This document shows positions 1 to 64,000 of a stretch of 64,000 nt of DNA, piece by piece. The stretch lies in contig OZ241875.1 in assembly GCA_965203325.1 (NCBI GenBank), positions 3,136,001 through 3,200,000 of the forward strand. The letters run 5' to 3'. The notes below the pieces were generated by a model. That model had not been told where the DNA came from. It searched no databases and was given only the letters and a program-made list of their open reading frames with translations. The stretch's first letter is position 1. Every line of letters begins with the position of its first letter. Origin of the DNA: a bacterium. Lineage in GTDB: Bacteria; UBA8248. The translations under genes and the position numbers were made by a program.

Positions 1-2
1 TG

Positions 3-260
3 CGTGTGGACGGCCACCCCGTCGCCGCCAATCTCTCCTTCGATTACGGCGACAGGATATATCTCTACAACTCGGGCTTCGACCCGGTGGAACACGAACT
101 GAGCGGGGGTCTGGTGCTGCTCGCCCACAACGTGGACGAGGCGATTCAGGCGGGGCGCTCCAGCTTCGACCTCTTGCGGGGCGATGAGGCCTACAAGTAC
201 CGCTTCGGCGCGCGGGATGAGCGCGTGATGCGCGTGTCGATCAAGAGGAGTAGCGAATGA
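3..260 (+). CDS. GNAT-family acetyltransferase (CelD/BcsL-like), 5'-truncated by window edge
   Basis: YLYNSGFDP...SGGLVLL...FDLLRGDEAYKYRFG is typical of the Acetyltransf_6 C-terminus; overlaps next start (ATGA). Confidence 0.75.
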   Translation, partial: RVDGHPVAANLSFDYGDRIYLYNSGFDPVEHELSGGLVLLAHNVDEAIQAGRSSFDLLRGDEAYKYRFGARDERVMRVSIKRSSE

Positions 261-1561
261 ACGCCGGGGCGGCCCGTCTCGCCATCCTCTCGATGCACAC
301 CGACCCTCTCGCTCCCCTGGGGGGCGACTTCACGGGCGGGATGAACGTCTACGCCCGCGAGGTGGCGAAGGCGCTCGCGAGCTTGGGCGTCGGTGCGGAC
401 GTCTTCACACGACTGGAATCGGATGCAAGCGCTCGCGAAGTTCCGCTGGCAGACGGCGCCCGCCTCATCCGGGTCGAAGCGGGGCCCAGGATAAGACTCG
501 ATAAGGACGCGCAAGTCGAACACGCCGACGCCTTCGCTGAGGCAATACTCGCATTCGTGCAAAAAAACGGGGCGCATTATGACGGCGTGTCCGCGCACTA
601 CTGGCTTTCGGGCCTTGCGGGCGAGAAGTTAAGCAAAGCGTGGGGCGTCCCCCTCGCCGTTCGCTTCCACACCCTGGCCGCGCTCAAAAACGACGCGCTG
701 CCGCGTGACACCAGGCGAGAGTCGGAGGCGCGGCTGGCGAGTGAACCCCGGCTCGCACAGGCGGCGGACGCGGTTCTGGCCTCATCGCCCGCCGAGGCGC
801 GCGCAATCAGCGAAATATCGGGCGGGTCGGAAATCCACGTCGTCCCTTGCGGCGTGGACCCCGATACGTTCAGGCCCCATCCAAAGGATGAGGCGCGCAA
901 ACGTCTGAGGCTTGCGGAGAATATCTCCTATCTCCTGAGCGTGGGCCGCATCGAACGCGTGAAGGGTCTCGACCGCTTGATCGAGGCCTTCGCCGTCATC
1001 ACCCGAGAGCGGCCGGAACTCGATGCGCGTCTTTTGCACCTGGGCGGTGAGATAAAAGAAGGCGCGGTGAGAGCCGGAGAAAGCTATCGCGCAGAAGATT
1101 TCGCCTCGCCCGCGCAGGGGGCCGAAGTCGCGCGTCTGGAAGACCTGGCAGGGAAACTCGGAATCGCGGATCGCATCACCTTCCTGGGCGCGAAGCCGCA
1201 GGAGGCGCTTCCTCTTTATTATTCCGCCGCCGACCTCTTCGCCCTGCCGTCCCGATATGAGAGCTTCGGCATGACGGCCGTCGAGGCGGCCGCGTGCGGA
1301 CTGCCGACGCTCGCCTTCGACGTGGGCGGCCTCTCCCAGGCGGTGAGTGAGGGCGTAAGCGGCCACCTCATCGCGGACGGCGATATTCACGCCTATGCAC
1401 AGAAGATGATCCAAGCCCTCGAAAACCCCCGTGAGCGTCCCAATCGAGCGGCGCTTGAATGGGCGGAATCGTTCGCCTGGAGGCGGGTGGCCGAGGCGGA
1501 ACTCGAAATCTGGGCGCGCCTGCGTCAGGGGGCCGCGCTCTCATCACCACACGCATCATAG
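257..1561 (+). CDS. GT4 glycosyltransferase, MshA-like
   Basis: N-terminal SMHTDPLA..GG..GGMNVY, HYWLSG, VGRIERVKG, PSRYESFGMTAVEAAACG (EX7E). Confidence 0.85.
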   Translation: MNAGAARLAILSMHTDPLAPLGGDFTGGMNVYAREVAKALASLGVGADVFTRLESDASAREVPLADGARLIRVEAGPRIRLDKDAQVEHADAFAEAILAFVQKNGAHYDGVSAHYWLSGLAGEKLSKAWGVPLAVRFHTLAALKNDALPRDTRRESEARLASEPRLAQAADAVLASSPAEARAISEISGGSEIHVVPCGVDPDTFRPHPKDEARKRLRLAENISYLLSVGRIERVKGLDRLIEAFAVITRERPELDARLLHLGGEIKEGAVRAGESYRAEDFASPAQGAEVARLEDLAGKLGIADRITFLGAKPQEALPLYYSAADLFALPSRYESFGMTAVEAAACGLPTLAFDVGGLSQAVSEGVSGHLIADGDIHAYAQKMIQALENPRERPNRAALEWAESFAWRRVAEAELEIWARLRQGAALSSPHAS

Positions 1562-1579
1562 ACACGGAAGGAAACGCAA

Positions 1580-2272
1580 GTGAGCCAGGAGGAATTCAGA
1601 AACATACTCGTCGTCGTCGCCCACCCCGACGATGCGGAACTCTCCGCGGGAGGTAGCATCGCCCGCTGGACGCGGGAGGGCGCGACCGTGCGGACGGTCG
1701 TCTGTACGAACGGGGACAAGGGCACGAAAGATGAGGTCAGCCCCTTCGACCTCGCCAGGATTCGCGAGGCGGAACAACTCGAAGCCTCCCGCATCCTGGG
1801 CGTCAAGGAGACGCTGTTCCTGCGCCACCGCGACGGGGAACTCGAGGACACGCGCGCGTTCCGGAATCAGATCGCCTTCCTGATACGCCACTTCAAGCCC
1901 GACACCATCCTCACCCACGACCCCTGGCGCACCTACTACCAGCACCCCGACCACCAGGCCATCGGCCACGCCACGTTCAAGGCGGTGGTCTACGCGCGGG
2001 ACCACCATTTTCTGCCCGAACTCACCTACGCCGGCATCGGCGCGCACCACACGAAAAATCTCTTGTTCTTGAACACGCGAGAGCCGAATTTCTTCGTGGA
2101 CATCACCGAGACCTTCGATACGAAAGTCCGCGCGGTGTGCGCACACAAGTGCCAGATCAAAAACCCCGAAGCCTTCGAGAAGCGCACCCGTCAGCGGCTC
2201 GAAGACGCAGGCCGCGCGGCGGGCTTCCCGATAGCGGAGTCTTTCGTCATCACGCGGATGCGCGAAGGCTAG
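1580..2272 (+). CDS. PIG-L/LmbE-family deacetylase
   Basis: AHPDDAE and HPDH zinc motifs, TNGDKG; GTG start after AAGGA RBS. Confidence 0.9.
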   Translation: MSQEEFRNILVVVAHPDDAELSAGGSIARWTREGATVRTVVCTNGDKGTKDEVSPFDLARIREAEQLEASRILGVKETLFLRHRDGELEDTRAFRNQIAFLIRHFKPDTILTHDPWRTYYQHPDHQAIGHATFKAVVYARDHHFLPELTYAGIGAHHTKNLLFLNTREPNFFVDITETFDTKVRAVCAHKCQIKNPEAFEKRTRQRLEDAGRAAGFPIAESFVITRMREG

Positions 2273-2279
2273 GGCGCAC

Positions 2280-3389
2280 ATGAACGAGGAGACGCCGGAG
2301 ACCAGGGCCGGCCGGCGCATCATGGCCGGTTTCGAGGGAACCGCCGCCCCCTCCTCGCTCCTGGCGCGCGTCCGCGCGGGAAGAGTCGGCGGCGTCATTC
2401 TTTTCCAGCGGAACATCGAGTCCGCTGCGCAGACCGCCGCCCTCATCGCCACTTTGCAAGAAGCCGCCCTCGCCTCGCCGCTCGAAGCTCCTCTTCTCGT
2501 CGGAATCGACCAGGAAGGCGGGCGCGTGAGCAGGCTTTCGGACGATTTCACGATCTTTCCGGCGGCGCGGGGATTCGGCGATGCGGGCGAACCCGCCCTC
2601 GCGCGGGAAGCGGCAAGGGTCACTGGCACTGAATTAGAGGCCATAGGCGTGAACGTCAACTTTGCGCCCGCCGTGGACATTCTCACGAACCCCGAATGCG
2701 CCGTCATCGGCGACCGCGCCTTTGGCGAATCACCCCAAGTCGTGGCCCAAATGGGCGAGGCCGTAACGCAGGGCTTGCAGGAAACGGGCGTCGCCGCGTG
2801 CGCCAAGCATTTCCCCGGCATCGGCGACATGGCCCCCGACCCCCACGAGGTGCTGCCGACCTCACGCCTCACGCTCGACGATCTGAGAACGCGCGAGTTG
2901 GAGCCGTTCCGCCACCTCATCCGCCGCACGCCGCCCGCCTGCGTCATGATCGCCCACGCCGTTTTCGAGGCGATAGACGAAACGACTCCTGCGAGCCTGT
3001 CCCCCGTTTTTCTCCAAAATATCCTGCGCGGAGAACTCGGTTTCAGAGGCGTCGCCGTAACCGACGATCTGGACATGGGCGCGATAGACGACGCCGCAGA
3101 CGCAGCGCTTCAAAGCATCCTCGCCGGGGCGGACATCGCCCTCATCTGCCACTCGGAAGACGCACAGGAACGAGCGGTCGATGCGGTTGCGAAGGCCATC
3201 AGAGACGAACGCCTCCCCCCGGAACAGGAGGAGGTGTCATCGGATCGGATACGCAGACTCAAGGAGAGCTACTGCCGCCCGAACTGGCGGAAGGAGATGC
3301 TCGAAGTTATCGGGTGTGTGGAGCACCGAAGAGCGCACTCGAGAATCCTCGAGGCACTGGAGGTGGCCGAACAGTCAGGGGGTTGTTGA
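2280..3389 (+). CDS. nagZ: beta-N-acetylhexosaminidase (GH3)
   Basis: DQEGGRVSR, KHFPGIG..DPH, TDDLDM motifs. Confidence 0.8.
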   Translation: MNEETPETRAGRRIMAGFEGTAAPSSLLARVRAGRVGGVILFQRNIESAAQTAALIATLQEAALASPLEAPLLVGIDQEGGRVSRLSDDFTIFPAARGFGDAGEPALAREAARVTGTELEAIGVNVNFAPAVDILTNPECAVIGDRAFGESPQVVAQMGEAVTQGLQETGVAACAKHFPGIGDMAPDPHEVLPTSRLTLDDLRTRELEPFRHLIRRTPPACVMIAHAVFEAIDETTPASLSPVFLQNILRGELGFRGVAVTDDLDMGAIDDAADAALQSILAGADIALICHSEDAQERAVDAVAKAIRDERLPPEQEEVSSDRIRRLKESYCRPNWRKEMLEVIGCVEHRRAHSRILEALEVAEQSGGC

Positions 3390-3728
3390 AAAAGCCCTTG
3401 TCAAGGGAGCGAACGCTCCCACCCCGGTCGCGTTCGACCCCCCAACTCCCCTTGTCGGGGCTGTTGAAAAAGCCCAAGGAGAGAGGAATCACTCCCCCCT
3501 TGAGGGGGAGTCGGTGAGGTGAGGGGGGTTTTACCCGAAACCGAACCGGTGGGGGGAGTTTTTTCTGTGGCATGTCCCCCCACCGAATCGGCCTTCGCCA
3601 AGGCTCGGCCTCTTCGACTCCCCCTCAAGGGGGGAGTGGATTTGAAATTCTCGTCCGTGGAGAGCGATCTCCGTTGGGGTCGTATACCGCCTTTTTTTAC
3701 CCCCCTGACAAGGGGGGTAGGGGGGTTG
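3378..3728. repeat. Composite MITE/REP-like palindromic repeat; inner ~235 bp nearly identical to 48476-48710
   Basis: GGCTGTTGAAAAAG ends; internal inverted repeat CACTCCCCCCTTGAGGGGGAGTCG / CGACTCCCCCTCAAGGGGGGAGTG. Confidence 0.85.
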
Positions 3729-3742
3729 GTTTTGAGTTACGC

Positions 3743-4801
3743 TCACACGTTAAACCGCACGTGGAAGATGTCGCCGTCGTGGACGACGTAGTCCTTGCCC
3801 TCGAGCCGGAGCGTTCCCCTGTCCCGCGCCGCGGCGAGCGAACCTGCCGCCATGAAGTCGGGGAACGAGATTACCTCCGCGCGGATGAAACCGCGCTCGA
3901 GATCGGAGTGAATCGTCCCCGCCGCATGGAGCGCGACCGTGCCCGCGCGAACCGGCCATGCGCGTACCTCCTCCTCGCTCACCGTGAAGAAACACCTGAG
4001 ATTGAGCAGCGAGAACGCCGCCTGAATCACCTTGTCGAGCGCTGAGGATTCGAGAGCGTAATCGGCGAGAAACGCAGCCCTCTCATCGGGGGGAAGTTGG
4101 GCGAGTTCTTCTTCGAGCCTCGCGGCCAGGACGACGGGCGTCTCTCCGTTCAGTTTGGCGAAAGCGTCCGCCTCTCCCAGCTGATCCTCGCCCACGTTCA
4201 CCACGAAGAGCAGCGGCTTGGCGGAGAGAAAGCCGAACCCTTTGACGGAGCGCGCTTCCTCCGCGCTCATCTGCATCGAGCGGACGGGGCGGCCCTCTTC
4301 GAGCGCTTCGCGGATGCGTCCCAAAAGCGCGAACTCCGCCGCCTCGGCAGGATCGCGTTTAAGCTTCACCAGGCGCTCCAGACGCTCCACCCGCCGCTCG
4401 ACGACGTCGAGGTCGCGCAGCATCAGGTCGAAGCGTACGTCGGCCAGATCGCGCGCGGGGTCGACGCTCTCCTTCGGGTGCGGAACGCCTGCGTCCTCGA
4501 AGGCGCGCACCACCACCAGGAGCGCGTCCGCGCCCTCCAGCGCCTGCGGGATGGCCTCGGCGCTCTTCGCGGCGCCCGCATCGCCCACGCCCGGCGCATC
4601 CACGAAGTTGACGCTCGCATGCGTCGTCTTCTTCGGCTTGAAAACCCCGCTCAGGGCGTCCACCCGGGCGTCTGCCACCGCCGCTGCGCCCACGTTCACC
4701 CGCGCGGCGCCGTATCCCCCCGTTATGGCCGTGCCGCCCGTGAGCGCGTTGAACAGCGTCGTCTTGCCACTGGCTGCGGGGCCGATGATGCCGATTTTCA
4801 C
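3743..4801 (-). CDS. ychF: YchF/OBG-family ATPase
   Basis: MKIGIIG...GKTTLFNALT, FVDAPG, AGTIHSDLERGFIRAEV, RLEGKDYVVHDGD..RFNV. Confidence 0.85.
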   Translation of the reverse strand: MKIGIIGPAASGKTTLFNALTGGTAITGGYGAARVNVGAAAVADARVDALSGVFKPKKTTHASVNFVDAPGVGDAGAAKSAEAIPQALEGADALLVVVRAFEDAGVPHPKESVDPARDLADVRFDLMLRDLDVVERRVERLERLVKLKRDPAEAAEFALLGRIREALEEGRPVRSMQMSAEEARSVKGFGFLSAKPLLFVVNVGEDQLGEADAFAKLNGETPVVLAARLEEELAQLPPDERAAFLADYALESSALDKVIQAAFSLLNLRCFFTVSEEEVRAWPVRAGTVALHAAGTIHSDLERGFIRAEVISFPDFMAAGSLAAARDRGTLRLEGKDYVVHDGDIFHVRFNV

Positions 4802-4874
4802 GTTCTAACTCCTAAATGCGCCATGAACGAACAAACGCGCGCGAGTGTAGGAGAACGGAGGCACGAGGTCAAAA

Positions 4875-5118
4875 GGGGTGGGGTGTGTAGGGGCGGGCCT
4901 GCGTGTCCATCCCATCACCCCGTTTCATGACGCCCGACTCCGCATGGGAGAGCACATAGTCAGACATATATGTCTGACCCCTACGAAATCATTGCGGCCA
5001 CCGGAGGGACAACCCCCCGTGGTTGTCCTTTGCAGGGTGGACAGGGCCAGGACAGGTACGGGGGCCTGTCCCTGCAAAACCTGCAATCCTCGTTCCTCGG
5101 GGCTTTTTCAACAAGCCC
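4875..5118. repeat. REP/MITE-like intergenic repeat
   Basis: GTAGGGGCGGGCC REP-like start, GGACAGG...CCTGTCC hairpin, ends in CTTTTTCAACAAGCCC. Confidence 0.6.
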
Positions 5119-5332
5119 TTGAGGGGCCGCTCCGGGAGCGTGGAGGCCCGTGTGGGGGATGCCGCTCGATGCGCACTCGGCGTAACCCTCGTCGGTCAAG
5201 CACGCGGAATTACTCGATTCACGACGGCCTGCACCGGATTTTGAAGCGGCTCGATTCGACAATGGCTCATATCCGCAATTTCGTCTATATTTTGAAAAGG
5301 CAATGGGCCGACACCTATAAAAGTGACGTGGG

Positions 5333-6610
5333 ATGATACAGCCGGGCGCTACATCTTTACGGAAGATCGCGGTTGTCGGGAGAGGAACCGCAGGCTCCCT
5401 TGCGGCCGCCAAGGTCACTCGTCTTCTGCCCGAGAGCGACCATGAGCTGCACCACATATATGACTCGCGTATCCCGGCCCTCGGCGTGGGCGAAGGCAGC
5501 TGGCCGAGCCTGGTTCAGGAATTGCAGGAACTGACGAATCTGCCCCATGAAACCATCCAGCAGCGCTTGAATGGAACGCGCAAGTACGGCGTGACGTTCG
5601 AGGGATGGGGCCGGCGCAACCAGGACTTCACCCACTATTTCACGCCGCAACAGGTGTCCTACGCCTACCACCTGTCCGTCGACTTGATGGCGGACCTGCT
5701 GCATGAAAGCACGCGCGCGCGCCACATCGACGCGAAAGTACTCGATATCACCAGGGTGGAAGGCGGCGCGCAAGTGGAATTCGAGGGCCTGCCGCCGGAG
5801 CGCTACGACCTGGTTTTCGATGCTCGCGGATTTCCCCGAGAACTCGATCCCGAACGGCACATCGAACTCTCTTTCATTCCCACCAATACAGCCGTCATCC
5901 GCCGCTGTCCGGCAATCGTCGAAGCAGAGCAGGACGGACCGGTTCTGCAACCTACCTATACCCGGGCGGTTGCGCGTCCGCATGGTTGGATAGTCGTTAT
6001 TCCGCTTACGGCACACACATCCTACGGGTACGTCTTCAACCGAGACGTATCCGGCCTTGACGAAGTCGAATCGGACTTTGACGCTTTCCTCGAAAGCGAC
6101 GGCGTGTCGGAATTCGAGCAGCGCGCCGTCATTCCGTTTCCCAATTTCGTCCACCGCCGGATATTCGACGGCGCGGTAGTCCGCATCGGCAACGCAGCCG
6201 CTTTCATGGAACCCCTCGAAGCAACGGCGATCGTATCCGGACAGGTGGAGGTCGGGATGGCTCTCCAAATACGCCTGAACCGTTCGGCAGACCATCTCGA
6301 GCGTGACGCGCCGGTGGTCAATCGATTCCTCATCAACAACATGCTCTGCTTCGGCTTGTTCGTCGGTTGGCACTATTCCTGCGGCTCGAAGTACGATAGC
6401 GAATTCTGGAGATACGCCCGCGACCACGCCTGGCCGCAGCATCGAAAGGTGGCGGACCCTGAGTTCGTGGATTGCGACGCGCTCCGCAAATTCGACGAAA
6501 TGATTGAACTGAAGAACCAGTCGATCATTGACAAATCGGACTGGAATCGGACGTTGGCGTACTTCCCTCTCTCCTGTTATTGCCAGATGTCCCAGGGGCT
6601 GGGCTGCTAG
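5333..6610 (+). CDS. Tryptophan-halogenase-family flavin-dependent halogenase
   Basis: GRGTAG FAD motif, GVGEG, KYGVTFEGW (catalytic Lys region), GWIVVIPL (WxWxIP variant), FMEPLEAT. Confidence 0.8.
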   Translation: MIQPGATSLRKIAVVGRGTAGSLAAAKVTRLLPESDHELHHIYDSRIPALGVGEGSWPSLVQELQELTNLPHETIQQRLNGTRKYGVTFEGWGRRNQDFTHYFTPQQVSYAYHLSVDLMADLLHESTRARHIDAKVLDITRVEGGAQVEFEGLPPERYDLVFDARGFPRELDPERHIELSFIPTNTAVIRRCPAIVEAEQDGPVLQPTYTRAVARPHGWIVVIPLTAHTSYGYVFNRDVSGLDEVESDFDAFLESDGVSEFEQRAVIPFPNFVHRRIFDGAVVRIGNAAAFMEPLEATAIVSGQVEVGMALQIRLNRSADHLERDAPVVNRFLINNMLCFGLFVGWHYSCGSKYDSEFWRYARDHAWPQHRKVADPEFVDCDALRKFDEMIELKNQSIIDKSDWNRTLAYFPLSCYCQMSQGLGC

Positions 6611-6654
6611 GCGCCGGTCTTGGGAAATTTCAACATCGGTTGATTCTACGCCAT

Positions 6655-6748
6655 TGGTTTGGCCCCCCCGAGTCAAGAAACGAGGAAACGGAGGATGGCC
6701 AGGAAGGTCTGCAAGTCGGAGAAGATCGTTTGTCTGCTGCGTATGGAG
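6655..6748 (+). pseudogene. IS3-family left-end remnant with orfA fragment
   Basis: TGGTTTGGCCCCC end, GGAGG RBS, ATG 6695 encoding MARKVCKSEKIVCLLRME, resembling IS3 OrfA N-termini. Confidence 0.5.
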
Positions 6749-6757
6749 TCCGTTTCA

Positions 6758-6915
6758 GGCCGTTGAAAAAGTCCCCGCCCTGTGGTTTCGTATAATTTTC
6801 AGCGCCCGTGAGGGGGAATCTCCGGAGATGTCGGGACGCAGACGGCGCGAGCAACCGGAATTGTTCGCGGCCGGTTCTCTGGAGCAACTCATCCCGGAGG
6901 ATAACGATCTGTTCC
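6758..6915 (+). pseudogene. IS5/IS1182-like left end and transposase N-terminal fragment
   Basis: GGCCGTTGAAAAAGTCCCC end, TATAAT, ATG 6828 encoding MSGRRRREQPELFAAGSLEQLIPEDN, then similarity is lost. Confidence 0.6.
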
Positions 6916-7048
6916 GTGCAACGGCAATCCGCTACTCCCAAACCGTGACATTTCTTGATCTGGATTGCCTGTAATTTTATGAGATATTTCCAAATGGGGT
7001 GAGATTTTTCACCTTGCCTGATTGCTACAAGGAGGCTACTCTGCGGTC

Positions 7049-7600
7049 GTGTTCAACAATCCGTTCGACTCATTTCATAAAACTGTTGCCGAAGCGAAGG
7101 AAGAACGCGAACAACTCGATCGGCTACTGACAGTTTCCACGCCGCGGGAGCGTCTGCTTGTCGCCGCCATTGCGCTTTTGCTGTGCATCCTCTCGGCATG
7201 GCTTTTCTTCGGCAACGTGGCTCGTAATATTGTGGTAGACGGCGCACTGGTCAAACAGGGCGAAAACTTGCCCGAGGGCAGACGGTCCGTGCAGGTCCTC
7301 GTCTGGGTCGAGAGCGGCATCGTTCCTCATATCGAGGCCGGGATGCCGGTGATGATTGAGCCGGATGCGGCAGACGGAGAAACAGGCGCACTTGCCGGAG
7401 AGGTCAGGGCGATTTCTGCCGTGCCCTTTTCCGGGGGGCTGGCTGCGTTTGGGTCCGCAGCGCCGGTGTCCGTGTACCGCATTGATATCGCGCTCGAAGA
7501 AAGTCTCGATTTGAGTTCCCTTGCGGGCAGGAAATGCCGGATTGTCATAGAGCTTGGCAGGCAATCTCCGATCGCACTATTTCGAATGAGGCGGTCATAA
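7049..7600 (+). CDS. Short NHLP-system secretion/HlyD-like membrane protein
   Basis: EQLDRLLTVSTPRERL + one TM helix and C-terminal RQSPI motif of NHLM secretion proteins; GTG 7049 follows AAGGAGG (track start 7022). Confidence 0.65.
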   Translation: MFNNPFDSFHKTVAEAKEEREQLDRLLTVSTPRERLLVAAIALLLCILSAWLFFGNVARNIVVDGALVKQGENLPEGRRSVQVLVWVESGIVPHIEAGMPVMIEPDAADGETGALAGEVRAISAVPFSGGLAAFGSAAPVSVYRIDIALEESLDLSSLAGRKCRIVIELGRQSPIALFRMRRS

Positions 7601-7601
7601 G

Positions 7602-9812
7602 ATGCCGTCTCTCACCTCCCCAAAAGCCGGCGATAAGGCCTCTTCGGACACATCGGCGCAGAGGGTAACCACGCCGATTCTGCTGCAGATGCATGTTTCA
7701 GAATGTGGCGCCGCCTGTCTCGGCATCGTACTGGCCTACTTCGGGCGTTGGGTGCCGCTTACCGAATTGCGCGAAAAATGCGAGGTGAGCCGGGACGGCA
7801 GCAGCGCCGCAAGCATCTTGCGCGCCTCCAGACACTATGGTCTCGAATGCAGTGGGCTCAGCATACGCGCCGAACAACTGAAAAAGCTGGAGTTGCCCTT
7901 GATTTTGTTCTGGCAATTCAGCCATTTCGTTGTCCTCGATGGATTCGATGGACGCTATTTCTATCTCAACGACCCCTCCACGGGGCGGCGCAGGGTTTCC
8001 GCCGAAGAGTTCAACAAGGGCTACAGTGGCATTGCGCTTCGTTTCAAGTGCGGCGCCGATTTCAGGCCCGGAGGCGAGCAACCCGACTTGTTCAGGCAAT
8101 TGGGCGCCTTGCTCTCCGGATCATGGAGTGTGCTTACCGGGGTGATTGCCTGCGGACTCATGTTGACGTTATTGACATTGATTATTCCCGCATCTCTCGG
8201 TGTTTTCGTCGACGATGTAATGAACAAACATGGGTCCTGGGGCGGATTGGTGACTGCCTTGCTCGGCGGCGGCGTCCTGGTATACGTCCTGTCCTTGCTC
8301 AAACACCGGTTCCTCAAGCGGCTCTCGGTCCGCTTGTCGGTGATTGGGTACAGTCGCGGCATGTCACGGCTGCTGCGGTTGCCGGTGGAGTTTTTTGAGC
8401 ACAGACTGGCGGGCGATCTGACCGATCGAGTCTCGTCCACCGACAGAATCGCCAAGAATCTGGCGGATCAGTTTCTTGTGCTCATCATCGACATGGCGAT
8501 GAGCGTGGTGTTGCTCGTGGCGATGTTCACCTACGATATCCTGCTCACGCTGGTTGTGCTTTTGCTGGCCCTTCTGCACGGGATGTTGGCCCACTTTCTC
8601 AACGCCCTCCGGGTTGTTCGAAGTCAGGCGATGAGACGCGAGCAGGGGTTGCTGATTGGCCTCGGTATGCAGATGTTGAGTCACGCGGACAATCTGCGCA
8701 TGACGGGAGCGGATGACCGGTTTTTTTCGCGCTGGAGTGGTCAACAGGCGCGTGAACTGCGTGCGCGCCAACTGTATTCCGAACTGGGCTCCGTCAATAC
8801 CTCGCTTCCGGGGCTGATTGACGCACTCCGCAGTGCGGCGATTCTCGGCATCGGGGGCAGTTTGGTCATGACCGGAGAAATGACCCTGGGGATGCTGGTC
8901 GGGTTTTACATCCTGGCGGAGATGTTTCTGGCTCCCGTCAAGCGATTTTTGGAGTTTGCGGAAAACCGTCAGGCGCTCGAAACCGATATGCAACGGTTCG
9001 AGGACATCTCCAAAACCGATGAAGATCCCGTTTTCAGCCGCAGGAGTCCGGAGCCGGAGTCAATCCCCACGTTCAACGGCCGGCTCCAGCTTGCGGGCCA
9101 ACTCGAACTGAGAAACGTCGCCTTCGGCTACAACAAGAGCCGACCGCCTTTGATAAAGGACTTCAGCCTCGTGATCAAGCCGGGGCAGCGCGTTGCCGTG
9201 GTCGGTCCCAGCGGTTCCGGCAAGTCGACCCTGGCGCGTCTGGTTTCGGGTGTCTATCAGCCCTGGTCGGGTGAAATCCTGTTTGATGGTCATCCGCGGG
9301 ATCAGGTTCCAGAAGAAGTGCTGCGGCAGTCCATATCCATGGTGGATCAGGAGATCGTGCTCTTTTCCGCTTCCCTGCGCGACAATATTACGTTGTGGAA
9401 CCCGGCCATTCCGGATGAAGTCATCTTCGCCGCGACACGGGATGCCCAGATCCATGACGAAATCCTGCTTCGAGCGCAGGGATATACGACCCTCGTCGAA
9501 GAGGGCGGGGCGAATTTCAGCGGCGGCCAGCAGCAACGCCTCGAAATCGCCCGTGCGTTGGTGGGCAATCCGACAGTGCTCATTCTGGACGAGGCTACCA
9601 GCGCACTCGATGCCGCAACGGAGGAATATGTCGATGATGCCCTGCGGCGTCGCGGCGTCACGTGCCTGATCGTTGCGCACCGGCTGAGCACCGTGCGGGA
9701 TTGCGATAGAATCATCGTGCTCGACAAAGGCGTCACGGTGCAATGCGGCACGCACGACGAGTTGATCGCGGATCGGGACGGCACGTATTACAAACTGGTG
9801 AAGTCGGGCTGA
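7602..9812 (+). CDS. NHLM peptidase-containing ABC transporter (C39-TMD-NBD)
   Basis: LQMHVSECGAACL (Cys), SHFVV (His), NDP; GPSGSGKS, FSGGQ, LDEAT. Confidence 0.92.
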   Translation: MPSLTSPKAGDKASSDTSAQRVTTPILLQMHVSECGAACLGIVLAYFGRWVPLTELREKCEVSRDGSSAASILRASRHYGLECSGLSIRAEQLKKLELPLILFWQFSHFVVLDGFDGRYFYLNDPSTGRRRVSAEEFNKGYSGIALRFKCGADFRPGGEQPDLFRQLGALLSGSWSVLTGVIACGLMLTLLTLIIPASLGVFVDDVMNKHGSWGGLVTALLGGGVLVYVLSLLKHRFLKRLSVRLSVIGYSRGMSRLLRLPVEFFEHRLAGDLTDRVSSTDRIAKNLADQFLVLIIDMAMSVVLLVAMFTYDILLTLVVLLLALLHGMLAHFLNALRVVRSQAMRREQGLLIGLGMQMLSHADNLRMTGADDRFFSRWSGQQARELRARQLYSELGSVNTSLPGLIDALRSAAILGIGGSLVMTGEMTLGMLVGFYILAEMFLAPVKRFLEFAENRQALETDMQRFEDISKTDEDPVFSRRSPEPESIPTFNGRLQLAGQLELRNVAFGYNKSRPPLIKDFSLVIKPGQRVAVVGPSGSGKSTLARLVSGVYQPWSGEILFDGHPRDQVPEEVLRQSISMVDQEIVLFSASLRDNITLWNPAIPDEVIFAATRDAQIHDEILLRAQGYTTLVEEGGANFSGGQQQRLEIARALVGNPTVLILDEATSALDAATEEYVDDALRRRGVTCLIVAHRLSTVRDCDRIIVLDKGVTVQCGTHDELIADRDGTYYKLVKSG

Positions 9813-12754
9813 TGCAGAATACAAGGCCGGAATACACGTCCATAGCCGAACTCGCCGCTCGCTTCGGCGCATCCGTGCCCTGCGCCGCCAACCTGCCGGT
9901 CAAGCTCGACGACCCGGATAGTGTCTGGTTCATCGATCAGGGTGCCGTCAATCTGTTCCTGGTCGAATTCAAGGACGGGGTGGAGCAGGCGGCGCCACAG
10001 CATCTGTTGCGCCGGGAATCGGGCTGGTTGCTGCCGGGTGTCGCCCCGGATCAACGAGACGGTGACGAGGACACGACGCTCAGCCTCATTGCCAAGGGAC
10101 AGCCGGGCACCCTTCTGAAACGTCTGCCGGCTTCCTTGCTGTCTCAGGTTCGTTCATCGGAACTGGCGGAACAGGCCGATACCTGGCTGACCGCCATTAC
10201 GGAAACACTGTCGCGTTTTGCAAGCCCCCTTCCGCGTCCGACTGCGCTGGCCGAACCCGGTCTGACGCAGACCCTGGCCCCTTGTACGCTATCCGTACGC
10301 CGCGGGGTGGTATGGGTATCCGAACCGCCGCGCGGCGCAAGCCTGTTCATGGGTATTATCGACCCGGCGGAACTTGCGGAGGCGTGCGGGCCTCACGAAG
10401 CCGTTATTCCGCTGACGCGGACAAGCTGGCTCACCTTGTTCGACGAGGCGACGCTGACGGGCGAATCTACCGAAACACTGGCGGAGCAAGGCATGCTGCT
10501 GCCGGCGCTCGCCTCTTTTCACGCGGTTGCTTTCACTCTGGAACGCCTGAACCGCCGACTGGTCGTGGCCGATGACGTCAATCTCGAACGCGCGCGGACA
10601 ACCAGCCGCCGCACGGCCGAAAATGCCGCGCGGCAGCGGCTCTTCAATATCTATGACCTTCCGATTGACCGGGATGCCGGTATCGAGGACACGGCGCTGG
10701 CGGATGCCCTGCAACTCATCGGGGACCATGAAGGAATCGATTTCAAGATACCGGCTCGCTCGGCACTTTCCGATTCTCCGGTCGGCCTCGTCGACGTTCT
10801 CGATGCGTCCGGCGTACGCGCCCGGCGCGTGCGGTTCAAAGCCGAGGGCAGCTGGTGGCGCGGCGACAGCAACGCGATGCTGGCATTCCGCGCCGAGGAC
10901 GGCCGCCCCGTGGCGCTGCTGCCGGGAATGTTCGGGCGATACCGGGAAATCGACCCGGTCAGCAAACGCCGCCTCCGGGTGACGGCGGACCGCGCGGGCG
11001 CGCTGAAAGAGGAGGCCTGGATGTTCTATCGGCCATTGCCGCCGGAGGACGTGAAACCGAAAGACCTGCTGGGAATGGCCCTGCACGGATCGGGCGCGGA
11101 TTTGGCGCGGCTGGTCATTTCCGGGCTTCCATACGGCTTGATCAACCTGCTGCCGGCGCTCGCGCTCGGGTTCGTTGCGAATCAAATTTTGGCGGGCGGA
11201 AGCGCAGAAGCGCTCTATGCCGTTGCCGTGGCGGTAGCAGCGTTCGGCCTGCTCGGCGCACTGCTGCACCTGTTTCAAAGCACGGCGATGATGCGGCTCG
11301 AGGGGCGCTCGGCATCCCGGCTCGAAGCCGCCTTCTGGGATCGTCTCATGCGCCTTCCGCCAAGCATTCTGCACCGCCATCCGGCCGGCGATCTGGCAAC
11401 CTCGGGAATGACGTTCCAGAATCTTCGCGACGGCTTGCGGGGGGTCGTCGCCGACAGTTTTCTGTCGCTCATTTTTCTGCTTCCGGTTTTCGGCGTCATT
11501 TTCTTCTACGACGCCACCCTCGGCCTCATCACCCTCGTCTTCAGCCTGGCTTCGCTGCTGGTCACCGTAGTCCTCGGGTTGCGCCAGATTCCACCTTATG
11601 GGCGTATGATCAGCGCAGCACGCCGCGTAGCCGGTCGACTGTTCCAGATCGTGGGAGGCATCTCCAAGCTGCGAATGGATAATGCGGAAGGGTCGGCTTA
11701 CGCCATCTGGGCGAAGGATTATCGTGAGCAGAAACGCGCGGAGATCGATCTGAGCGCGTTTGAGGGGCATTCGCGGGCGTTCGGCGCCGCGCTCCCTTTT
11801 CTGGCCGGCGGGGTACTGCTTTTTGCGGTGGCGTCGGCGGGAGACCGGAACATTCCGGTCGGCGATTTTCTCGTCGTTTACACGGTCTTTCTCGTTTTCC
11901 AGTCCTCCATCGCCCGGCTCGGTGAGTCCTTCGGCGCCATTGCCGCCATGCGGCCCGCGTTCGAGCAGATGGGCCCGCTGCTCTCCGCCGTTCCTGAAAC
12001 CGTGACGGAAGGAGAGCCGGTGGAATACCTGGGCGGTGAAATACTGTTCGACCGCATTTCCTTCCGCTACGACCCCGACGGTCCGTTGATTCTCGACGAC
12101 GTCACGATTCGCGCCCGTCCCGGCGAATTCGTTGCGATTGCCGGTGAGTCCGGCGCCGGCAAGAGCACCCTGTTCCGGCTCGCACTCGGCATTGACTGCC
12201 CGACCGCCGGTGCGGTGTATTACGACGGACGCGACCTGAGGCATCTGAATCTGAAGCAGGTGCGCCGGAAAATCGGCGCGGTGCCCCAATCCGTCGGACT
12301 CCATCCGCAAGATCTCTGGGACAATCTGGTCTCTCACCATGATGAAGTGGCGACGGAGGAGGTATGGGATGCGGTCCGGACCGCCGAAGTCGAAGCCCAG
12401 GTCAGGGACATGCCCATGGGCATGATGACCATGGTGGGCGCCAGCGGGTCCGTCCTCTCAGGCGGCGAGAGCCAGCGCATCACAATCGCCCGCTCGATAA
12501 TCGGCAGCCCTCGAATCATGTTGCTGGACGAGGCGACCAACTGGCTGGACAACGAAAGCCAGGCCAGGGTCATGGAGAACCTCGCCGCCCTGACTTCCAC
12601 CCGGCTCATCATTGCCCACCGGCTGTCCACGCTGGAACAGGCCGACCGCATCTACGTGCTGCAGGCCGGAAAAGTCGTGCAAAGCGGTTCCTTCGATGAA
12701 CTCAAGGAAGTCGACGGGGTATTCAAGGAATTGATCAAAAGGCAAATCGCTTGA
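9812..12754 (+). CDS. NHLM bacteriocin-system ABC transporter ATP-binding protein (no peptidase)
   Basis: ATG 9812 overlaps upstream TGA; N-terminal cNMP-like region, TMD, GESGAGKS, LSGGE, LDEAT. Confidence 0.88.
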   Translation: MQNTRPEYTSIAELAARFGASVPCAANLPVKLDDPDSVWFIDQGAVNLFLVEFKDGVEQAAPQHLLRRESGWLLPGVAPDQRDGDEDTTLSLIAKGQPGTLLKRLPASLLSQVRSSELAEQADTWLTAITETLSRFASPLPRPTALAEPGLTQTLAPCTLSVRRGVVWVSEPPRGASLFMGIIDPAELAEACGPHEAVIPLTRTSWLTLFDEATLTGESTETLAEQGMLLPALASFHAVAFTLERLNRRLVVADDVNLERARTTSRRTAENAARQRLFNIYDLPIDRDAGIEDTALADALQLIGDHEGIDFKIPARSALSDSPVGLVDVLDASGVRARRVRFKAEGSWWRGDSNAMLAFRAEDGRPVALLPGMFGRYREIDPVSKRRLRVTADRAGALKEEAWMFYRPLPPEDVKPKDLLGMALHGSGADLARLVISGLPYGLINLLPALALGFVANQILAGGSAEALYAVAVAVAAFGLLGALLHLFQSTAMMRLEGRSASRLEAAFWDRLMRLPPSILHRHPAGDLATSGMTFQNLRDGLRGVVADSFLSLIFLLPVFGVIFFYDATLGLITLVFSLASLLVTVVLGLRQIPPYGRMISAARRVAGRLFQIVGGISKLRMDNAEGSAYAIWAKDYREQKRAEIDLSAFEGHSRAFGAALPFLAGGVLLFAVASAGDRNIPVGDFLVVYTVFLVFQSSIARLGESFGAIAAMRPAFEQMGPLLSAVPETVTEGEPVEYLGGEILFDRISFRYDPDGPLILDDVTIRARPGEFVAIAGESGAGKSTLFRLALGIDCPTAGAVYYDGRDLRHLNLKQVRRKIGAVPQSVGLHPQDLWDNLVSHHDEVATEEVWDAVRTAEVEAQVRDMPMGMMTMVGASGSVLSGGESQRITIARSIIGSPRIMLLDEATNWLDNESQARVMENLAALTSTRLIIAHRLSTLEQADRIYVLQAGKVVQSGSFDELKEVDGVFKELIKRQIA

Positions 12755-12829
12755 TTCGGATACGCAGATAGCAACCCGGCGGCAAAAATGCGCGTCCGGC
12801 CGGATCCTGCGAAAATGGAGTAGCCGTCC

Positions 12830-14131
12830 ATGAAGAAACCCTTTGACGCAGCGGATTCCCTTGTGTCGCGGGCCGGCGAGGACGACGACTTCAGGGAGCG
12901 TCTTCTCGCCAAACCCAAAGAGACCATCGAAGCGGAATTCGGCGTGACGATGGCCGAAGGCCACGAGATTCACGTGCACGAAGACACCTATGCCGAGACG
13001 CACCTCGTCCTTCCGCCGCGCAGCAAATTCACCGAGGCGGAACGGGAGGAGGCGAGAACCGGTGCGGAATCTCTCGATTTCCTTCGCAAAACCATGCACG
13101 ACCCCGCGCCGCCCCTCCGTCCGCCCGTCGTTCAGGGGGAGATGGCCCCGAAGGCCGCCGCCACCGCCGAGGCGCTTGCGAAAGCGGGCAGAGAAGCCAT
13201 CCGCCGCGGTCTCGATTTCCTGGAATCCACGATAGACGAAAACGGCGCTTGGCACTGCATCCGGTTCAACGTGGCCGATCCGGAGGTGCCGCGGCATTTC
13301 GAAAGACCTCCCTTCGTATCGGCTTTCTGCGTCCTCGCCCTGGAATGCTGCGAGGAAGCGCGCGCCAGGGCCATCTGCGCCGCGAGCAGGGCGTATCTCG
13401 CCGACACGGTCGAATATCCCGGATTCTGGCGCTATTACCGCCATCTGCCCCCGGATCTCGACAGCACCGCACTGTGTTCACTCGTGATTGGCGCTCATCC
13501 CTGGATTTTGCTGGGGAGGAACGTTCCGCGGATACTGGCGAACCGCGACGAGGAAGGCCGCTTCATGACCTGGGTTCTCGAAGACGACGAACCCGATGTC
13601 GTGTCGCCCTTTCGCATCGAAGCCGACCCCGTGGTCAATGCGAACGTCATCGCCTGTCTCGGCGGCCACCCTGAAACCAAAGATGCCCGGCGATGGCTGG
13701 AAGCCCTGATAACCGAGGGCAATCTCGCGGGCTCCTCCAAATGGTATCCCGACGAGGTCGCCATCTATTATGCGGCCGCCCGCGCCATGGTCCGCGCACG
13801 GCCCGCTCTCGATCGGCTGCGCCCGGTACTGGCGGAGCGCATCCTGGGCTTGCGGGACGAGGAGGGGGATTTCGGCAATATCCTCCAAACGGCGCAGGCC
13901 GTCTCGGCGCTCCACCACGCGGGACGCCTCGACAGCATCGACGCGAAGCGCATGGTGGAGAGGTTCACGGGTTCGCAGCGTGAGGACGGTAGCTGGCCGG
14001 AACTCCTCGCGTTCGGCGACCAGACGCTGAAGTGGGGCGCGGTAGGGCAGATAGGGCATGGCTCCGAAGCCCTGACCACGGCGTTTTGCATCGAAGCACT
14101 CGAGCGTCTCGTCGCAGTCTTGGGGGCCTGA
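12830..14131 (+). CDS. NHLP leader-like domain fused to prenyltransferase/class II terpene-cyclase-like alpha-alpha barrel
   Basis: aa 9-78 align without gaps to the precursor leader; PPDLDST (DxDD-like), QW-like LDFL..TIDENGAW and SQREDGSW, DPVVNANV. Confidence 0.75.
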   Translation: MKKPFDAADSLVSRAGEDDDFRERLLAKPKETIEAEFGVTMAEGHEIHVHEDTYAETHLVLPPRSKFTEAEREEARTGAESLDFLRKTMHDPAPPLRPPVVQGEMAPKAAATAEALAKAGREAIRRGLDFLESTIDENGAWHCIRFNVADPEVPRHFERPPFVSAFCVLALECCEEARARAICAASRAYLADTVEYPGFWRYYRHLPPDLDSTALCSLVIGAHPWILLGRNVPRILANRDEEGRFMTWVLEDDEPDVVSPFRIEADPVVNANVIACLGGHPETKDARRWLEALITEGNLAGSSKWYPDEVAIYYAAARAMVRARPALDRLRPVLAERILGLRDEEGDFGNILQTAQAVSALHHAGRLDSIDAKRMVERFTGSQREDGSWPELLAFGDQTLKWGAVGQIGHGSEALTTAFCIEALERLVAVLGA

Positions 14132-14213
14132 AATTTCTTGCAGGTCAAGGCGCTCGGGGATAAAATATCTTCCGGTCCAAGGGACACGATATGACTACCT
14201 TTGAGGAGCTGAC

Positions 14214-16610
14214 ATGCCACAAAGCCCGGTTGTAGGTGGTGGCTCCGATTCGAGCAACGCCGGCGCCGCTCAGCCTATCGAGCCGTCCATCCTGACCGCC
14301 ATTCCGCATTATCTGCCGTTGGTCGTTTTTCCGCTGATTCTTCTCGGCGCGCTCTATGGCGGCTGGTGGCTGTTGCCGCCGCTCGTCTTTATGAGTCTGG
14401 CCGGGGCGCTCGATCGGGCGCTGGGCCGGGACGGACAAACCATGGATCCGGTGAAAACGCCGGAACACCGCCTGTTCTGGCACAATCTGCCGGTCTGGTC
14501 GTGGTCGTTTCTGTGGCCGCCGACGCTCGTTTTCGGTATGTGGCAAATCCTGGCGGCGGATCAATTCTCATGGTGGGAAGGCGTGCTCCTGGCGGTCATC
14601 CTGACGATGGAAGCGCAAGCCGTGTTCGTCGTCGGCCACGAGATGATTCATCGGCGCACGACCTGGGAGCGCCGGGTCGGCGAGTTCCTGCTCGCCTCCG
14701 TCTCCTATCCGCAGTACGCGACGGAACACGTCTATATCCACCATGCCCTGGTCGGCACGCCCTACGACGTGGGTTCCGCCCCGAAGGGGGAGAGTTTCTG
14801 GAAGTATTTCCCCAAGGAAGTCGTCAGCAACCTCGTCCATTCCTGGGAAGTCGCGGGAGAACGCCTGGCGCGGCGCCGTCTGCCCGTCTGGCATTACGAC
14901 AATCCGTTCTGGCGCTACGCGATAGGCGTCGCGTTCTGGTACGCGCTGGTGTACTGGATGGGCGGGATCTGGGCCGTTCCGGTCTTTATCTTCCTCGGCC
15001 TGTCCTGCGTCTTTTCGATGAAGATGAGCAACTACTTTCAGCACTACGGCCTGCGGCGGGTCCGCCTGGAGAACGGTCGCTGGGAAAAGGCGATGCCGCG
15101 CCATTCCTGGAGCGCCGACTGGAAGTTCAGCAACTGGATGTTTTTCAACATGCAGCGTCATGCGGACCATCACGCGGTGGCGTCGCGCCAGTATCCCCTG
15201 CTGCAGGTCAGCGGCCTCGATGAGTCGCCGGAACTGCCGGGAACCTACGCCGACATGATGAACATCGTGCTGCGGCCCAAGCGCTGGTTCGAGAAGATGG
15301 ACCCGCTGGTGGACCAGTGGCGCGAGCATTTCTATCCGGATATCGACGACTGGAGCCCCTACGACAGCCCGATTGCCGCGGCGCGGCCCGACGCCTTCGA
15401 CGCGATACTCGAGATATTCGGCGCCGCCCCGCGGCTCGCGAAATGGATTGAGCGGAATCCGGAGCTTCTGGATAACCTGCAGGACCAGGAATTCCTCGAT
15501 CTCGACCTGCCGAAAGGGTTCGGGCCGGATGCGGAATACGAAGCGATTGCGCGGCGCGGGCTGGCGAGAGTCTACTGGACGTACGAAATGGACGTTCCGG
15601 AATTGAAGGGTCTGGTCGCCGAACTGCCGGTGGCCGACGCGAGGGAAACCGCCGAGATTGTGCGGAACTGGTCGAACGACAAGGCGTTTCAGATCGGCAT
15701 GCACGTCATGCGCGGAAACCTGCTGCCGGCGGAAGCGAGTACGGCGCTCTCGAATCTCGCCGAAGCATCGATTTCGACCGTGCTCGCCTCCGTGGTCGCG
15801 GATTACGTCGACCGCTTCGGGACGCTCAGCGTGGGCGGCGTCGCCGCCGTTTTCCTGGGCGATCTGGCCAGCCGGGAAGCATACCCCGGCGTTGGAATCG
15901 AAATGCTGATCCTACACAACGGCCGTCAGTCCGGCGAAAATGAACGCATGTTCGGGAGCTTCCGAAAGTCGCTGAGCGACCTGTCGCAGGACAGCCTGTT
16001 GTTCTCCCCGGTCCCGCACGGCTCGAATTCCATTCCTGCGTTGACGCTTTCCGATCTGGCCGAGAGTTTCGGAAATTCGACTTCCGGCGAGGTTCCCGCC
16101 CTCACCAGGGCGCGTTGCGCCTTCGAGTATGAAGGTTCCGATATCGCAGACCGCTTCGAGGAGGCGCGGCGCCGGATACTGACCGAATACAGCGCGAACA
16201 GGTCTTTGCCCGACTGGTTGCGCGAGTGGACCGAAGAGGGCGCCGAAAAAAACGTGTCCGCATACGCCCGGATGCGCGGCGGGCTGAACGATGTCGAGAA
16301 GGCCGCGCGCTACCTGCAGTTGGAGCGCGGCGGAAGCTTCCTCGACGACCCGGCGCCGAGCGCTGCGGCGGTGTTCGATGCCGCCGGCGCCGAACCGCTG
16401 GCGCAAGCCGCGGTCATGTGGCGGGATTTGCAGGGCGTCATGCGCCTCGTCGGCGAGGAAGGGTTCGACGCGGCGGCGGGGGGGACGAAGGTCAAATCCC
16501 TGATTGCGAACGCTTGCGGGCAGGAGGATTTCGATGTGCTGGCGTCGGCGGTCACCGAAACCGCATCCGTCGCCGCCGCCCGGATCGATACGCTTTTTTC
16601 GCGCACATAA
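14214..16610 (+). CDS. AlkB-type membrane diiron hydroxylase/desaturase fused to degenerate GlnE-like nucleotidyltransferase domain
   Basis: His boxes HEMIHR, EHVYIHH, NYFQHYGL, QRHADHH; C-half with GAAPRLAKWIERNPELLD, LSNLAEA, LGDLASRE, RGGLNDVEKAARYLQL. Confidence 0.8.
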   Translation: MPQSPVVGGGSDSSNAGAAQPIEPSILTAIPHYLPLVVFPLILLGALYGGWWLLPPLVFMSLAGALDRALGRDGQTMDPVKTPEHRLFWHNLPVWSWSFLWPPTLVFGMWQILAADQFSWWEGVLLAVILTMEAQAVFVVGHEMIHRRTTWERRVGEFLLASVSYPQYATEHVYIHHALVGTPYDVGSAPKGESFWKYFPKEVVSNLVHSWEVAGERLARRRLPVWHYDNPFWRYAIGVAFWYALVYWMGGIWAVPVFIFLGLSCVFSMKMSNYFQHYGLRRVRLENGRWEKAMPRHSWSADWKFSNWMFFNMQRHADHHAVASRQYPLLQVSGLDESPELPGTYADMMNIVLRPKRWFEKMDPLVDQWREHFYPDIDDWSPYDSPIAAARPDAFDAILEIFGAAPRLAKWIERNPELLDNLQDQEFLDLDLPKGFGPDAEYEAIARRGLARVYWTYEMDVPELKGLVAELPVADARETAEIVRNWSNDKAFQIGMHVMRGNLLPAEASTALSNLAEASISTVLASVVADYVDRFGTLSVGGVAAVFLGDLASREAYPGVGIEMLILHNGRQSGENERMFGSFRKSLSDLSQDSLLFSPVPHGSNSIPALTLSDLAESFGNSTSGEVPALTRARCAFEYEGSDIADRFEEARRRILTEYSANRSLPDWLREWTEEGAEKNVSAYARMRGGLNDVEKAARYLQLERGGSFLDDPAPSAAAVFDAAGAEPLAQAAVMWRDLQGVMRLVGEEGFDAAAGGTKVKSLIANACGQEDFDVLASAVTETASVAAARIDTLFSRT

Positions 16611-16643
16611 AACGCGCCGGCCGAGCAGACGCGGAAACCCCGG

Positions 16644-18962
16644 ATGCCAACCCAGACGAAACGGAATCCCCCACGCGGGATATTGACGAAAACGACGCCT
16701 GCGGACCAGGGCCTCGTCGAGCTCCCCGCGCTCACCCCGCACCTGCAGTTCCGCGAAATCGACGAACGGCAGACGCTGCTGGTTTCCGAGTCGTTCGATA
16801 CGCTGCTGCACGGCGGCCTGTATGGCGATCTGCTGCCGCTTCTCGACGGCCGTCACCCGCATAACGAGATCGCCGCCGCCCTCGATGGCCGCCACCCCGC
16901 CGCCGATGTTCACGCGGCGATTGTTTCGCTCTCCGCCAGAGGCTATGTCGTCTCCGCCGATCATGGCATGGAACGGCCCCGGGCGGCCTACTGGTCGTCG
17001 CTCGGCGCATCGCCCCGCTGGGTCGAAGGGCGGCTGGCGCAGTCGCGAGTCGCGGTCGAAGGTGACGACGGCCGCCTCGTCCGGCACCTGGAAGAGGCCG
17101 GCATCGATATGGCGACCGGCGACCCCAAGCTCACCGTTGTCGTCTGCGAGGATTATCTCGACACACGGCTTGCAGAGGTGAACCGGCGCGCGCTCGAGGC
17201 GGGAGCGCCGTGGATGCTGGTGCGCCCGCGCGGAATGGAGGCGCTGTTCGGGCCCGTCTTTCGCGCGGATAAAGAAGGGCCCTGCTGGGAGTGCCTGGCT
17301 TGCCGCCTGCGCTGCCATAAGGAGGTCCACAATTTCCTGCGCAACTTCGCCGGTGAGGAAGCCGCCTTCAAGCCGTTCGCCGCCGAGTCCGGGGTCCTGG
17401 AGTCGCTGTACGGAATGATCGCGGCGGAGATCGTCAAATGGCTGGTGCTGGATGAGGCGGCCCCGATTCACGAGAACGCGATAGCGATGAACCTCGCCGC
17501 GTTCGAAAGTTCCAGGCATCCGGTGATGCGCCGCCCGCAGTGCCCCGCCTGCGGCGATGAGTCGCTCTATCGGCCGGACCGGCCGCCGGCGCCGCTTTGT
17601 CTGAGAGCGAGTCCCAAAACCCATCGCAACAGCGGCGGCGCGCGGGCCGTGACGCCCGAAGCGACCCTGGCGAAATACCGCCACCTGGTGAGCCCTGTCG
17701 GCGGGGTCGTTACATGGCTCGCGCGCACGACCGATGAGAGCGACTCCTGGCTGCACGTCTATTGGGCCGGGAGCAACCCCGGGGCGAGAAGCCGGAGCCT
17801 GAGTTCGCTCAGGCGCAGTTTGCGCAGCAAGAGCGCGGGCAAGGGCAGCACGCGGGAACAATCCGAGGCCAGCGCCCTGTGCGAGGCTATCGAGCGTTAC
17901 TCGGGCGCCTGGTGCGGAGACGAAATCTGCATCCGCAGGCGGTTCAACGACCTGGCTGCGGAAGAGGCGGCAATCCATCCCAACGATGTGCAGTTGTTCA
18001 GCGATTATCAGCTCGACAACGCGGAGAGCATCAACGCGAAAGGCCACCCGTACAACATCGTCCCGCCGCGTCTCGACCCCGATGCCGAAATCGACTGGAC
18101 CCCGGTCTGGTCGTTCACGCAGCGGCGGCATCGCTATCTGCCGACGTCGATGCTCTACAGCATGTCTCCCGAAGGGCGCGGCGGCGCCGATCTGATTGCC
18201 GACTCCAACGGCTGCGCCGCGGGGAACACCCTGGAGGAGGCCATCCTGCAGGGCTTCTATGAACTGGTCGAGCGCGATGCGTTCGCCATCTGGTGGTATA
18301 ACCGACTGAGAGCGCCCGGGGTCGATCTTTGCGGCTTTGACGACGAATTCCTCGCCTCGGCCGCGGGGTACTACGGCCGCTGCGAGCGGGAAGTGTGGAT
18401 GCTCGACGTTACCTCCGATATCGGGATTCCTTCGTTCGTCGCGCTATCGCGCAGACCGGACGCGGACACCGAGGACATCATATACGGCGCAGGCGCCCAT
18501 GCCGACCCGCGGCTGGCGGCCCTGCGCGCGGTTTGCGAGCTGAACCAGTGCCTTACCTGGCTGCCGCGTCCCGGCGGGGGCGACGGCAAGCCCATGATCG
18601 ACGATCCGCTGGCGCTCAGTTGGTGGAAGACGGCTCGACTTGCCGATTGTTCCTGGCTGGCGCCGGCACCGGACGCGCCGCTCAGGCAAGGCTCGCACTA
18701 TCCGGTGATCGAATCGGCGGACACGCGCGACGACGTGGAGCATTGCCGGGCGTTGGTGGAAGCCAAAGACATGGAGTTCCTCGTGCTGGACCAGACCCGG
18801 CCGGACATCGGGATGCCGGTTGCGCGGGTCATCGTGCCGGGCATGCGCCATTTCTGGGCGAGATTCGCGCCCGGGCGCCTCTACGACGCGCCCCTCGACA
18901 TGGGACGCCGCGAACACCCCCTGGCCGAAGCTGATTTGAATCCCGCGCCCGTGATCGCGTAA
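16644..18962 (+). CDS. TOMM cyclodehydratase, fused RRE/E1-like-YcaO
   Basis: GPCWECL...CPAC, SAGKG, SALCEAIERYS, SNGCAAG..ELVERDA, Pro-rich C-terminus LNPAPVIA. Confidence 0.92.
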   Translation: MPTQTKRNPPRGILTKTTPADQGLVELPALTPHLQFREIDERQTLLVSESFDTLLHGGLYGDLLPLLDGRHPHNEIAAALDGRHPAADVHAAIVSLSARGYVVSADHGMERPRAAYWSSLGASPRWVEGRLAQSRVAVEGDDGRLVRHLEEAGIDMATGDPKLTVVVCEDYLDTRLAEVNRRALEAGAPWMLVRPRGMEALFGPVFRADKEGPCWECLACRLRCHKEVHNFLRNFAGEEAAFKPFAAESGVLESLYGMIAAEIVKWLVLDEAAPIHENAIAMNLAAFESSRHPVMRRPQCPACGDESLYRPDRPPAPLCLRASPKTHRNSGGARAVTPEATLAKYRHLVSPVGGVVTWLARTTDESDSWLHVYWAGSNPGARSRSLSSLRRSLRSKSAGKGSTREQSEASALCEAIERYSGAWCGDEICIRRRFNDLAAEEAAIHPNDVQLFSDYQLDNAESINAKGHPYNIVPPRLDPDAEIDWTPVWSFTQRRHRYLPTSMLYSMSPEGRGGADLIADSNGCAAGNTLEEAILQGFYELVERDAFAIWWYNRLRAPGVDLCGFDDEFLASAAGYYGRCEREVWMLDVTSDIGIPSFVALSRRPDADTEDIIYGAGAHADPRLAALRAVCELNQCLTWLPRPGGGDGKPMIDDPLALSWWKTARLADCSWLAPAPDAPLRQGSHYPVIESADTRDDVEHCRALVEAKDMEFLVLDQTRPDIGMPVARVIVPGMRHFWARFAPGRLYDAPLDMGRREHPLAEADLNPAPVIA

Positions 18963-18971
18963 GGAAGCCAT

Positions 18972-20090
18972 ATGGATATCGACGAAGCAATCACGCTTAC
19001 CCAGGACCGTCTCGCCGAAGAAGGCGGCGCCATGGGAGATTTGCTCGGGCGCTTTCGGGGCAGGATTTCACCGGTTCTGATCGGAGATCCGGGGTGGGAG
19101 CGCATACTCGAATGCGCCGGGAAACTCCCAATCACCATGGGCGCCCAGCCGTTCGGTTTCGAGCTGCCTCTGCATGACGCTCGACCGGTGGCGGATTTCG
19201 GCGTCTCGCTGGCGAGCGGAAACCGCTCGGGTGATTTTTTCGAAGAGCGGGCGCGGACCGACGAGACGGACGAGACCGCGAGAGCGGTCGGGCGGCTGTT
19301 CCGGGAAATGGAAGCTCCGAACTCGCCCCTGCGGGAGATTGTGGGACGCAAGTTGATGCTGGAATACGACATAGATTCCGCGCCGGGCGGTAACAATCCG
19401 CTTCCCGGAATGTTCCTGCGGCCCAACGAGCGCACGTTATACGGCGGCGCAGGCCTCCAGAATGATATCGGAATCGTGGTGGACGCCCTCGTTTCCTGCG
19501 TCGGCTGGGAAAGGAATGCCGCTGAACGGGAAAACGCCGAACGGGTTTATCTGGCCCAGCCCGAAGACACGCGCCTGGATTCGTTCGGGGTATTCCCGTC
19601 CCGGGAACGCACAATCCGCCTGGCGATCATGGACTTCAAATCGCAGGGGGAAGTATGCCGCTATCTTGAAAACACGGGTTGGCCGGGTGATATATCGGCC
19701 GTCGAGTCCGTGATTTCACGCTTCCGGGAACGCGCGGATATCGTCAGAACCGGATTGAATATCGACGTGCGCGAAGAGGGTGTCGGTCCGGCGCTCGGCC
19801 TGACGCTTATCGTCAAACACAGATATACGAAAGATTCACGTTCTTGGCTCGACGGCCTGACCGATTGGGACGCATTTCTGGAAGCCTTGCGCCATGAGGA
19901 CCTTGTCGTTCCGGAGAAGGTTGAGGCGCTTGCCGAGTGGGTTTCAAAACCGACGACGCTTTTTGCCAAATCCGGGCCATTTTTACTGTTGCGGGGCATT
20001 CACCACATCAAGCTGGTCATATCCGGAGATCGGCTCAGGCAGGTCAAGGCCTATGTGTTCATGGTGCTTTCCGGAGCGGTCTCGGTTTGA
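18972..20090 (+). CDS. Hypothetical protein of the RiPP operon; candidate ABBA-fold prenyltransferase
   Basis: AAGGA RBS, 9 nt after YcaO stop; FGFELPL..ADFG, LEYD, HHIKL..VKAY; fold assignment is inference. Confidence 0.5.
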   Translation: MDIDEAITLTQDRLAEEGGAMGDLLGRFRGRISPVLIGDPGWERILECAGKLPITMGAQPFGFELPLHDARPVADFGVSLASGNRSGDFFEERARTDETDETARAVGRLFREMEAPNSPLREIVGRKLMLEYDIDSAPGGNNPLPGMFLRPNERTLYGGAGLQNDIGIVVDALVSCVGWERNAAERENAERVYLAQPEDTRLDSFGVFPSRERTIRLAIMDFKSQGEVCRYLENTGWPGDISAVESVISRFRERADIVRTGLNIDVREEGVGPALGLTLIVKHRYTKDSRSWLDGLTDWDAFLEALRHEDLVVPEKVEALAEWVSKPTTLFAKSGPFLLLRGIHHIKLVISGDRLRQVKAYVFMVLSGAVSV

Positions 20091-20113
20091 GAGCTACCCT
20101 GGCAAAATAAAGC

Positions 20114-20148
20114 AAAAATCCCCTCGCCGAAGTCGAGCGGGGGATTTC
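20114..20148. terminator. Bidirectional intrinsic terminator between operon and convergent precursor
   Basis: AAAAATCCCCTCGC...GCGGGGGATTT hairpin with A/T flanks. Confidence 0.6.
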
Positions 20149-20203
20149 TGACTTTTACATCATGCGGATTCGAGGCATCCGCGTGCCGACTGGTGTTTCC
20201 GGT

Positions 20204-20455
20204 CTACCAGCAGCAGCAAAGGCCGGCCGAGACGGCTTCGAGTTGCTCCTCGGTGATGTTCGGATCCGGCGGCAACGCAATATGCACCGTCTGCATGTCG
20301 CTCTCATGGACCACGACATTCATCGAGTCGGGAATCGTGATGCCCAATTCCCCACAGATGGTCCCCTTCGGGTCTGAGAGCAGCTGTTGCCTGAAATCTG
20401 CGTCCAGGGCGGATTTCTCGACAATCTGCTTCAACATTTCATCGCCACTTCTCAT
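20204..20455 (-). CDS. NHLP-family RiPP precursor, predicted core LCCCW
   Basis: DADFRQQLLSDPK, VHE, LPP, ITEEQLEAVSAG cleavage motif; perfect AAGGAGGT RBS 5 nt before ATG. Confidence 0.92.
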   Translation of the reverse strand: MRSGDEMLKQIVEKSALDADFRQQLLSDPKGTICGELGITIPDSMNVVVHESDMQTVHIALPPDPNITEEQLEAVSAGLCCCW

Positions 20456-20510
20456 GGCTAACCTCCTTGGTAAGGTTTGATGAACAACACAACCTCATGT
20501 AATGAAACCG

Positions 20511-20540
20511 ATCTTATTCTTCGTTATTTTGCAAAGTCAA
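20511..20540 (-). promoter_or_regulatory. Putative sigma70 promoter of the precursor
   Basis: TTGACT-18 nt-TAAGAT on minus strand with A-tract upstream. Confidence 0.5.
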
Positions 20541-20788
20541 CTTTTTTTTATTCGGTATTTTGATTATTTTTTCGAAGCGGAGTCTTGAACTCTACGGCGC
20601 GTGGACAGGTCGGCCACGTTATAGAAAAAGCCGGGAATTATAAAGGAAAGTTGACAAAACCCGCCTGACTTCTATTCCTCGACTTCCTCCATGACGGGTT
20701 TCCTTCATCAAATACGAGGCGGAACTTCCGCTCATAATCCGCCTTTTTCAATTCAGCCTATACACAAGATTTGAGGGCAACTCTTATT

Positions 20789-21022
20789 CAGGGGATAAAG
20801 GCACCCCCCCCTACCCCCCTTTGTCAGGGGGGCAAGAAAAAGCAAAGCCCTCTCAGCCCAGCGGGGGCGCATCGCCTTTTTATACCCCCCTGACAAGGGG
20901 GGGGTAGGGGGGGTCCTTTGACAAAGGCTTTTTCAATAACCCCGTAGGGGCGGTTCGCGAACCGCCCCTACAAAATCCCATCGCGTCGAACCTTCATATT
21001 TCGGGACTTTTTCAACACCCCC
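20789..21022. repeat. MITE-like repeat (inverted copy at 55949-56132) plus GTAG-type REP at 20944-20971
   Basis: CCCCCCTACCCCCCTTTGTCAGGGGGG / CCCCCCTGACAAGGGGGGGTAGGGGGG arms; perfect palindrome GTAGGGGCGGTTCGCGAACCGCCCCTAC; CTTTTTCAA ends. Confidence 0.85.
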
Positions 21023-21023
21023 C

Positions 21024-21105
21024 GGCGAGCGTTTGAATCAGAATACCGGCGTTTCCCGGCAGGCGCCCCGGGTCGACTTTGAGTTTCTCGATGATATCGC
21101 CCATC
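21024..21105 (-). repeat. Diverged duplicate of the hcmA 3' end (22382-22462)
   Basis: GGCGAGCGTTTGAATCAGAA..ACCGGCGTTTCCCGG...AGTTTCTCGA.GATATCGCCCATC occurs at both sites, with one indel. Confidence 0.85.
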
Positions 21106-21109
21106 ATCT

Positions 21110-22333
21110 TCAGCGTTTGTTTCTATCCTTCCATCCGGGCATCGGCAGCTTGTAGGTAACTTCCGCAAGTTCTTTCGGCCAGACGATTCTGCGCCTGCCG
21201 TCGAGAATCTGGAACGTCAGGCCGTCCCGTTCGTTGAGGTTGTTCTCATCCACCTTCCATCTTCCCATCACGGTCTGGAACGCCGAGGCGCGTAGCGTCT
21301 TCCAGACTTTTTGGCGATCATGGGAACCTGCTTTCAGAATCGCCTGACTCACCACCTCTATCGCCCCGTAAGCCATGGCGACATGATCGCTCGGCTTCAC
21401 CCCGTAGCGCTTCTCGTAGGAGTCGATGAGTTCTCTCATGCCCGGAAACTTCAGGGCGTCGGGTTGCGGCTCCCACTGGCTGAAGCCCAGAACATACTCA
21501 GCCGTGGCGCCGAGTTGCTCGGCGAATTTAGGGAGACCGGGGCCGATGGTTCCGGCGAAAATCTTGAAGTTGATGTTGAGCTCCCTGAGTTGGCGAATCT
21601 GCGCGGCGGCGTCCGCGAAGTAGCTGTTCGAGAAAAGCGCCTCCGCCCGGCGCGCCTTGATTTTTTGCAGCAGCGCTGTGAAGTCGGTCTGCTTGCGCGG
21701 ATAGTTCTCGTTCAGCACCACTTTAAGGCCGAGTTTCTTCGCCCACTCCACGGCGCCCTCCGCCGACTGCCGGGGGAAGAGGCTGTCCTCGCCGATGATG
21801 GCGATTCGCTTCACCCCGATGTCCCTGGCGAGGTGCAGCGCGCCCTTGTGGTTTTTTTGGGCTACGGCATTTTGGTTGAAAAGGTATTTTCTGCCCTTCT
21901 CCCACAGCCCTCTGGAGGAAGCGCCCGGCGCCAGCGTGGGGTATTCGTGCCTTTCAAAGAGGTTGGCCACCGCGTCGGTGATGCCGCTGGAGTAGGGGCC
22001 GAGCGTGAAATGGATCTTCTCCTGCGTGATGAGCCTCTCGTAGAGCTTGATGCTGGTCTGCTTGTCCGATTTATCGTCCAGGAGAATCAGTTTCACCTTC
22101 TTGCCCAGCAGGCCGCCCCTGGCGTTTTGCCGGTCGGCGAACAGACGGTAGGCGTTGACGAACCGGCCTGCCGGCTCCGCGTAACGGCCCGTATGGGAGA
22201 TGGACCCGCCGATGGTGATTTCATCTGACGCCAGGGCCGAACCGGTGAGGAGCGTCGCCGTCCCCAGGAACGCGATTGCCATGAAGCTTCGATTCACTTT
22301 CATCTTCCATCTTCCTCGGAATAAGGGATACAT
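21110..22333 (-). CDS. Branched-chain amino acid-type ABC substrate-binding protein
   Basis: Signal peptide, ITIGGSISHTG, GGLLGKKVKL..DD, LGPYSS; start may be ~22306. Confidence 0.85.
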   Translation of the reverse strand: MYPLFRGRWKMKVNRSFMAIAFLGTATLLTGSALASDEITIGGSISHTGRYAEPAGRFVNAYRLFADRQNARGGLLGKKVKLILLDDKSDKQTSIKLYERLITQEKIHFTLGPYSSGITDAVANLFERHEYPTLAPGASSRGLWEKGRKYLFNQNAVAQKNHKGALHLARDIGVKRIAIIGEDSLFPRQSAEGAVEWAKKLGLKVVLNENYPRKQTDFTALLQKIKARRAEALFSNSYFADAAAQIRQLRELNINFKIFAGTIGPGLPKFAEQLGATAEYVLGFSQWEPQPDALKFPGMRELIDSYEKRYGVKPSDHVAMAYGAIEVVSQAILKAGSHDRQKVWKTLRASAFQTVMGRWKVDENNLNERDGLTFQILDGRRRIVWPKELAEVTYKLPMPGWKDRNKR

Positions 22334-22395
22334 GAAGAATCGTTCGCGACGCGCCCGGCTGCGCAGCCGGACACTCGCCCGGGCGAGCGTTTGAA

Positions 22396-24087
22396 TCAGA
22401 AAACCGGCGTTTCCCGGTAGGTGCCCCAGACCGACTTCAGTTTCTCGACGATATCGCCCATCGTTGCGCCCGCGCGCACGAGTTCCACCGTGACGGGCAT
22501 GATGTTCCGCGTCTCGTCCCTGGCGACCGAGACGAGCTCCTCCAGAAGCGTCCCGACCCTGGCGTTGTCGCGTTCGGCGCGCACCCTCCTCGTCCGCGCG
22601 ATCTGCCGGTCGGCGGTCGAGGAATCATAGGGATGGGTCTCGATCTCGTGGTTTTCGTCCTCCTCGACCAGGGTGTTGACCCCGATGACCGGCTTTTCAC
22701 CGGATTGCTTGCGCAGGGCGGTCTCGTAGGCGAAGTCGGCGATCTGCTTCTGGAACCAGCCTTCCTCGATCAATTTAATCGCGCCGCCGTTTTCATCCAC
22801 ATAGTCGAGAATCTCGAAAATGCGCGTCTCGTACTCGTTGGTCAGGCTCTCGAGGTAGTAGGAACCGCCCAGCGGATCGATGACGTTGGTGACGTTCGTT
22901 TCCTCCGCGATGACCTGCTGCGTGCGCAGGGCCAGCCGCATGGCGTCCTCGGTCGGAATCGCGAACGCTTCGTCGTAGCCGTTCGTGTGCAGCGACTGGC
23001 AGCCGCCGAGGACCGCGGCGAGGGCCTGGAACGCGGTGCGCACGATGTTGATCCGGAATTGCGGCTTGGTGAGGGTGGCGGCCGCGGTCTGGCAATGGAA
23101 ACGGAGCCGCATCGATTCGGGGTTCTTCGCGCCGAAGCGCTCTTTCATGATCCTGGCGTAACAGCGGCGCAGCGCCCGGAACTTGGCGACCTCCTCGAAC
23201 AGGTCCGCCTGCGAGACGTAGAAGAAACCAAGCCTCGGCGCGAACTCGTCGACGCTCATCCCGGTCTTCAGCACCTCCTCCACATAGACGATCAGGTTGC
23301 ACATGGTGAAGGCGGCCTCCTGCAAAGGCGAGGCGCCGGCTTCTGAGATGTGATAGCCCGAGATGTTGATCGGGTTGTAGCGCTTCATGTTGCGGCCGCA
23401 GAAGGATATGCAGTCGCGCACGATGCGGACAGACGGCGCGATCGGGTAGATGAACTCCTTCTGCGCAATATATTCCTTGAGTATGTCCGCCTGGATGGTG
23501 CCCGAGAGCCTGTTCAGGTCGAGGCCGCGTTTCTCGGCCAGCGCCACATACATGGCGAGCAGTATCCAGGCGCTGGGGTTGATGGTCATCGATACGGAGA
23601 TGTTCTCGAGATCGATGCCGTCGTAGAGCGCCTCCATGTCGGCGAGCGTATCCACGGCCACGCCTTCGCGGCCCACCTCGCCATCGCTCATCGGGTGGTC
23701 GGAGTCGTAGCCCATGAGCGTGGGCATGTCGAAGTCGGTCGACAGTCCCGTCTGCCCCTGTGAGATCAGGTATTTGAAGCGTTTGTTGGTGTCCTCACCT
23801 GTGCCGAAACCGGCGATCTGGCGCATGGTCCACACCCGGCTGCGGTACATCGTCGGGTAGGGCCCGCGCGTGAAGGGATAGCGCCCCGGCAGGCCGATAT
23901 CCTCGAGCGGCGTTTCCGCAACATCGGCGGCGGTGTAGACGCGCTGCACCGGGAAATCGCCGGTCGTGAAGAACTGCTCCTTGCGCTCGGCTTGTTTGTT
24001 CAGGAAGGCGGCGACCTCTTTGCTCTCCCAATCCTCGATCTCGCTCAGGAGTTTCTCAAGCGGATTTTGAGTGAACGTCTCGTTCAT
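22396..24087 (-). CDS. hcmA: 2-hydroxyisobutyryl-CoA mutase large subunit (B12 acyl-CoA mutase)
   Basis: PFTRGPYPTMY..WTMRQIAGFG (Ile91), GLSTDFD (Asp118); 563 aa from ATG 24087 with GGGAG RBS. Confidence 0.82.
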   Translation of the reverse strand: MNETFTQNPLEKLLSEIEDWESKEVAAFLNKQAERKEQFFTTGDFPVQRVYTAADVAETPLEDIGLPGRYPFTRGPYPTMYRSRVWTMRQIAGFGTGEDTNKRFKYLISQGQTGLSTDFDMPTLMGYDSDHPMSDGEVGREGVAVDTLADMEALYDGIDLENISVSMTINPSAWILLAMYVALAEKRGLDLNRLSGTIQADILKEYIAQKEFIYPIAPSVRIVRDCISFCGRNMKRYNPINISGYHISEAGASPLQEAAFTMCNLIVYVEEVLKTGMSVDEFAPRLGFFYVSQADLFEEVAKFRALRRCYARIMKERFGAKNPESMRLRFHCQTAAATLTKPQFRINIVRTAFQALAAVLGGCQSLHTNGYDEAFAIPTEDAMRLALRTQQVIAEETNVTNVIDPLGGSYYLESLTNEYETRIFEILDYVDENGGAIKLIEEGWFQKQIADFAYETALRKQSGEKPVIGVNTLVEEDENHEIETHPYDSSTADRQIARTRRVRAERDNARVGTLLEELVSVARDETRNIMPVTVELVRAGATMGDIVEKLKSVWGTYRETPVF

Positions 24088-25060
24088 GGTCTCCCTCCCA
24101 TTCGAGCGTCGTCGAGAGCAATTCCTCCGCCAGGGAATAGGGGTCGCTCTCCCGGCGCATGAGCTGTTCGGCGAGTTTCGCGCTCGCCGCAGCCGTGGCG
24201 GCGTTGAATCGATCATATAACAGATTTTCAGCGGTCTTGCGCAGCCGGAATTCCGCGATGCTCTTGCGCCGCGCGCGGCCCGCATCGGTATTCGACGTCA
24301 CCTCGCGATGCCGGGCAATCGCTTCGAGCAACTCGTCGATCCCTTCTCCGGAAACAGCGCTGGTGCCGATGACGGGGACGGCCCGGTCGGATGGTTCGCC
24401 CCCGTGGGTTCCGAGTGTCAGCATCTGCTTCAAATCGGTCAGCGTCCGGTTGGCGTCGCTGCGGTCGCACTTCGACACGACGTGGATGTCGGCGATCTCC
24501 AGAAGGCCCGCCTTGATCGCCTGGACCTCGTCGCCCAAGCCGGGTGCGGAAACCACGACCGTGGTGTGGGAGGCCCGCACGATCTCGACCTCGTCCTGGC
24601 CCACGCCGACGGTTTCGAGAATGATCACCCCGAAACCGGCGGCATCGAGGATATCGGCCGCCTCGAGCGCCGCGCGCGCCATGCCGCCGGTCGCCCCGTG
24701 CGTCGCCATGCTGCGGATATAAACGCCGGAGTCGGCGCTCAAGTCGCTCATGCGGATTCGGTCTCCCAGGATGGCGCCGCCCGAATAGGGAGAGGACGGA
24801 TCGATAGCGATGATGCCGACCTTCTCGCCGCCGGCGCGCAGCCTTTGCGCCAGCCCGCTTACGAGCGTGGATTTTCCGCTGCCGGGCACCCCGGTGATGC
24901 CGACGAGGTGCGCTCGTCCGGCCAGTCTGTGGATGCGGGCGAGTGCGTCGCGCGGTTCCGCCAGGCCCGACTCCGCGCGCGATATGAGGCGGCCGATCGC
25001 GGCCGGCTCGCCAGATTGAACGCGGGCGATGAGTTCCACCGAAGGGACGTAGGCGCCCAT
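24056..25060 (-). CDS. meaB: MeaB/MeaH-type mutase-associated GTPase
   Basis: GITGVPGSGKST, DPSSPYSGGAILGDRIRM, ETVGVGQDE, KCD. Confidence 0.9.
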   Translation of the reverse strand: MGAYVPSVELIARVQSGEPAAIGRLISRAESGLAEPRDALARIHRLAGRAHLVGITGVPGSGKSTLVSGLAQRLRAGGEKVGIIAIDPSSPYSGGAILGDRIRMSDLSADSGVYIRSMATHGATGGMARAALEAADILDAAGFGVIILETVGVGQDEVEIVRASHTTVVVSAPGLGDEVQAIKAGLLEIADIHVVSKCDRSDANRTLTDLKQMLTLGTHGGEPSDRAVPVIGTSAVSGEGIDELLEAIARHREVTSNTDAGRARRKSIAEFRLRKTAENLLYDRFNAATAAASAKLAEQLMRRESDPYSLAEELLSTTLEWEGDHERDVHSKSA

Positions 25061-26490
25061 CAGCGGTTTTCGTCATCCAGTTGTGTCTGCATTTCCTGAA
25101 AGACAGCGCGATCGTCGATGACGCGGCGCGCCTTGAAATCCGTTCGGGGGATCGAGCCCGGCTCGACGATCTCCACGCCCGTCCGCAGCCCGAGCACCTT
25201 CTGCAATTTGTGCGCAACCTCGGTGCAGAACCGGGCGGCGCCGTCCGCGTCGGCGAAGGTCTCGGTGTCGGCCTCGACGCGCAGCAGCAACTCGTCCATC
25301 GCCGCCTCGCGGCTGATCACGATCCGGTGCTCTCCGCCGTAGTGCGCGAGTTCGTTGAGCGCGGCGTCTATCTCGCTGGGATACACGTTCTCGCCCCGGA
25401 TCGTGAACATGTCGTCGATGCGCCCGAAAATACCGTGCGGCAGGCGTGGATAGGTGCGCCCGCACGGGTTCGGTTCGTCCACCCAGCGGGTCAGGTCCCC
25501 CGACGCCAGGCGGATCATCGGCTGGGAGGCGCGTTCGAGATGGGTGTACACGGGCGTTCCCCGTTCCCCGTAGGGGACCCGGCGCATGGTTTCGGGGTCG
25601 CACACTTCCGTGTAGACGACGTCCTGCCAGCAGAGCATTCCGTCCGTCTCGGCCGAACTCGCCACGTTCATCCATGGGCTCATCTCGGCCATGGAGCCGC
25701 TGTCGAAAACCCTGGCCCCATAGAGCCCCTCGATGCGCTCGCGGATGGCCGGTATCGAGGCGCCGGGCTCGCCGGAGAAGAACATGATCTTGAGCTGCAT
25801 GTCGCGGGGGTCCAGTCCCTCGTCTTCCGCGACCTGGGCGAGGTGCAAGGCGTAGGTCGGCGTGCCGTAGAAGGCGGTGGGCTTCAGCATGTCGAGCCAT
25901 TGCACGCAGCGCGCCGACATGCCGGACGCGCCGGCGCCGAAGGGGAAGGCTTTCGCGCCGAGGCGTTCCGCGCCGGCGAGCGCCCCCCAACTCCCCATAT
26001 AGAGGGAAAACACGGCGGCGACGCAAATCGTGTCGCCGGGGCGCAGGCCCATGCCCCACATGATGCGCGCATGCGCGTTGGCTATGGCGCGCCAGTCGCC
26101 CTGCGAGATGGCGAAGGCGGTGGGCCGCCCGGTCGTGCCGCTGGTGCCGTGGATGTGAAAGACTTCCGTTTCGTCCACGCAGAGGTAATCGCCGAAGGGC
26201 GGATGGCGCTCCTGCGCCTCGCGCAGGTCCTGCTTGGTGAGGACCGGGACTTTCTCCTCGAAGTCCTCGAGCGACTTGAGCCGGCTCGGGTGGAAACCGG
26301 CCTCATCCCATTTGCGGCGGTAGAGGGCCGCGTTCTCGTAGGCGTAGGCGCAGACTTGCCGGAGGCGCTCCAGGATGGCCTTCTCCCGGTCTCTCGCCGG
26401 CATCGTCTCCCGCCGGGGGAACCAGTAGCGGCTGCCCGGAGGCGGAAGAAAATCCTCATCGTATTCAGGTGGGAATGACCAGGACTCCAT
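25060..26490 (-). CDS. Phenylacetate-CoA-ligase-family enzyme, probable 2-HIBA-CoA ligase
   Basis: HGTSGTTGRP, SGEPG, GRIDDM..RGENVYPSEI; lies between mutase subunits. Confidence 0.8.
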   Translation of the reverse strand: MESWSFPPEYDEDFLPPPGSRYWFPRRETMPARDREKAILERLRQVCAYAYENAALYRRKWDEAGFHPSRLKSLEDFEEKVPVLTKQDLREAQERHPPFGDYLCVDETEVFHIHGTSGTTGRPTAFAISQGDWRAIANAHARIMWGMGLRPGDTICVAAVFSLYMGSWGALAGAERLGAKAFPFGAGASGMSARCVQWLDMLKPTAFYGTPTYALHLAQVAEDEGLDPRDMQLKIMFFSGEPGASIPAIRERIEGLYGARVFDSGSMAEMSPWMNVASSAETDGMLCWQDVVYTEVCDPETMRRVPYGERGTPVYTHLERASQPMIRLASGDLTRWVDEPNPCGRTYPRLPHGIFGRIDDMFTIRGENVYPSEIDAALNELAHYGGEHRIVISREAAMDELLLRVEADTETFADADGAARFCTEVAHKLQKVLGLRTGVEIVEPGSIPRTDFKARRVIDDRAVFQEMQTQLDDENR

Positions 26491-26500
26491 GGATGTCGGA

Positions 26501-26908
26501 TCAGCGCGCGCCGCGCTCCTCCACGAGGCGGGTCAGCGTGTCGATGATCGTTTGCGGCGGCGTATCCTGCAGCAGCACCTTGCTTACGCCCATTTTCTTG
26601 AGCTGGACGACGTCTTCGTCCGGCATGACGCCGCCGGCCACGACGATCATGTCGTCGGCGCCGCTGGTCCGAAGCAGGTCGAATATCTTGGGGAACACCG
26701 TCATCTGGACGCCGGACAACAGACTCACGCCCAGCACGTCGACGTCTTCCTGTACGGCGGCGGTCACCACCTCTTCCGGCGAGCGGTGCAGGCCGGTGTA
26801 GATCACGTCCATACCGGCGTCCCGCAGGGCGCGGGCGACGATCTTGACGCCCCGGTCGTGACCGTCGAGACCCACCTTCGCCAGCAGGACGCGAATTGGT
26901 TGACTCAT
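26501..26908 (-). CDS. hcmB: Cobalamin-binding small subunit of acyl-CoA mutase
   Basis: GLDGHDRG (DxHxxG), GVSLLSG, AGG. Confidence 0.82.
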   Translation of the reverse strand: MSQPIRVLLAKVGLDGHDRGVKIVARALRDAGMDVIYTGLHRSPEEVVTAAVQEDVDVLGVSLLSGVQMTVFPKIFDLLRTSGADDMIVVAGGVMPDEDVVQLKKMGVSKVLLQDTPPQTIIDTLTRLVEERGAR

Positions 26909-27057
26909 GAGGGATTCCTCATCGGTCTCTCACTTGTATACGAAAACAGCATACAACCTGCAAAAAATGCAACATACTGTCAAGGTGAAACAGAACCGAC
27001 TCGCAGGAGGAACGGTCCCGCGGGCGCTCCTGCTCCCCCGAAGACACCCGCCCGGAA

Positions 27058-27357
27058 GGGGGTTGTTGAAAAAGTCCTCGTGAGAGGGCATCCCGTTCAT
27101 CGAATGGTTTACCGTAGGGACAGGTCGCGACCTGTCCCTACTCAAAGGAGCAACCCCCCCTACCCCCCTTGTCAGGGGTCAAACGCGAGTGATGAACGAG
27201 CGTTTGCATGAGCCATTGACGAGAAACACATCGTCTTGCAAAACCTCCCTCTTCGGTCGGTTTTGACCCCTGACAAGGGGGGGTAGGGGGGGTGCCTTAA
27301 TGGGGTTTCCCTTTCAGGGGGGTGCCATTACCTTCTCAGGGACTTTTTCAACAGCCC
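27058..27357. repeat. MITE-like element with terminal inverted repeats
   Basis: GGGTTGTTGAAAAAGTCC ... GGACTTTTTCAACAGCCC; internal GTAGGGACAGGTCGCGACCTGTCCCTAC REP and CCCCCCTACCCCCCTTGTCAGGGG arms. Confidence 0.85.
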
Positions 27358-27831
27358 TCATCTGCCGGGTTCGATGCCCACCCTCCGTCCGGGTCTCCAT
27401 CCCTCGCGCGGGGGGCGCATTTCCCCGCATTTGCGGCGAAGCGCTCATCACTCCCTCCCGGGGTCCGGACGAAATTCTCTGCATCTCCCTCGAAACCACC
27501 CGCATTTGCCCGTATTTGCCGTCGCGCTGCTCGGGGCGCGAGCGCGTATGATGGCGAAGCCGGGCGCTTCGTTCGGGGCCGATGGAATTTCTGAAAATTC
27601 CTGAAAAATTCGATAAATTCCCGGGGTTTTTCCGTAAATTTCTGAAAATTAAATTCTTGGGAAATGACGCCGCGGAATCCGGGCGCAGGGGAATTCTGCC
27701 ACGGATCGCTGCACCTGCCATGACGGCAAATGCGCGGATTTGCGGGCAGTTGCGGGGGAGGTGGGCGGAAATTTCGCGGATCGGCGGTTTTATCGTAGAA
27801 TCAGGGGTGGTTTTCCTGGTGGAGGAGCGCC

Positions 27832-28914
27832 ATGAGGGTTTCCAGACGCCAACTGTTGCGGGTTGCGGGGCGAGTCGCGCCCCTCGCCGTCATCGGGGTT
27901 CCGCGCGAGGCGCAGGCCTCGATGATGGGCCATCTGTTCGACTGGCTGAACAGCCGCCCCGTCGAGACGCCCGGACCCGGGGAGGGGATTCTCGATTTCG
28001 CCGCGCGCGTCGTTCCCGAAGTCACCGCGAACGATAAATTCTACGTGCAGAGCATCGGCCATTCGGCGCCCAGGCTCTCCCGCAAGAAATGGCGGCTGAA
28101 AATAACGGGTGAGGTAAAAGGGCCTTTTTCCGCTACTTATGCGGCGTTGGGCGCGCTCAGGCAGGAGCGAACCTGGGCGACGATGACCTGCATCGGGAAC
28201 CCCGTGGGCGGCGGTCAGATTGGGAACGCCCTGTGGGAAGGAGTACCGCTCAGAACCCTCATCGAGCGGGCGGGCGTCGCGGAAAGCGTTCGCCGCTCTG
28301 TATCCGCCCGGGTGATTTTTCGCGCGGCGGACGGGTATCATGATTCCATATCCCTGGAGCAGGCACTCGATTCGAGAACGCTTCTGTGCACCAGGATGAA
28401 CGGAGAACCTTTGCCGAGAGATCACGGCGCTCCGCTCAGGCTCCTCGTGCCGGGGACTTACGGCCTCAAGAACGTAAAATGGATTGAATCCATTGAGGTT
28501 GCGACCAAGGGCCATGGCGGCTATTGGCAACGGCGGGGGTGGTCGGATGAGGCAATCGTCGAGACGCTCAGCCGTTTCGAAGCCCCCAGAAGACGCGTTG
28601 AGGTGCGGACATCCAAAGTGTGGCTCGTGGGGTCTGCTTTCGCGGGGGACAGGGGAATCCGCAAGGTGGAGGTAACCTATGGGCAGGGTGAGCGTTTGCA
28701 GCCCTGGGCGCCCGCCTTGCTCAAAAAGCCTCTCGGGCCTCTCGCCTGGAGCGTCTGGGCGTTTCCCATGCGTTTTGAGGAAAACGGTTTCTACCCGGCG
28801 ACGGTGCGGGCATTGGATGGCGCAGGAAAAGTGCAGACGGATGAGATTTCCGATCCGCAACCCGGCGGGTCGACGGGACAGATGGGGCTCAGCATATACG
28901 TGAAGGGCTTGTAG
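27832..28914 (+). CDS. Tat-exported sulfite-oxidase-family molybdopterin oxidoreductase
   Basis: SRRQLL Tat motif, TCIGN, WEGVPL, DHGAPLRLLVPG.YG.KNVKW. Confidence 0.88.
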   Translation: MRVSRRQLLRVAGRVAPLAVIGVPREAQASMMGHLFDWLNSRPVETPGPGEGILDFAARVVPEVTANDKFYVQSIGHSAPRLSRKKWRLKITGEVKGPFSATYAALGALRQERTWATMTCIGNPVGGGQIGNALWEGVPLRTLIERAGVAESVRRSVSARVIFRAADGYHDSISLEQALDSRTLLCTRMNGEPLPRDHGAPLRLLVPGTYGLKNVKWIESIEVATKGHGGYWQRRGWSDEAIVETLSRFEAPRRRVEVRTSKVWLVGSAFAGDRGIRKVEVTYGQGERLQPWAPALLKKPLGPLAWSVWAFPMRFEENGFYPATVRALDGAGKVQTDEISDPQPGGSTGQMGLSIYVKGL

Positions 28915-28934
28915 GCGAGACAAGGTGGCGTATG

Positions 28935-28967
28935 AAAAAACCCCGCCGGGCAACCGGCGGGGTTTAA
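28935..28967. terminator. Intrinsic terminator between convergent genes
   Basis: AAAAAACCCCGCCGG-GCAA-CCGGCGGGGTTT. Confidence 0.8.
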
Positions 28968-28987
28968 TCTTTCAGCGAGAGTGCAAC

Positions 28988-30046
28988 TTAACGGCGTTTT
29001 CCGCCCACGATGTTCGCCGCGCGTTTCTGGCGCTTGATCATCCAGTTCTTGGGCGCCTCGATGCCGCTTCGATCCAGAATGTCGAGGTTGTGCTGGAAAG
29101 CCATGTAGTTCTGGATGTAGCTGAGCGTGCCGCCACGGTAGGGCGTGCCGGGAGGCAGGCGTCCTTCGATCAGATCGATCACGTTATAAACAGCCTCACT
29201 CGCCATGGCGATCTGCTCGGCCAGGACAGCCGCATGCACCCAGCCGTCGCGAATGTCTTTTTCGATGCCGACGACGAGGTTGTGCGTCACGATCTTGATC
29301 TGGCCGGGTTTGTAACCGGCCGCTTTCACGGCGTCCACCGTGCCGCGAGCGATGAGCGTCGCCCAGGGGTAGATGCCTTTCACATCGGGATGTTTCTTGA
29401 GCAGGTCTTCCGCCGTCTGGTATGCATGCTGCACGTTCGACTTGGTGAATTCCTTGGCCACAATCTTGATTTTCGGGTAGTGGCTCATATATTCCTCAAA
29501 ACCTTTTGCCATGGAGGTCACCATCTCGATGCCGCTGGGTCCGGGCAGCATCATGACTTTGCCCTCGTAATTGATGCCATGCGCCAGGGTGGAGGCGATG
29601 AGAACGCCCAGTTCGTAGCTGTTTTTCATGACGCGGTTCTTAACGCGATCACTGTCGAGGTCGATGTTGTCCACGACGACCTTGACGCCTTTTTCCATCG
29701 CCTTGTGTACGGCGTCCACCATCCCCTTGGTGCTGATGGGGCAGATGATCATCCCGTCGTACTTCGCCGCGATGATGTCCTCCACGTGAGCCACCTGCTT
29801 GGGCAGGAACTCATAGCCGCCTGCATCGAACATCGTCACGGTTACACCGGCTTTTTTGGCCGCCTGGACGCTGCCGTACCATTTCGAGAAGAAATAGGGG
29901 TCGACGCCGTTCGGCACGACGACGGCAATCTTGTATTTCTTCTTCGCCTTCACCCGGGCGTCGGCGTCCGGGGTTGCCGCCATCGACACGAACATAAACG
30001 TGACGACGGAAGCGAGAATCATGAAAGTGCGGAACAGTTTTTTCAT
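28988..30046 (-). CDS. Sugar ABC transporter substrate-binding protein (RbsB-like)
   Basis: Signal peptide, KIAVVVP..DPYF, periplasmic binding protein type I pattern. Confidence 0.85.
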   Translation of the reverse strand: MKKLFRTFMILASVVTFMFVSMAATPDADARVKAKKKYKIAVVVPNGVDPYFFSKWYGSVQAAKKAGVTVTMFDAGGYEFLPKQVAHVEDIIAAKYDGMIICPISTKGMVDAVHKAMEKGVKVVVDNIDLDSDRVKNRVMKNSYELGVLIASTLAHGINYEGKVMMLPGPSGIEMVTSMAKGFEEYMSHYPKIKIVAKEFTKSNVQHAYQTAEDLLKKHPDVKGIYPWATLIARGTVDAVKAAGYKPGQIKIVTHNLVVGIEKDIRDGWVHAAVLAEQIAMASEAVYNVIDLIEGRLPPGTPYRGGTLSYIQNYMAFQHNLDILDRSGIEAPKNWMIKRQKRAANIVGGKRR

Positions 30047-30134
30047 CTTGAATCTCCTCGTCGCAGAATGGGTTTCACGGACGAAGCGCTCTCCTCCGCG
30101 AAAGGGAAAAATGACTGCCGAAAGAACATATTTC

Positions 30135-31130
30135 CTATTCCCGCCGCTTGCGGGAACTCAAAACCACTGCCGCAATGAGCAGCAAGCCTACCACCACCTC
30201 CCGGGCGAATGTACCCACGCCCAGGAGAATGAGACCATTGAGCAAAAATGTCAGGAACAGCGTCCCGATCGCGGCTTGCGTCACGCCGCCCTCGCCGCCG
30301 TGGAACGTCGTGCCTCCCACCACAGTGGCCGCCAGGGACTGGAATTCAAGCTGAAACCCCGCGAGGCCGTTCGTGGCCGGGAGTCTTGCCAGGTAAAGGA
30401 ACGAGGTGATGCCCACGCAGATGCCGCTGATTAAGTAGCAAATGAGCTTCACCTTGCCCGTATCGATGCCCGAGAGCCGCGCGGCCTCCTCGTTCCCGCC
30501 GGTTAGATAGATCGCCCGGCCGAGCACCGTTCGTTTCGTCAGCAGGTAGAGAATGATGAAGAAGAAGATGGCGATGAACAGCGTGCCGGGGATGTGGAAG
30601 AAATCCGTGAGCCCGATGGCTTGCAGGATATCTTTTTGCTCGCCCGTGAACTGGTGAATGGTGCGACCACCCGTGAATACCAGTGCGATGCCTGCGCAGA
30701 TGAAGAGCATGCTCAGGGTGACGATGAAAGGCTGTATCTTCACGCGGCCCACGAGATAGCCGTTGATGAAACCGAAAATCGTCGCCATTCCGATGCCCAT
30801 CAACACGCCCACGGCAAGGCCGAAGTCCAGTATGCCCTGCGCCATCACGACGCTCGAGAGGCTGAGCAGGGAACCTTGACTCAAATCGATGCCTGAAACG
30901 AGGAGCACCATGCTTTGGCCCGCGACGATGAAGAACAGGAGAGATGCGTTTCTGAGTTGGTTGGTCAAATTGTGGGCTTCGATGAAGTTGTTCACATAGC
31001 CCATCAACTGGAGAACGTAAAATATGATCATCATCAGGATGAACACGACGAGCAAACCATATTTTTCGTAATTGAAGTTGGCCAACAAGGAGGCCGATGG
31101 TCTGACCGGAGCCTCCGCTACATTCGCCAT
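30135..31130 (-). CDS. Sugar ABC transporter permease (RbsC-like)
   Basis: GIDLSQGS, PFIVTL, GGNEEAARLSGI, VVGGT. Confidence 0.9.
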   Translation of the reverse strand: MANVAEAPVRPSASLLANFNYEKYGLLVVFILMMIIFYVLQLMGYVNNFIEAHNLTNQLRNASLLFFIVAGQSMVLLVSGIDLSQGSLLSLSSVVMAQGILDFGLAVGVLMGIGMATIFGFINGYLVGRVKIQPFIVTLSMLFICAGIALVFTGGRTIHQFTGEQKDILQAIGLTDFFHIPGTLFIAIFFFIILYLLTKRTVLGRAIYLTGGNEEAARLSGIDTGKVKLICYLISGICVGITSFLYLARLPATNGLAGFQLEFQSLAATVVGGTTFHGGEGGVTQAAIGTLFLTFLLNGLILLGVGTFAREVVVGLLLIAAVVLSSRKRRE

Positions 31131-31145
31131 GATGTTGAATCTCCC

Positions 31146-32159
31146 TTAGTTTTTCTGCTCGCGCAGGGTGCTGACCCAGATGGAGGCGAGAATCACCAAA
31201 CCGACGATAATTTGTTGTCGGTAGGTGTCGATTCCCATGATGTTCAGACCGTTCACCAGGAATATGATCAGGAAAACACCCAGCGTCGTACCCAGCACGC
31301 CGCCTCGCCCGCCGAAAATATGCGTGCCGCCGATGATGGTCGCTCCGATCGATTGGAGCAGTTGATCGCCGCCGCCCAGCCTCGGTTCGCCCGCAGCGCT
31401 GACGTTCGCCGAAAGAAGAAGCCCTGCGAAGCCGCACAGAAGACCGCCGATGCCGAAAATGGCGATCTTCATGCCCGGATAGTTGATGCCGGCGGAAATC
31501 GCCGTTTGCTCGTTCCCGCCCAGGGCGTACACGTAAGTGCCGAAGCGGGTGTATTTGAGCAGATACCACATGGTGCCCAGCGCGATGAGTATCCAGATGA
31601 ATGTAAAGGGAATGGGCCCGAGATTCCCTTTCGCCAGAAAGACGTATGCTTCTTCCACGTGCTTCGGCAGCGTTGCGCCCTCGCGTGCGCCTCCCATCTG
31701 AAGGCCGCCGGTCCAAAGCTGGGCCGTGCCGCTGCCGATGAAGAGCATCCCCAGTGTTGCGATGAATGGCTGCACCCTGACGACGCCGACGAAAAACCCG
31801 TTGATGACGCCGCAAAGCAGACCGATGCCGAGGCCGGCGATGAGACCAATGAAAAACCCGAAATGCAGCATCGCGCTCCAGGCCATCACGCTCACCACGC
31901 TCATGATGGAGCCTTGCGAAAGGTCGAATCCCGCCGACACGATGACCAATGTCTGGGCATAGGCCAAAAAGAAGAGCCATGCGTCTCGGCGCACGACGTT
32001 CACGAAGTTTTCGAGGGTAAGGAAATTCTCGGTCGCAAAAGTGTAGAAGATCATCAAGACTACGAACGCGGAAATGAGGAGCACCCGCTCCCAGGGAATA
32101 TCCTTTACCGGATAACCCAAGATGAACTTTTCATTTTCCGCCGAGACTGCAGCGCTCAT
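31146..32159 (-). CDS. Sugar ABC transporter permease (RbsC-like)
   Basis: GFDLSQGS, PFIATLG, GGNEQTA..AGI, IIGGT. Confidence 0.9.
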   Translation of the reverse strand: MSAAVSAENEKFILGYPVKDIPWERVLLISAFVVLMIFYTFATENFLTLENFVNVVRRDAWLFFLAYAQTLVIVSAGFDLSQGSIMSVVSVMAWSAMLHFGFFIGLIAGLGIGLLCGVINGFFVGVVRVQPFIATLGMLFIGSGTAQLWTGGLQMGGAREGATLPKHVEEAYVFLAKGNLGPIPFTFIWILIALGTMWYLLKYTRFGTYVYALGGNEQTAISAGINYPGMKIAIFGIGGLLCGFAGLLLSANVSAAGEPRLGGGDQLLQSIGATIIGGTHIFGGRGGVLGTTLGVFLIIFLVNGLNIMGIDTYRQQIIVGLVILASIWVSTLREQKN

Positions 32160-32181
32160 TCAAGCTACCTCCGAACGCGGT

Positions 32182-34140
32182 TCAATCCGCCGTCATTGCG
32201 TAGCGCAAAATTCCTTCTTGCGTAGCTTCGTTTCTGTCGATATCTGCGGTGAGCCGTCCTTCACGCATCACCAGAATGCGGTCGCTCATTCCGAGAATCT
32301 CGGGCAATTCGCTTGAAATCATCATAACCGCAGCGCCGTCTTTGGCAAGTTGCAGCATCTGCGAGTGAACTTCGAATTTAGCGCCTATGTCTATCCCGCG
32401 AGTCGGCTCATCGAATATGAGCACGTTGGCGCGTCTGAAGAGCCATTTTGCGAGAACGACTTTTTGCTGATTGCCGCCCGAGAGAAAGCGTATTTGCGTC
32501 TCCTGGTTCGGCGTCATGATTTTTAGCTGGTCGATATGCTCATCGACGAAATCTTTTTCCATACTCAGGTTGAGCAGCCAACGCTTGATGAGGCGGCGGA
32601 GATTAGCACTTGTGGTGTTATAAGCAACCGAGAGAACCTGGGTGAGGCCTTGGGTTTTCCTGTCCTCGGGCAACAGCCCCAGCCCGCGTCGTATGGCCAG
32701 CGTTGGGGTCCACTTGCGCTCATGCGTGAGGATTGTGAGGAATCGAATCACAATCATGGCGACGCCGCCCCAGATCATGACCCATTCGAGAACGAAATTC
32801 TGGGTGAACAGACTCGTAAAGACCATCGCGCATATCGCCAGGGCGTACCAGCTTGCGAAGTCGATGATCAAGGTGCGCCAGCGGTACTGCCGTTCGAGGA
32901 ACCAAAGTCCCAATTGCCTCAGGACGGCCAATCCGGCGGCGACGAGATAGGGGGTGGGACCGTTCGGTATGTTGTATAACGGCCCGCCAAGAATCCATTC
33001 ATAAAACCAATTCCCACTGAAAAGTGGTGGTGGTGAGTTCATGTTGAGCGTGAAAGGATCGTAAATCCCCTGGAAGATGACGGTGAACAAAGGCAAAGCC
33101 AGCATGAAGACAACCACATCGACGAGCGCCATCCATAGCGGGTAGTGGGGGAGTTTTTGTATCTCCTCTTTCTCTTTTGTCGCGTTGGTCATCTCGACGG
33201 TGCCGCCATCAACAGGGTCCGCGCCCATCACGGCCCGAGCCACTTCGGTTCTTCCCGCGCCTACGAGACCCGAGAGGCCGACGATTTCGCCATAATGAAG
33301 GTCAAAATTGATGTCTTCGAATACGCCGTTTCGGGTGAGTCCACGCACCCGCAAAGCTACTTCTCCATGTTCACGGGGCGTCCAGGGGAATTTCTCATCG
33401 AGCGTTCGTCCCACCATCTGCGTGATCAGGAAATCGAGTTCCACCTCCTTGACTTCCCACGTGCCCATATATTCCCCGTCACGCAGGACAGTGACGCGGT
33501 CTCCAATCTCGTGGACTTCTTCAAGGCGGTGGGAGATGTAAATGATGCCGACGCCATGCTCCCGCAAACGGTTGACCGCCTTGAAGAGTTCCTCGATTTC
33601 GTGGCCGCTCAAAGAAGACGTGGGCTCATCCATCACCAATATTTTGCAGTCGAACGCAAGAGCCCGGGCGATCTCCACCATTTGCTGATCCGCGACGCTT
33701 AGAGAGCGGACCGGCGCATTGACGTCGATTTTCACGTCCAGACGCTCCATGATTGCGCGGGATTCTTGCTCGACTTTGGCCCAATCCACACGCTTCATGA
33801 CGCCGGGCAAGACCGGTTCACGACCCAGGAAGATGTTTTTGGCCACGCTCAAATCGGGCACCAGGTTCAGTTCCTGATAGATGACGCTGATTCCCAGATC
33901 GCGCCCGGTTCTGGCGTCGGGAATAATGGTGGGTGTTTCGCTAATCTCGATTTGCCCCGAATCGGCGTGATACATGCCTGCCAGAATTTTGATGAGCGTG
34001 GATTTTCCGGCCCCGTTCTCACCCAAAAGGATGTGGACTTCGCCTTCGGCGAGATCGAAATCGACTTCTTTGAGCGCATGAACGCCCGGAAAGGACTTGT
34101 CGATTTTCATCATTTTCAGCAAATTCTTGGATTCTGGCAC
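32182..34140 (-). CDS. Sugar ABC ATP-binding protein (RbsA-like) with ~160-aa hydrophobic insertion
   Basis: GENGAGKST, MDEPT, GLVGAGRTE, PEDRK, LSGGNQQK, DEPTRGID. Confidence 0.88.
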   Translation of the reverse strand: MPESKNLLKMMKIDKSFPGVHALKEVDFDLAEGEVHILLGENGAGKSTLIKILAGMYHADSGQIEISETPTIIPDARTGRDLGISVIYQELNLVPDLSVAKNIFLGREPVLPGVMKRVDWAKVEQESRAIMERLDVKIDVNAPVRSLSVADQQMVEIARALAFDCKILVMDEPTSSLSGHEIEELFKAVNRLREHGVGIIYISHRLEEVHEIGDRVTVLRDGEYMGTWEVKEVELDFLITQMVGRTLDEKFPWTPREHGEVALRVRGLTRNGVFEDINFDLHYGEIVGLSGLVGAGRTEVARAVMGADPVDGGTVEMTNATKEKEEIQKLPHYPLWMALVDVVVFMLALPLFTVIFQGIYDPFTLNMNSPPPLFSGNWFYEWILGGPLYNIPNGPTPYLVAAGLAVLRQLGLWFLERQYRWRTLIIDFASWYALAICAMVFTSLFTQNFVLEWVMIWGGVAMIVIRFLTILTHERKWTPTLAIRRGLGLLPEDRKTQGLTQVLSVAYNTTSANLRRLIKRWLLNLSMEKDFVDEHIDQLKIMTPNQETQIRFLSGGNQQKVVLAKWLFRRANVLIFDEPTRGIDIGAKFEVHSQMLQLAKDGAAVMMISSELPEILGMSDRILVMREGRLTADIDRNEATQEGILRYAMTAD

Positions 34141-34681
34141 GGGATAAAGCTTCCAAATAAAGGTGTGTAGATTCCAAATAAATAAGCGAATGAATGCCTG
34201 GCGCTACCCGCTGTGTTTGTAAAGTTGCAGTTTTTGAATACTTGCCTAACTTTATAGTGGTCGAGATTGTTTTTCAACATGACAAATTAGCGGGTCAAGC
34301 TGAAGAACCATTTCGTCGACATTCATGGTATGATCGTCCGGTATGTATTCTAATGAGTCTATATCTTGGGGATTATTTTGTGGGCTGTCTGAAAATTCTG
34401 GGGTTAGTTGTTTTCTTTCTTGTGAGCGTGTCCAGCGCGTTTGCCGAAGAAACACACGGCAAAACCGATGCGTGCCTGGTTACTCTTTACAACTACCCCG
34501 CCGAATCACCTAAGTATGACATTACGAAGAAAGCGCCGCCCCAATCCCCCTTGACTCAGACAAAGAATCTTCGCGCAAGCAAAGCGGTTAAAAATACACA
34601 ATCTCGCAAGAGTCTTCTGACACAAGTTCATAGCAAAAAATAAACTCTTTTCTCGCTTGGCGCCAATAGGTCCGTAAGCTT

Positions 34682-35290
34682 TTAGCGGTCGATGACACTT
34701 CGGTATTCGGCGGATGGGGTATGTTGTGCCGGCCAGTCCATCCCATCTTCAAAACGGGCCAAAACGCTTGCGTGACGGGCGAAACCACCCTCCAGCAGAG
34801 CGACCGAGACGATCTCCACGATTGCCGGCTCGTCAAAGCCGTGCTCGCGCAACGCTTGAAACTCTTCGTCTGTTAGTTGTTCGTTGAGCGTAAGTTTTCT
34901 GGCCACGCGGAATACTGCTTTTTCCGACTCGGGCAAATCTGCATTTTCAAAATCATGGAGTTTTTCCACTTCATACTCATCGAGTTCCATGCGGTGAATG
35001 AGGTCGGTTTTGTGGAAATTCACGCATCGGGGACAATCGGAAGCAACTGCGCAAACCATCGCGATACGATTGGTCAACTCGCGTGAAATGTGACCATCCA
35101 GCACTTCGAGACGTTTTTGCAGCTCCCAGAATCCACTTAGGAGACCCGGCACATGAGCGAAAAAACCGAACAAAGGCCCCAGCCAGCGCGGGTCTTTCAA
35201 TCGGCATATCTCATCATAAATTTGTGAAACCTCGCTTTCGGCTTCATTGGGTTTTACGAGACGAAAGGTTTCAAAACCGGGTGTGCTCAT
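34682..35290 (-). CDS. Carboxymuconolactone decarboxylase/AhpD-like protein
   Basis: CPRCVNFH (CxxC...H), LPESEKA, EIVSVA. Confidence 0.75.
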   Translation of the reverse strand: MSTPGFETFRLVKPNEAESEVSQIYDEICRLKDPRWLGPLFGFFAHVPGLLSGFWELQKRLEVLDGHISRELTNRIAMVCAVASDCPRCVNFHKTDLIHRMELDEYEVEKLHDFENADLPESEKAVFRVARKLTLNEQLTDEEFQALREHGFDEPAIVEIVSVALLEGGFARHASVLARFEDGMDWPAQHTPSAEYRSVIDR

Positions 35291-35379
35291 TTTCTTCCCC
35301 CTGGAATGAATTATCTGGCCGTAGGTAAGATTCGGCCATCATAACATTTCCAAGGCTTATAATGAGCATGATTAGACGA

Positions 35380-35412
35380 CAAAAAACCCCCCGCCGAAGC
35401 AGGGGGTTTTTT
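35380..35412 (-). terminator. Intrinsic terminator after TAXI gene
   Basis: AAAAAACCCC...GGGGTTTTTT hairpin. Confidence 0.7.
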
Positions 35413-35427
35413 AGGGCTTGTTGTTGC

Positions 35428-36399
35428 TTACATCATGCCTGCTTCTTTCCAATAGCGTGACGCGCCCGGGTGTATTTTCAGTTTCTTCATGCCGCGAAGG
35501 CCGGTCTTTTTAGTAACGTATTTCCCGGTTGGATGGTACTTGGTGATTTGCTTGTGATTGTCGTACAGGGCTTTAACGATCCCATATGCGTTGGCATTGC
35601 TCATTTTGCTGTTGGTCATCAATGTCCACATCTGGCCCCAGCTAACGACGTCTTTTTTGTAGCCGGGAATGGAGCCGGCAGCTACGACATCGCGTACGAT
35701 GCCCGCTTCGTTATCAGCCAGCTTTTTGATGGTGGCGTCATCCGGACCGAAGAAATGCAGTTTGCCGGAGAGCGTGCGTGCGAGTTCCATGTATACTGGT
35801 GCGGGAACATTCGCGTTCAGGAAGAAAAAGCCGGCGTCCACCCTTTCGTCTCTGATTGCGGCCGCATTCTGGGGGTTGTTGAAGAATTCTTTTTTCGCTT
35901 TTACGCCGCTGTGTTTGAGTGCAAGCTGCGTAACGATGTAAATGGAACCCCCGCGTCCGCCGACGACGAATCTTTTGCCGGTGAGGTCGGACCATTTCTT
36001 GATTCCGGAGGTCTTGAAGGTGGTATAGACCGTCGTCAACGGGTACAGGGCCCCTAACGCCAGCACGTCTTGGGGTTTCTTGAATGGTTTTCTGCCCACT
36101 TGTCCCCACGAGACGGCAGGCGCCGTGGCCATGCCAATACGGAGGGCTTGGTTTTTGTCTTTCTTCTGAAGGGTGCGGACATTTGCGGTTGAACCGCCGG
36201 TAATGGATGCAGCCACCGAGATTTTTCCACCGGAGTTATCCGTGATGACTTTACCCATTGCGGTTCCAATTTCGAAGGTGGCGCCGCCGGGCTGGGACGT
36301 TCCCAGAAGTATTTTGGCTGCGTTCGCCGTCGGGGCCGTGCCGATAACCAAGGCAAGACCTGCCGCCAACGTAATCAGCCGAAGCGTGGATTTCCTCAT
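35428..36399 (-). CDS. TAXI-family TRAP solute-binding protein
   Basis: Signal peptide from ATG 36399 (GGAG RBS), GTSQPGG, TGGSTAN, IHPGA..YW. Confidence 0.88.
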   Translation of the reverse strand: MRKSTLRLITLAAGLALVIGTAPTANAAKILLGTSQPGGATFEIGTAMGKVITDNSGGKISVAASITGGSTANVRTLQKKDKNQALRIGMATAPAVSWGQVGRKPFKKPQDVLALGALYPLTTVYTTFKTSGIKKWSDLTGKRFVVGGRGGSIYIVTQLALKHSGVKAKKEFFNNPQNAAAIRDERVDAGFFFLNANVPAPVYMELARTLSGKLHFFGPDDATIKKLADNEAGIVRDVVAAGSIPGYKKDVVSWGQMWTLMTNSKMSNANAYGIVKALYDNHKQITKYHPTGKYVTKKTGLRGMKKLKIHPGASRYWKEAGMM

Positions 36400-36604
36400 T
36401 CGTTTCTCCTTTTTGGTAGTGAAAATTACTCCCACGTTTCGACTTGGAAAGTCGAAACTCATGAATAAAATGCCGAACTTTGGAGTCTGTCGAGTTCGCT
36501 ACACTTAAGCAAAACCATCTGGTTTGGTCAAGTGGTTAGAATTATATAGAAAGCAAAATTTCCTAAGTCGCTGGCGAAAGAAACAAACTATCCGATAGAA
36601 TAGC

Positions 36605-36656
36605 ATAGATCATCAACATAGTTTCTTAAGATAGATCATCAACATAGTTTCTTAAG
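36605..36656. repeat. Perfect 2 x 26 bp tandem duplication
   Basis: ATAGATCATCAACATAGTTTCTTAAG at 36605-36630 and 36631-36656. Confidence 0.95.
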
Positions 36657-36693
36657 ATTAAGGATCCACTACAGTGGAGAAAGAAGGAGAGAT

Positions 36694-39600
36694 ATGAATA
36701 CAGAATCAGACCCCACCCAGTCGGCTCCTCTCGTAAGGGCTCTGGTTTTCATCACTTCCTGGCTATGCGTGCTCTCGGGTTTGTATCACATTTCCGCGGT
36801 CTATCTCCGGCCTTTGCCGGGTGAGATGCACCCCAACATGCACATGCTTTTGGCCTATACCATTCTTCTCATCGGCGGCGCCGGAGCAATGCCTCAGATT
36901 TACGGGGATAAAATTCGCAAGCTGAAGTTCCTTCCCGTCCTCTACCTTTTGTCTTTGATTCCCGCCGTCATCTTCTATTATTTCGTCTACGAGATGGGAG
37001 AAGGTTGGTCTGACTGGAGTGTTTGGTGGGTTTATGCGCTACCGTTCGCCATCTGGATGGCGATGATGGTCGTCGAGAAATCCTGGCTCGCGCTTTTTCT
37101 CTGGTTATTGGGCTTTGTTCCTGCCCCTATACTTTTTTGGTATTGGGATTATTTGCCCGAAAGCACGCATGAGCCCAACTTTTGGTGGCTTATAATCGCA
37201 TGCTCCGCCATTCCCACGATGTGGACCTTGTTCGCGGTTTTCTTCAGACCTGCCGAGGGAGTGAAAAAAGCGGGTGTTTTTCTCGTTGTATTTTTCGTAG
37301 CGCTCATTCTGATTGGGTGGCGGGTAGGATTGTGGGCCGGGCAAAGCGATGCGGTGAGGAGCGCTTTTTACCTCTGGCCGGCGATTGTACTCGCTTTTCC
37401 TCTTTTTTGGGCGAAAAGACGGATCAAAGAGGTGTTTCAGGAATATCCCGCGCATCCTTTTCCGGCAGGCTTCACGATCGGCCTGAACGCAGGGATGCTT
37501 TTCTTCGTGGCGACCTCATGCCTGTACCTGTTCTACTACCACGAAGAGATGGTCGATCGCCCGGGCGCGCCGACAATCGGCGATGCGCGCGTCGGCTTCG
37601 TCATGATCGTCGTCGCTCTCGAATTGACGAGGCGCTGTTTCGGCCCCCCGCTTCCGACCTTGGCGATGATTGCTTTGGCTTATGGTATATGGGGCAATTT
37701 GTTTGCGCCTCCTTTCGGGCATGGCGGCCATACATGGATAGAACTCCAGGCGAAACTCTCTACCGATTTCATCGGTGGCGTTTTGGGCTTTTTGGTCGTC
37801 ATCTCGGCGACCTTTATCATCATGTTTCTGATCTTGGGGGCGTTTCTGCATGAATCGGGCGCGGGCCGTTTTTTCGTGAACTTCGCCTTGGGGCTGTTTG
37901 GAAAGCTGCGTGCGGGCGCCGGCCTCGCCGCCGTGGGTTCGAGCGCGCTCATGGGTACGGTATCGGGCAGCGCATCCGGCAACGTCGTAACCACCGGCAC
38001 GTTCACGATTCCGCTCATGAAGCGTATCGGGCTGAGCCCGCACATCGCCGGAGCGGCGGAAGCGGCGGCCAGCAGCGGCGGACAGATCATGCCGCCTGTC
38101 ATGGGGGCGGGCGCCTTCATCATGAGTGAACTCATCGAGGTGCCGTATTTCCAGATTATCGGATACGCCACCATACCGGCCATCTTGTATTTCACCATCG
38201 TGGGGATCAACATCCACTTTGCGGCCGGCGCGCTGAACATCCAGCCGTTGCCCGCTAACGAAATTCCGAGTTGGAGGGCGGAACTCAGGAACGGATGGTT
38301 CTATCTCGTGCCCCTGGCGTTTTTGGTCTATTTCCTCTTTCAGGGCAGAACGCCCGTATTCGCCGGCGTCATGTCGGTTTTCATTATGGTGGGCATCTGG
38401 TTTTACCGGAACGTGACGGAATTTTTGGGTACTATGAGGAGAGGCGACAAGACGATCGCAGATGATGTATTCGTTTTTGTGCCGGTTACGTTTTGGGTTT
38501 TCACATTTTTCCTATACGCGTTGCTCACGGTTTTCGAGTTGGGTTTCGGATTTCCGTTGGGGGTATACGGAAAACCGACTTGGGGCGGGGCGATAAAGGC
38601 TGCTCTTTCTCTGGGTGTCGTCGGATTTGTTCTGGCGAGCGTTTTCGCTCGCATGTTCTCCTGGGTGGGTGAATTCTGGCGCGAGACAGAAAGCAACTGG
38701 CTCGCCATCTTCCCGCTCACGTTGTTGGGTTTGTGGGTCGCCTTCGGCTGGTCTTCCGGCGTGGCGGGAGCCGCTCTCGTGCTGGCCCTGCTGAGCGTAT
38801 GGTCCGTTTCCAGGGGCAAAGGAGCGCAACCCACCACGACCATACCTTGGCTTTTCGTCATGATTTGGGTGGGCGCCTATTATGTGCAAAAAGGAATTTA
38901 TGCGCTCGTCCCCGCCATAGCGAATTTCGGCGAATGGTTCGTGCCTTTCGGGTTCATATATGACGGTCTCATCTTTTTCGGGTTGGCCGTCATCGTGCAG
39001 AGGGTTATTTTTTCATTCGGCTCGCAAGAATCCGACCCCGAAGCCCCGACGCCTAACCTGAAGCAGGTGTTGGCCGTATCCTGCAATCCGTTCACCTATT
39101 TGCGCAGGGCGAAGCAGACGGGTGAGACCGGCCCTGCCGCGCAGGCTGCGCAAAGCGCCTCCGACTGGATTTTCAGCATTCGCAACGCTCTGCGCGTAGG
39201 CGGCAGGCAAGGGGCTGAATTCGCCGTGACGCTGGCTACCATCGAGGTCGTCGTTCAGGTTCTGTCCATCACGGGCGTGGGCAACAAGTTCGCCTTCATG
39301 ATCGAGGCCCTCGCCCAGGATATATGCGTGTTCGGCGCCGCTGTCGGTGGCGGGTGCGCGTATTATATCGGCCTCGATGGTTTCTTTGTCGCATTGCTGC
39401 TGACGGCGGTTTGCTGCGCCATATTGGGAATGGGCATGCCGACGACCGCGGCGTATGTTCTACTCGCCATTCTGGGCGGACCGGTGCTGGTTAAACTCGT
39501 GGGTCCTGAACTCACGCATATTTACGGAGCGGAATGGGTCAAGGAGTTCGTGGCCGCCAAGGGAGACCGGGTCGCGGCCCACATGTTCATCTTCTACTTC

Positions 39601-40020
39601 GCGATTCTCTCCGCCATTACGCCGCCCGTGGCGATAGCTTCGCTCGTTGGGGCCAAGCTGGCGGGAGCGCCCTATTTCAAGACGTCCATGATGTCTCTTC
39701 GCTTCGCCATCGTGGGCTTTATCGTGCCGTTTTTGTTCATGTTCGACCCGGCGCTGCTTACGTTCGCGAGTCCGTTGCGCGTCGCGCTTTCCGCATCCAT
39801 TACGCTCCTGGGATTCATCGCTTTCTCGGCGGGAACGCAAGGCTGGCTCTTCGACAGGCTATACAAATACGAGCGGATACTCTTGTTTGCCTGCTTCATC
39901 GCGTTCATCTTGTTCGTCATTTTCTTCAGCATTACCATGCTGGTAGCGGGCTTGGTTTGCGGCGGGATTCCGCTTGTCCGGCAAATCAAGGATTACAGGA
40001 AACCTGTTCCCCAAACATAG
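36694..40020 (+). CDS. TRAP 4TM/12TM fused permease, enlarged (1108 aa)
   Basis: SGSASGNVVTTGTFTIPLM, EAAASSGGQIMPPVMGAGAF, LGMGMPTTAAY, AHMFIFYFA..S.ITPPVA. Confidence 0.9.
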   Translation: MNTESDPTQSAPLVRALVFITSWLCVLSGLYHISAVYLRPLPGEMHPNMHMLLAYTILLIGGAGAMPQIYGDKIRKLKFLPVLYLLSLIPAVIFYYFVYEMGEGWSDWSVWWVYALPFAIWMAMMVVEKSWLALFLWLLGFVPAPILFWYWDYLPESTHEPNFWWLIIACSAIPTMWTLFAVFFRPAEGVKKAGVFLVVFFVALILIGWRVGLWAGQSDAVRSAFYLWPAIVLAFPLFWAKRRIKEVFQEYPAHPFPAGFTIGLNAGMLFFVATSCLYLFYYHEEMVDRPGAPTIGDARVGFVMIVVALELTRRCFGPPLPTLAMIALAYGIWGNLFAPPFGHGGHTWIELQAKLSTDFIGGVLGFLVVISATFIIMFLILGAFLHESGAGRFFVNFALGLFGKLRAGAGLAAVGSSALMGTVSGSASGNVVTTGTFTIPLMKRIGLSPHIAGAAEAAASSGGQIMPPVMGAGAFIMSELIEVPYFQIIGYATIPAILYFTIVGINIHFAAGALNIQPLPANEIPSWRAELRNGWFYLVPLAFLVYFLFQGRTPVFAGVMSVFIMVGIWFYRNVTEFLGTMRRGDKTIADDVFVFVPVTFWVFTFFLYALLTVFELGFGFPLGVYGKPTWGGAIKAALSLGVVGFVLASVFARMFSWVGEFWRETESNWLAIFPLTLLGLWVAFGWSSGVAGAALVLALLSVWSVSRGKGAQPTTTIPWLFVMIWVGAYYVQKGIYALVPAIANFGEWFVPFGFIYDGLIFFGLAVIVQRVIFSFGSQESDPEAPTPNLKQVLAVSCNPFTYLRRAKQTGETGPAAQAAQSASDWIFSIRNALRVGGRQGAEFAVTLATIEVVVQVLSITGVGNKFAFMIEALAQDICVFGAAVGGGCAYYIGLDGFFVALLLTAVCCAILGMGMPTTAAYVLLAILGGPVLVKLVGPELTHIYGAEWVKEFVAAKGDRVAAHMFIFYFAILSAITPPVAIASLVGAKLAGAPYFKTSMMSLRFAIVGFIVPFLFMFDPALLTFASPLRVALSASITLLGFIAFSAGTQGWLFDRLYKYERILLFACFIAFILFVIFFSITMLVAGLVCGGIPLVRQIKDYRKPVPQT

Positions 40021-40040
40021 TTCAGTATTCTTTTTAGAGG

Positions 40041-41288
40041 ATGTTCATGCTTTTTCATAAAGAACGCGCGCTTGAGTTCATGGAGAGGTTCGATCTGGAC
40101 GCGCTGATAGCGACGACACGGCATAACGTCTTGTATCTCTCGGGTTTTCAGGGCTGGGCGCAATACACCTACGGCGATGCCACGACGGAAACTTTCGCGC
40201 TGTTTTTTCGGGATCAGGCCTCCCCGCCCGCGTTGATACTCTCCCGGCAGGACGAGACATACTACGCGGCGACGGGTTCGTGGATCAAAGACGTGAGGGG
40301 CTATGGTCCCCGCTCGGCGCTCGATATGGCGCCCGGCGAGACGGGAGCGACCGAAGAGGAGAGGAATTACATATCCCTCATCGCCGAAGACGCTCCGCGC
40401 GAGGCGAATATTACCAGTGCCCTGCTCAGGCTTTTGCGGGAGCGGGGCTTATCGAGCGGTAGAGTAGCCCTCGATAACGAGGGAATCCGCCCAAGCACGC
40501 GCGGCGCTCTCGAGGCGGCATTACCGGATATGTCTTTCCTGGATGCCTCGAACCTGTTTCGTTTGATTCGCCTCCAAAAGACGGATGAAGAGATTGAGCG
40601 CATGCGCGCCGCAGCGGTCTTGAACGAAAACGCTGTCGTCGCGTTCCACAAGGAGATGGCCGTAGGACGAACCGAGCGCGAAGTAGCAAGCCATTATTAC
40701 CGCACCGTGGCCGCAGGAGGCGGTAAATGGAGTTGGTTCCATCTCGCCGGCGGCAGGCGTTCGGCCTCGATTTTTCCGCCCTCTGAGCGAAAATTCGAGG
40801 CGGGAGACGGCTTTTTCTTCGATGCCGGGATGCGGCTGAACCATTACTGCGCGGACGTGGGCTGTTGCGGTTCGTTCGGCGAGCCGGGCGCGGAGCGCAA
40901 GGCACAGTGGAACGCCATCCAGGCGGGGCTCGAGGCCGCCTTCGGCGTGATCAGGGCGGGGGTGAAGCCCTCCGAGATTTTTCGCGCGGCGGTGGCGGCG
41001 GCGAAAAAATCGGGCCTGCCGCGCTACAACGGCGCTTTCTGCGGGCACACGATAGGGATCGAAGCGCGCGAACTGCCCTATACGCTGAGCGAACCCATGA
41101 AGCTGGGCGATCCGTTTTTGCCTGAAAATTCAGACATTTCCCTGCCTTCTGGCGCGGTGCTCTCGGTGGAATTGCCCTCCGGGAAATTCGGCGAGGGCGG
41201 TGTCCACGCGGAATATACCGTTCTCGTCACCGAGACGGGCATGGCGCACCTAGGCGAACCCATCCGCGAGTACGTCGTCATCGGGTGA
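40041..41288 (+). CDS. M24 Xaa-Pro peptidase-family protein
   Basis: NVLYLSGF, RLQKTDEEI, FDAG..YCAD, GHTIG, SVE, AEYT. Confidence 0.85.
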   Translation: MFMLFHKERALEFMERFDLDALIATTRHNVLYLSGFQGWAQYTYGDATTETFALFFRDQASPPALILSRQDETYYAATGSWIKDVRGYGPRSALDMAPGETGATEEERNYISLIAEDAPREANITSALLRLLRERGLSSGRVALDNEGIRPSTRGALEAALPDMSFLDASNLFRLIRLQKTDEEIERMRAAAVLNENAVVAFHKEMAVGRTEREVASHYYRTVAAGGGKWSWFHLAGGRRSASIFPPSERKFEAGDGFFFDAGMRLNHYCADVGCCGSFGEPGAERKAQWNAIQAGLEAAFGVIRAGVKPSEIFRAAVAAAKKSGLPRYNGAFCGHTIGIEARELPYTLSEPMKLGDPFLPENSDISLPSGAVLSVELPSGKFGEGGVHAEYTVLVTETGMAHLGEPIREYVVIG

Positions 41289-41359
41289 AGTCATAATATA
41301 TTAAGAATTAATTATTTACGACAAATCCGCCGAAACGCGGCGGCGCAGACTCTCGCCCT

Positions 41360-41695
41360 GAAAGGACACCCCCTCCTCGGGGCTGTCCTGCCCCCCTACC
41401 CCCCCTTAACAAGGGGGTAAAGGCCGCGCCCCCCGACGTGCGGCGCAAGCGCGCCTGCTCGGGATGGAGGTCAGGCTCGTCATTCCGGCGTCATCCCCGA
41501 CCAAAGAGAGGGGAGGGGGAATCCGGAGGTTTCGTCTTTCGCTTTCGTAGGGACAGGCCTCTGTGCCTGTCCTAGGTCGCGATCTGTCCCTACCGTTGCG
41601 TCTCGCCTGACCGGCGTGGGGTTTTGCAACAGGCCCGTATGCGGCTCCTGCGTTCCCTCATCACACCGTATAGGGGGCGTTCGTGAACGCCCCTC
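41360..41695. repeat. Cluster of REP-like palindromes
   Basis: CCCCCTACCCCCCTTAACAAGGGGG, GTAGGGACAG...CTGTCCCTAC, GGGGCGTTCGTGAACGCCCC. Confidence 0.65.
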
Positions 41696-41792
41696 TTGCC
41701 CGCCGCGCGTGGATGGGCGATAGTCGGCGGGCGTCATCGACGTGCTGCACATCGTTTCACGCGGTGAAGCGTACGAGGGACAGGAGAACGTC

Positions 41793-42086
41793 ATGTCGAA
41801 CGGGGACGCCGAGGCGCTCTTGAGCGATGAGGAACTCTACGACCGCGCCGATGCGGAGGGGGGCGAGTCCTTTCCCGCCGAGGTCGTGGATCGCCTTCTG
41901 GTAAATGAAAACCCGATACGCGTCTACCGGGACCATCGCGGCATGACGCAGGGTGCTCTGGCCGCCGCAGCTGGCATCCACCCGGTCTACCTCTCCCAAA
42001 TCGAGACGGGCAAGCGTTCAGGCTCGGCGAAGACGCTGGCCGCCATCGCCGAGACCCTGGGCGTTACCGTGGACGACCTGATTTAG
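41793..42086 (+). CDS. XRE-family HTH protein, antitoxin-like
   Basis: PAEVVDRLL..ENPIRVYR..RGMTQ..LA..YLSQIETGKR; GGAG RBS before ATG 41793. Confidence 0.8.
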   Translation: MSNGDAEALLSDEELYDRADAEGGESFPAEVVDRLLVNENPIRVYRDHRGMTQGALAAAAGIHPVYLSQIETGKRSGSAKTLAAIAETLGVTVDDLI

Positions 42087-42117
42087 GTTAGAGGGATACT
42101 CCGTAGAACGACCCCTG

Positions 42118-42762
42118 CTAATCCGGGTTCTCGCCGACCCGGGGATAGGCGACCTTGCCCCAGTCGGCCTCGGGATTTTCTTCCATAATCTTGAGAATTA
42201 CTGGCACGGTGGCCGTCATGATTCGACTACCGTCTCTGAGTTGTGTTCGCCCCCATCCTTTTTTGAAAGTTACGCCTCCGTGAAAGACTTGGTTGCGCAA
42301 CTGATACAGCCGCCAAAAAACTTCCGTAAAGATGCCATGTACATCTCTTTGACCCAAGGCCCTGTTTATTCGTTCATTGATACGGTTGAACCGCCTGCGC
42401 CAGTCGTTGTCCGTCGTCGGATCTCGTACCCACTCCCAGAATGGAGCATAGACATACTGGTTATTCAGTAGAACCCGGATGGGACCAGAATATGTTTCCC
42501 AGAGAATGTTTTCAATTTCTTTCTCTTTATCGCAGTTAATGATGTCTTCCAAAAAATTTGTGAATCTCTCACGGTCTGGGTACCCGTTTTGGCCAGTTGC
42601 TTCACCGCCATAGGCCGCGTTGAACGCGATCCACAGGCAGATGAATTTCTCCTCATCAGAATTGACTTCTTTGCTTTGCGCCAGCCAACTCCGCGCTCTG
42701 CGCATCCGGTGCTCGTTGTGTTCGCTTTGGGGTATCTCGTCGCTGGTTCGGGTCATCGCCAT
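42118..42762 (-). CDS. HEPN-domain protein
   Basis: FICLWIAFNAAY and RNQVFH (R-x4-H) motif. Confidence 0.75.
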   Translation of the reverse strand: MAMTRTSDEIPQSEHNEHRMRRARSWLAQSKEVNSDEEKFICLWIAFNAAYGGEATGQNGYPDRERFTNFLEDIINCDKEKEIENILWETYSGPIRVLLNNQYVYAPFWEWVRDPTTDNDWRRRFNRINERINRALGQRDVHGIFTEVFWRLYQLRNQVFHGGVTFKKGWGRTQLRDGSRIMTATVPVILKIMEENPEADWGKVAYPRVGENPD

Positions 42763-42795
42763 GAGTCCTTTTGTTGTTTGATAACGTCGGATTGT

Positions 42796-42882
42796 AAAAA
42801 GCGACCTCCCCGACTACTCCGGCTTCCATTGCTGGAGGCTGGAGAGGACCCCTTGGGTCCTTGTCATCGGGGAGGAACCTTT
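42796..42882 (-). ncRNA. Structured RNA copy 1, DUF3800-associated
   Basis: 87-nt repeat; three stems, GCAA tetraloop and 3' U-tract on minus strand; covaries with copy 2. Confidence 0.7.
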
Positions 42883-42897
42883 GGAACGTAGCGCGGC

Positions 42898-42926
42898 AAT
42901 ATACCCCAATAGACTTGCGAATTCTA
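42898..42926 (-). promoter_or_regulatory. Putative promoter for RNA copy 1
   Basis: TAGAAT-17 nt-TATATT. Confidence 0.4.
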
Positions 42927-43040
42927 TAAACACGCTGGCCTCGACCTTGCCTGACGCGCATGGATGGGCGATATTTGATGCCCGCGACATTTACATGTAA
43001 ACGCCGCCTTGACCTATCCTTAATTTCTAAATAGGACGAT

Positions 43041-43712
43041 ATGAGCCGTTGCGCCTACATTTTTCTTGACGAGGCGGGCAATCTCGATTTCAGCCACAAA
43101 GGAACGCGCTATTTCGTGCTGACGAGCGTCAGCATGCGTCGACCGTTTCCGGTCTACGGGGCGCTTAATGACTACAAACTTGATTGTCTCGAATACGGAT
43201 TGGACATGGAGTATTTCCACTGCGCCGATGACAACAGGCATGTGCGCAATGGTGTGTTCAATCTGATCGCCGAGCATCTTGGAGGTATGCGTAATATGCG
43301 CATCGACTCTCTTGTGGTCGAGAAGCAAAAGACCAGTCTAGCGTTGCGGGACGATAAGCGTTTCTATCCGGAGATGCTCGGCCATCTGTTGAAATATGTG
43401 CTACCCAGGGAGTTGGATGTAGACGCCGAAGAGGTCATCGTAATTACCGATAAACTTCCGATGAATAGGAAACGGCAAGCCGTCGAAAAGGGAACTCGCC
43501 TTGCGTTGACCGAGATGTTGCCACAGGGAATGAAATACCGGATTCTGCATCACGAATCGCGGTCGCATTACGGACTACAAGTGGCGGACTACTGTTGCTG
43601 GGCGGTATTCCAGAAATGGAATAAAAATAAAACGCACTTTTACGACCGTATAAAGACAGCAGTGCGCGGCGAGTTCGATATTCTTCGAAGTGGGAATAGA
43701 AATTACTATTGA
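43041..43712 (+). CDS. DUF3800-domain protein
   Basis: N-terminal FLDEAGN..YFVL, FH, C-terminal GLQVADYCCWA. Confidence 0.85.
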   Translation: MSRCAYIFLDEAGNLDFSHKGTRYFVLTSVSMRRPFPVYGALNDYKLDCLEYGLDMEYFHCADDNRHVRNGVFNLIAEHLGGMRNMRIDSLVVEKQKTSLALRDDKRFYPEMLGHLLKYVLPRELDVDAEEVIVITDKLPMNRKRQAVEKGTRLALTEMLPQGMKYRILHHESRSHYGLQVADYCCWAVFQKWNKNKTHFYDRIKTAVRGEFDILRSGNRNYY

Positions 43713-43724
43713 ATAGCAGGCCCC

Positions 43725-43811
43725 AAAAAGCGACCTCCCCAACTACTCCGGCTCCCATCTCTGGAGGCTGGAGAGAACCCCTTGGGTTCTTGTCATCGGG
43801 GAGGAACCTTT
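43725..43811 (-). ncRNA. Structured RNA copy 2, DUF3800-associated
   Basis: 87-nt repeat; GAGA tetraloop; compensatory GGACCC/GGGTCC to GAACCC/GGGTTC. Confidence 0.7.
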
Positions 43812-43829
43812 TCATCAAATTCGACATTA

Positions 43830-43858
43830 AATATAACCGCTTCGGTTTCAAAATTCAA
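43830..43858 (-). promoter_or_regulatory. Putative promoter for RNA copy 2
   Basis: TTGAAT-17 nt-TATATT. Confidence 0.5.
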
Positions 43859-44031
43859 CCAGTATTTTTCACTACACGACCATCCCGCAAGGCAGTGTTT
43901 AGAAACGCCCCACATTCACGCATGCACATACTTGTCGGATGCGCATGGATGCGCGATATTCCACGCTTCTTATAAGAGGCAGACCCGTCCATGCGGCGGA
44001 TAATCCATTCAGGAAAGGGAGAAAAAACGCG

Positions 44032-44748
44032 ATGACGTATTTCTACAAGACGGACGAGATGGCGAAGAACCTGGCGGGCGCGGCCTACAGCTCGGCGGCG
44101 GGCGCGTGGGTGACGGGCGAGCGGCTCATATTCGGCAAGATGCGCATGCCCGCGGGCACGCGCTCGAGCGCACACGCCCACGCGAACGAGCAGTTCGGCT
44201 ACTGCTTGGCCGGCAGCTCTCGCCTCAACATCGAAGGCGATGTTCACGTATTGACGCCCGGCGACATCGCCTACCGGCCCGCCAACGCCGTGCACGAGGC
44301 CGAGATACTGGGCGATACGGATTACGAGTTCATCGTGGCGAAAGACACCGCGACGACGATAGAGGGCACGCCCACGGAGATGAAACAGACGGCGGAGCAC
44401 GTTCCCTACTTCTACGACACCGAGGCGATGGAAAAGGGTCTGGCGGGCGAGGCCTACAGCCCCACCGAGGGCGTCTGGGTGACGGGCGAGCGCATCATTT
44501 TCGGCAAGATGTGCATTCCCGCAGGAGCCAAAGCGGAGCCGCATTCCCACCCCAACGAGCAGTTCGCCATCGTCCTGTCCGGCACCGCGCGCGCGACCAT
44601 CGGCGGCGAGACCGCGACGGTCACCGCGGGCGACATCGTCCATATGCCGGCGGACGTCGTCCACTCGGTCGAAATCGTCGGCGATGAGGACTACGTCTTC
44701 GTGACGGCGAAGGACACCTCCTGGGGGATTGAGGGGATTAAGGTGTAG
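44032..44748 (+). CDS. Tandem (bi)cupin protein
   Basis: Two homologous halves with HAHANEQ / HSHPNEQ and P.N.VH / P.D.VH; GGGAG RBS. Confidence 0.85.
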   Translation: MTYFYKTDEMAKNLAGAAYSSAAGAWVTGERLIFGKMRMPAGTRSSAHAHANEQFGYCLAGSSRLNIEGDVHVLTPGDIAYRPANAVHEAEILGDTDYEFIVAKDTATTIEGTPTEMKQTAEHVPYFYDTEAMEKGLAGEAYSPTEGVWVTGERIIFGKMCIPAGAKAEPHSHPNEQFAIVLSGTARATIGGETATVTAGDIVHMPADVVHSVEIVGDEDYVFVTAKDTSWGIEGIKV

Positions 44749-44788
44749 GGGGGTACGAAAACGGATTTATCATTTGCTGTTCCTGGTT

Positions 44789-45256
44789 TTATTGGCGGAG
44801 TCCTTGAGTCAATGGATCACCGCATCGGATTCGGCGAATTGGTATGTCATTCCCATGAAATTTTATGGTTTGTTTTATCGCTGCTCTTTCTGCTTTCGGT
44901 ATGTTTCCACTGGCGACGATCGGGCGAAAATTGATTGGAAGGTTTCTGCTAACAAGATTCTCAGCCACGTGGGCGCCCGCTTGAAGCTGTCTTATTGCTT
45001 GACTGGCATCCACCCTGCCGCTTTTTAATTCCAGTGGCGCGACCCAGCCTGAGTCGCCGTTTTCTTCCTCGGCGATGAACAGGAAATCGCAGCGCGTATC
45101 ACGTTCGCCGAGTGGCGACTCCGGTTTGTCGAAGTCGATAATCAAACGCGGGCTTGGAGCATTGTTTAAGGATACACGGCAATTACGCCTGCTACATCTT
45201 TCTGTGAGGCAGTGGAGAGAGACATTTGCACGAACAACATCCAATAATTCCGTCAC
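44789..45256 (-). CDS. Hypothetical protein, PD-(D/E)XK nuclease-like
   Basis: RCDFLF...PLELKSG, AIRQLQ; GTG start overlaps ATPase stop (GTGA). Confidence 0.55.
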   Translation of the reverse strand: MTELLDVVRANVSLHCLTERCSRRNCRVSLNNAPSPRLIIDFDKPESPLGERDTRCDFLFIAEEENGDSGWVAPLELKSGRVDASQAIRQLQAGAHVAENLVSRNLPINFRPIVASGNIPKAERAAIKQTIKFHGNDIPIRRIRCGDPLTQGLRQ

Positions 45257-46842
45257 CCGCTCGCGCCACCTCGGCTGGATATCTCGGCCCATTTGTTGTG
45301 GAGCGCGACGGCGACCTCATCGAAGCCGGACGGAAAAAGCCCCGAATCATCGTCAAGCGGGATTTCCTTGACGACAGACCCCCTGGGGCGGTTCTTGGGC
45401 TGGAACAGCCATGCCCCCACCTCCTCGGGTTGTAGGGCGACGTTCCCGCCTTCAATCCCTTTTCTCCCGGCTTTGGAAAGACCGGATAGCCGCACGATGT
45501 TGGCGAGTTCCTCGAGCACCCACTCGCTGTGCGTCGTGATGATTACCCGAACGCCCGCACGAACGAGCGCCGCAAGTTGTCGGGTGAACTCGACCTGCAT
45601 GACTGGATGCAGATGTGATTCCGGTTCCTCTACGATTAGTACGTTGCCGGGTCTGACAACATGCCGCAGATACAGCACCACTGGCGCGAGTTCAGAAACC
45701 ATGGAGGAGGCGTTCATCAAAGGTAGATCATTCTTCCAACCTTCTGGCCTGTATGTAAAGCTTGGATAGTTAGTTGCTGATTTCTGGATATCAACTGTTC
45801 CATCTAGAATGGCCTTTTCAATTTGATCACCAAGGCTACTCCGCTGATGCCGTCCGAGTATAGAGCGCTTAAATAATCCCTCTAAGGGTTGTTGCTTGTC
45901 GAGAGTAATCAATTGTTTGAGGAAATCCGCTAGAACGCCGGAAAGCATGGGAGTGGGAGCGGCCTGATGCAGACCTCCACTGGCAGCGCGCTCGATCAAT
46001 CCGCTTACGGCTACGCTATGAGCGTGCATGATGCCGGTTCGGTCGGCAGGGAGATAGAACGCGGGGAGATAGAGAGGAGTTACGAAGCAAGTCAAGGCAT
46101 TAGCAGCTAATGTGCTTAACAGACGCCCAATAGTCATATTTTTCGACAGCACGTCATCTGCTGGGATCAGTTCCTTGGCTCTCTGGATCAAATCTTTCAA
46201 TCCACTGTCTATTTTGGAGGAATCAATCTGTATGGGCGTTTTTTCGGAAATCGTAGTGTCGAACACGTTCGCCTGAGTGCTGATTGTCAAACTGCGAACA
46301 AAAGATTCTGAATCCTTCTGGGTACCTCTTCTTAGGATGACCCGAGCGCCTCTTCTACTTTTATTGCGGATCAACATCTTTGCTTCATCGACTCCGAAGC
46401 ATCTGAGGACATTATCGATTAGAGCATCGCCCCCTTTAGCTAGATCACTGATACAAGGACGAATCAAATCTGCGATAGGTTCAGGCAAAAGAATGCTTCC
46501 CTTGTTTGGCAACTTACTTCCGTTTGGGAATGTACGCTCTGTCCATTCGCTAAGAGCGTCTATAGCTTCTTTAGACACTTCCTTGCTCTGAATCATACTG
46601 AAATCGCTAACAAGAGAATGACGGTAGCGGAAACTGCTAAGAAGAGGAGAGCGGTAACCAAATAGTATGTCGTCACTAAAATACTTGTGCAAAGCATAAA
46701 TCAGAATCGCCAGATAGGATTTGCCGGTATTGCTCGGCCCCACGAATACGGTAAAGGGTCGCAGATCAATCTTGGCTTCGGCTATCGGCCCGAAATTCTT
46801 CACTTCGAGTTCGAGAGGACTCTGGGTGTTGAGGTCGGTCAT
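45253..46842 (-). CDS. AAA_21/ABC-type ATPase (defence-associated family)
   Basis: VKNFGPI, GPSNTGKS, LPADRTG, IVEEPESHLHP, ITTHS; lower-GC middle. Confidence 0.85.
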   Translation of the reverse strand: MTDLNTQSPLELEVKNFGPIAEAKIDLRPFTVFVGPSNTGKSYLAILIYALHKYFSDDILFGYRSPLLSSFRYRHSLVSDFSMIQSKEVSKEAIDALSEWTERTFPNGSKLPNKGSILLPEPIADLIRPCISDLAKGGDALIDNVLRCFGVDEAKMLIRNKSRRGARVILRRGTQKDSESFVRSLTISTQANVFDTTISEKTPIQIDSSKIDSGLKDLIQRAKELIPADDVLSKNMTIGRLLSTLAANALTCFVTPLYLPAFYLPADRTGIMHAHSVAVSGLIERAASGGLHQAAPTPMLSGVLADFLKQLITLDKQQPLEGLFKRSILGRHQRSSLGDQIEKAILDGTVDIQKSATNYPSFTYRPEGWKNDLPLMNASSMVSELAPVVLYLRHVVRPGNVLIVEEPESHLHPVMQVEFTRQLAALVRAGVRVIITTHSEWVLEELANIVRLSGLSKAGRKGIEGGNVALQPEEVGAWLFQPKNRPRGSVVKEIPLDDDSGLFPSGFDEVAVALHNKWAEISSRGGASG

Positions 46843-46939
46843 ATCCTCACTTCTCCGACTCGGTGGTAAAACACAACTTCTAAAGTGGCGTTCACAGCCT
46901 ACGATACCCGTATCATGGATTCAAGACGAAGCGATTCGC

Positions 46940-47599
46940 CTACGGCCCGAGTCTCTCGATACGCCACTCGCCGCTCTCTTCCAGCGTGTAGCGCACGCGG
47001 TCGTGGAGGCGGCTGTCGCGGTGCTGCCAGAATTCGATGCAATGCGGCTTCAGGACGTAGCCGCCCCAGTGGGGGGGACGCGGAACCTCTTGCCCCAAGT
47101 ATTCTTTTTCCAAAGCGCGCTCTTCTTCTTCGAGATAGGCGCGGGAGGGGACGGCCCGGCTCTGGGGCGACGCCCACGCGCCGATTTGGCTGGCCCGCGG
47201 TCGGGTGGCGAAATAGGCGTCGGAAATCCCGGCGGGGAGTTTTTCCACGACGCCCTCTGCGCGCACCTGCCGGGCGGGGGGCTTCCAGTGGAAGACGAGG
47301 GCGGCTCTCGCGTCGCGCGCAAGCTGCTCGGCCTTATCGCTTTCGTAGTTCGTGAAGAAGGGAAAGTCCGGCTCCGCGTAGCTCAGGTCTGCGAGGTCCT
47401 TATACAGCACGATTCGGGCTGCGGGCGCGCCGTCCGGCCCCACCGTGGCGAGGGTCATCGCGTCCTCGCGCGGGATGCCTGCGCTTTTCGCCTGCGCGTA
47501 CCAGCGGCGGAACTGCTCGATGGGATCGGAATCGACACTCGCGACGTCGAGGGCTTCCGCCGCCATCTGCTGAATTAAATTCTCATCCATTTCATTCAT
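46940..47599 (-). CDS. pdxH: Pyridoxine/pyridoxamine 5'-phosphate oxidase
   Basis: AMTLAT, RIVLYK, FFTNYESDK, WASPQS, EFWQ...RLHDR, WRIERL.P. Confidence 0.92.
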   Translation of the reverse strand: MNEMDENLIQQMAAEALDVASVDSDPIEQFRRWYAQAKSAGIPREDAMTLATVGPDGAPAARIVLYKDLADLSYAEPDFPFFTNYESDKAEQLARDARAALVFHWKPPARQVRAEGVVEKLPAGISDAYFATRPRASQIGAWASPQSRAVPSRAYLEEEERALEKEYLGQEVPRPPHWGGYVLKPHCIEFWQHRDSRLHDRVRYTLEESGEWRIERLGP

Positions 47600-47628
47600 C
47601 GCTCATTGCCCAGTCAGGTGGCGGATTC

Positions 47629-47814
47629 GGGGGTGTGGAAGAAGTCTTTGTGAAGGAAGTAACCCCCCAACCCCCCTTGTCGGGGGGCTTTTCTTCCACC
47701 TCCTCATCGGGGCATTGCCTTTACCCCCCTGTCAAGGGGGGGTAGGGGGGGTTGCTTTTCCAGTCGAGAGGGGCGCTCCCTCTACTCCTTGAAAAGAGCA
47801 CTTTTTCAACAGCC
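47629..47814. repeat. MITE-like palindromic repeat
   Basis: CCCCCCAACCCCCCTTGTCGGGGGG / CCCCCCTGTCAAGGGGGGGTAGGGGGG arms, ends CTTTTTCAACAGCC. Confidence 0.8.
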
Positions 47815-47830
47815 TCATTCAGAGCCGCTA

Positions 47831-48298
47831 CTATTTCCCAGCCACGCCGACCTGCACGATGCGGGCCTTGTCCACGCCCGCGACGCCCACGTACTTGAAG
47901 GATTTGCCGTCCAGTACGCGCGCCTGAAATCCCTGGACGACCACCTTCTTCGCGCCGCTCAGGAGCGCGGCGAACGGAGCGGCCTGCGTCTTGGCGTTCA
48001 CGTCGGTCGGGAACTTGAAGCTCATTCCCGGAATGTTGGTGAACTCGACCCGGCCCTTCTCGTCGCTGACCCAGAATTCCGATATGGCGGAATTGTTCGC
48101 CACCTTCGTGAGGACGGCGTTGATTTCGGCTTTACTCATGCCCGCCTTGAGGGCCGCGGCGATGAAGTGCGCCGTCAGGGTCGCTTCGGCGACCATGTGC
48201 TTCGAGACGGCGTCGTCCATCGCGCGGGCGCTCTTCACCCCGACGCCCAGGCCGAAACAAAGGCTTAAGGCCAATGTTGCTATCGCGACTTTTCTCAT
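47831..48298 (-). CDS. Exported hypothetical protein (Cache-like)
   Basis: Signal peptide; EFWVSDEKG, FKYVGV..RIVQVG resemble chemoreceptor sensor domains. Confidence 0.6.
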   Translation of the reverse strand: MRKVAIATLALSLCFGLGVGVKSARAMDDAVSKHMVAEATLTAHFIAAALKAGMSKAEINAVLTKVANNSAISEFWVSDEKGRVEFTNIPGMSFKFPTDVNAKTQAAPFAALLSGAKKVVVQGFQARVLDGKSFKYVGVAGVDKARIVQVGVAGK

Positions 48299-48397
48299 CT
48301 CGCTCTCCTCGTGTTTTCGCCAAACGGGGGACGTTTTCCATGAAATTCCGCGCGATGATACTAGGGCGCGAAACCACCGCGCAAGGGGGCGGTTCTC

Positions 48398-48722
48398 GGG
48401 GTGGTTGAAAAAGACCCCTTTTCAGGGGGTAGAGGGAACGCTCCTCTCGCCCTGAAAACCAACCCCCCCCTTGTGGGCCTGTTGAAAAACCCCGAGGAGA
48501 GAGGAACCACTCCCCCCTTGAGGGGGAGTCGGTGAGGTGAGGGGGATTTTGCCCGAAACCGAACCGGTGGGGGGAGTTTTTTCTGTGGCATATCCCCCCA
48601 CCGAATCGGCCTTCGCCAAGGCTCGGCCTCTTCGACTCCCCCTCAAGGGGGGAGTAGATTTGAAATTCTCGTCCGTGGAGAGCGAGCTTCGTTGGGGTCG
48701 CATACCAGCTTTTTCAACAGCC
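48398..48722. repeat. Composite MITE; inner element 48476-48722 with TIRs, near-identical to 3459-3696
   Basis: GGCCTGTTGAAAAA ... TTTTTCAACAGCC and shared internal palindrome. Confidence 0.88.
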
Positions 48723-48754
48723 TGGCCACGGGACGGTTCCCCGCCGCTTCGCGC

Positions 48755-49462
48755 TCAGGCGTCTTTTTTCACCGCCTGTACGTCGTTCTGCGCGGGGTCG
48801 CTGGGGTGTACCCTGTCGGGCATGATGTAGGGGGCCTGCATCTCGAAGATGTCCTGGGTGCGGCAGTACCGGGGGCCGCCCAGCCTGCCCACGGGCTGGA
48901 GCTTCGCCGGGTCGATGTATATCTTCTCCCCATCGAAGAGCAGCATATCCTCGCGCACGTGCCAGCGCAGCACCTCCCCGATGATCAAGTGCGTCACCCA
49001 TTCGTCTCCGAAGGGAATCATGCGCTCGAAGCGGCACTCCATCGCCACCGGGGCGTCCTTGATGCGGGGCGCATCCACGAGGTCCGAAGGGGCCATCTCC
49101 AGACCCGCCGCCTCGAACTCGCTTTCATCGGGGGCGAAGTTTCCCGAGGAGGCGTTCATGGCCTCCTCCCAGCCGTTCACCACCGTGTGGATGACGTAGC
49201 CCTTGGTGTCCAGAATGTTGCGCGCGGTGTCCTTGGGCCTCATCTCGCGCTCGCTGATGGATATCCGCTCGCCGACGGAGATCGACGCCATCGGCGGGTG
49301 GTGCGACACCATGGTGAAGAAGCTGAAGGGCGCCAGGTTCGCCACGCCGTCCGCGCTCATCGTGCTCACCCAGGCGATGGGCCGGGGGACGACCGATCCG
49401 ATGAGCAGGCGGTAGATCTGCTGGGGATTGATCTCTGAGGTGCTGAAGACGCGGTAGTTCAT
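48755..49462 (-). CDS. Flavin reductase-like protein (DIM6/NTAB)
   Basis: VVPRPIAWVST, NLAPFSFF, KDTARNI, GRLGG..Y. Confidence 0.88.
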   Translation of the reverse strand: MNYRVFSTSEINPQQIYRLLIGSVVPRPIAWVSTMSADGVANLAPFSFFTMVSHHPPMASISVGERISISEREMRPKDTARNILDTKGYVIHTVVNGWEEAMNASSGNFAPDESEFEAAGLEMAPSDLVDAPRIKDAPVAMECRFERMIPFGDEWVTHLIIGEVLRWHVREDMLLFDGEKIYIDPAKLQPVGRLGGPRYCRTQDIFEMQAPYIMPDRVHPSDPAQNDVQAVKKDA

Positions 49463-49499
49463 CGTATGTCCCTCATGTCGTAAGGGGAAAGGGCGCGGC

Positions 49500-50606
49500 T
49501 CAGTTCCAGGCGGCCGTCTGCGGTTCGAGCCGCGCCGGGTTCGTGTCCACGAGGAGCGGCATCACCTCGCGTCCGAAAATCTCGGCTTCTTCCAGATGCG
49601 GCCAGCCGGAGAGGATGAAGTTGCGAACGCCCAGGTCGACGTATTCCCTGAGCGCAGAAGCCAGCATATCCGGCGTGCCGACCAGCATGGCCGCAGCACC
49701 CGAGCGCACCTTGTTCACGCCCATCCAGAGGGTTTCGGTGAGCCAGGGGGAGCCGCCCTCATACAACTCGTTCATGCGGCGCTGGCCCTCGCTCTCGGAG
49801 CGATTCCGCTGGTCGGCCCACATCCGCGTGTTCTCGAGCGCGCTGTCTTCTAACAGCGCCTCCGCCGCGCGTCGGGCTTCCTTCTTGCTCTCGCGGCACA
49901 TCACGTGGAGCCTCAAGCCGAAGCGCAGATCGTCGCGCCCGATTTCCGCCGCCCGGCGGCGCATGTCGGCGGCGTCCTCGGCGACCTGCTCGGGTGCCAC
50001 CGCCCACATCATGTGCACATCGGCGTGCTTGGCACCCACGCGGCGTCCGGCGTCCGAGCTTCCGCCCAGGAATATCGTGGGATGGGGCTTCGATACGGCC
50101 CTGGCGTAGAGGGTGGCGTTTTCGATCTGGTAGTACTCGCCCGAGTAGCTCACCGGCTCCTCACTCGTCCAGAGCGCTTTCACGACGTCGAGAAACTCCT
50201 CCGTCCGTGCGTAGCGCTCCGCGTGGTCCAGGTGGTCGCCGTATCGTTTCTGATCCACCGGCGTCGAGCCCGTCACCACGTTCACGGTGAGCCGCCCGCC
50301 CGTAACGGCGTCGTAGGTGTTCGCCTGCTGGGCGGTGAGCACGGGACTGGCGAGTCCGGGGCGGAAGGCCACGCAGAACTTGATGCGCTCTGTGCGCTGG
50401 GCGACGGCGAGGGTGATCATCCAGGCGTCCAGGCAGTGCGTGCCCGTCGGCACGAGCAGGTTCACGAAGCCTGCGTTTTCCGCCGCGCGCGCGACTTGCG
50501 CGATGTATTCCACCGTCGGGGGACGCTCGGGCGTCTTGGCGTTGATGGTGTGCCCGTCGCCGTATCTACCCGTCGGCAGAAACCATGCGTATTCGGTGGA
50601 GGTCAC
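49500..50606 (-). CDS. Luciferase-like (LLM) FMN-dependent monooxygenase, SsuD-like
   Basis: WFLPT..DG, AAENAGF..LVPTG, VAFRPG, GRLTVNVVTG, FILSGWPHLEEA. Confidence 0.88.
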   Translation of the reverse strand: MTSTEYAWFLPTGRYGDGHTINAKTPERPPTVEYIAQVARAAENAGFVNLLVPTGTHCLDAWMITLAVAQRTERIKFCVAFRPGLASPVLTAQQANTYDAVTGGRLTVNVVTGSTPVDQKRYGDHLDHAERYARTEEFLDVVKALWTSEEPVSYSGEYYQIENATLYARAVSKPHPTIFLGGSSDAGRRVGAKHADVHMMWAVAPEQVAEDAADMRRRAAEIGRDDLRFGLRLHVMCRESKKEARRAAEALLEDSALENTRMWADQRNRSESEGQRRMNELYEGGSPWLTETLWMGVNKVRSGAAAMLVGTPDMLASALREYVDLGVRNFILSGWPHLEEAEIFGREVMPLLVDTNPARLEPQTAAWN

Positions 50607-50638
50607 GTTCGCTCATCCTTCGCGATGCGGATAGAAAA

Positions 50639-50663
50639 GGGCGGCCCGCCGCATGGGCCGCCC
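50639..50663 (-). terminator. GC hairpin with T-tract downstream of the selenoprotein gene
   Basis: GGGCGGCCC...GGGCCGCCC followed by TTTT on minus strand. Confidence 0.5.
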
Positions 50664-50716
50664 GTATATCATCGTATCACCCTGCAAGCCCCCCGCTTGG
50701 GAGGCGTATCCTTCAA

Positions 50717-51367
50717 CTAGGCGGTCGCCTTAGCCCCGGCCTTCTGCTCGGCCAGCAACTCGTCGAGCAACTCCTCGACGCGCGCCGCTTCCATCCAGTC
50801 GGATTTGTATGCGATCTTGCCTTCCTTATCCACGATGAACGTCATGTTCGGCATGCGGCCGAAGGCATGCACGACGCTCTCGTCCAGGTCGTCGATGAGC
50901 ACGGACACCTTCATCCCGAATTCCTCCACCATCTCCTGTGCGTATTGTTTCTTGTGCTCATACGTGGTGTGCTGCGCGTACTTCTTGAAGTGGCTTGTCT
51001 CGCCCGCGTGGGGCTCCTTGGAGTAGACGACGAAGAAGACCACGTCCTCATCCTTGTACTTCTCCTGCAAATCCTCGACGCCGGCCACCTGCCGGCGGTA
51101 GGGCGGTCACGTGATGGCCCCAAACTCGACCACGATGTTCTTCTTGCCGAAGAAATCGGAGAGGTCGAACGCGACGTCTTCGGTGGTCTTGAGGCGGACG
51201 TCCGGCATCGGCTCGCCCGGCTTGAGCGTGTCGCGGAACGCCTCCTTGCGCTGCTTGCGGTAGCCCATGAGCATCCGCTTCGCGAACTGAAACTTGTCGA
51301 TGTAGAACGCGCTCCATAGCCCGAACAGCGGCCCCGGCGGCCTGTCGAATTCGTCCGATACTCGCAT
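50717..51367 (-). CDS. Deiodinase-like/peroxiredoxin-fold selenoprotein (in-frame TGA = Sec87)
   Basis: Two track ORFs are in frame across TGA 51109-51107: VVEFGAIT-U-PPYR...VYSKEPH...FGRMPN; hairpin CGCCGGC-AGGTG-GCCGGCG follows; GGAG RBS before ATG 51367. Confidence 0.85.
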
Positions 51368-51801
51368 AATCGCTCCAGATATGAGGGTGTAAAGACGCCG
51401 CCCCATTAAAGACGAACGGGGCGTGATGCGCAAGGGGTAAGGGAGTAGTTCCTGGTTGCGACCTGCGAGAATCCAGTCATATCTCTTTATGTGTGGATTT
51501 TTGTCTGGTTGACCATATCCATCAATCTGGATAATCTGTTATCAGGCGCCTGAGGCATTTCGCAATACCCGTATGGCTTCGGCCACGCGAGGGGGTGGCG
51601 ACCCTCCAGGCGCCGGCTCTTAGCGATAATACCCTCCATTCCATCCCCCATAGACAAACGAAAGCCCTGTTTCACCTTCACCTGAGAACAAAACCGGATT
51701 GTAAAGCCTGCACTTGGTCCATCTTCTGGAAAACTCGTTCAATTTCGTGTATATTTCGTTACACGTAGGCGGCGTATCTGCTCCCCCCGAAGGAAATCCG
51801 C

Positions 51802-52338
51802 ATGACAATCCGCTTCGAGATGAACGAAGACAAGGCCATCGAGGTTTTGACCTGGCTGGCGAACGAACAGCCGGGGATCGCTGCGTTTCACGTCTCGAAG
51901 GTTCTCTATTATGCGGACAAGGAACACTTGAATCGCTACGGCAGGCCTGTAGTCGGGGACACGTATATCCGAATGGAATTCGGCCCCGTGCCTTCGAAAA
52001 CATACGATCTGATCAAGAAAGAGAATTTAGGGCAAAGCGTCCTCAAGAGATTCCGGGAAGCCGTCGATGTACGCGAGGGATTTCGGCACTTGCATCCGCT
52101 CAGAGAGCCGAACATGGAGATGCTCTCGAGGACGGATGTCGAATGCCTCGCGAATGCGCTCAAGAAATACGGAACCCGCGATTTCGGGGTTCTGAGCAGG
52201 ATTTCACATCGTGAGGCTGCATGGGCGAACGCGCCGGAAAACGGTCCGATGGACTATGAGCACATGATTGAACAAGGCCCGAACCAGGAAGAGATCATAC
52301 AAAATCTCAAAGAGCATTCGCACCAAATCGCATTTTAG
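51802..52338 (+). CDS. Panacea (DUF4065/SocA) antitoxin
   Basis: KVLYYAD..HL..YGRP..GD.Y..M.FGPVP, LSRISH..AW. Confidence 0.85.
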   Translation: MTIRFEMNEDKAIEVLTWLANEQPGIAAFHVSKVLYYADKEHLNRYGRPVVGDTYIRMEFGPVPSKTYDLIKKENLGQSVLKRFREAVDVREGFRHLHPLREPNMEMLSRTDVECLANALKKYGTRDFGVLSRISHREAAWANAPENGPMDYEHMIEQGPNQEEIIQNLKEHSHQIAF

Positions 52339-52341
52339 GGG

Positions 52342-52695
52342 ATGCGCTCCGGCGACGTTTTTCATTACCACAGCCGCATTACCAGACCGCCGAAAGACAA
52401 GTTCATCATCTGTGTTTGTCCCGAAGAACTCTTGTTCTTTTTCATAAACTCCAACCCGCCCGTACCGGATGGGGCGGGGGTCGAAATCACGCCGTCCGAT
52501 CTTCCCTGTCTGAGGCACGTATCTTATGTCGATACGTCGATGATGATTAGGGTTTATCCCGACGAACTGGATGAGACATCGGCAAGAGGCGAGATATCAT
52601 TGTCCATGCGTCAAAAGGTTGCGGCGTGCGCCCGAAGCCACGGAATTCTCCCAGGGAGATTCTTGGGGATGCTGGAGAGGAATTTCCTTGCATAG
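52342..52695 (+). CDS. Hypothetical protein, candidate cognate toxin
   Basis: Starts 3 nt after Panacea stop; PPKDKFIICV..FFFINS..LRHVSYVD. Confidence 0.6.
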   Translation: MRSGDVFHYHSRITRPPKDKFIICVCPEELLFFFINSNPPVPDGAGVEITPSDLPCLRHVSYVDTSMMIRVYPDELDETSARGEISLSMRQKVAACARSHGILPGRFLGMLERNFLA

Positions 52696-52860
52696 TTTTC
52701 TATCCAACCCCCGTGGGTAAGGTTGGGTGTAATTCGCCCGTGCCCCCCAAATTCACGCCGCCCTGTGAATCTGATATGCTCGGGCCTTGGCGCTTGCTAG
52801 CCTTGCGCAGCGCCCGCCGAATAAACAAGCCTGCCGCTATGCTCCCCCAAGGAGGGGACG

Positions 52861-54687
<1,827 letters not shown>

Positions 54688-54693
54688 AGCCCC

Positions 54694-55866
54694 CTAATCC
54701 TCATCACTTAGCGTGAACGCGCCGTCGCTGGCCGGGATGTAGGTCTCGGGCAGGCCGAGTTCTTTCTTCACGATGTTCGTCCCGCGCGCCAGGGCCACCA
54801 TCTTGTAGAACGCATGTCGGCGGCTCATGCCCTCGCGCCCGAAGCCGCAGTCGGTCGAGATGCAGAGCCGCTCGGCGGGAACCGTCTCGAGCGCCTTCCA
54901 GATGAGGGCGGCCACTTCTTCTGGGCGCTCCACCTGCAGCCCCCGGTGGTTGATGACGCCGATGGCCACCTTGGGCTTCGTGATGCGCTTTCCGATTTCG
55001 CCCAGGTCCATCCCGCCCGTGCTCGCGCACTCGAAGGTGAGCACGTCGACGTCCAGTTCGTTCATGTATTCGAGGGCGGGCGCGTAGCTTTTAGACGACT
55101 CGTAGAACCGCTGCTGGGCCGGGTTGCCCCAGCAGGTGTGGCACCAGAGCTCGAGCTTGTCCCTGAGACCCGCCACGCTCCTGTTGAACGCATCCACGTA
55201 GAACTCCATCGACATCTCCGAATCCTCGGCGTGGAAATCGAAGCGGTGCACCCAGGGCTCTTCCACCTGGAAAATCTGGCAGCCCGCGTCCGCCAGGCGG
55301 TGGAATTCCGCGTGCATGATTTCGCACAGGTCGAGACACAGCTCGCGCCTGTCGTCATAGAACTCGTTCGAGACGATGGATTCCACGCAATCCGCACTGA
55401 TGGAGCCGAACTTGAGGGGCTTGTCCGTCATCGCCTGCGCGCAGCGCCACATCTGGGCGTATTCGAGGGGGCCTTCGCCGACTTTCGAGGTGACCTTGGG
55501 GAGCATCCGGGCTTCTAACACCTCGAACATGATCTCGCCCGGCACGGACCCGCCCCAGGTGGCGTGGCTCCTCGATGTCTCATGGCCCGTGAAGCCGGCG
55601 AGCCTGTCGACGATGTAGCCCACCCAGTCGCGCCCGCCCACGTTGGTGTCGAAGCGCGCGTCGCCGTCGGTCACGACGTCCAGCCCCGCGCGCTCCTGGT
55701 CCCTTATGACGCAGGAGACGTTGTCGAGATATTGCTCGCGGAAATCCGCGTCGATCATCGCTTCGCGGAAAGTCCTTCGCCCGATGTTCTGGCGGAACCA
55801 GGTCGGCCGGGGCAGGGAGCCCGTGATGGTGGTGGGAAGTATGAGGTCACTCGTGGCGATGTACAT
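54694..55866 (-). CDS. Cobalamin-independent methionine synthase II family protein
   Basis: TGSLPRP, DVVTDG, HTCWGN, TFE, TDCGF. Confidence 0.85.
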   Translation of the reverse strand: MYIATSDLILPTTITGSLPRPTWFRQNIGRRTFREAMIDADFREQYLDNVSCVIRDQERAGLDVVTDGDARFDTNVGGRDWVGYIVDRLAGFTGHETSRSHATWGGSVPGEIMFEVLEARMLPKVTSKVGEGPLEYAQMWRCAQAMTDKPLKFGSISADCVESIVSNEFYDDRRELCLDLCEIMHAEFHRLADAGCQIFQVEEPWVHRFDFHAEDSEMSMEFYVDAFNRSVAGLRDKLELWCHTCWGNPAQQRFYESSKSYAPALEYMNELDVDVLTFECASTGGMDLGEIGKRITKPKVAIGVINHRGLQVERPEEVAALIWKALETVPAERLCISTDCGFGREGMSRRHAFYKMVALARGTNIVKKELGLPETYIPASDGAFTLSDED

Positions 55867-55948
55867 GTCGATTCCTCCGCTCGAAATGGTTTCGGCGAAT
55901 CATCTTGTTCCGTTACAGCCGTCTTCTCGCTTTCGATACCTCCCTAAC

Positions 55949-56132
55949 GGGGCTGTTGAAAAAAACCTCGCCAAGGGAGAACCCCCCCTACCCCCCCTTG
56001 ACAGGGGGGTATAAAAAGGCGATGCGCCCCCGCCGGGCCGAGAGGGTTTTGCTTTTTCTTGCCCCCCTGTCAAGGGGGGGTAGGGGGGGTTGTCTTTATC
56101 CCCTGACAAAACGGGCTTTTTCAACAACCCCC
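55949..56132. repeat. MITE-like element with TIRs; inverted copy of 20789-20943
   Basis: GGGGCTGTTGAAAAA ... TTTTTCAACAACCCC. Confidence 0.88.
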
Positions 56133-56145
56133 TTGCGCCGCGCTC

Positions 56146-57141
56146 CTAGAGCTTCATGAGCCTCGCGGGCGTCTCGCGCAGGATTTTCTCCTGCGCTTCT
56201 TCGGTAAGGCCCGCTCCCTCGACGAAATCCACGACGCGCTGCTGCATCATGTCGTAGGGGTAGTCCGTGCCGCACACGACGCGGTCGGCCCCCACCTCGT
56301 CGACCATCCACTTGAGCGCCGAGGGGTTGAAGGTGATGACGTCGAAATAGAGGTTCTTGAAATAGTGCCGGGGCGGATGCGGCGTGTGCACCTTGGTTTC
56401 CGGCCGCACTTCCCAGCAGTGCTGGATGCGCCCGACCGCCCAGGGGAGGTTTCCGCCCGCATGGGCGAGAAGCAGCTGGAGGTTCGGGTAGCGCTCGAAA
56501 TGGCCCGAGAGAATGAGCCTCGTGGCGGCGATGGTGGTGGAGAGCGGGTTTCCGATGCAGTTCGCCATGTAGTAGGGGAACAGCGCTTTTAAGTCGGCGA
56601 AATCGGGATGGATGAACACGAGCGCGCCGAGCCGTTCCGCCGCCGCCCAGAATGCCTCGTACTGGGGCTCATCCAGCGCATGGGTACCGATGCGATCCGA
56701 GATGATGCAGCCGAGAAGGCCCTTGCCCATCGCGCGCTCGAGTTCGGCGGCCGCGGCCTCGCCCCCGTTTTGCATGGGCAGGTTGCAAAGGCCGCGGAAT
56801 TGCGCGGCGTTTTCGTTGCAGAAATCGACCACGCCGTCGTTTTGCACCTGGATGATCTCCTCGCCCGCCTTGCCGCCGATCCAGTAATAAAAAGTGGGCG
56901 GGGGCGGGGAAGCCAGCGCCATGTCGAGCCTGTCCGCCTTCATATCGCTCAGCTTGCGCTCCGCGTCGGCGAGTTGCACCGCCCAGTTCTCCTCCGTCAT
57001 CTTCGCGTTGTAGCGCGAGGAGACGGGCGGGAAGAACCCCTCGAAGCTGTCGGCGTGCTGGGGGCGTCTTTCGCGCTCTTTGGTGGCGAGCGCTTCCGCC
57101 GCCGGGATGTAGATGTGGTGATGCAGATCGATGTTGGGCAA
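56146..57141 (-). CDS. Amidohydrolase-2 family (ACMSD-like decarboxylase/hydratase)
   Basis: IDLHHH, FIHP, AHAGG, GTDYPY; TTG start after GGAGG. Confidence 0.85.
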   Translation of the reverse strand: MPNIDLHHHIYIPAAEALATKERERRPQHADSFEGFFPPVSSRYNAKMTEENWAVQLADAERKLSDMKADRLDMALASPPPPTFYYWIGGKAGEEIIQVQNDGVVDFCNENAAQFRGLCNLPMQNGGEAAAAELERAMGKGLLGCIISDRIGTHALDEPQYEAFWAAAERLGALVFIHPDFADLKALFPYYMANCIGNPLSTTIAATRLILSGHFERYPNLQLLLAHAGGNLPWAVGRIQHCWEVRPETKVHTPHPPRHYFKNLYFDVITFNPSALKWMVDEVGADRVVCGTDYPYDMMQQRVVDFVEGAGLTEEAQEKILRETPARLMKL

Positions 57142-57364
57142 GGGGACTTCCCTCCGTTTGGGTTCTATCGGGGCGCCTTCACGCCCGCCTGGCTGTAGAA
57201 ATGGTGATCGCCTTTTCGGAGAGAGTAGATTCTGGCGCATTCCGCGTCAATCGAGATTCGCGCCCGCCGATTGACGCCCTCGATACGGAGTGAGAAACTT
57301 CTGCTCCGCGCTCGACGGCGGGATGTTTCGCGCCTCCCGGCCTTGTGTGGAGGGGACGATTCCG

Positions 57365-57700
57365 GTGAATGAAGAGGACGCTCCCAGGCTGCCGCGCTCC
57401 TACGAGGGGCTCGGCGCCCTGCAAGCCGAATTCGCGCGCTACCAGGAAGAAGCGTTTCCGGAGCGCGAGCCCCGGTTTTTCGCCCTGGAGCTTGCGGGCG
57501 AGACGGGCGAACTCGCGAACCTGGAGAAAAAGGAGTGGAAGGGCCGCGAGATAGACCAGGCGGCCTATACCGACGAGGCGGCGGATGTCATGATCGCCGT
57601 GATGAACTACGCCAACGCGCGGGGGATCGATTTGGCCGAGGCCGTTTCGGAGAAAATGGCCAAGATCGAGCGCATCAGAAGGGAGCGGCCCGAGAAATAG
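57365..57700 (+). CDS. MazG-like nucleotide pyrophosphohydrolase
   Basis: ELAGETGELAN..KK, DEAADV, IDLAEAV.EKM. Confidence 0.75.
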   Translation: MNEEDAPRLPRSYEGLGALQAEFARYQEEAFPEREPRFFALELAGETGELANLEKKEWKGREIDQAAYTDEAADVMIAVMNYANARGIDLAEAVSEKMAKIERIRRERPEK

Positions 57701-57804
57701 GCCCGAGACCCTGCATTTTCGGTGCTTGGGGCGGCGCCGGAAAGAGTGGAAAACAAGCCGCTGCATGAATGTTCTGTAAACCAGAGCGGAAAGGATGAGA
57801 TTCG

Positions 57805-58614
57805 ATGTCAGGCCTCCCGACGGAGCCGGCCGACCTCGCCGACGTGCAGGCGAGTTCCGATGAGCGAAACGTCAAGATAGACAAGGTGGGTGTCAAGAAC
57901 ATCCGCTACCCCATCGTGGTGAAGGACCGGGCGAAGGACGCCCAGCACACCATCGGCAACGTCAACATGTATGTGGACCTGCCGCACCACTTCAAGGGCA
58001 CCCACATGAGCCGGTTCCTGGAAGTGTTGAACGAGCACACCGACGCCATCGGCGTGGACAGCGTGCCCTCGCTCCTGCAGACGATTCGCGAGCGCCTGGA
58101 CGCGCAGACGGCGCATTTTTCCGTCACCTTTCCCTACTTCATGCACAAGGCCGCCCCGGTGACGGGCGCGGAGGGCCTGATGGCGCTCGAGTGCGGCTTC
58201 GAGGCTTCCGCCGGCGCGACGGACGATTTCGTCCTGAGCATCATGGTGCGCATCGCCACGCTGTGTCCGTGTTCGAAGGAGATCAGCCTGCGCGGCGCGC
58301 ACAACCAGCGGGGTCACGTGCGCATCAAGGTGCGCTTCGACGGCGAGTTCTGGATCGAGGAGCTCGTCGAGGTCGCAGAGAGCGCCGGAAGCTGCGCGCT
58401 CTATCCGATCTTAAAGCGCGAGGATGAGAAGTTCGTCACCGAGACGGCTTTCGACAACCCCCGCTTCGTGGAGGACGTGGTGCGCGAGGCGGCCCTCCTG
58501 CTCCGGAACGACAAGCGAATCCGCTGGTTCCAGGTGGAAGTCGAGAACTTCGAGTCCATCCACGACCACAACGCCTACGCCTTCATCGAGGAAGAGGTGA
58601 GTCCCAAAGAGTAG
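57805..58614 (+). CDS. folE2: GTP cyclohydrolase IB
   Basis: DVQ, IDKVGV, KGTHMSRF, TLCPCSK, AHNQR, NPRFVED, ESIHDHNA. Confidence 0.92.
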   Translation: MSGLPTEPADLADVQASSDERNVKIDKVGVKNIRYPIVVKDRAKDAQHTIGNVNMYVDLPHHFKGTHMSRFLEVLNEHTDAIGVDSVPSLLQTIRERLDAQTAHFSVTFPYFMHKAAPVTGAEGLMALECGFEASAGATDDFVLSIMVRIATLCPCSKEISLRGAHNQRGHVRIKVRFDGEFWIEELVEVAESAGSCALYPILKREDEKFVTETAFDNPRFVEDVVREAALLLRNDKRIRWFQVEVENFESIHDHNAYAFIEEEVSPKE

Positions 58615-58629
58615 TTCGTTTCGGGCGGG

Positions 58630-58929
58630 TTTTTGGTTCTACCCCCCGACAAGAGGGCCAGGGGGTTGCCTTTTGGGGTGAGGGTTTTGTAGGGGCGGGC
58701 CTCCGTGCCCGCCCGTATTTGGAAGGCCGCTGGACAACCCTGTTGGATTGTCTATCCACGTTGTTATTCCTCGTCAGGACAGGCACAGGGGCCTGTCCCT
58801 ACGGCGCGTAATCTCGATTGTAGTGGGCCGTTCACGAGAACGGCCCTTCCCGGAGGAGCGGGCGCTTCAAGAAGCGCCCCTACAATAGGTGCCCCCTCAC
58901 TTGTCATCGGATTTTTTTCAACAGCCCCC
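58630..58929. repeat. REP/MITE composite repeat
   Basis: GTAGGGGCGGGCC, GGACAGG..CCTGTCCCTAC, GGGGCGCTTCAAGAAGCGCCCCTAC, end TTTTTCAACAGCCCC. Confidence 0.75.
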
Positions 58930-59156
58930 AGATCGATGACTCGTTCGGTTATGTTTTGGACCGAAAACAGATCGTCGTCGTATTTCTCTTTGGCGAAAAC
59001 GACCGCGTCGTGCACGGAATCGAAAACGTGCACCACCTTTTCGCCGCGCATGAGGGCGAACCTTTCGTTGTGTTCTTCAATCAGTTCCGGCAGCAGTTTC
59101 TGAAAAGCCTGGTAATTTTTGTCCACTTCGGCCTGAATGGCAGTATGATCCATCAT
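58764..59156 (-). CDS. Small hypothetical protein whose C-terminus reads into the MITE
   Basis: GGAGG RBS; protein-like to ...VIDLG, then AVEK is encoded by the MITE TIR. Confidence 0.55.
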   Translation of the reverse strand: MMDHTAIQAEVDKNYQAFQKLLPELIEEHNERFALMRGEKVVHVFDSVHDAVVFAKEKYDDDLFSVQNITERVIDLGAVEKNPMTSEGAPIVGALLEAPAPPGRAVLVNGPLQSRLRAVGTGPCACPDEE

Positions 59157-59914
59157 CGTTCCTCCCCGGATATCTCAGGCAAACCTCCATGCGTGGCGGG
59201 TTCACGATATACCTTGCGCGTCTTTGGCGCTGCAAAACTAATATATGGCATACGACCTTATGTTTTAATACACGATGCCATCCTCGATGCGTTTTCACGG
59301 CGAATATCAGACCAACAAACAAAATTTCCTTACAGCGACGAGCTAAACGGAGGTATCCCATGTTTCACGCGGCATTTCCGGAAACCCCTCATCCAAAATT
59401 TTGGTAGTGGAGCAGTTTGAAATAGCTCACCGCGTTACTGCTAGAGTGGCTCGGTCTTTGAGTATCAAGAGAGGGAATACGGAAATGTCGCTAGACCTCT
59501 TGCCCGTCATTACCGTGAACATCGCGTTGGTTGTCGTGTCGGCGATCGCGGGATATCTCGCCCGTAAAAATAGGTAGGAGCGTGGACTTGTTGAACCTTT
59601 GGCGTTCTTCGATGTAAAATCCCGGACATAAAATAGCCCCCGGTACCAGTCGGGGGCGAGGGGTGTTTCAGATTCCTTTGCCAAGAAGGACTCTGAAATA
59701 TCTCTCATTCTCATTTTTTGTCAAGCGGCGCACCCGACTGGTGAGTCCGCGAGGTGGGGAGAGTGCAATGTTGCATCCAGTACGGCTAAAAGTGGAAGCG
59801 AAAGCCGAAGGATATGGCCGAGTCGTATTTACGGGACCTCCATCGCAAATCAATGGTCGACCGACCAGTCCGCACACCGAGAAATCAGCCGTCTGGGGTT
59901 GGTAATAAATCGAA

Positions 59915-60247
59915 ATGTGGAAACGATTTGTTGCGTGGGTACAGCACTTAGGATGGACTACATTTTTCCATATATTGAGCTTCATATTCATCATCTTGCT
60001 TTGGCGTTATCGTCCCATGTACGGAATCAAATGGGTGGAATATGAATTAGATCATCTGACCGTGTGGATGACTCTCACGCAGATAGTCCTCGCGTCCGTT
60101 GTGATCATTCTAATAACCCTGGGGATAATGACTTTTGATAGAATAAGCAAGATTGAAGATAAAATTGATGGTAGAAGATTTGTTTTTCCTGAAAACCCAG
60201 GTAGCAAACCGAAAGAGGGGCCAAACCATGAATTCCTTGACGATTAG
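59915..60247 (+). CDS. Hypothetical two-TM membrane protein
   Basis: Two hydrophobic segments; AT-rich. Confidence 0.55.
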   Translation: MWKRFVAWVQHLGWTTFFHILSFIFIILLWRYRPMYGIKWVEYELDHLTVWMTLTQIVLASVVIILITLGIMTFDRISKIEDKIDGRRFVFPENPGSKPKEGPNHEFLDD

Positions 60248-60524
60248 CGAGCATGTGAGCAGCCTGCAGGCACAAGTAGATTTCTTGGGATACATTTGTT
60301 CACGTTTAATGCGAGAAACCAAAGTATCCGAAAACATAAAAAGTGAATTTGTAGATTTGCTCAAAGGGCAATATGAAACATTATCTCCTAACTATTTGGA
60401 TGGCATGGAGCGTGGTTTCAGGAATGTATTTAAAGAAAGTATACCTAGTCATATCGAAACGTCTGCAGAATTATCTGAACGCGTTAAAACTGTAATTGAG
60501 AAAGTGCGCGGAGAAAAAATATAA
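60228..60524 (+). CDS. Hypothetical protein
   Basis: ATG 60228 after GAGGGG; operon-like overlap; shares (Y/F)LDGM motif with next ORF. Confidence 0.5.
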   Translation: MNSLTISEHVSSLQAQVDFLGYICSRLMRETKVSENIKSEFVDLLKGQYETLSPNYLDGMERGFRNVFKESIPSHIETSAELSERVKTVIEKVRGEKI

Positions 60525-60525
60525 T

Positions 60526-60726
60526 ATGGATGACAAGCAAATGGGGGAGAATTTTGGGATTATAATTTTGTTTCATACGATTATGAAATTTTTGGCAACA
60601 GAAGAACAGACAAAAGAAATTTACTCCGATTTGAAAATATGGCTAGAAATCGATAATCCTGAGATTGGAGCTGAATTTTTGGATGGAATGAAAGAAGTCA
60701 TTAGAGATGTGATAGAATTTTCATAG
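60526..60726 (+). CDS. Hypothetical protein
   Basis: ATG 1 nt after previous stop, GGAG upstream. Confidence 0.45.
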   Translation: MDDKQMGENFGIIILFHTIMKFLATEEQTKEIYSDLKIWLEIDNPEIGAEFLDGMKEVIRDVIEFS

Positions 60727-60836
60727 CACACTTCCCAACTGATCCACTACCAAAATTTTGTGCTTTTCTCGCACCCCAAAATCGCTTATAACCATCTTTT
60801 GGTTTGAATCTTTAAGCATTTGATTCGGGACGGTTT

Positions 60837-64000
<3,164 letters not shown>

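Follow-up and report, generated by a model that had tools for sequence, protein, structure and literature searches.

An AlkB-type oxygenase fused to a degenerate GlnE-like module is a core gene of the sponge-associated srp proteusin cluster

The window analysed here, a stretch of 64,000 nucleotides from a bacterial genome, contains a RiPP gene cluster in which an unusual fusion gene is embedded between genes for peptide modification and export. The genes are arranged as follows:

5333..6610, plus strand: SrpI-type flavin-dependent halogenase (brominase), 425 aa (PF04820 at 5363-6442)
7022..7600, plus strand: short NHLP secretion adaptor of 192 aa resembling HlyD (TIGR03794, matched only over profile positions 6-56, E 6e-8)
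7602..9812, plus strand: NHLP export ABC transporter with C39 peptidase, ABC1 (TIGR03796, E 6.6e-257; Peptidase_C39)
9743..12754, plus strand: NHLP export ABC transporter, ABC2 (TIGR03797, E 3.8e-198)
12830..14131, plus strand: 433-aa protein with an NHLP leader and a class-II terpene-cyclase-like toroid
14214..16610, plus strand: fusion gene, a single ORF of 798 aa with an ATG start
16644..18962, plus strand: SrpC-type fusion of a leader-binding domain and a YcaO cyclodehydratase, 772 aa (PF02624, E 2.5e-92; TIGR03604, TIGR03882)
18972..20090, plus strand: conserved 372-aa protein without an assigned family
20204..20455, minus strand: SrpE proteusin precursor, 83 aa, ending in SAGLCCCW

An antisense ORF at 5357-6676 on the minus strand was rejected as a gene, since PF04820 places the halogenase on the plus strand. 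The 372-aa protein gave no Pfam match in any of 22 homologues at E <=10 and no meaningful sequence match in the PDB; language-model feature scores of 0.90 and 0.89 for a prenyltransferase are noted as a lead only.

This gene content identifies the cluster. The sponge-derived proteusin cluster srp was reportedly introduced by Nguyen et al. in J Am Chem Soc in 2021, and the window holds a copy of it with nothing different at the cluster level, sharing the SrpE-type LCCCW precursor, the YcaO protein SrpC, the brominase SrpI, the NHLP ABC exporters and the cross-phylum distribution in sponges. Passages of three papers define the cluster (PMC10858898; PMC10286304; bioRxiv 10.1101/2023.06.09.544420), the first two of them describing the LCCCW core of SrpE, and all of its hallmarks are present here: an NHLP precursor with an LCCCW core, an adjacent YcaO gene, a flavin-dependent halogenase and a spread across phyla in sponges. 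Hence, the fusion gene is a core gene of an already published cluster, and from where it lies with respect to SrpC and SrpE it is probably the one to be named srpB. In the published passages, SrpE, SrpC and SrpI are the characterised three of roughly nine srp genes, and the remaining ones are called “several genes of unknown function” in the corresponding part of a 2025 paper (PMC11832590). A preprint reports that RiPP clusters, of which most are likely srp clusters, are highly transcribed (bioRxiv 10.1101/2023.06.09.544420). Our literature searches found no AlkB-GlnE fusion; pairing proteusin with desaturase yielded nothing on the fusion gene, the names SrpA, SrpB and SrpD nothing relevant, and RiPP with AlkB, among the matches listed, only the DNA-repair AlkB or unrelated topics. 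The founding srp paper may already give the fusion gene a role.

The fusion gene travels with its neighbours over a wide range of bacteria. A relative is encoded at 151 genome loci; 80, many of them on closed chromosomes, were kept for the locus counts and form, together with the window fusion, the 81-sequence alignment used below. The order NHLP-cyclase-like gene, fusion, YcaO, 372-aa gene and srpE is fixed, with gaps of 83 nt to the NHLP-tagged gene and 33 nt to YcaO on the two sides of the fusion. YcaO lies 3' of the fusion in 78 of the 80 loci (the remaining two stop at a contig edge), the 372-aa gene is found in 75, the NHLP-cyclase-like gene sits immediately upstream in 70, a precursor-like ORF is present in 66 and the halogenase locus in 41; 62 of 69 precursor-like ORFs end in SAGLCCCW. 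This bears out the NHLP-type RiPP context proposed in the preliminary description. According to the record titles, the loci come from Nitrospinota, Paracoccaceae, Bryobacterales, Pseudomonadales, Binatia, Thermodesulfobacteriota and others, and the holders of the fusion are sponge-metagenome runs from nine studies. Many phyla have retained the fusion along with the precursor, at 70-75% identity.

More distant homologues were found in two further settings. At locus L089, a 45%-identical fusion is accompanied by YcaO, a homologue of the 372-aa protein, ABC transporters and a precursor ending in RCCCCW. At L103, a fusion homologue lies beside an FPP/GGPP-synthase-like gene and an RND permease; there is no YcaO within 8 kb downstream, and the upstream side ends at the contig end. 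The fusion family may thus extend beyond RiPP clusters. The large ORFs that flank another homologue (L091) have no match in Pfam and could be spurious.

The chance that the fusion is a chimera of the assembly or a pseudogene in decay is negligible, and nothing was found in favour of either. The ORF measures 788-816 aa in 75 of the 80 related loci, the best 120 of 829 fusion homologues are all 788-815 aa long at 72-98% identity, and the same protein of about 798 aa recurs in over 100 assemblies that are independent of each other. The domain junction near 15360, which the preliminary description wanted checked for a chimera, is spanned by contigs from other runs (X1 record 4, 15293-15689, with 0 differences; RNA-library run X18 record 10, 15250-15442), and dN/dS is well below 1. 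In consequence, the chimera was rejected: the fusion gene is real and widely shared among srp clusters.

Within the ORF, the following parts can be distinguished:

14214..15359, plus strand: N-half (aa 1-382), AlkB-type integral-membrane diiron oxygenase (PF00487, 8f6t, dN/dS)
14637..14651, plus strand: His box 1, HEMIH (H142, H146)
14727..14744, plus strand: His box 2, HVYIHH within EHVYIHH (H172, H176, H177)
15030..15053, plus strand: NYFQHYGL motif (H277)
15159..15173, plus strand: His box 3, HADHH within QRHADHH (H316, H319, H320)
15360..16607, plus strand: C-half (aa 383-798), one degenerate GlnE adenylyltransferase-half module with helical lead-in, NTase core and helical tail
15858..15902, plus strand: degenerate NTase motif GDLASREAYPGVGIE (aa 549-563), equivalent to GKLGGxE..SSDLD of GlnE
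15993..16022, plus strand: SLLFSPVPHG (aa 594-603), replacing LYDVDMRLRP of GlnE with its third acidic residue

The N-half belongs to the AlkB family. Pfam FA_desaturase (PF00487) matches aa 120-329 with E 8.6e-27 and 94.9 bits (cut-off 29.7), and phmmer searches of the PDB returned the alkane 1-monooxygenase 8f6t (E 1e-45, aa 52-377) and AlkB 8sbb (E 1.1e-33), with which the fusion shares the membrane diiron fold family, the nine His ligands and an alignable region at aa 52-377. All four His boxes (HxxxH, HxxxHH, NYxxHYG and HxxHH), placed by the 8f6t alignment, are intact as first described, and each of the nine His is found in 81/81 sequences. For the six transmembrane helices of the family, a Kyte-Doolittle scan gave five 19-aa peaks >=1.5, which all fall between aa 26 and 267; the C-half has none. 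Moreover, the AlkB half shows a dN/dS of 0.05-0.14 (12 of 13 pairs, those with usable dS) and an identity of 73-97% across phyla, and its closest unfused relatives, named alkane 1-monooxygenase by their sources, are 43-47% identical. On these conserved ligands, the N-half is very probably still catalytic. The comparison with 8f6t, a natural fusion of AlkB with the rubredoxin AlkG, is instructive also for the second half: its alignment stops at aa 377, immediately ahead of the C-module, and both proteins carry an extra C-terminal module at the same attachment point. In contrast to 8f6t, however, the module appended here is a seemingly dead GlnE-type NTase instead of a rubredoxin, and the gene sits in a RiPP cluster and not in an alk operon.

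That the second half derives from the C-terminal half of GlnE, as the preliminary description had proposed, is confirmed by several lines of comparison, which together with the matches to the N-half establish the two-domain architecture. The Pfam family GlnE (PF03710) covers aa 397-537 (E 4e-6), NCBIfam GlnE (PRK14108) matches with E 3.4e-20, and a profile of 28 C-half sequences finds the C-terminal domain of E. coli GlnE (3k7d) with E 9.1e-8. By BLASTP, C-half residues 5-406 align to residues 568-1000 of a genuine 1013-aa GlnE (P0267) at 30% identity (E 2e-53), which makes the two homologous end to end over one half-module of the same fold, and genuine GlnEs match the C-half at E 1e-30 to 1e-21 with about their residues 600-970. 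An AF2 model of the C-half (pLDDT 71, pTM 0.75) had the GlnE structures 1v4a (TM 0.67) and 3k7d (TM 0.55) as its top Foldseek hits, both with E 2.9e-8 and followed by DrrA, so the NTase fold asked about at the outset was recovered. The model of the full-length protein (pLDDT 61, pTM 0.51, His-box regions <50) is of too low quality to show where the C-module lies with respect to the AlkB face. The module scores far below the equivalog cut-offs of GlnE (NF010706, 71.4 bits vs 724; NF008292, 29.3 vs 487), and where GlnE has a tandem removase and transferase pair, the fusion has one of the two modules, joined to a membrane enzyme.

The preliminary description had proposed that a housekeeping domain was repurposed. 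As a reuse of the host's own domain this did not hold up: the host's own GlnE matches the C-half with E 0.006 over 61 aa only, whereas P0267 matches with E 2e-53, and a copy of the host's own glnE was rejected as origin. An insertion (EFTDL..LP..ARRGLVRLYY) is found, among five GlnEs aligned, in the C-module and the P0267/P0300 subclade only. Judged from these sequence comparisons, the C-module is a descendant of this distinct GlnE subclade that travels with the mobile cluster.

The catalytic residues of GlnE have largely vanished from the module. The motif GDLASREAYPGVGIE aligns to GKLGGWELGYSSDLD of GlnE, with the first Asp replaced by G561 and the second by E563. The earlier statement that the Asp pair is lost is thus literally true in the window, although the second change is conservative (Asp to Glu). 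Among the 81 sequences, position 561 is A in 52, G in 12, E in 4 and D in 3, and position 563 is D in 39, E in 23, N in 8, R in 4 and H in 3. The loop ahead of it reads GDLAS, in which the Lys of GKLG has become Asp and the second Gly Ala, and the third acidic motif LYDVDMRLRP has turned into LLFSP-VP. More distant fusions read SDVE, SEVE, SRIE, STLE, GRVE or WKFD at the DxD site; they vary freely there, and the site is therefore unconstrained. Thus, in comparison with GlnE, each of the three acidic residues that bind metal has been lost or is free to vary, and GKLGG is changed to GDLAS. With Ala or Gly for the first Asp in 64/81 sequences and the third acidic motif replaced, the catalytic degeneration noticed at first sight is well supported.

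Nevertheless, the module is not drifting. Many columns in aa 383-530 are invariant, and dN/dS amounts to 0.10-0.27 for aa 383-620. The tail (aa 621-798) evolves faster (0.25-0.78) and is absent in L069, L080 and a clade of about 650-669 aa; therefore, a part of the C-module is dispensable. GDLASRE, which resembles GKLGSRE of GlnE, is strongly conserved, with D550, L551 and A552 invariant, and since 62/81 sequences also have D or E as the second acidic residue, a ligand-binding or residual catalytic role is possible. Taken as a whole, this pattern of substitutions marks the C-half as a pseudo-enzyme under purifying selection that is predicted to have lost nucleotidyl-transfer chemistry. Pseudo-NTases kept as scaffolds are familiar from MiD51 and NF45/NF90, and the MiD51 type still binds nucleotides. 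These likewise are NTase folds that lack catalytic residues and act as binding scaffolds, but the likeness is a “works like” analogy only: they are eukaryotic, have no sequence relation to the module and are not joined to membrane enzymes.

AcrB-type RND permeases were found to bear the same degenerate module as well (P0288, P0297, P0273, P0285 and P0302, some of them fragments). There, too, a polytopic membrane protein ends in the module, which shows the lead-in insertion of the oxygenase fusions and lacks the first Asp (P or R in its place), with E or D at the second position; the difference is that the membrane partner is a transporter and not an oxygenase. This suggests that the GlnE-like module is portable between membrane proteins.

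Besides the module, the electron supply sets the fusion apart from the canonical AlkB-AlkG-AlkT system, as the rubredoxin donor is neither fused nor encoded in the host genome. The remark that the window has no rubredoxin gene can be extended to the whole 4.39-Mb host genome (one contig, completeness 95.5%), in which none of 36 candidates matched PF00301. Only one of five other host genomes checked has a PF00301 protein, and profile searches of the cluster genes found no redox gene in the conserved cluster. The C-half contains two Cys only, so it has no Fe-S centre of its own. As most of the hosts checked lack rubredoxin, the electrons may come from a new type of partner or from the substrate itself.

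Putting these data together, the best explanation of the whole, to which we would give an even chance, is that the fusion is a membrane oxygenase tailoring SrpE, equipped with a dead GlnE as cytoplasmic adaptor. With O2, the AlkB half would hydroxylate or desaturate some hydrophobic part of the maturing SrpE-derived product that partitions into the membrane; candidate substrates are i) a lipid or isoprenoid group added by uncharacterised neighbouring genes, ii) the core Leu side chain and iii) the core thiazolines. The dead GlnE module would act on that face of the membrane enzyme which is occupied by rubredoxin in natural AlkB-rubredoxin fusions, and its binding partner would be the NHLP leader, another Srp protein or an electron donor other than rubredoxin. 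A complex prediction for the C-half with SrpE scored 0.00 in both runs, which were made without control runs and speak neither for nor against such binding. Weak isoprenoid hints nearby are the similarity of the 433-aa protein to the class-II cyclase domain 9mhs (E 1.6e-5) and the prenyl-synthase-like neighbour at L103.

It is unlikely that the C-module instead binds a nucleotide or other ligand as an allosteric switch of the oxygenase, or keeps a non-canonical transfer such as peptide AMPylation. The near invariance of GDLASRE, so similar to the triphosphate loop GKLGSRE of GlnE, the D or E retained at the second acidic position, the low dN/dS of the NTase core and the existence of nucleotide-binding pseudo-NTases such as MiD51 would all fit such a role. 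They are outweighed by the Ala or Gly at the first Asp, the missing third acidic motif, the exchange of Lys for Asp and of the second Gly for Ala in GKLG, and the acidic positions that vary freely in distant and RND-fused forms. A pure electron-transfer function, in which the module docks a ferredoxin or flavoprotein donor in place of the AlkG rubredoxin and has nothing to do with the leader peptide, is decidedly unlikely: RND permeases need no electrons and bear the same module, even though the attachment point is the one at which rubredoxin follows in 8f6t, rubredoxin is missing from the host genome and four of five others, the conserved cluster offers no redox gene and the C-half lacks an Fe-S centre.

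The remaining alternative concerns the substrate. Instead of the peptide, the enzyme could modify the producer's own membrane lipids, hopanoids or other isoprenoids, for instance in self-protection or in support of export, with the gene merely co-travelling with the cluster. AlkB-family substrates are lipids or alkanes, and the names and 43-47% identity of the closest unfused relatives, the surroundings of L103 (prenyl-diphosphate synthase, RND permease, no YcaO in 8 kb downstream) and the presence of the C-module on RND pumps agree with this. We nevertheless consider it quite unlikely, as the gene holds a fixed operon place, 83 nt from the NHLP-tagged gene and 33 nt from YcaO, is kept with the precursor at 70-75% identity across many phyla, and stands beside YcaO and a precursor again in the distant L089 homologue.

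If SrpE tailoring by the fusion is correct, further consequences would follow. The protein would then be the first AlkB-type diiron oxygenase to tailor a ribosomal peptide or peptide-lipid hybrid, steered by a pseudo-GlnE where a conventional element for leader recognition would be expected, with a new class of adaptor and a new electron source; this full set of claims is doubtful at present. In that case, the pseudo-GlnE reused on RND pumps would represent a new class of cytoplasmic adaptor for membrane proteins, and the electrons could possibly come from the substrate, for instance by thiazoline-to-thiazole oxidation.

Independently of these claims, srp is among the few biosynthetic clusters common to several bacterial phyla and sponge species, and the fusion is the most conserved uncharacterised enzyme of its core; its reaction probably has to be known if the true srp product is to be obtained. 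It also appears to provide a natural example of an AlkB-family enzyme operating without rubredoxin, and of a housekeeping regulator, GlnE, turned into a putative pseudo-enzyme module on two unrelated kinds of membrane proteins. For tests of the module, the full-length protein, aa 1-382 and a natural 680-aa form offer themselves as constructs. Besides the two kinds of fusion, proteins of about 455 aa with the C-half only (P0241, P0243) were observed, which may be free-standing genes or fragments.

The 798-aa fusion of an AlkB-type half (aa 1-382) and a GlnE-like half (aa 383-798) is encoded by a single ORF with an ATG start and belongs to a srp cluster, with the SrpE-type precursor, the YcaO and the halogenase all present in the window:

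5333-6610: halogenase
7022-12754: HlyD-like gene and two NHLP ABC exporters
12830-14131, plus strand: 433-aa NHLP-leader/cyclase-like protein
14214-16610, plus strand: fusion, between the 433-aa gene and YcaO
16644-18962: YcaO
18972-20090, plus strand: 372-aa protein of no family
20204-20455, minus strand: srpE, 83-aa NHLP precursor ending SAGLCCCW

The srp cluster itself is already known: published reports describe SrpE, SrpC and SrpI as a cross-phylum sponge cluster, with an LCCCW core in SrpE, three thiazolines made by the YcaO SrpC and SrpI as a Trp brominase (PMC10858898, PMC10286304, bioRxiv 10.1101/2023.06.09.544420). These clusters contain "several genes of unknown function", according to a 2025 paper (PMC11832590). 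The position of the fusion in the gene order, set against SrpC and SrpE, would make it the putative srpB. Our literature search returned no paper on the AlkB-GlnE architecture or its degeneration, on descent from a GlnE subclade, on the absence of rubredoxin or on an RND-fused sibling.

The intact AlkB histidine boxes noted in the preliminary description are borne out. FA_desaturase (PF00487) matches aa 120-329 of the fusion (E 8.6e-27), and a PDB sequence search with the N-half finds alkane 1-monooxygenase 8f6t (E 1e-45, aa 52-377) and 8sbb (E 1.1e-33). In the 8f6t alignment, H142/H146, H172/H176/H177, H277 and H316/H319/H320 pair with the AlkB boxes, and these nine ligands are His in 81/81 aligned sequences, i.e. 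the fusion and 80 related loci. Hydrophobic segments are confined to aa 26-267.

By its motifs, the C-half is catalytically degenerate. Here GDLASREAYPGVGIE (aa 549-563) aligns to GKLGGWELGYSSDLD of GlnE; G561 of the window occupies the first Asp position of the NTase motif (among the 81 sequences A 52, G 12, E 4 and D 3), and E563, a conservative change, the second (D 39, E 23, N 8, R 4, H 3). Besides, LLFSP-VP stands in place of GlnE LYDVDMRLRP, the motif with the third acidic residue, and in more distant AlkB fusions the Asp-pair site reads SDVE, SEVE, SRIE, STLE, GRVE or WKFD. On account of G561/E563, the variability of the family and of the distant fusions and the replaced third acidic motif, the proposed loss of the Asp pair is right.

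Judged from sequence and model, this degenerate part is a whole GlnE half-module. The Pfam match to GlnE (PF03710, aa 397-537, E 4e-6) is barely above cut-off, and the sole NCBIfam matches of the fusion are two GlnE equivalog models far under their cut-offs (71 vs 724 bits). A 28-sequence profile of aa 383-798 matches the E. coli GlnE adenylylation domain 3k7d (E 9.1e-8), and NTase-fold similarity is also present in the AF2 model (pLDDT 71, pTM 0.75), for which Foldseek ranks GlnE 1v4a (TM 0.67) and 3k7d (TM 0.55) on top, both at E 2.9e-8, followed by DrrA, a GlnE-like AMPylase. When 1.84 billion representatives were searched with a profile (1516 hits at E <= 0.001), genuine GlnEs of ~950-1000 aa match through their own C-terminal half (~residues 600-970, E 1e-30 to 1e-21).

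A repurposed housekeeping domain had been proposed. The host genome encodes a GlnE of its own at another locus, as a 1079-aa ORF, and in BLASTP the C-half matches it only at E 0.006 over 61 aa, whereas C-half residues 5-406 match residues 568-1000 of P0267, a genuine 1013-aa GlnE, at 30% identity and E 2e-53. The C-half also shares with the subclade of P0267 the insertion EFTDL..LP..ARRGLVRLYY, which is absent from the other three GlnEs aligned. We therefore reject the resident gene as the source; the module derives from this particular subclade.

An assembly chimera is likewise rejected. The domain junction is bridged without differences by a contig from another sequencing run (X1 record 4, 15293-15689), and an RNA library (X18) contributes two contigs, records 10 and 11, that span 15250-15672, although presence in such a library is no proof of transcription. 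The best 120 of 829 homologues are all 788-815 aa long and 72-98% identical. From 151 genome loci encoding a relative we kept 80, many on closed chromosomes, and 75 of these have an ORF of 788-816 aa; the exceptions are one transposon-split gene, two tail-less ones, one at a contig edge and one with a doubtful start. In the split gene (L040:11626-17086), a ~4.6 kb insert after aa 541 encodes rve/Mu-type transposase and TniB-like AAA proteins. Word depths of the X18 contigs over srpE (20204-20500) are ~1000-4900 vs <= ~106 elsewhere in the stretch, a contig depth that cannot rank genes.

The degenerate C-half remains under selection. Pairwise Nei-Gojobori dN/dS (13 pairs, 12 with usable dS) is 0.05-0.14 for the AlkB half, 0.10-0.27 for aa 383-620 and 0.25-0.78 for the C-terminal tail (aa 621-798), and invariant columns of the C-half are concentrated in aa 383-530. 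The tail is absent in L069 and L080 (680 aa each) and in a ~650-669-aa clade of about 50-55% identity. In a Rhodobacteraceae-type variant (L010-L014), the N-half is 73-74% and the C-half just 43-45% identical; the 433-aa gene was not found in the upstream DNA there, which covers ~10 kb in L011-L013 and, in L010 and L014, the 2.7-3.6 kb before the contig stops.

The fusion is linked to NHLP clusters. YcaO lies downstream in 78/80 loci, the remaining two reaching a contig edge, and the 372-aa gene is found in 75, the 433-aa gene in 70, each of the two ABC genes in 66, the precursor in 66 and the halogenase, at varying positions, in 41. The SAGLCCCW terminus occurs in 62 of 69 precursor-like ORFs. 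Outside the cluster the 80 loci do not share their flanks, their phylum spread is wide by record titles, and the holding runs are sponge metagenomes from nine studies. The HlyD-like adaptor of the window (7022-7600, plus strand) has just 192 aa and matches only positions 6-56 of the 421-position NHLP HlyD model; its counterpart in the metagenome locus L089 has 304 aa.

The profile search gave at least 12 clusters (50% identity) of ~780-830-aa AlkB-GlnE-like fusions, some pairs being just 32-42% identical. Three full-length metagenome relatives were compared. L089 (45% identical) has YcaO, a 372-aa homologue, ABC exporters and a precursor ending RCCCCW alongside; this diverged srp-like cluster (L089:3758-15617) has a divergently oriented YcaO, and the 433-aa gene was not detected within it. 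The L091 relative adjoins the ABC pair only. Behind the 50%-identical L103 homologue (L103:11-7926) come genes for an FPP/GGPP-synthase-like protein, an RND permease and a PLP-dependent decarboxylase, and 8 kb of downstream sequence contain no YcaO; upstream, the contig breaks off. Judging from its sequence, the same degenerate module also sits, unexpectedly, at the C-terminus of AcrB-type RND permeases (P0288, 1525 aa; P0297, 1521 aa; fragments P0273, P0285, P0302), with P or R at the first Asp position and E or D at the second. P0241 and P0243 (~455 aa) hold the module alone (matches 36-454 and 43-451), as free-standing genes, split genes or fragments.

The AlkB half would most likely be an active O2-dependent oxygenase/desaturase whose target is some hydrophobic portion of the product during maturation, and the dead GlnE half most likely as a cytoplasmic adaptor, with the NHLP leader, a Srp partner or an electron donor as candidate ligands. 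The reported lack of rubredoxin in the window extends to the whole 4.39-Mb single-contig genome (PF00301), and just one of five other host genomes, chosen from different taxa, has one. The AlkB-rubredoxin fusion 8f6t can be aligned up to the point at which the C-module begins, and since this module has only two Cys, it lacks an Fe-S centre of its own.

Weak hints that the substrate may be an isoprenoid come from the cyclase-like domain of the 433-aa protein, a prenyltransferase lead for the 372-aa protein and the L103 context. The 433-aa protein combines an NHLP leader (aa ~9-70), odd for an enzyme of this size, with an alpha/alpha-toroid matching the class-II terpene cyclase domain of drimenol synthase 9mhs (aa 205-425, E 1.6e-5) and, weakly, SHC; its DLDSTA (D209-A214), invariant in 22 homologues, resembles the DxDD/DxDTT acid motif. 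For the 372-aa protein, none of 22 homologues has a Pfam match and no PDB sequence matches, and an ESM-atlas feature search gives, as a lead, clusters of ABBA aromatic prenyltransferases (0.90, 0.89). The AlkB-GlnE reading gives a testable hypothesis.

Several precursors deviate from the common core: L006 and L007 are two cluster copies on one contig of one genome, the L007 core being LSCCW, and second precursors end GFSMCF in L013 and GMCCCGI in L069 and L080. Outside the window, the host genome holds a second FA_desaturase-family match (G000:C1:4331936-4332541, E 2e-19) in a 496-aa open frame.

Follow-up and report, generated by a model that had tools for sequence, protein, structure and literature searches.

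It is very probable, on the combined evidence of translation, family models, homologue searches and gene content, that the open reading frame at 20204..20455 is an orthologue of SrpE from the srp cluster known from the literature (srp standing for sponge-derived RiPP proteusin), and that the window, by which we mean the whole stretch of 64,000 nucleotides that was analysed, holds this cluster complete, at 5333..20455. The srp locus in the window has all its parts intact and is under selection. The precursor and its five-residue core LCCCW are real but already known, having been in print since 2021; the novelty implied by the original prediction is lost with that, the exact precursor and core having been published in that year and studied since. 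The founding description of the cluster is said to be that of Nguyen et al. (JACS 2021).

Identity of the precursor and its neighbourhood

Translation of 20204..20455 on the minus strand gives an 83-aa product whose C-terminus, ...EEQLEAVSAGLCCCW, runs directly into TAG; with the core set apart, this terminus is ...NITEEQLEAVSAG-LCCCW and TAG comes next. The leader_NHLP model TIGR03793 covers srpE residues 6-78 at 66.6 bits, above its cut-off of 50.9, which places the leader within that family, and the leader bears the double-glycine signature (G78 at -1, A77 at -2, and hydrophobic V75 at -4, L72 at -7 and I67 at -12). The features by which SrpE is recognised are present: LCCCW stands right after the Gly-type cleavage motif, N-L/I-T-E-E-Q-L occupies residues 66-72, and both a YcaO protein (SrpC) and a flavin-dependent Trp brominase (SrpI) are co-located, at 16644..18962 and 5333..6610, respectively. 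In the window the leader motif reads N66-I-T-E-E-Q-L72, with residue numbers as in the NLTEEQL 66-72 of published SrpE. The assignment to SrpE, SrpC and SrpI is made by motifs, residue numbers and gene content. The features of the locus are collected in Table 1.

Table 1. Features of the srp locus, with positions counted from the first nucleotide of the window
Feature	Position	Strand	Basis
SrpI-like flavin-dependent Trp halogenase	5333..6610	+	Pfam; solved relatives including MibH (E 5.5e-23)
HlyD-like adaptor fragment of NHLP secretion system, 192 aa	7022..7600	+	family search; same length in relatives
NHLP-family export ABC transporter with N-terminal C39 peptidase, candidate leader peptidase	7602..9812	+	TIGR03796
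NHLP bacteriocin export ABC transporter, permease/ATPase subunit	9743..12754	+	TIGR03797-like
433-aa protein, NHLP-leader-like N-domain plus predicted single-domain class II terpene cyclase	12830..14131	+	family search, predicted fold
798-aa fusion of membrane di-iron FA_desaturase-family domain and GlnE-like nucleotidyltransferase	14214..16610	+	family search
SrpC-like YcaO cyclodehydratase, LynD/TruD type, full-length	16644..18962	+	LynD (E 2.5e-164)
372-aa protein, predicted ABBA (PT-barrel) aromatic/indole prenyltransferase fold	18972..20090	+	predicted structure
GC-rich hairpin flanked on each side by a U-rich tail, candidate two-way terminator	20109..20155	.	folding
srpE, 83-aa NHLP/proteusin precursor	20204..20455	-	translation, family model, homologues, srp literature
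srpE stop codon TAG	20204..20206	-	translation
srpE core LCCCW	20207..20221	-	translation
srpE leader, residues 1-78	20222..20455	-	translation
Ribosome-binding site AGGAGG, 6 nt before ATG	20462..20467	-	sequence; GGAG-type sites likewise placed in related loci
Promoter-like site TTGACT-18 nt-TAAGAT, A-rich tract ahead	20511..20540	-	scan and conservation

Among the neighbouring genes, the halogenase has the peptides DFTHY, with Tyr102 as its last residue, and FTPQQVSY, which closes with Tyr110, at positions identical to those of the published SrpI peptides, and the YcaO protein combines a winged-helix leader-binding domain with an E1-like domain. The C39-bearing exporter scores 854.3 bits against the TIGR03796 cut-off of 853.3, with Peptidase_C39 at E 6e-33, and its C39 domain keeps Gln-x5-Cys, which we take to be the C39 peptidase motif. 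The second exporter subunit has ~316 extra N-terminal residues ahead of its TIGR03797 match for which the family search returned no match; its reading frame overlaps the end of the preceding gene by 70 nt.

The available parts of the srp papers describe the same system. There, the SrpE core is LCCCW; its three thiazolines come from SrpC and the bromine on its terminal Trp from SrpI (PMC10858898, PMC10286304), the bromination being leader-dependent through NLTEEQL (PMC10858898). LCCCW is treated as the physiological pentapeptide core, and the modified core, once cut from a chimeric leader by the C39-type peptidase LahT150, could no longer be brominated; the self-bromination peptides of SrpI are DFTHY (Tyr102) and FTPQQVSY (Tyr110) (all PMC10286304). 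The accessible text of the preprint 10.1101/2023.06.09.544420 reports 191 near-identical LCCCW precursors across phyla in four sponges, with an ITEEQL consensus, and a single 252-bp precursor gene that is transcribed disproportionately highly in sponges; two further sponge surveys find the same widespread cluster type. The window thus shares with the published cluster an 83-aa (252-bp) NHLP precursor, its core and its motif at 66-72, together with a YcaO protein, a Trp halogenase carrying the Tyr102/Tyr110 peptides, and an occurrence in many bacterial phyla in sponges (PMC10286304, PMC10858898). The one difference noted, Leu67 in the published SrpE as against Ile67 in the window, corresponds to the ITEEQL variant of the preprint. 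In keeping with these papers, the srpE relatives at the best 80 of 247 related loci come from metagenome-assembled genomes (MAGs) of many phyla, the closest of these loci belonging to unclassified and Nitrospinota MAGs, and the DNA itself occurs in runs labelled sponge metagenome from several studies.

The genome itself, a single 4.39-Mb contig, carries srpE once. A second copy had been suggested by P0003, a relative that is 98% identical, 81 aa long, ends in LCC and has no source listed; it was ruled out by the single copy found. Outside the window, two further NHLP-type reading frames lie at C1:1912250-1912474 (plus strand, 40% identical to SrpE) and C1:3711043-3711255 (minus strand, 31% identical), and other proteusin clusters may therefore exist in this genome. 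The srpE product also touches on nitrile hydratase alpha in Pfam; its reading as a nitrile hydratase fragment, or as non-coding DNA, was ruled out by a dN/dS of ~0.06 and by the gene context.

A further comparison is the methanotroph MprE/MprC/MprD system, which shares the NHLP leader with its L(X)4L motif and the YcaO-installed azolines (PMC10286304, PMC12455567); among PDB entries, the window precursor finds its best sequence match in the solved structure of the MprE7 leader, 8TB1 (E 4.3e-10). It differs in its longer and varied cores, in having an azoline oxidase partner and in having no halogenase, and MprC rejects the SrpE leader (PMC10286304, PMC12455567).

Predicted prenyltransferase-like and cyclase genes

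Two operon genes extend the SrpE reading towards an end product that would be a peptide-terpenoid hybrid, in which the 372-aa protein would prenylate the core and the 433-aa cyclase would cyclise the attached chain. Prenylation would most plausibly take place on the C-terminal Trp, at its indole, cyclisation would proceed via protonation from Asp211, and thiazolines and bromine would form only part of the decoration. We give this extended reading an even chance. Both genes lie in the operon and are commoner near srpE than the halogenase: among 53 loci with full 10-kb flanks (genes more than 10 kb away being uncounted), 48 have the cyclase, 42 the prenyltransferase-like gene, 40 the YcaO gene and 23 the halogenase. 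That further genes of the cluster are conserved suggests that the published two-step chemistry is incomplete. The 798-aa fusion, with its His-box desaturase domain, is present at 32 of the same 53 loci.

The structural model of the 372-aa protein, built from 27 homologues (pLDDT 89.0, pTM 0.88), is predicted to adopt the PT-barrel fold. Its top matches are ABBA prenyltransferases only, with 132 chains at a Z of at least 8; the best Foldseek matches are AmbP3, FamD1, EpzP and CloQ, and superposition on MpnD gives Z 16.8 and rmsd 4.7 over 309 aligned residues (VIA-align). Sequence comparison speaks against the assignment. The protein matches no Pfam or NCBIfam family and so stands outside the described prenyltransferase families; none of 87 members of its family has a prenyltransferase Pfam match, the only two Pfam matches over these 87 relatives being at chance level and to unrelated families, and the family profiles (A1, A5) find no meaningful PDB sequence match. 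The family comprises 988 representatives at 50% identity, and the best 150 of these include no prenyltransferase-cyclase fusion and no protein longer than 540 aa. On its modelled fold, the 372-aa protein may act like an ABBA prenyltransferase that belongs to no known sequence family.

For the 433-aa protein (model pLDDT 76.7), an alpha/alpha-barrel cyclase fold is predicted for the C-domain, which superimposes on drimenol synthase with Z 29.3 and rmsd 2.6 over 280 aligned residues and on MstE with Z 26.6. Glycosidases of similar fold reach only Z 17-18, well below the class II cyclases, and the Foldseek matches to class II cyclases agree with the structural alignment. Profile alignment places both the catalytic Asp of a DxD(D/T) motif and a QW-type motif: the counterpart of the invariant D209-L-D211-S-T in drimenol synthase is D-L-D-T-T, D211 corresponds to the position occupied by N in the D333N mutant entry, and the QxxDGSW motif (QREDGSW) aligns with the QW repeat of squalene-hopene cyclase. 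The N-domain (about residues 9-70) is NHLP-leader-like and 36% identical to SrpE, so that the protein, a predicted cyclase with a leader-like domain of its own, looks like a natural leader-enzyme fusion.

Precedents exist for both halves of the proposed chemistry. According to the review PMC13290415, the prenyltransferase-cyclase fusions NctPC/ChrPC of Hubrich et al. (Chem 2024) act on Trp of RiPPs, which is prenylated (geranylgeranyl) and whose chain is then cyclised by an MstE-like class II cyclase; the likeness of the window to this system is a predicted one. NctPC uses an ABBA-barrel prenyltransferase, the fold predicted for the 372-aa protein. NctPC and ChrPC fuse the two activities, whereas the window has separate genes and its cyclase is fused to an NHLP-leader-like domain. 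In Paenibacillus alvei, PalQ attaches a prenyl group to the C-terminal Trp of PalX, an NHLP precursor that shares with SrpE the NHLP-type leader, a short core and the conserved C-terminal Trp; PalX differs in its 8-residue core DNVRRFFW, which has no Cys, and in having no YcaO partner, and PalQ, an enzyme of the trans-isoprenyl diphosphate synthase type, lacks the ABBA fold and has no accompanying cyclase (PMC10853753).

What weighs against a terpenoid decoration, besides the missing family matches and fusions, is that its support is fold prediction and that the srp literature searched is silent on it, so that it may have gone unreported or been tried without result. In that literature, which left Nguyen 2021 and Hubrich 2024 outside its scope, no prenylation or terpene cyclisation of SrpE was found, and a search for proteusin/NHLP systems with a terpene cyclase or a sponge prenyltransferase gave no title or abstract opening pointing to SrpE. 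Nor did the srp literature searched (the founding 2021 paper again outside scope) contain a description of the natural srp end product. Going by the modelled folds, it is a tentative and somewhat doubtful proposition that the RiPP cluster with the widest distribution in sponge microbiomes makes a peptide-terpenoid hybrid and not merely a brominated tri-thiazoline pentapeptide.

Leader, core and stop of the precursor

In the maturation that we propose, the 78-residue NHLP leader of SrpE would serve as a folded recognition handle. The LynD-like YcaO protein of the SrpC type would cyclodehydrate the three Cys of LCCCW to thiazolines, and the SrpI-type flavin halogenase would act before leader removal, placing bromine on C6 of the C-terminal Trp. 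Cleavage after Ala-Gly78 and export of the modified pentapeptide would then fall to the C39-peptidase ABC exporter. srpE would be transcribed from a promoter of its own, towards the enzyme operon, which would allow a much higher expression of the precursor than of the enzymes. Thiazoline formation, Trp-6 bromination, leader dependence and high transcription are literature results for orthologues and would apply to the window copy by analogy; for the cleavage site in vivo, export, promoter use and any further tailoring, we infer the steps from the locus.

A different fate of the leader has to be weighed here. The leader might stay in place, so that the whole modified 83-aa protein with its hydrophobic modified C-terminus would be the functional molecule, much like a lipid-anchored protein. 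The leader is indeed unusually conserved across phyla, its median identity to the window copy being 88%, compared with 72-82% for the enzymes and transporters (seven genes) and only 64% where the short HlyD-like gene is concerned; in addition, the published brominase is described in the available text of PMC10858898 as working without the structured N-terminal half, and very high transcription is reported in the accessible part of the preprint (10.1101/2023.06.09.544420). However, the cluster contains an NHLP-specific exporter whose C39 domain stands above the equivalog cut-off with Gln-x5-Cys kept, positions -4, -7 and -12 are hydrophobic and, like the Ala-Gly site, in line with double-glycine leaders, and having to serve several leader-dependent enzymes would be reason enough for the leader to be conserved. 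We consider retention of the leader improbable and favour its removal after Gly78 by the exporter.

Classical proteusins such as PoyA, the polytheonamide precursor, resemble the window srpE in their NHLP leader of ~80 residues and their sponge symbiont origin. The PoyA core is tens of residues long and yields a large peptide product, in contrast to the 5 residues in the window srpE. A protein search in a collection of 5.8 billion proteins returned 643 srpE relatives, of which the best 120 were counted together with the query. Among these 121 proteins, 114 end in SAGLCCCW, five in SAGLSCCW (P0055, P0082, P0083, P0099, P0117) and two, the 81-aa proteins P0003 and P0025, in SAGLCC; 118 are exactly 83 aa long. 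In the 81-aa LCC form, which has no Trp, neither bromination nor prenylation on Trp is possible. When prokaryotic genomes were scanned, with each species represented once, 247 loci encoding an srpE relative were located, and in all of the best 80 of these the 83-aa frame ends in SAG-LCCCW-stop, the stop codon being TAG in 45, TAA in 33 and TGA in 2.

The metagenome contigs point the same way. One metagenome contig (run X1) spanning 20051..20232 is identical to the window, the srpE stop included, and among the 40 listed of 83 differences to contigs aligned from four public runs, none lies inside 20204..20221. As an observation on these contigs, the summed depth rises 10- to 50-fold over window positions 20206..20307, the 3' half of srpE, with many contigs differing at synonymous sites, a pattern that fits many taxa per sponge having a nearly identical srpE 3' half. 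Across 3240 pairs from 81 srpE coding sequences, the median pN is 0.059 against a pS of 0.548, and over the five core codons pN is 0.000 against a pS of 0.500. By this codon comparison, the srpE peptide is evidently under strong purifying selection and more than recently copied DNA.

Because all 80 loci stop identically with three different stop codons, it is excluded with near certainty that the stop is premature, recoded or due to faulty assembly; a longer true core, which has in its favour the general expectation of proteusin cores tens of residues long and nothing else, is extremely improbable in the face of this shared stop position, the uniform length of 83 aa, the contig that matches every letter across the stop and the same core in published SrpE (PMC10858898 and PMC10286304, as far as their available text goes). 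The 78-aa leader and five-residue core of the original prediction are accordingly borne out at the sequence level: homologues keep exactly SAG, then LCCCW and the stop, in the best-listed proteins and loci alike, longer cores do not appear at the 80 loci, and the TAG is covered by the metagenome contig without any difference.

Transcription of the precursor and meaning of the locus

The precursor gene had also been described as lying opposite in strand to the enzymes and as having a strong ribosome-binding site and a promoter of its own. The first two hold, srpE being convergent with the plus-strand genes at 5333..20090 and AGGAGG being found 6 nt ahead of its ATG. The promoter stands on conservation and not on prediction from the single sequence, where a sigma-70-like scan upstream of srpE found 1 site against 0.9 expected from shuffles, which is chance level. 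In an alignment of the window with 10 loci chosen from the 80 as its nearest relatives, two orphan srpE copies included, TTGAC, the spacing, TAAnAT and the A-tract of the promoter-like site (20540..20511) are kept in 11 of 11, the sequence further upstream being unrelated. The strict pattern TTGACN-16..19-TANNNT occurs no more than 150 nt from the start at 33 of 79 loci; the control windows at -300..-150 lack it altogether. The case for an srpE promoter is made by this conservation in relatives and not by the scan.

Between the convergent genes, the hairpin has a folding energy of -47.9 kcal/mol (z -4.1), a value that none of 200 shuffles equalled; a terminator pattern scan did not flag it. 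The convergent layout is itself widespread. Among the 74 loci with at least 1.6 kb downstream, taken from the best 80 of 247, 56 have the 372-aa gene no more than 1.5 kb away and on the opposite strand; of the other 18, it was not found in the examined flank in 16 and is on the same strand in 2. Given the layout, the conserved promoter-like element, the hairpin and the published transcript data, a separate and strong transcription of srpE from its own promoter is supported, at the level of sequence comparison for the window copy. The independent supply of precursor that had been predicted gains support from the same convergent loci, from the element travelling with the gene, from the hairpin and from the transcription reported in the preprint.

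Several related observations concern extra copies and repeats. Some relatives, at the loci L012, L016 and L017 (one related-MAG contig) and at L024, L038 and L053, carry extra srpE copies, which have no srp enzyme gene in the examined flank, yet are preceded by the same promoter-like element; one related genome has three srpE copies, only one of which adjoins the enzymes. Just upstream of the srpE promoter region, at 20798..20919, there is a GC-rich palindromic repeat of ~125 nt (51-nt arms, 76% complementary), with another copy near 55978..56106 of the window. It has 90 matches in its own genome, both strands counted, resembles a REP/MITE-like element, and shows a depth spike of roughly at least 100-fold at 20798..20919 in four sponge-associated runs.

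Lastly, the cluster in the window is one more genome for a published and very widespread srp family, and as such it changes little. It is useful as a clean and complete reference copy of srp, in which every gene is intact and the precursor promoter is defined. If prenylation and terpene cyclisation were true of it, the peptide-terpenoid reading would explain why thiazolines and bromination alone have led to no natural product, and these two modifications would give concrete masses to seek in sponge metabolomes.
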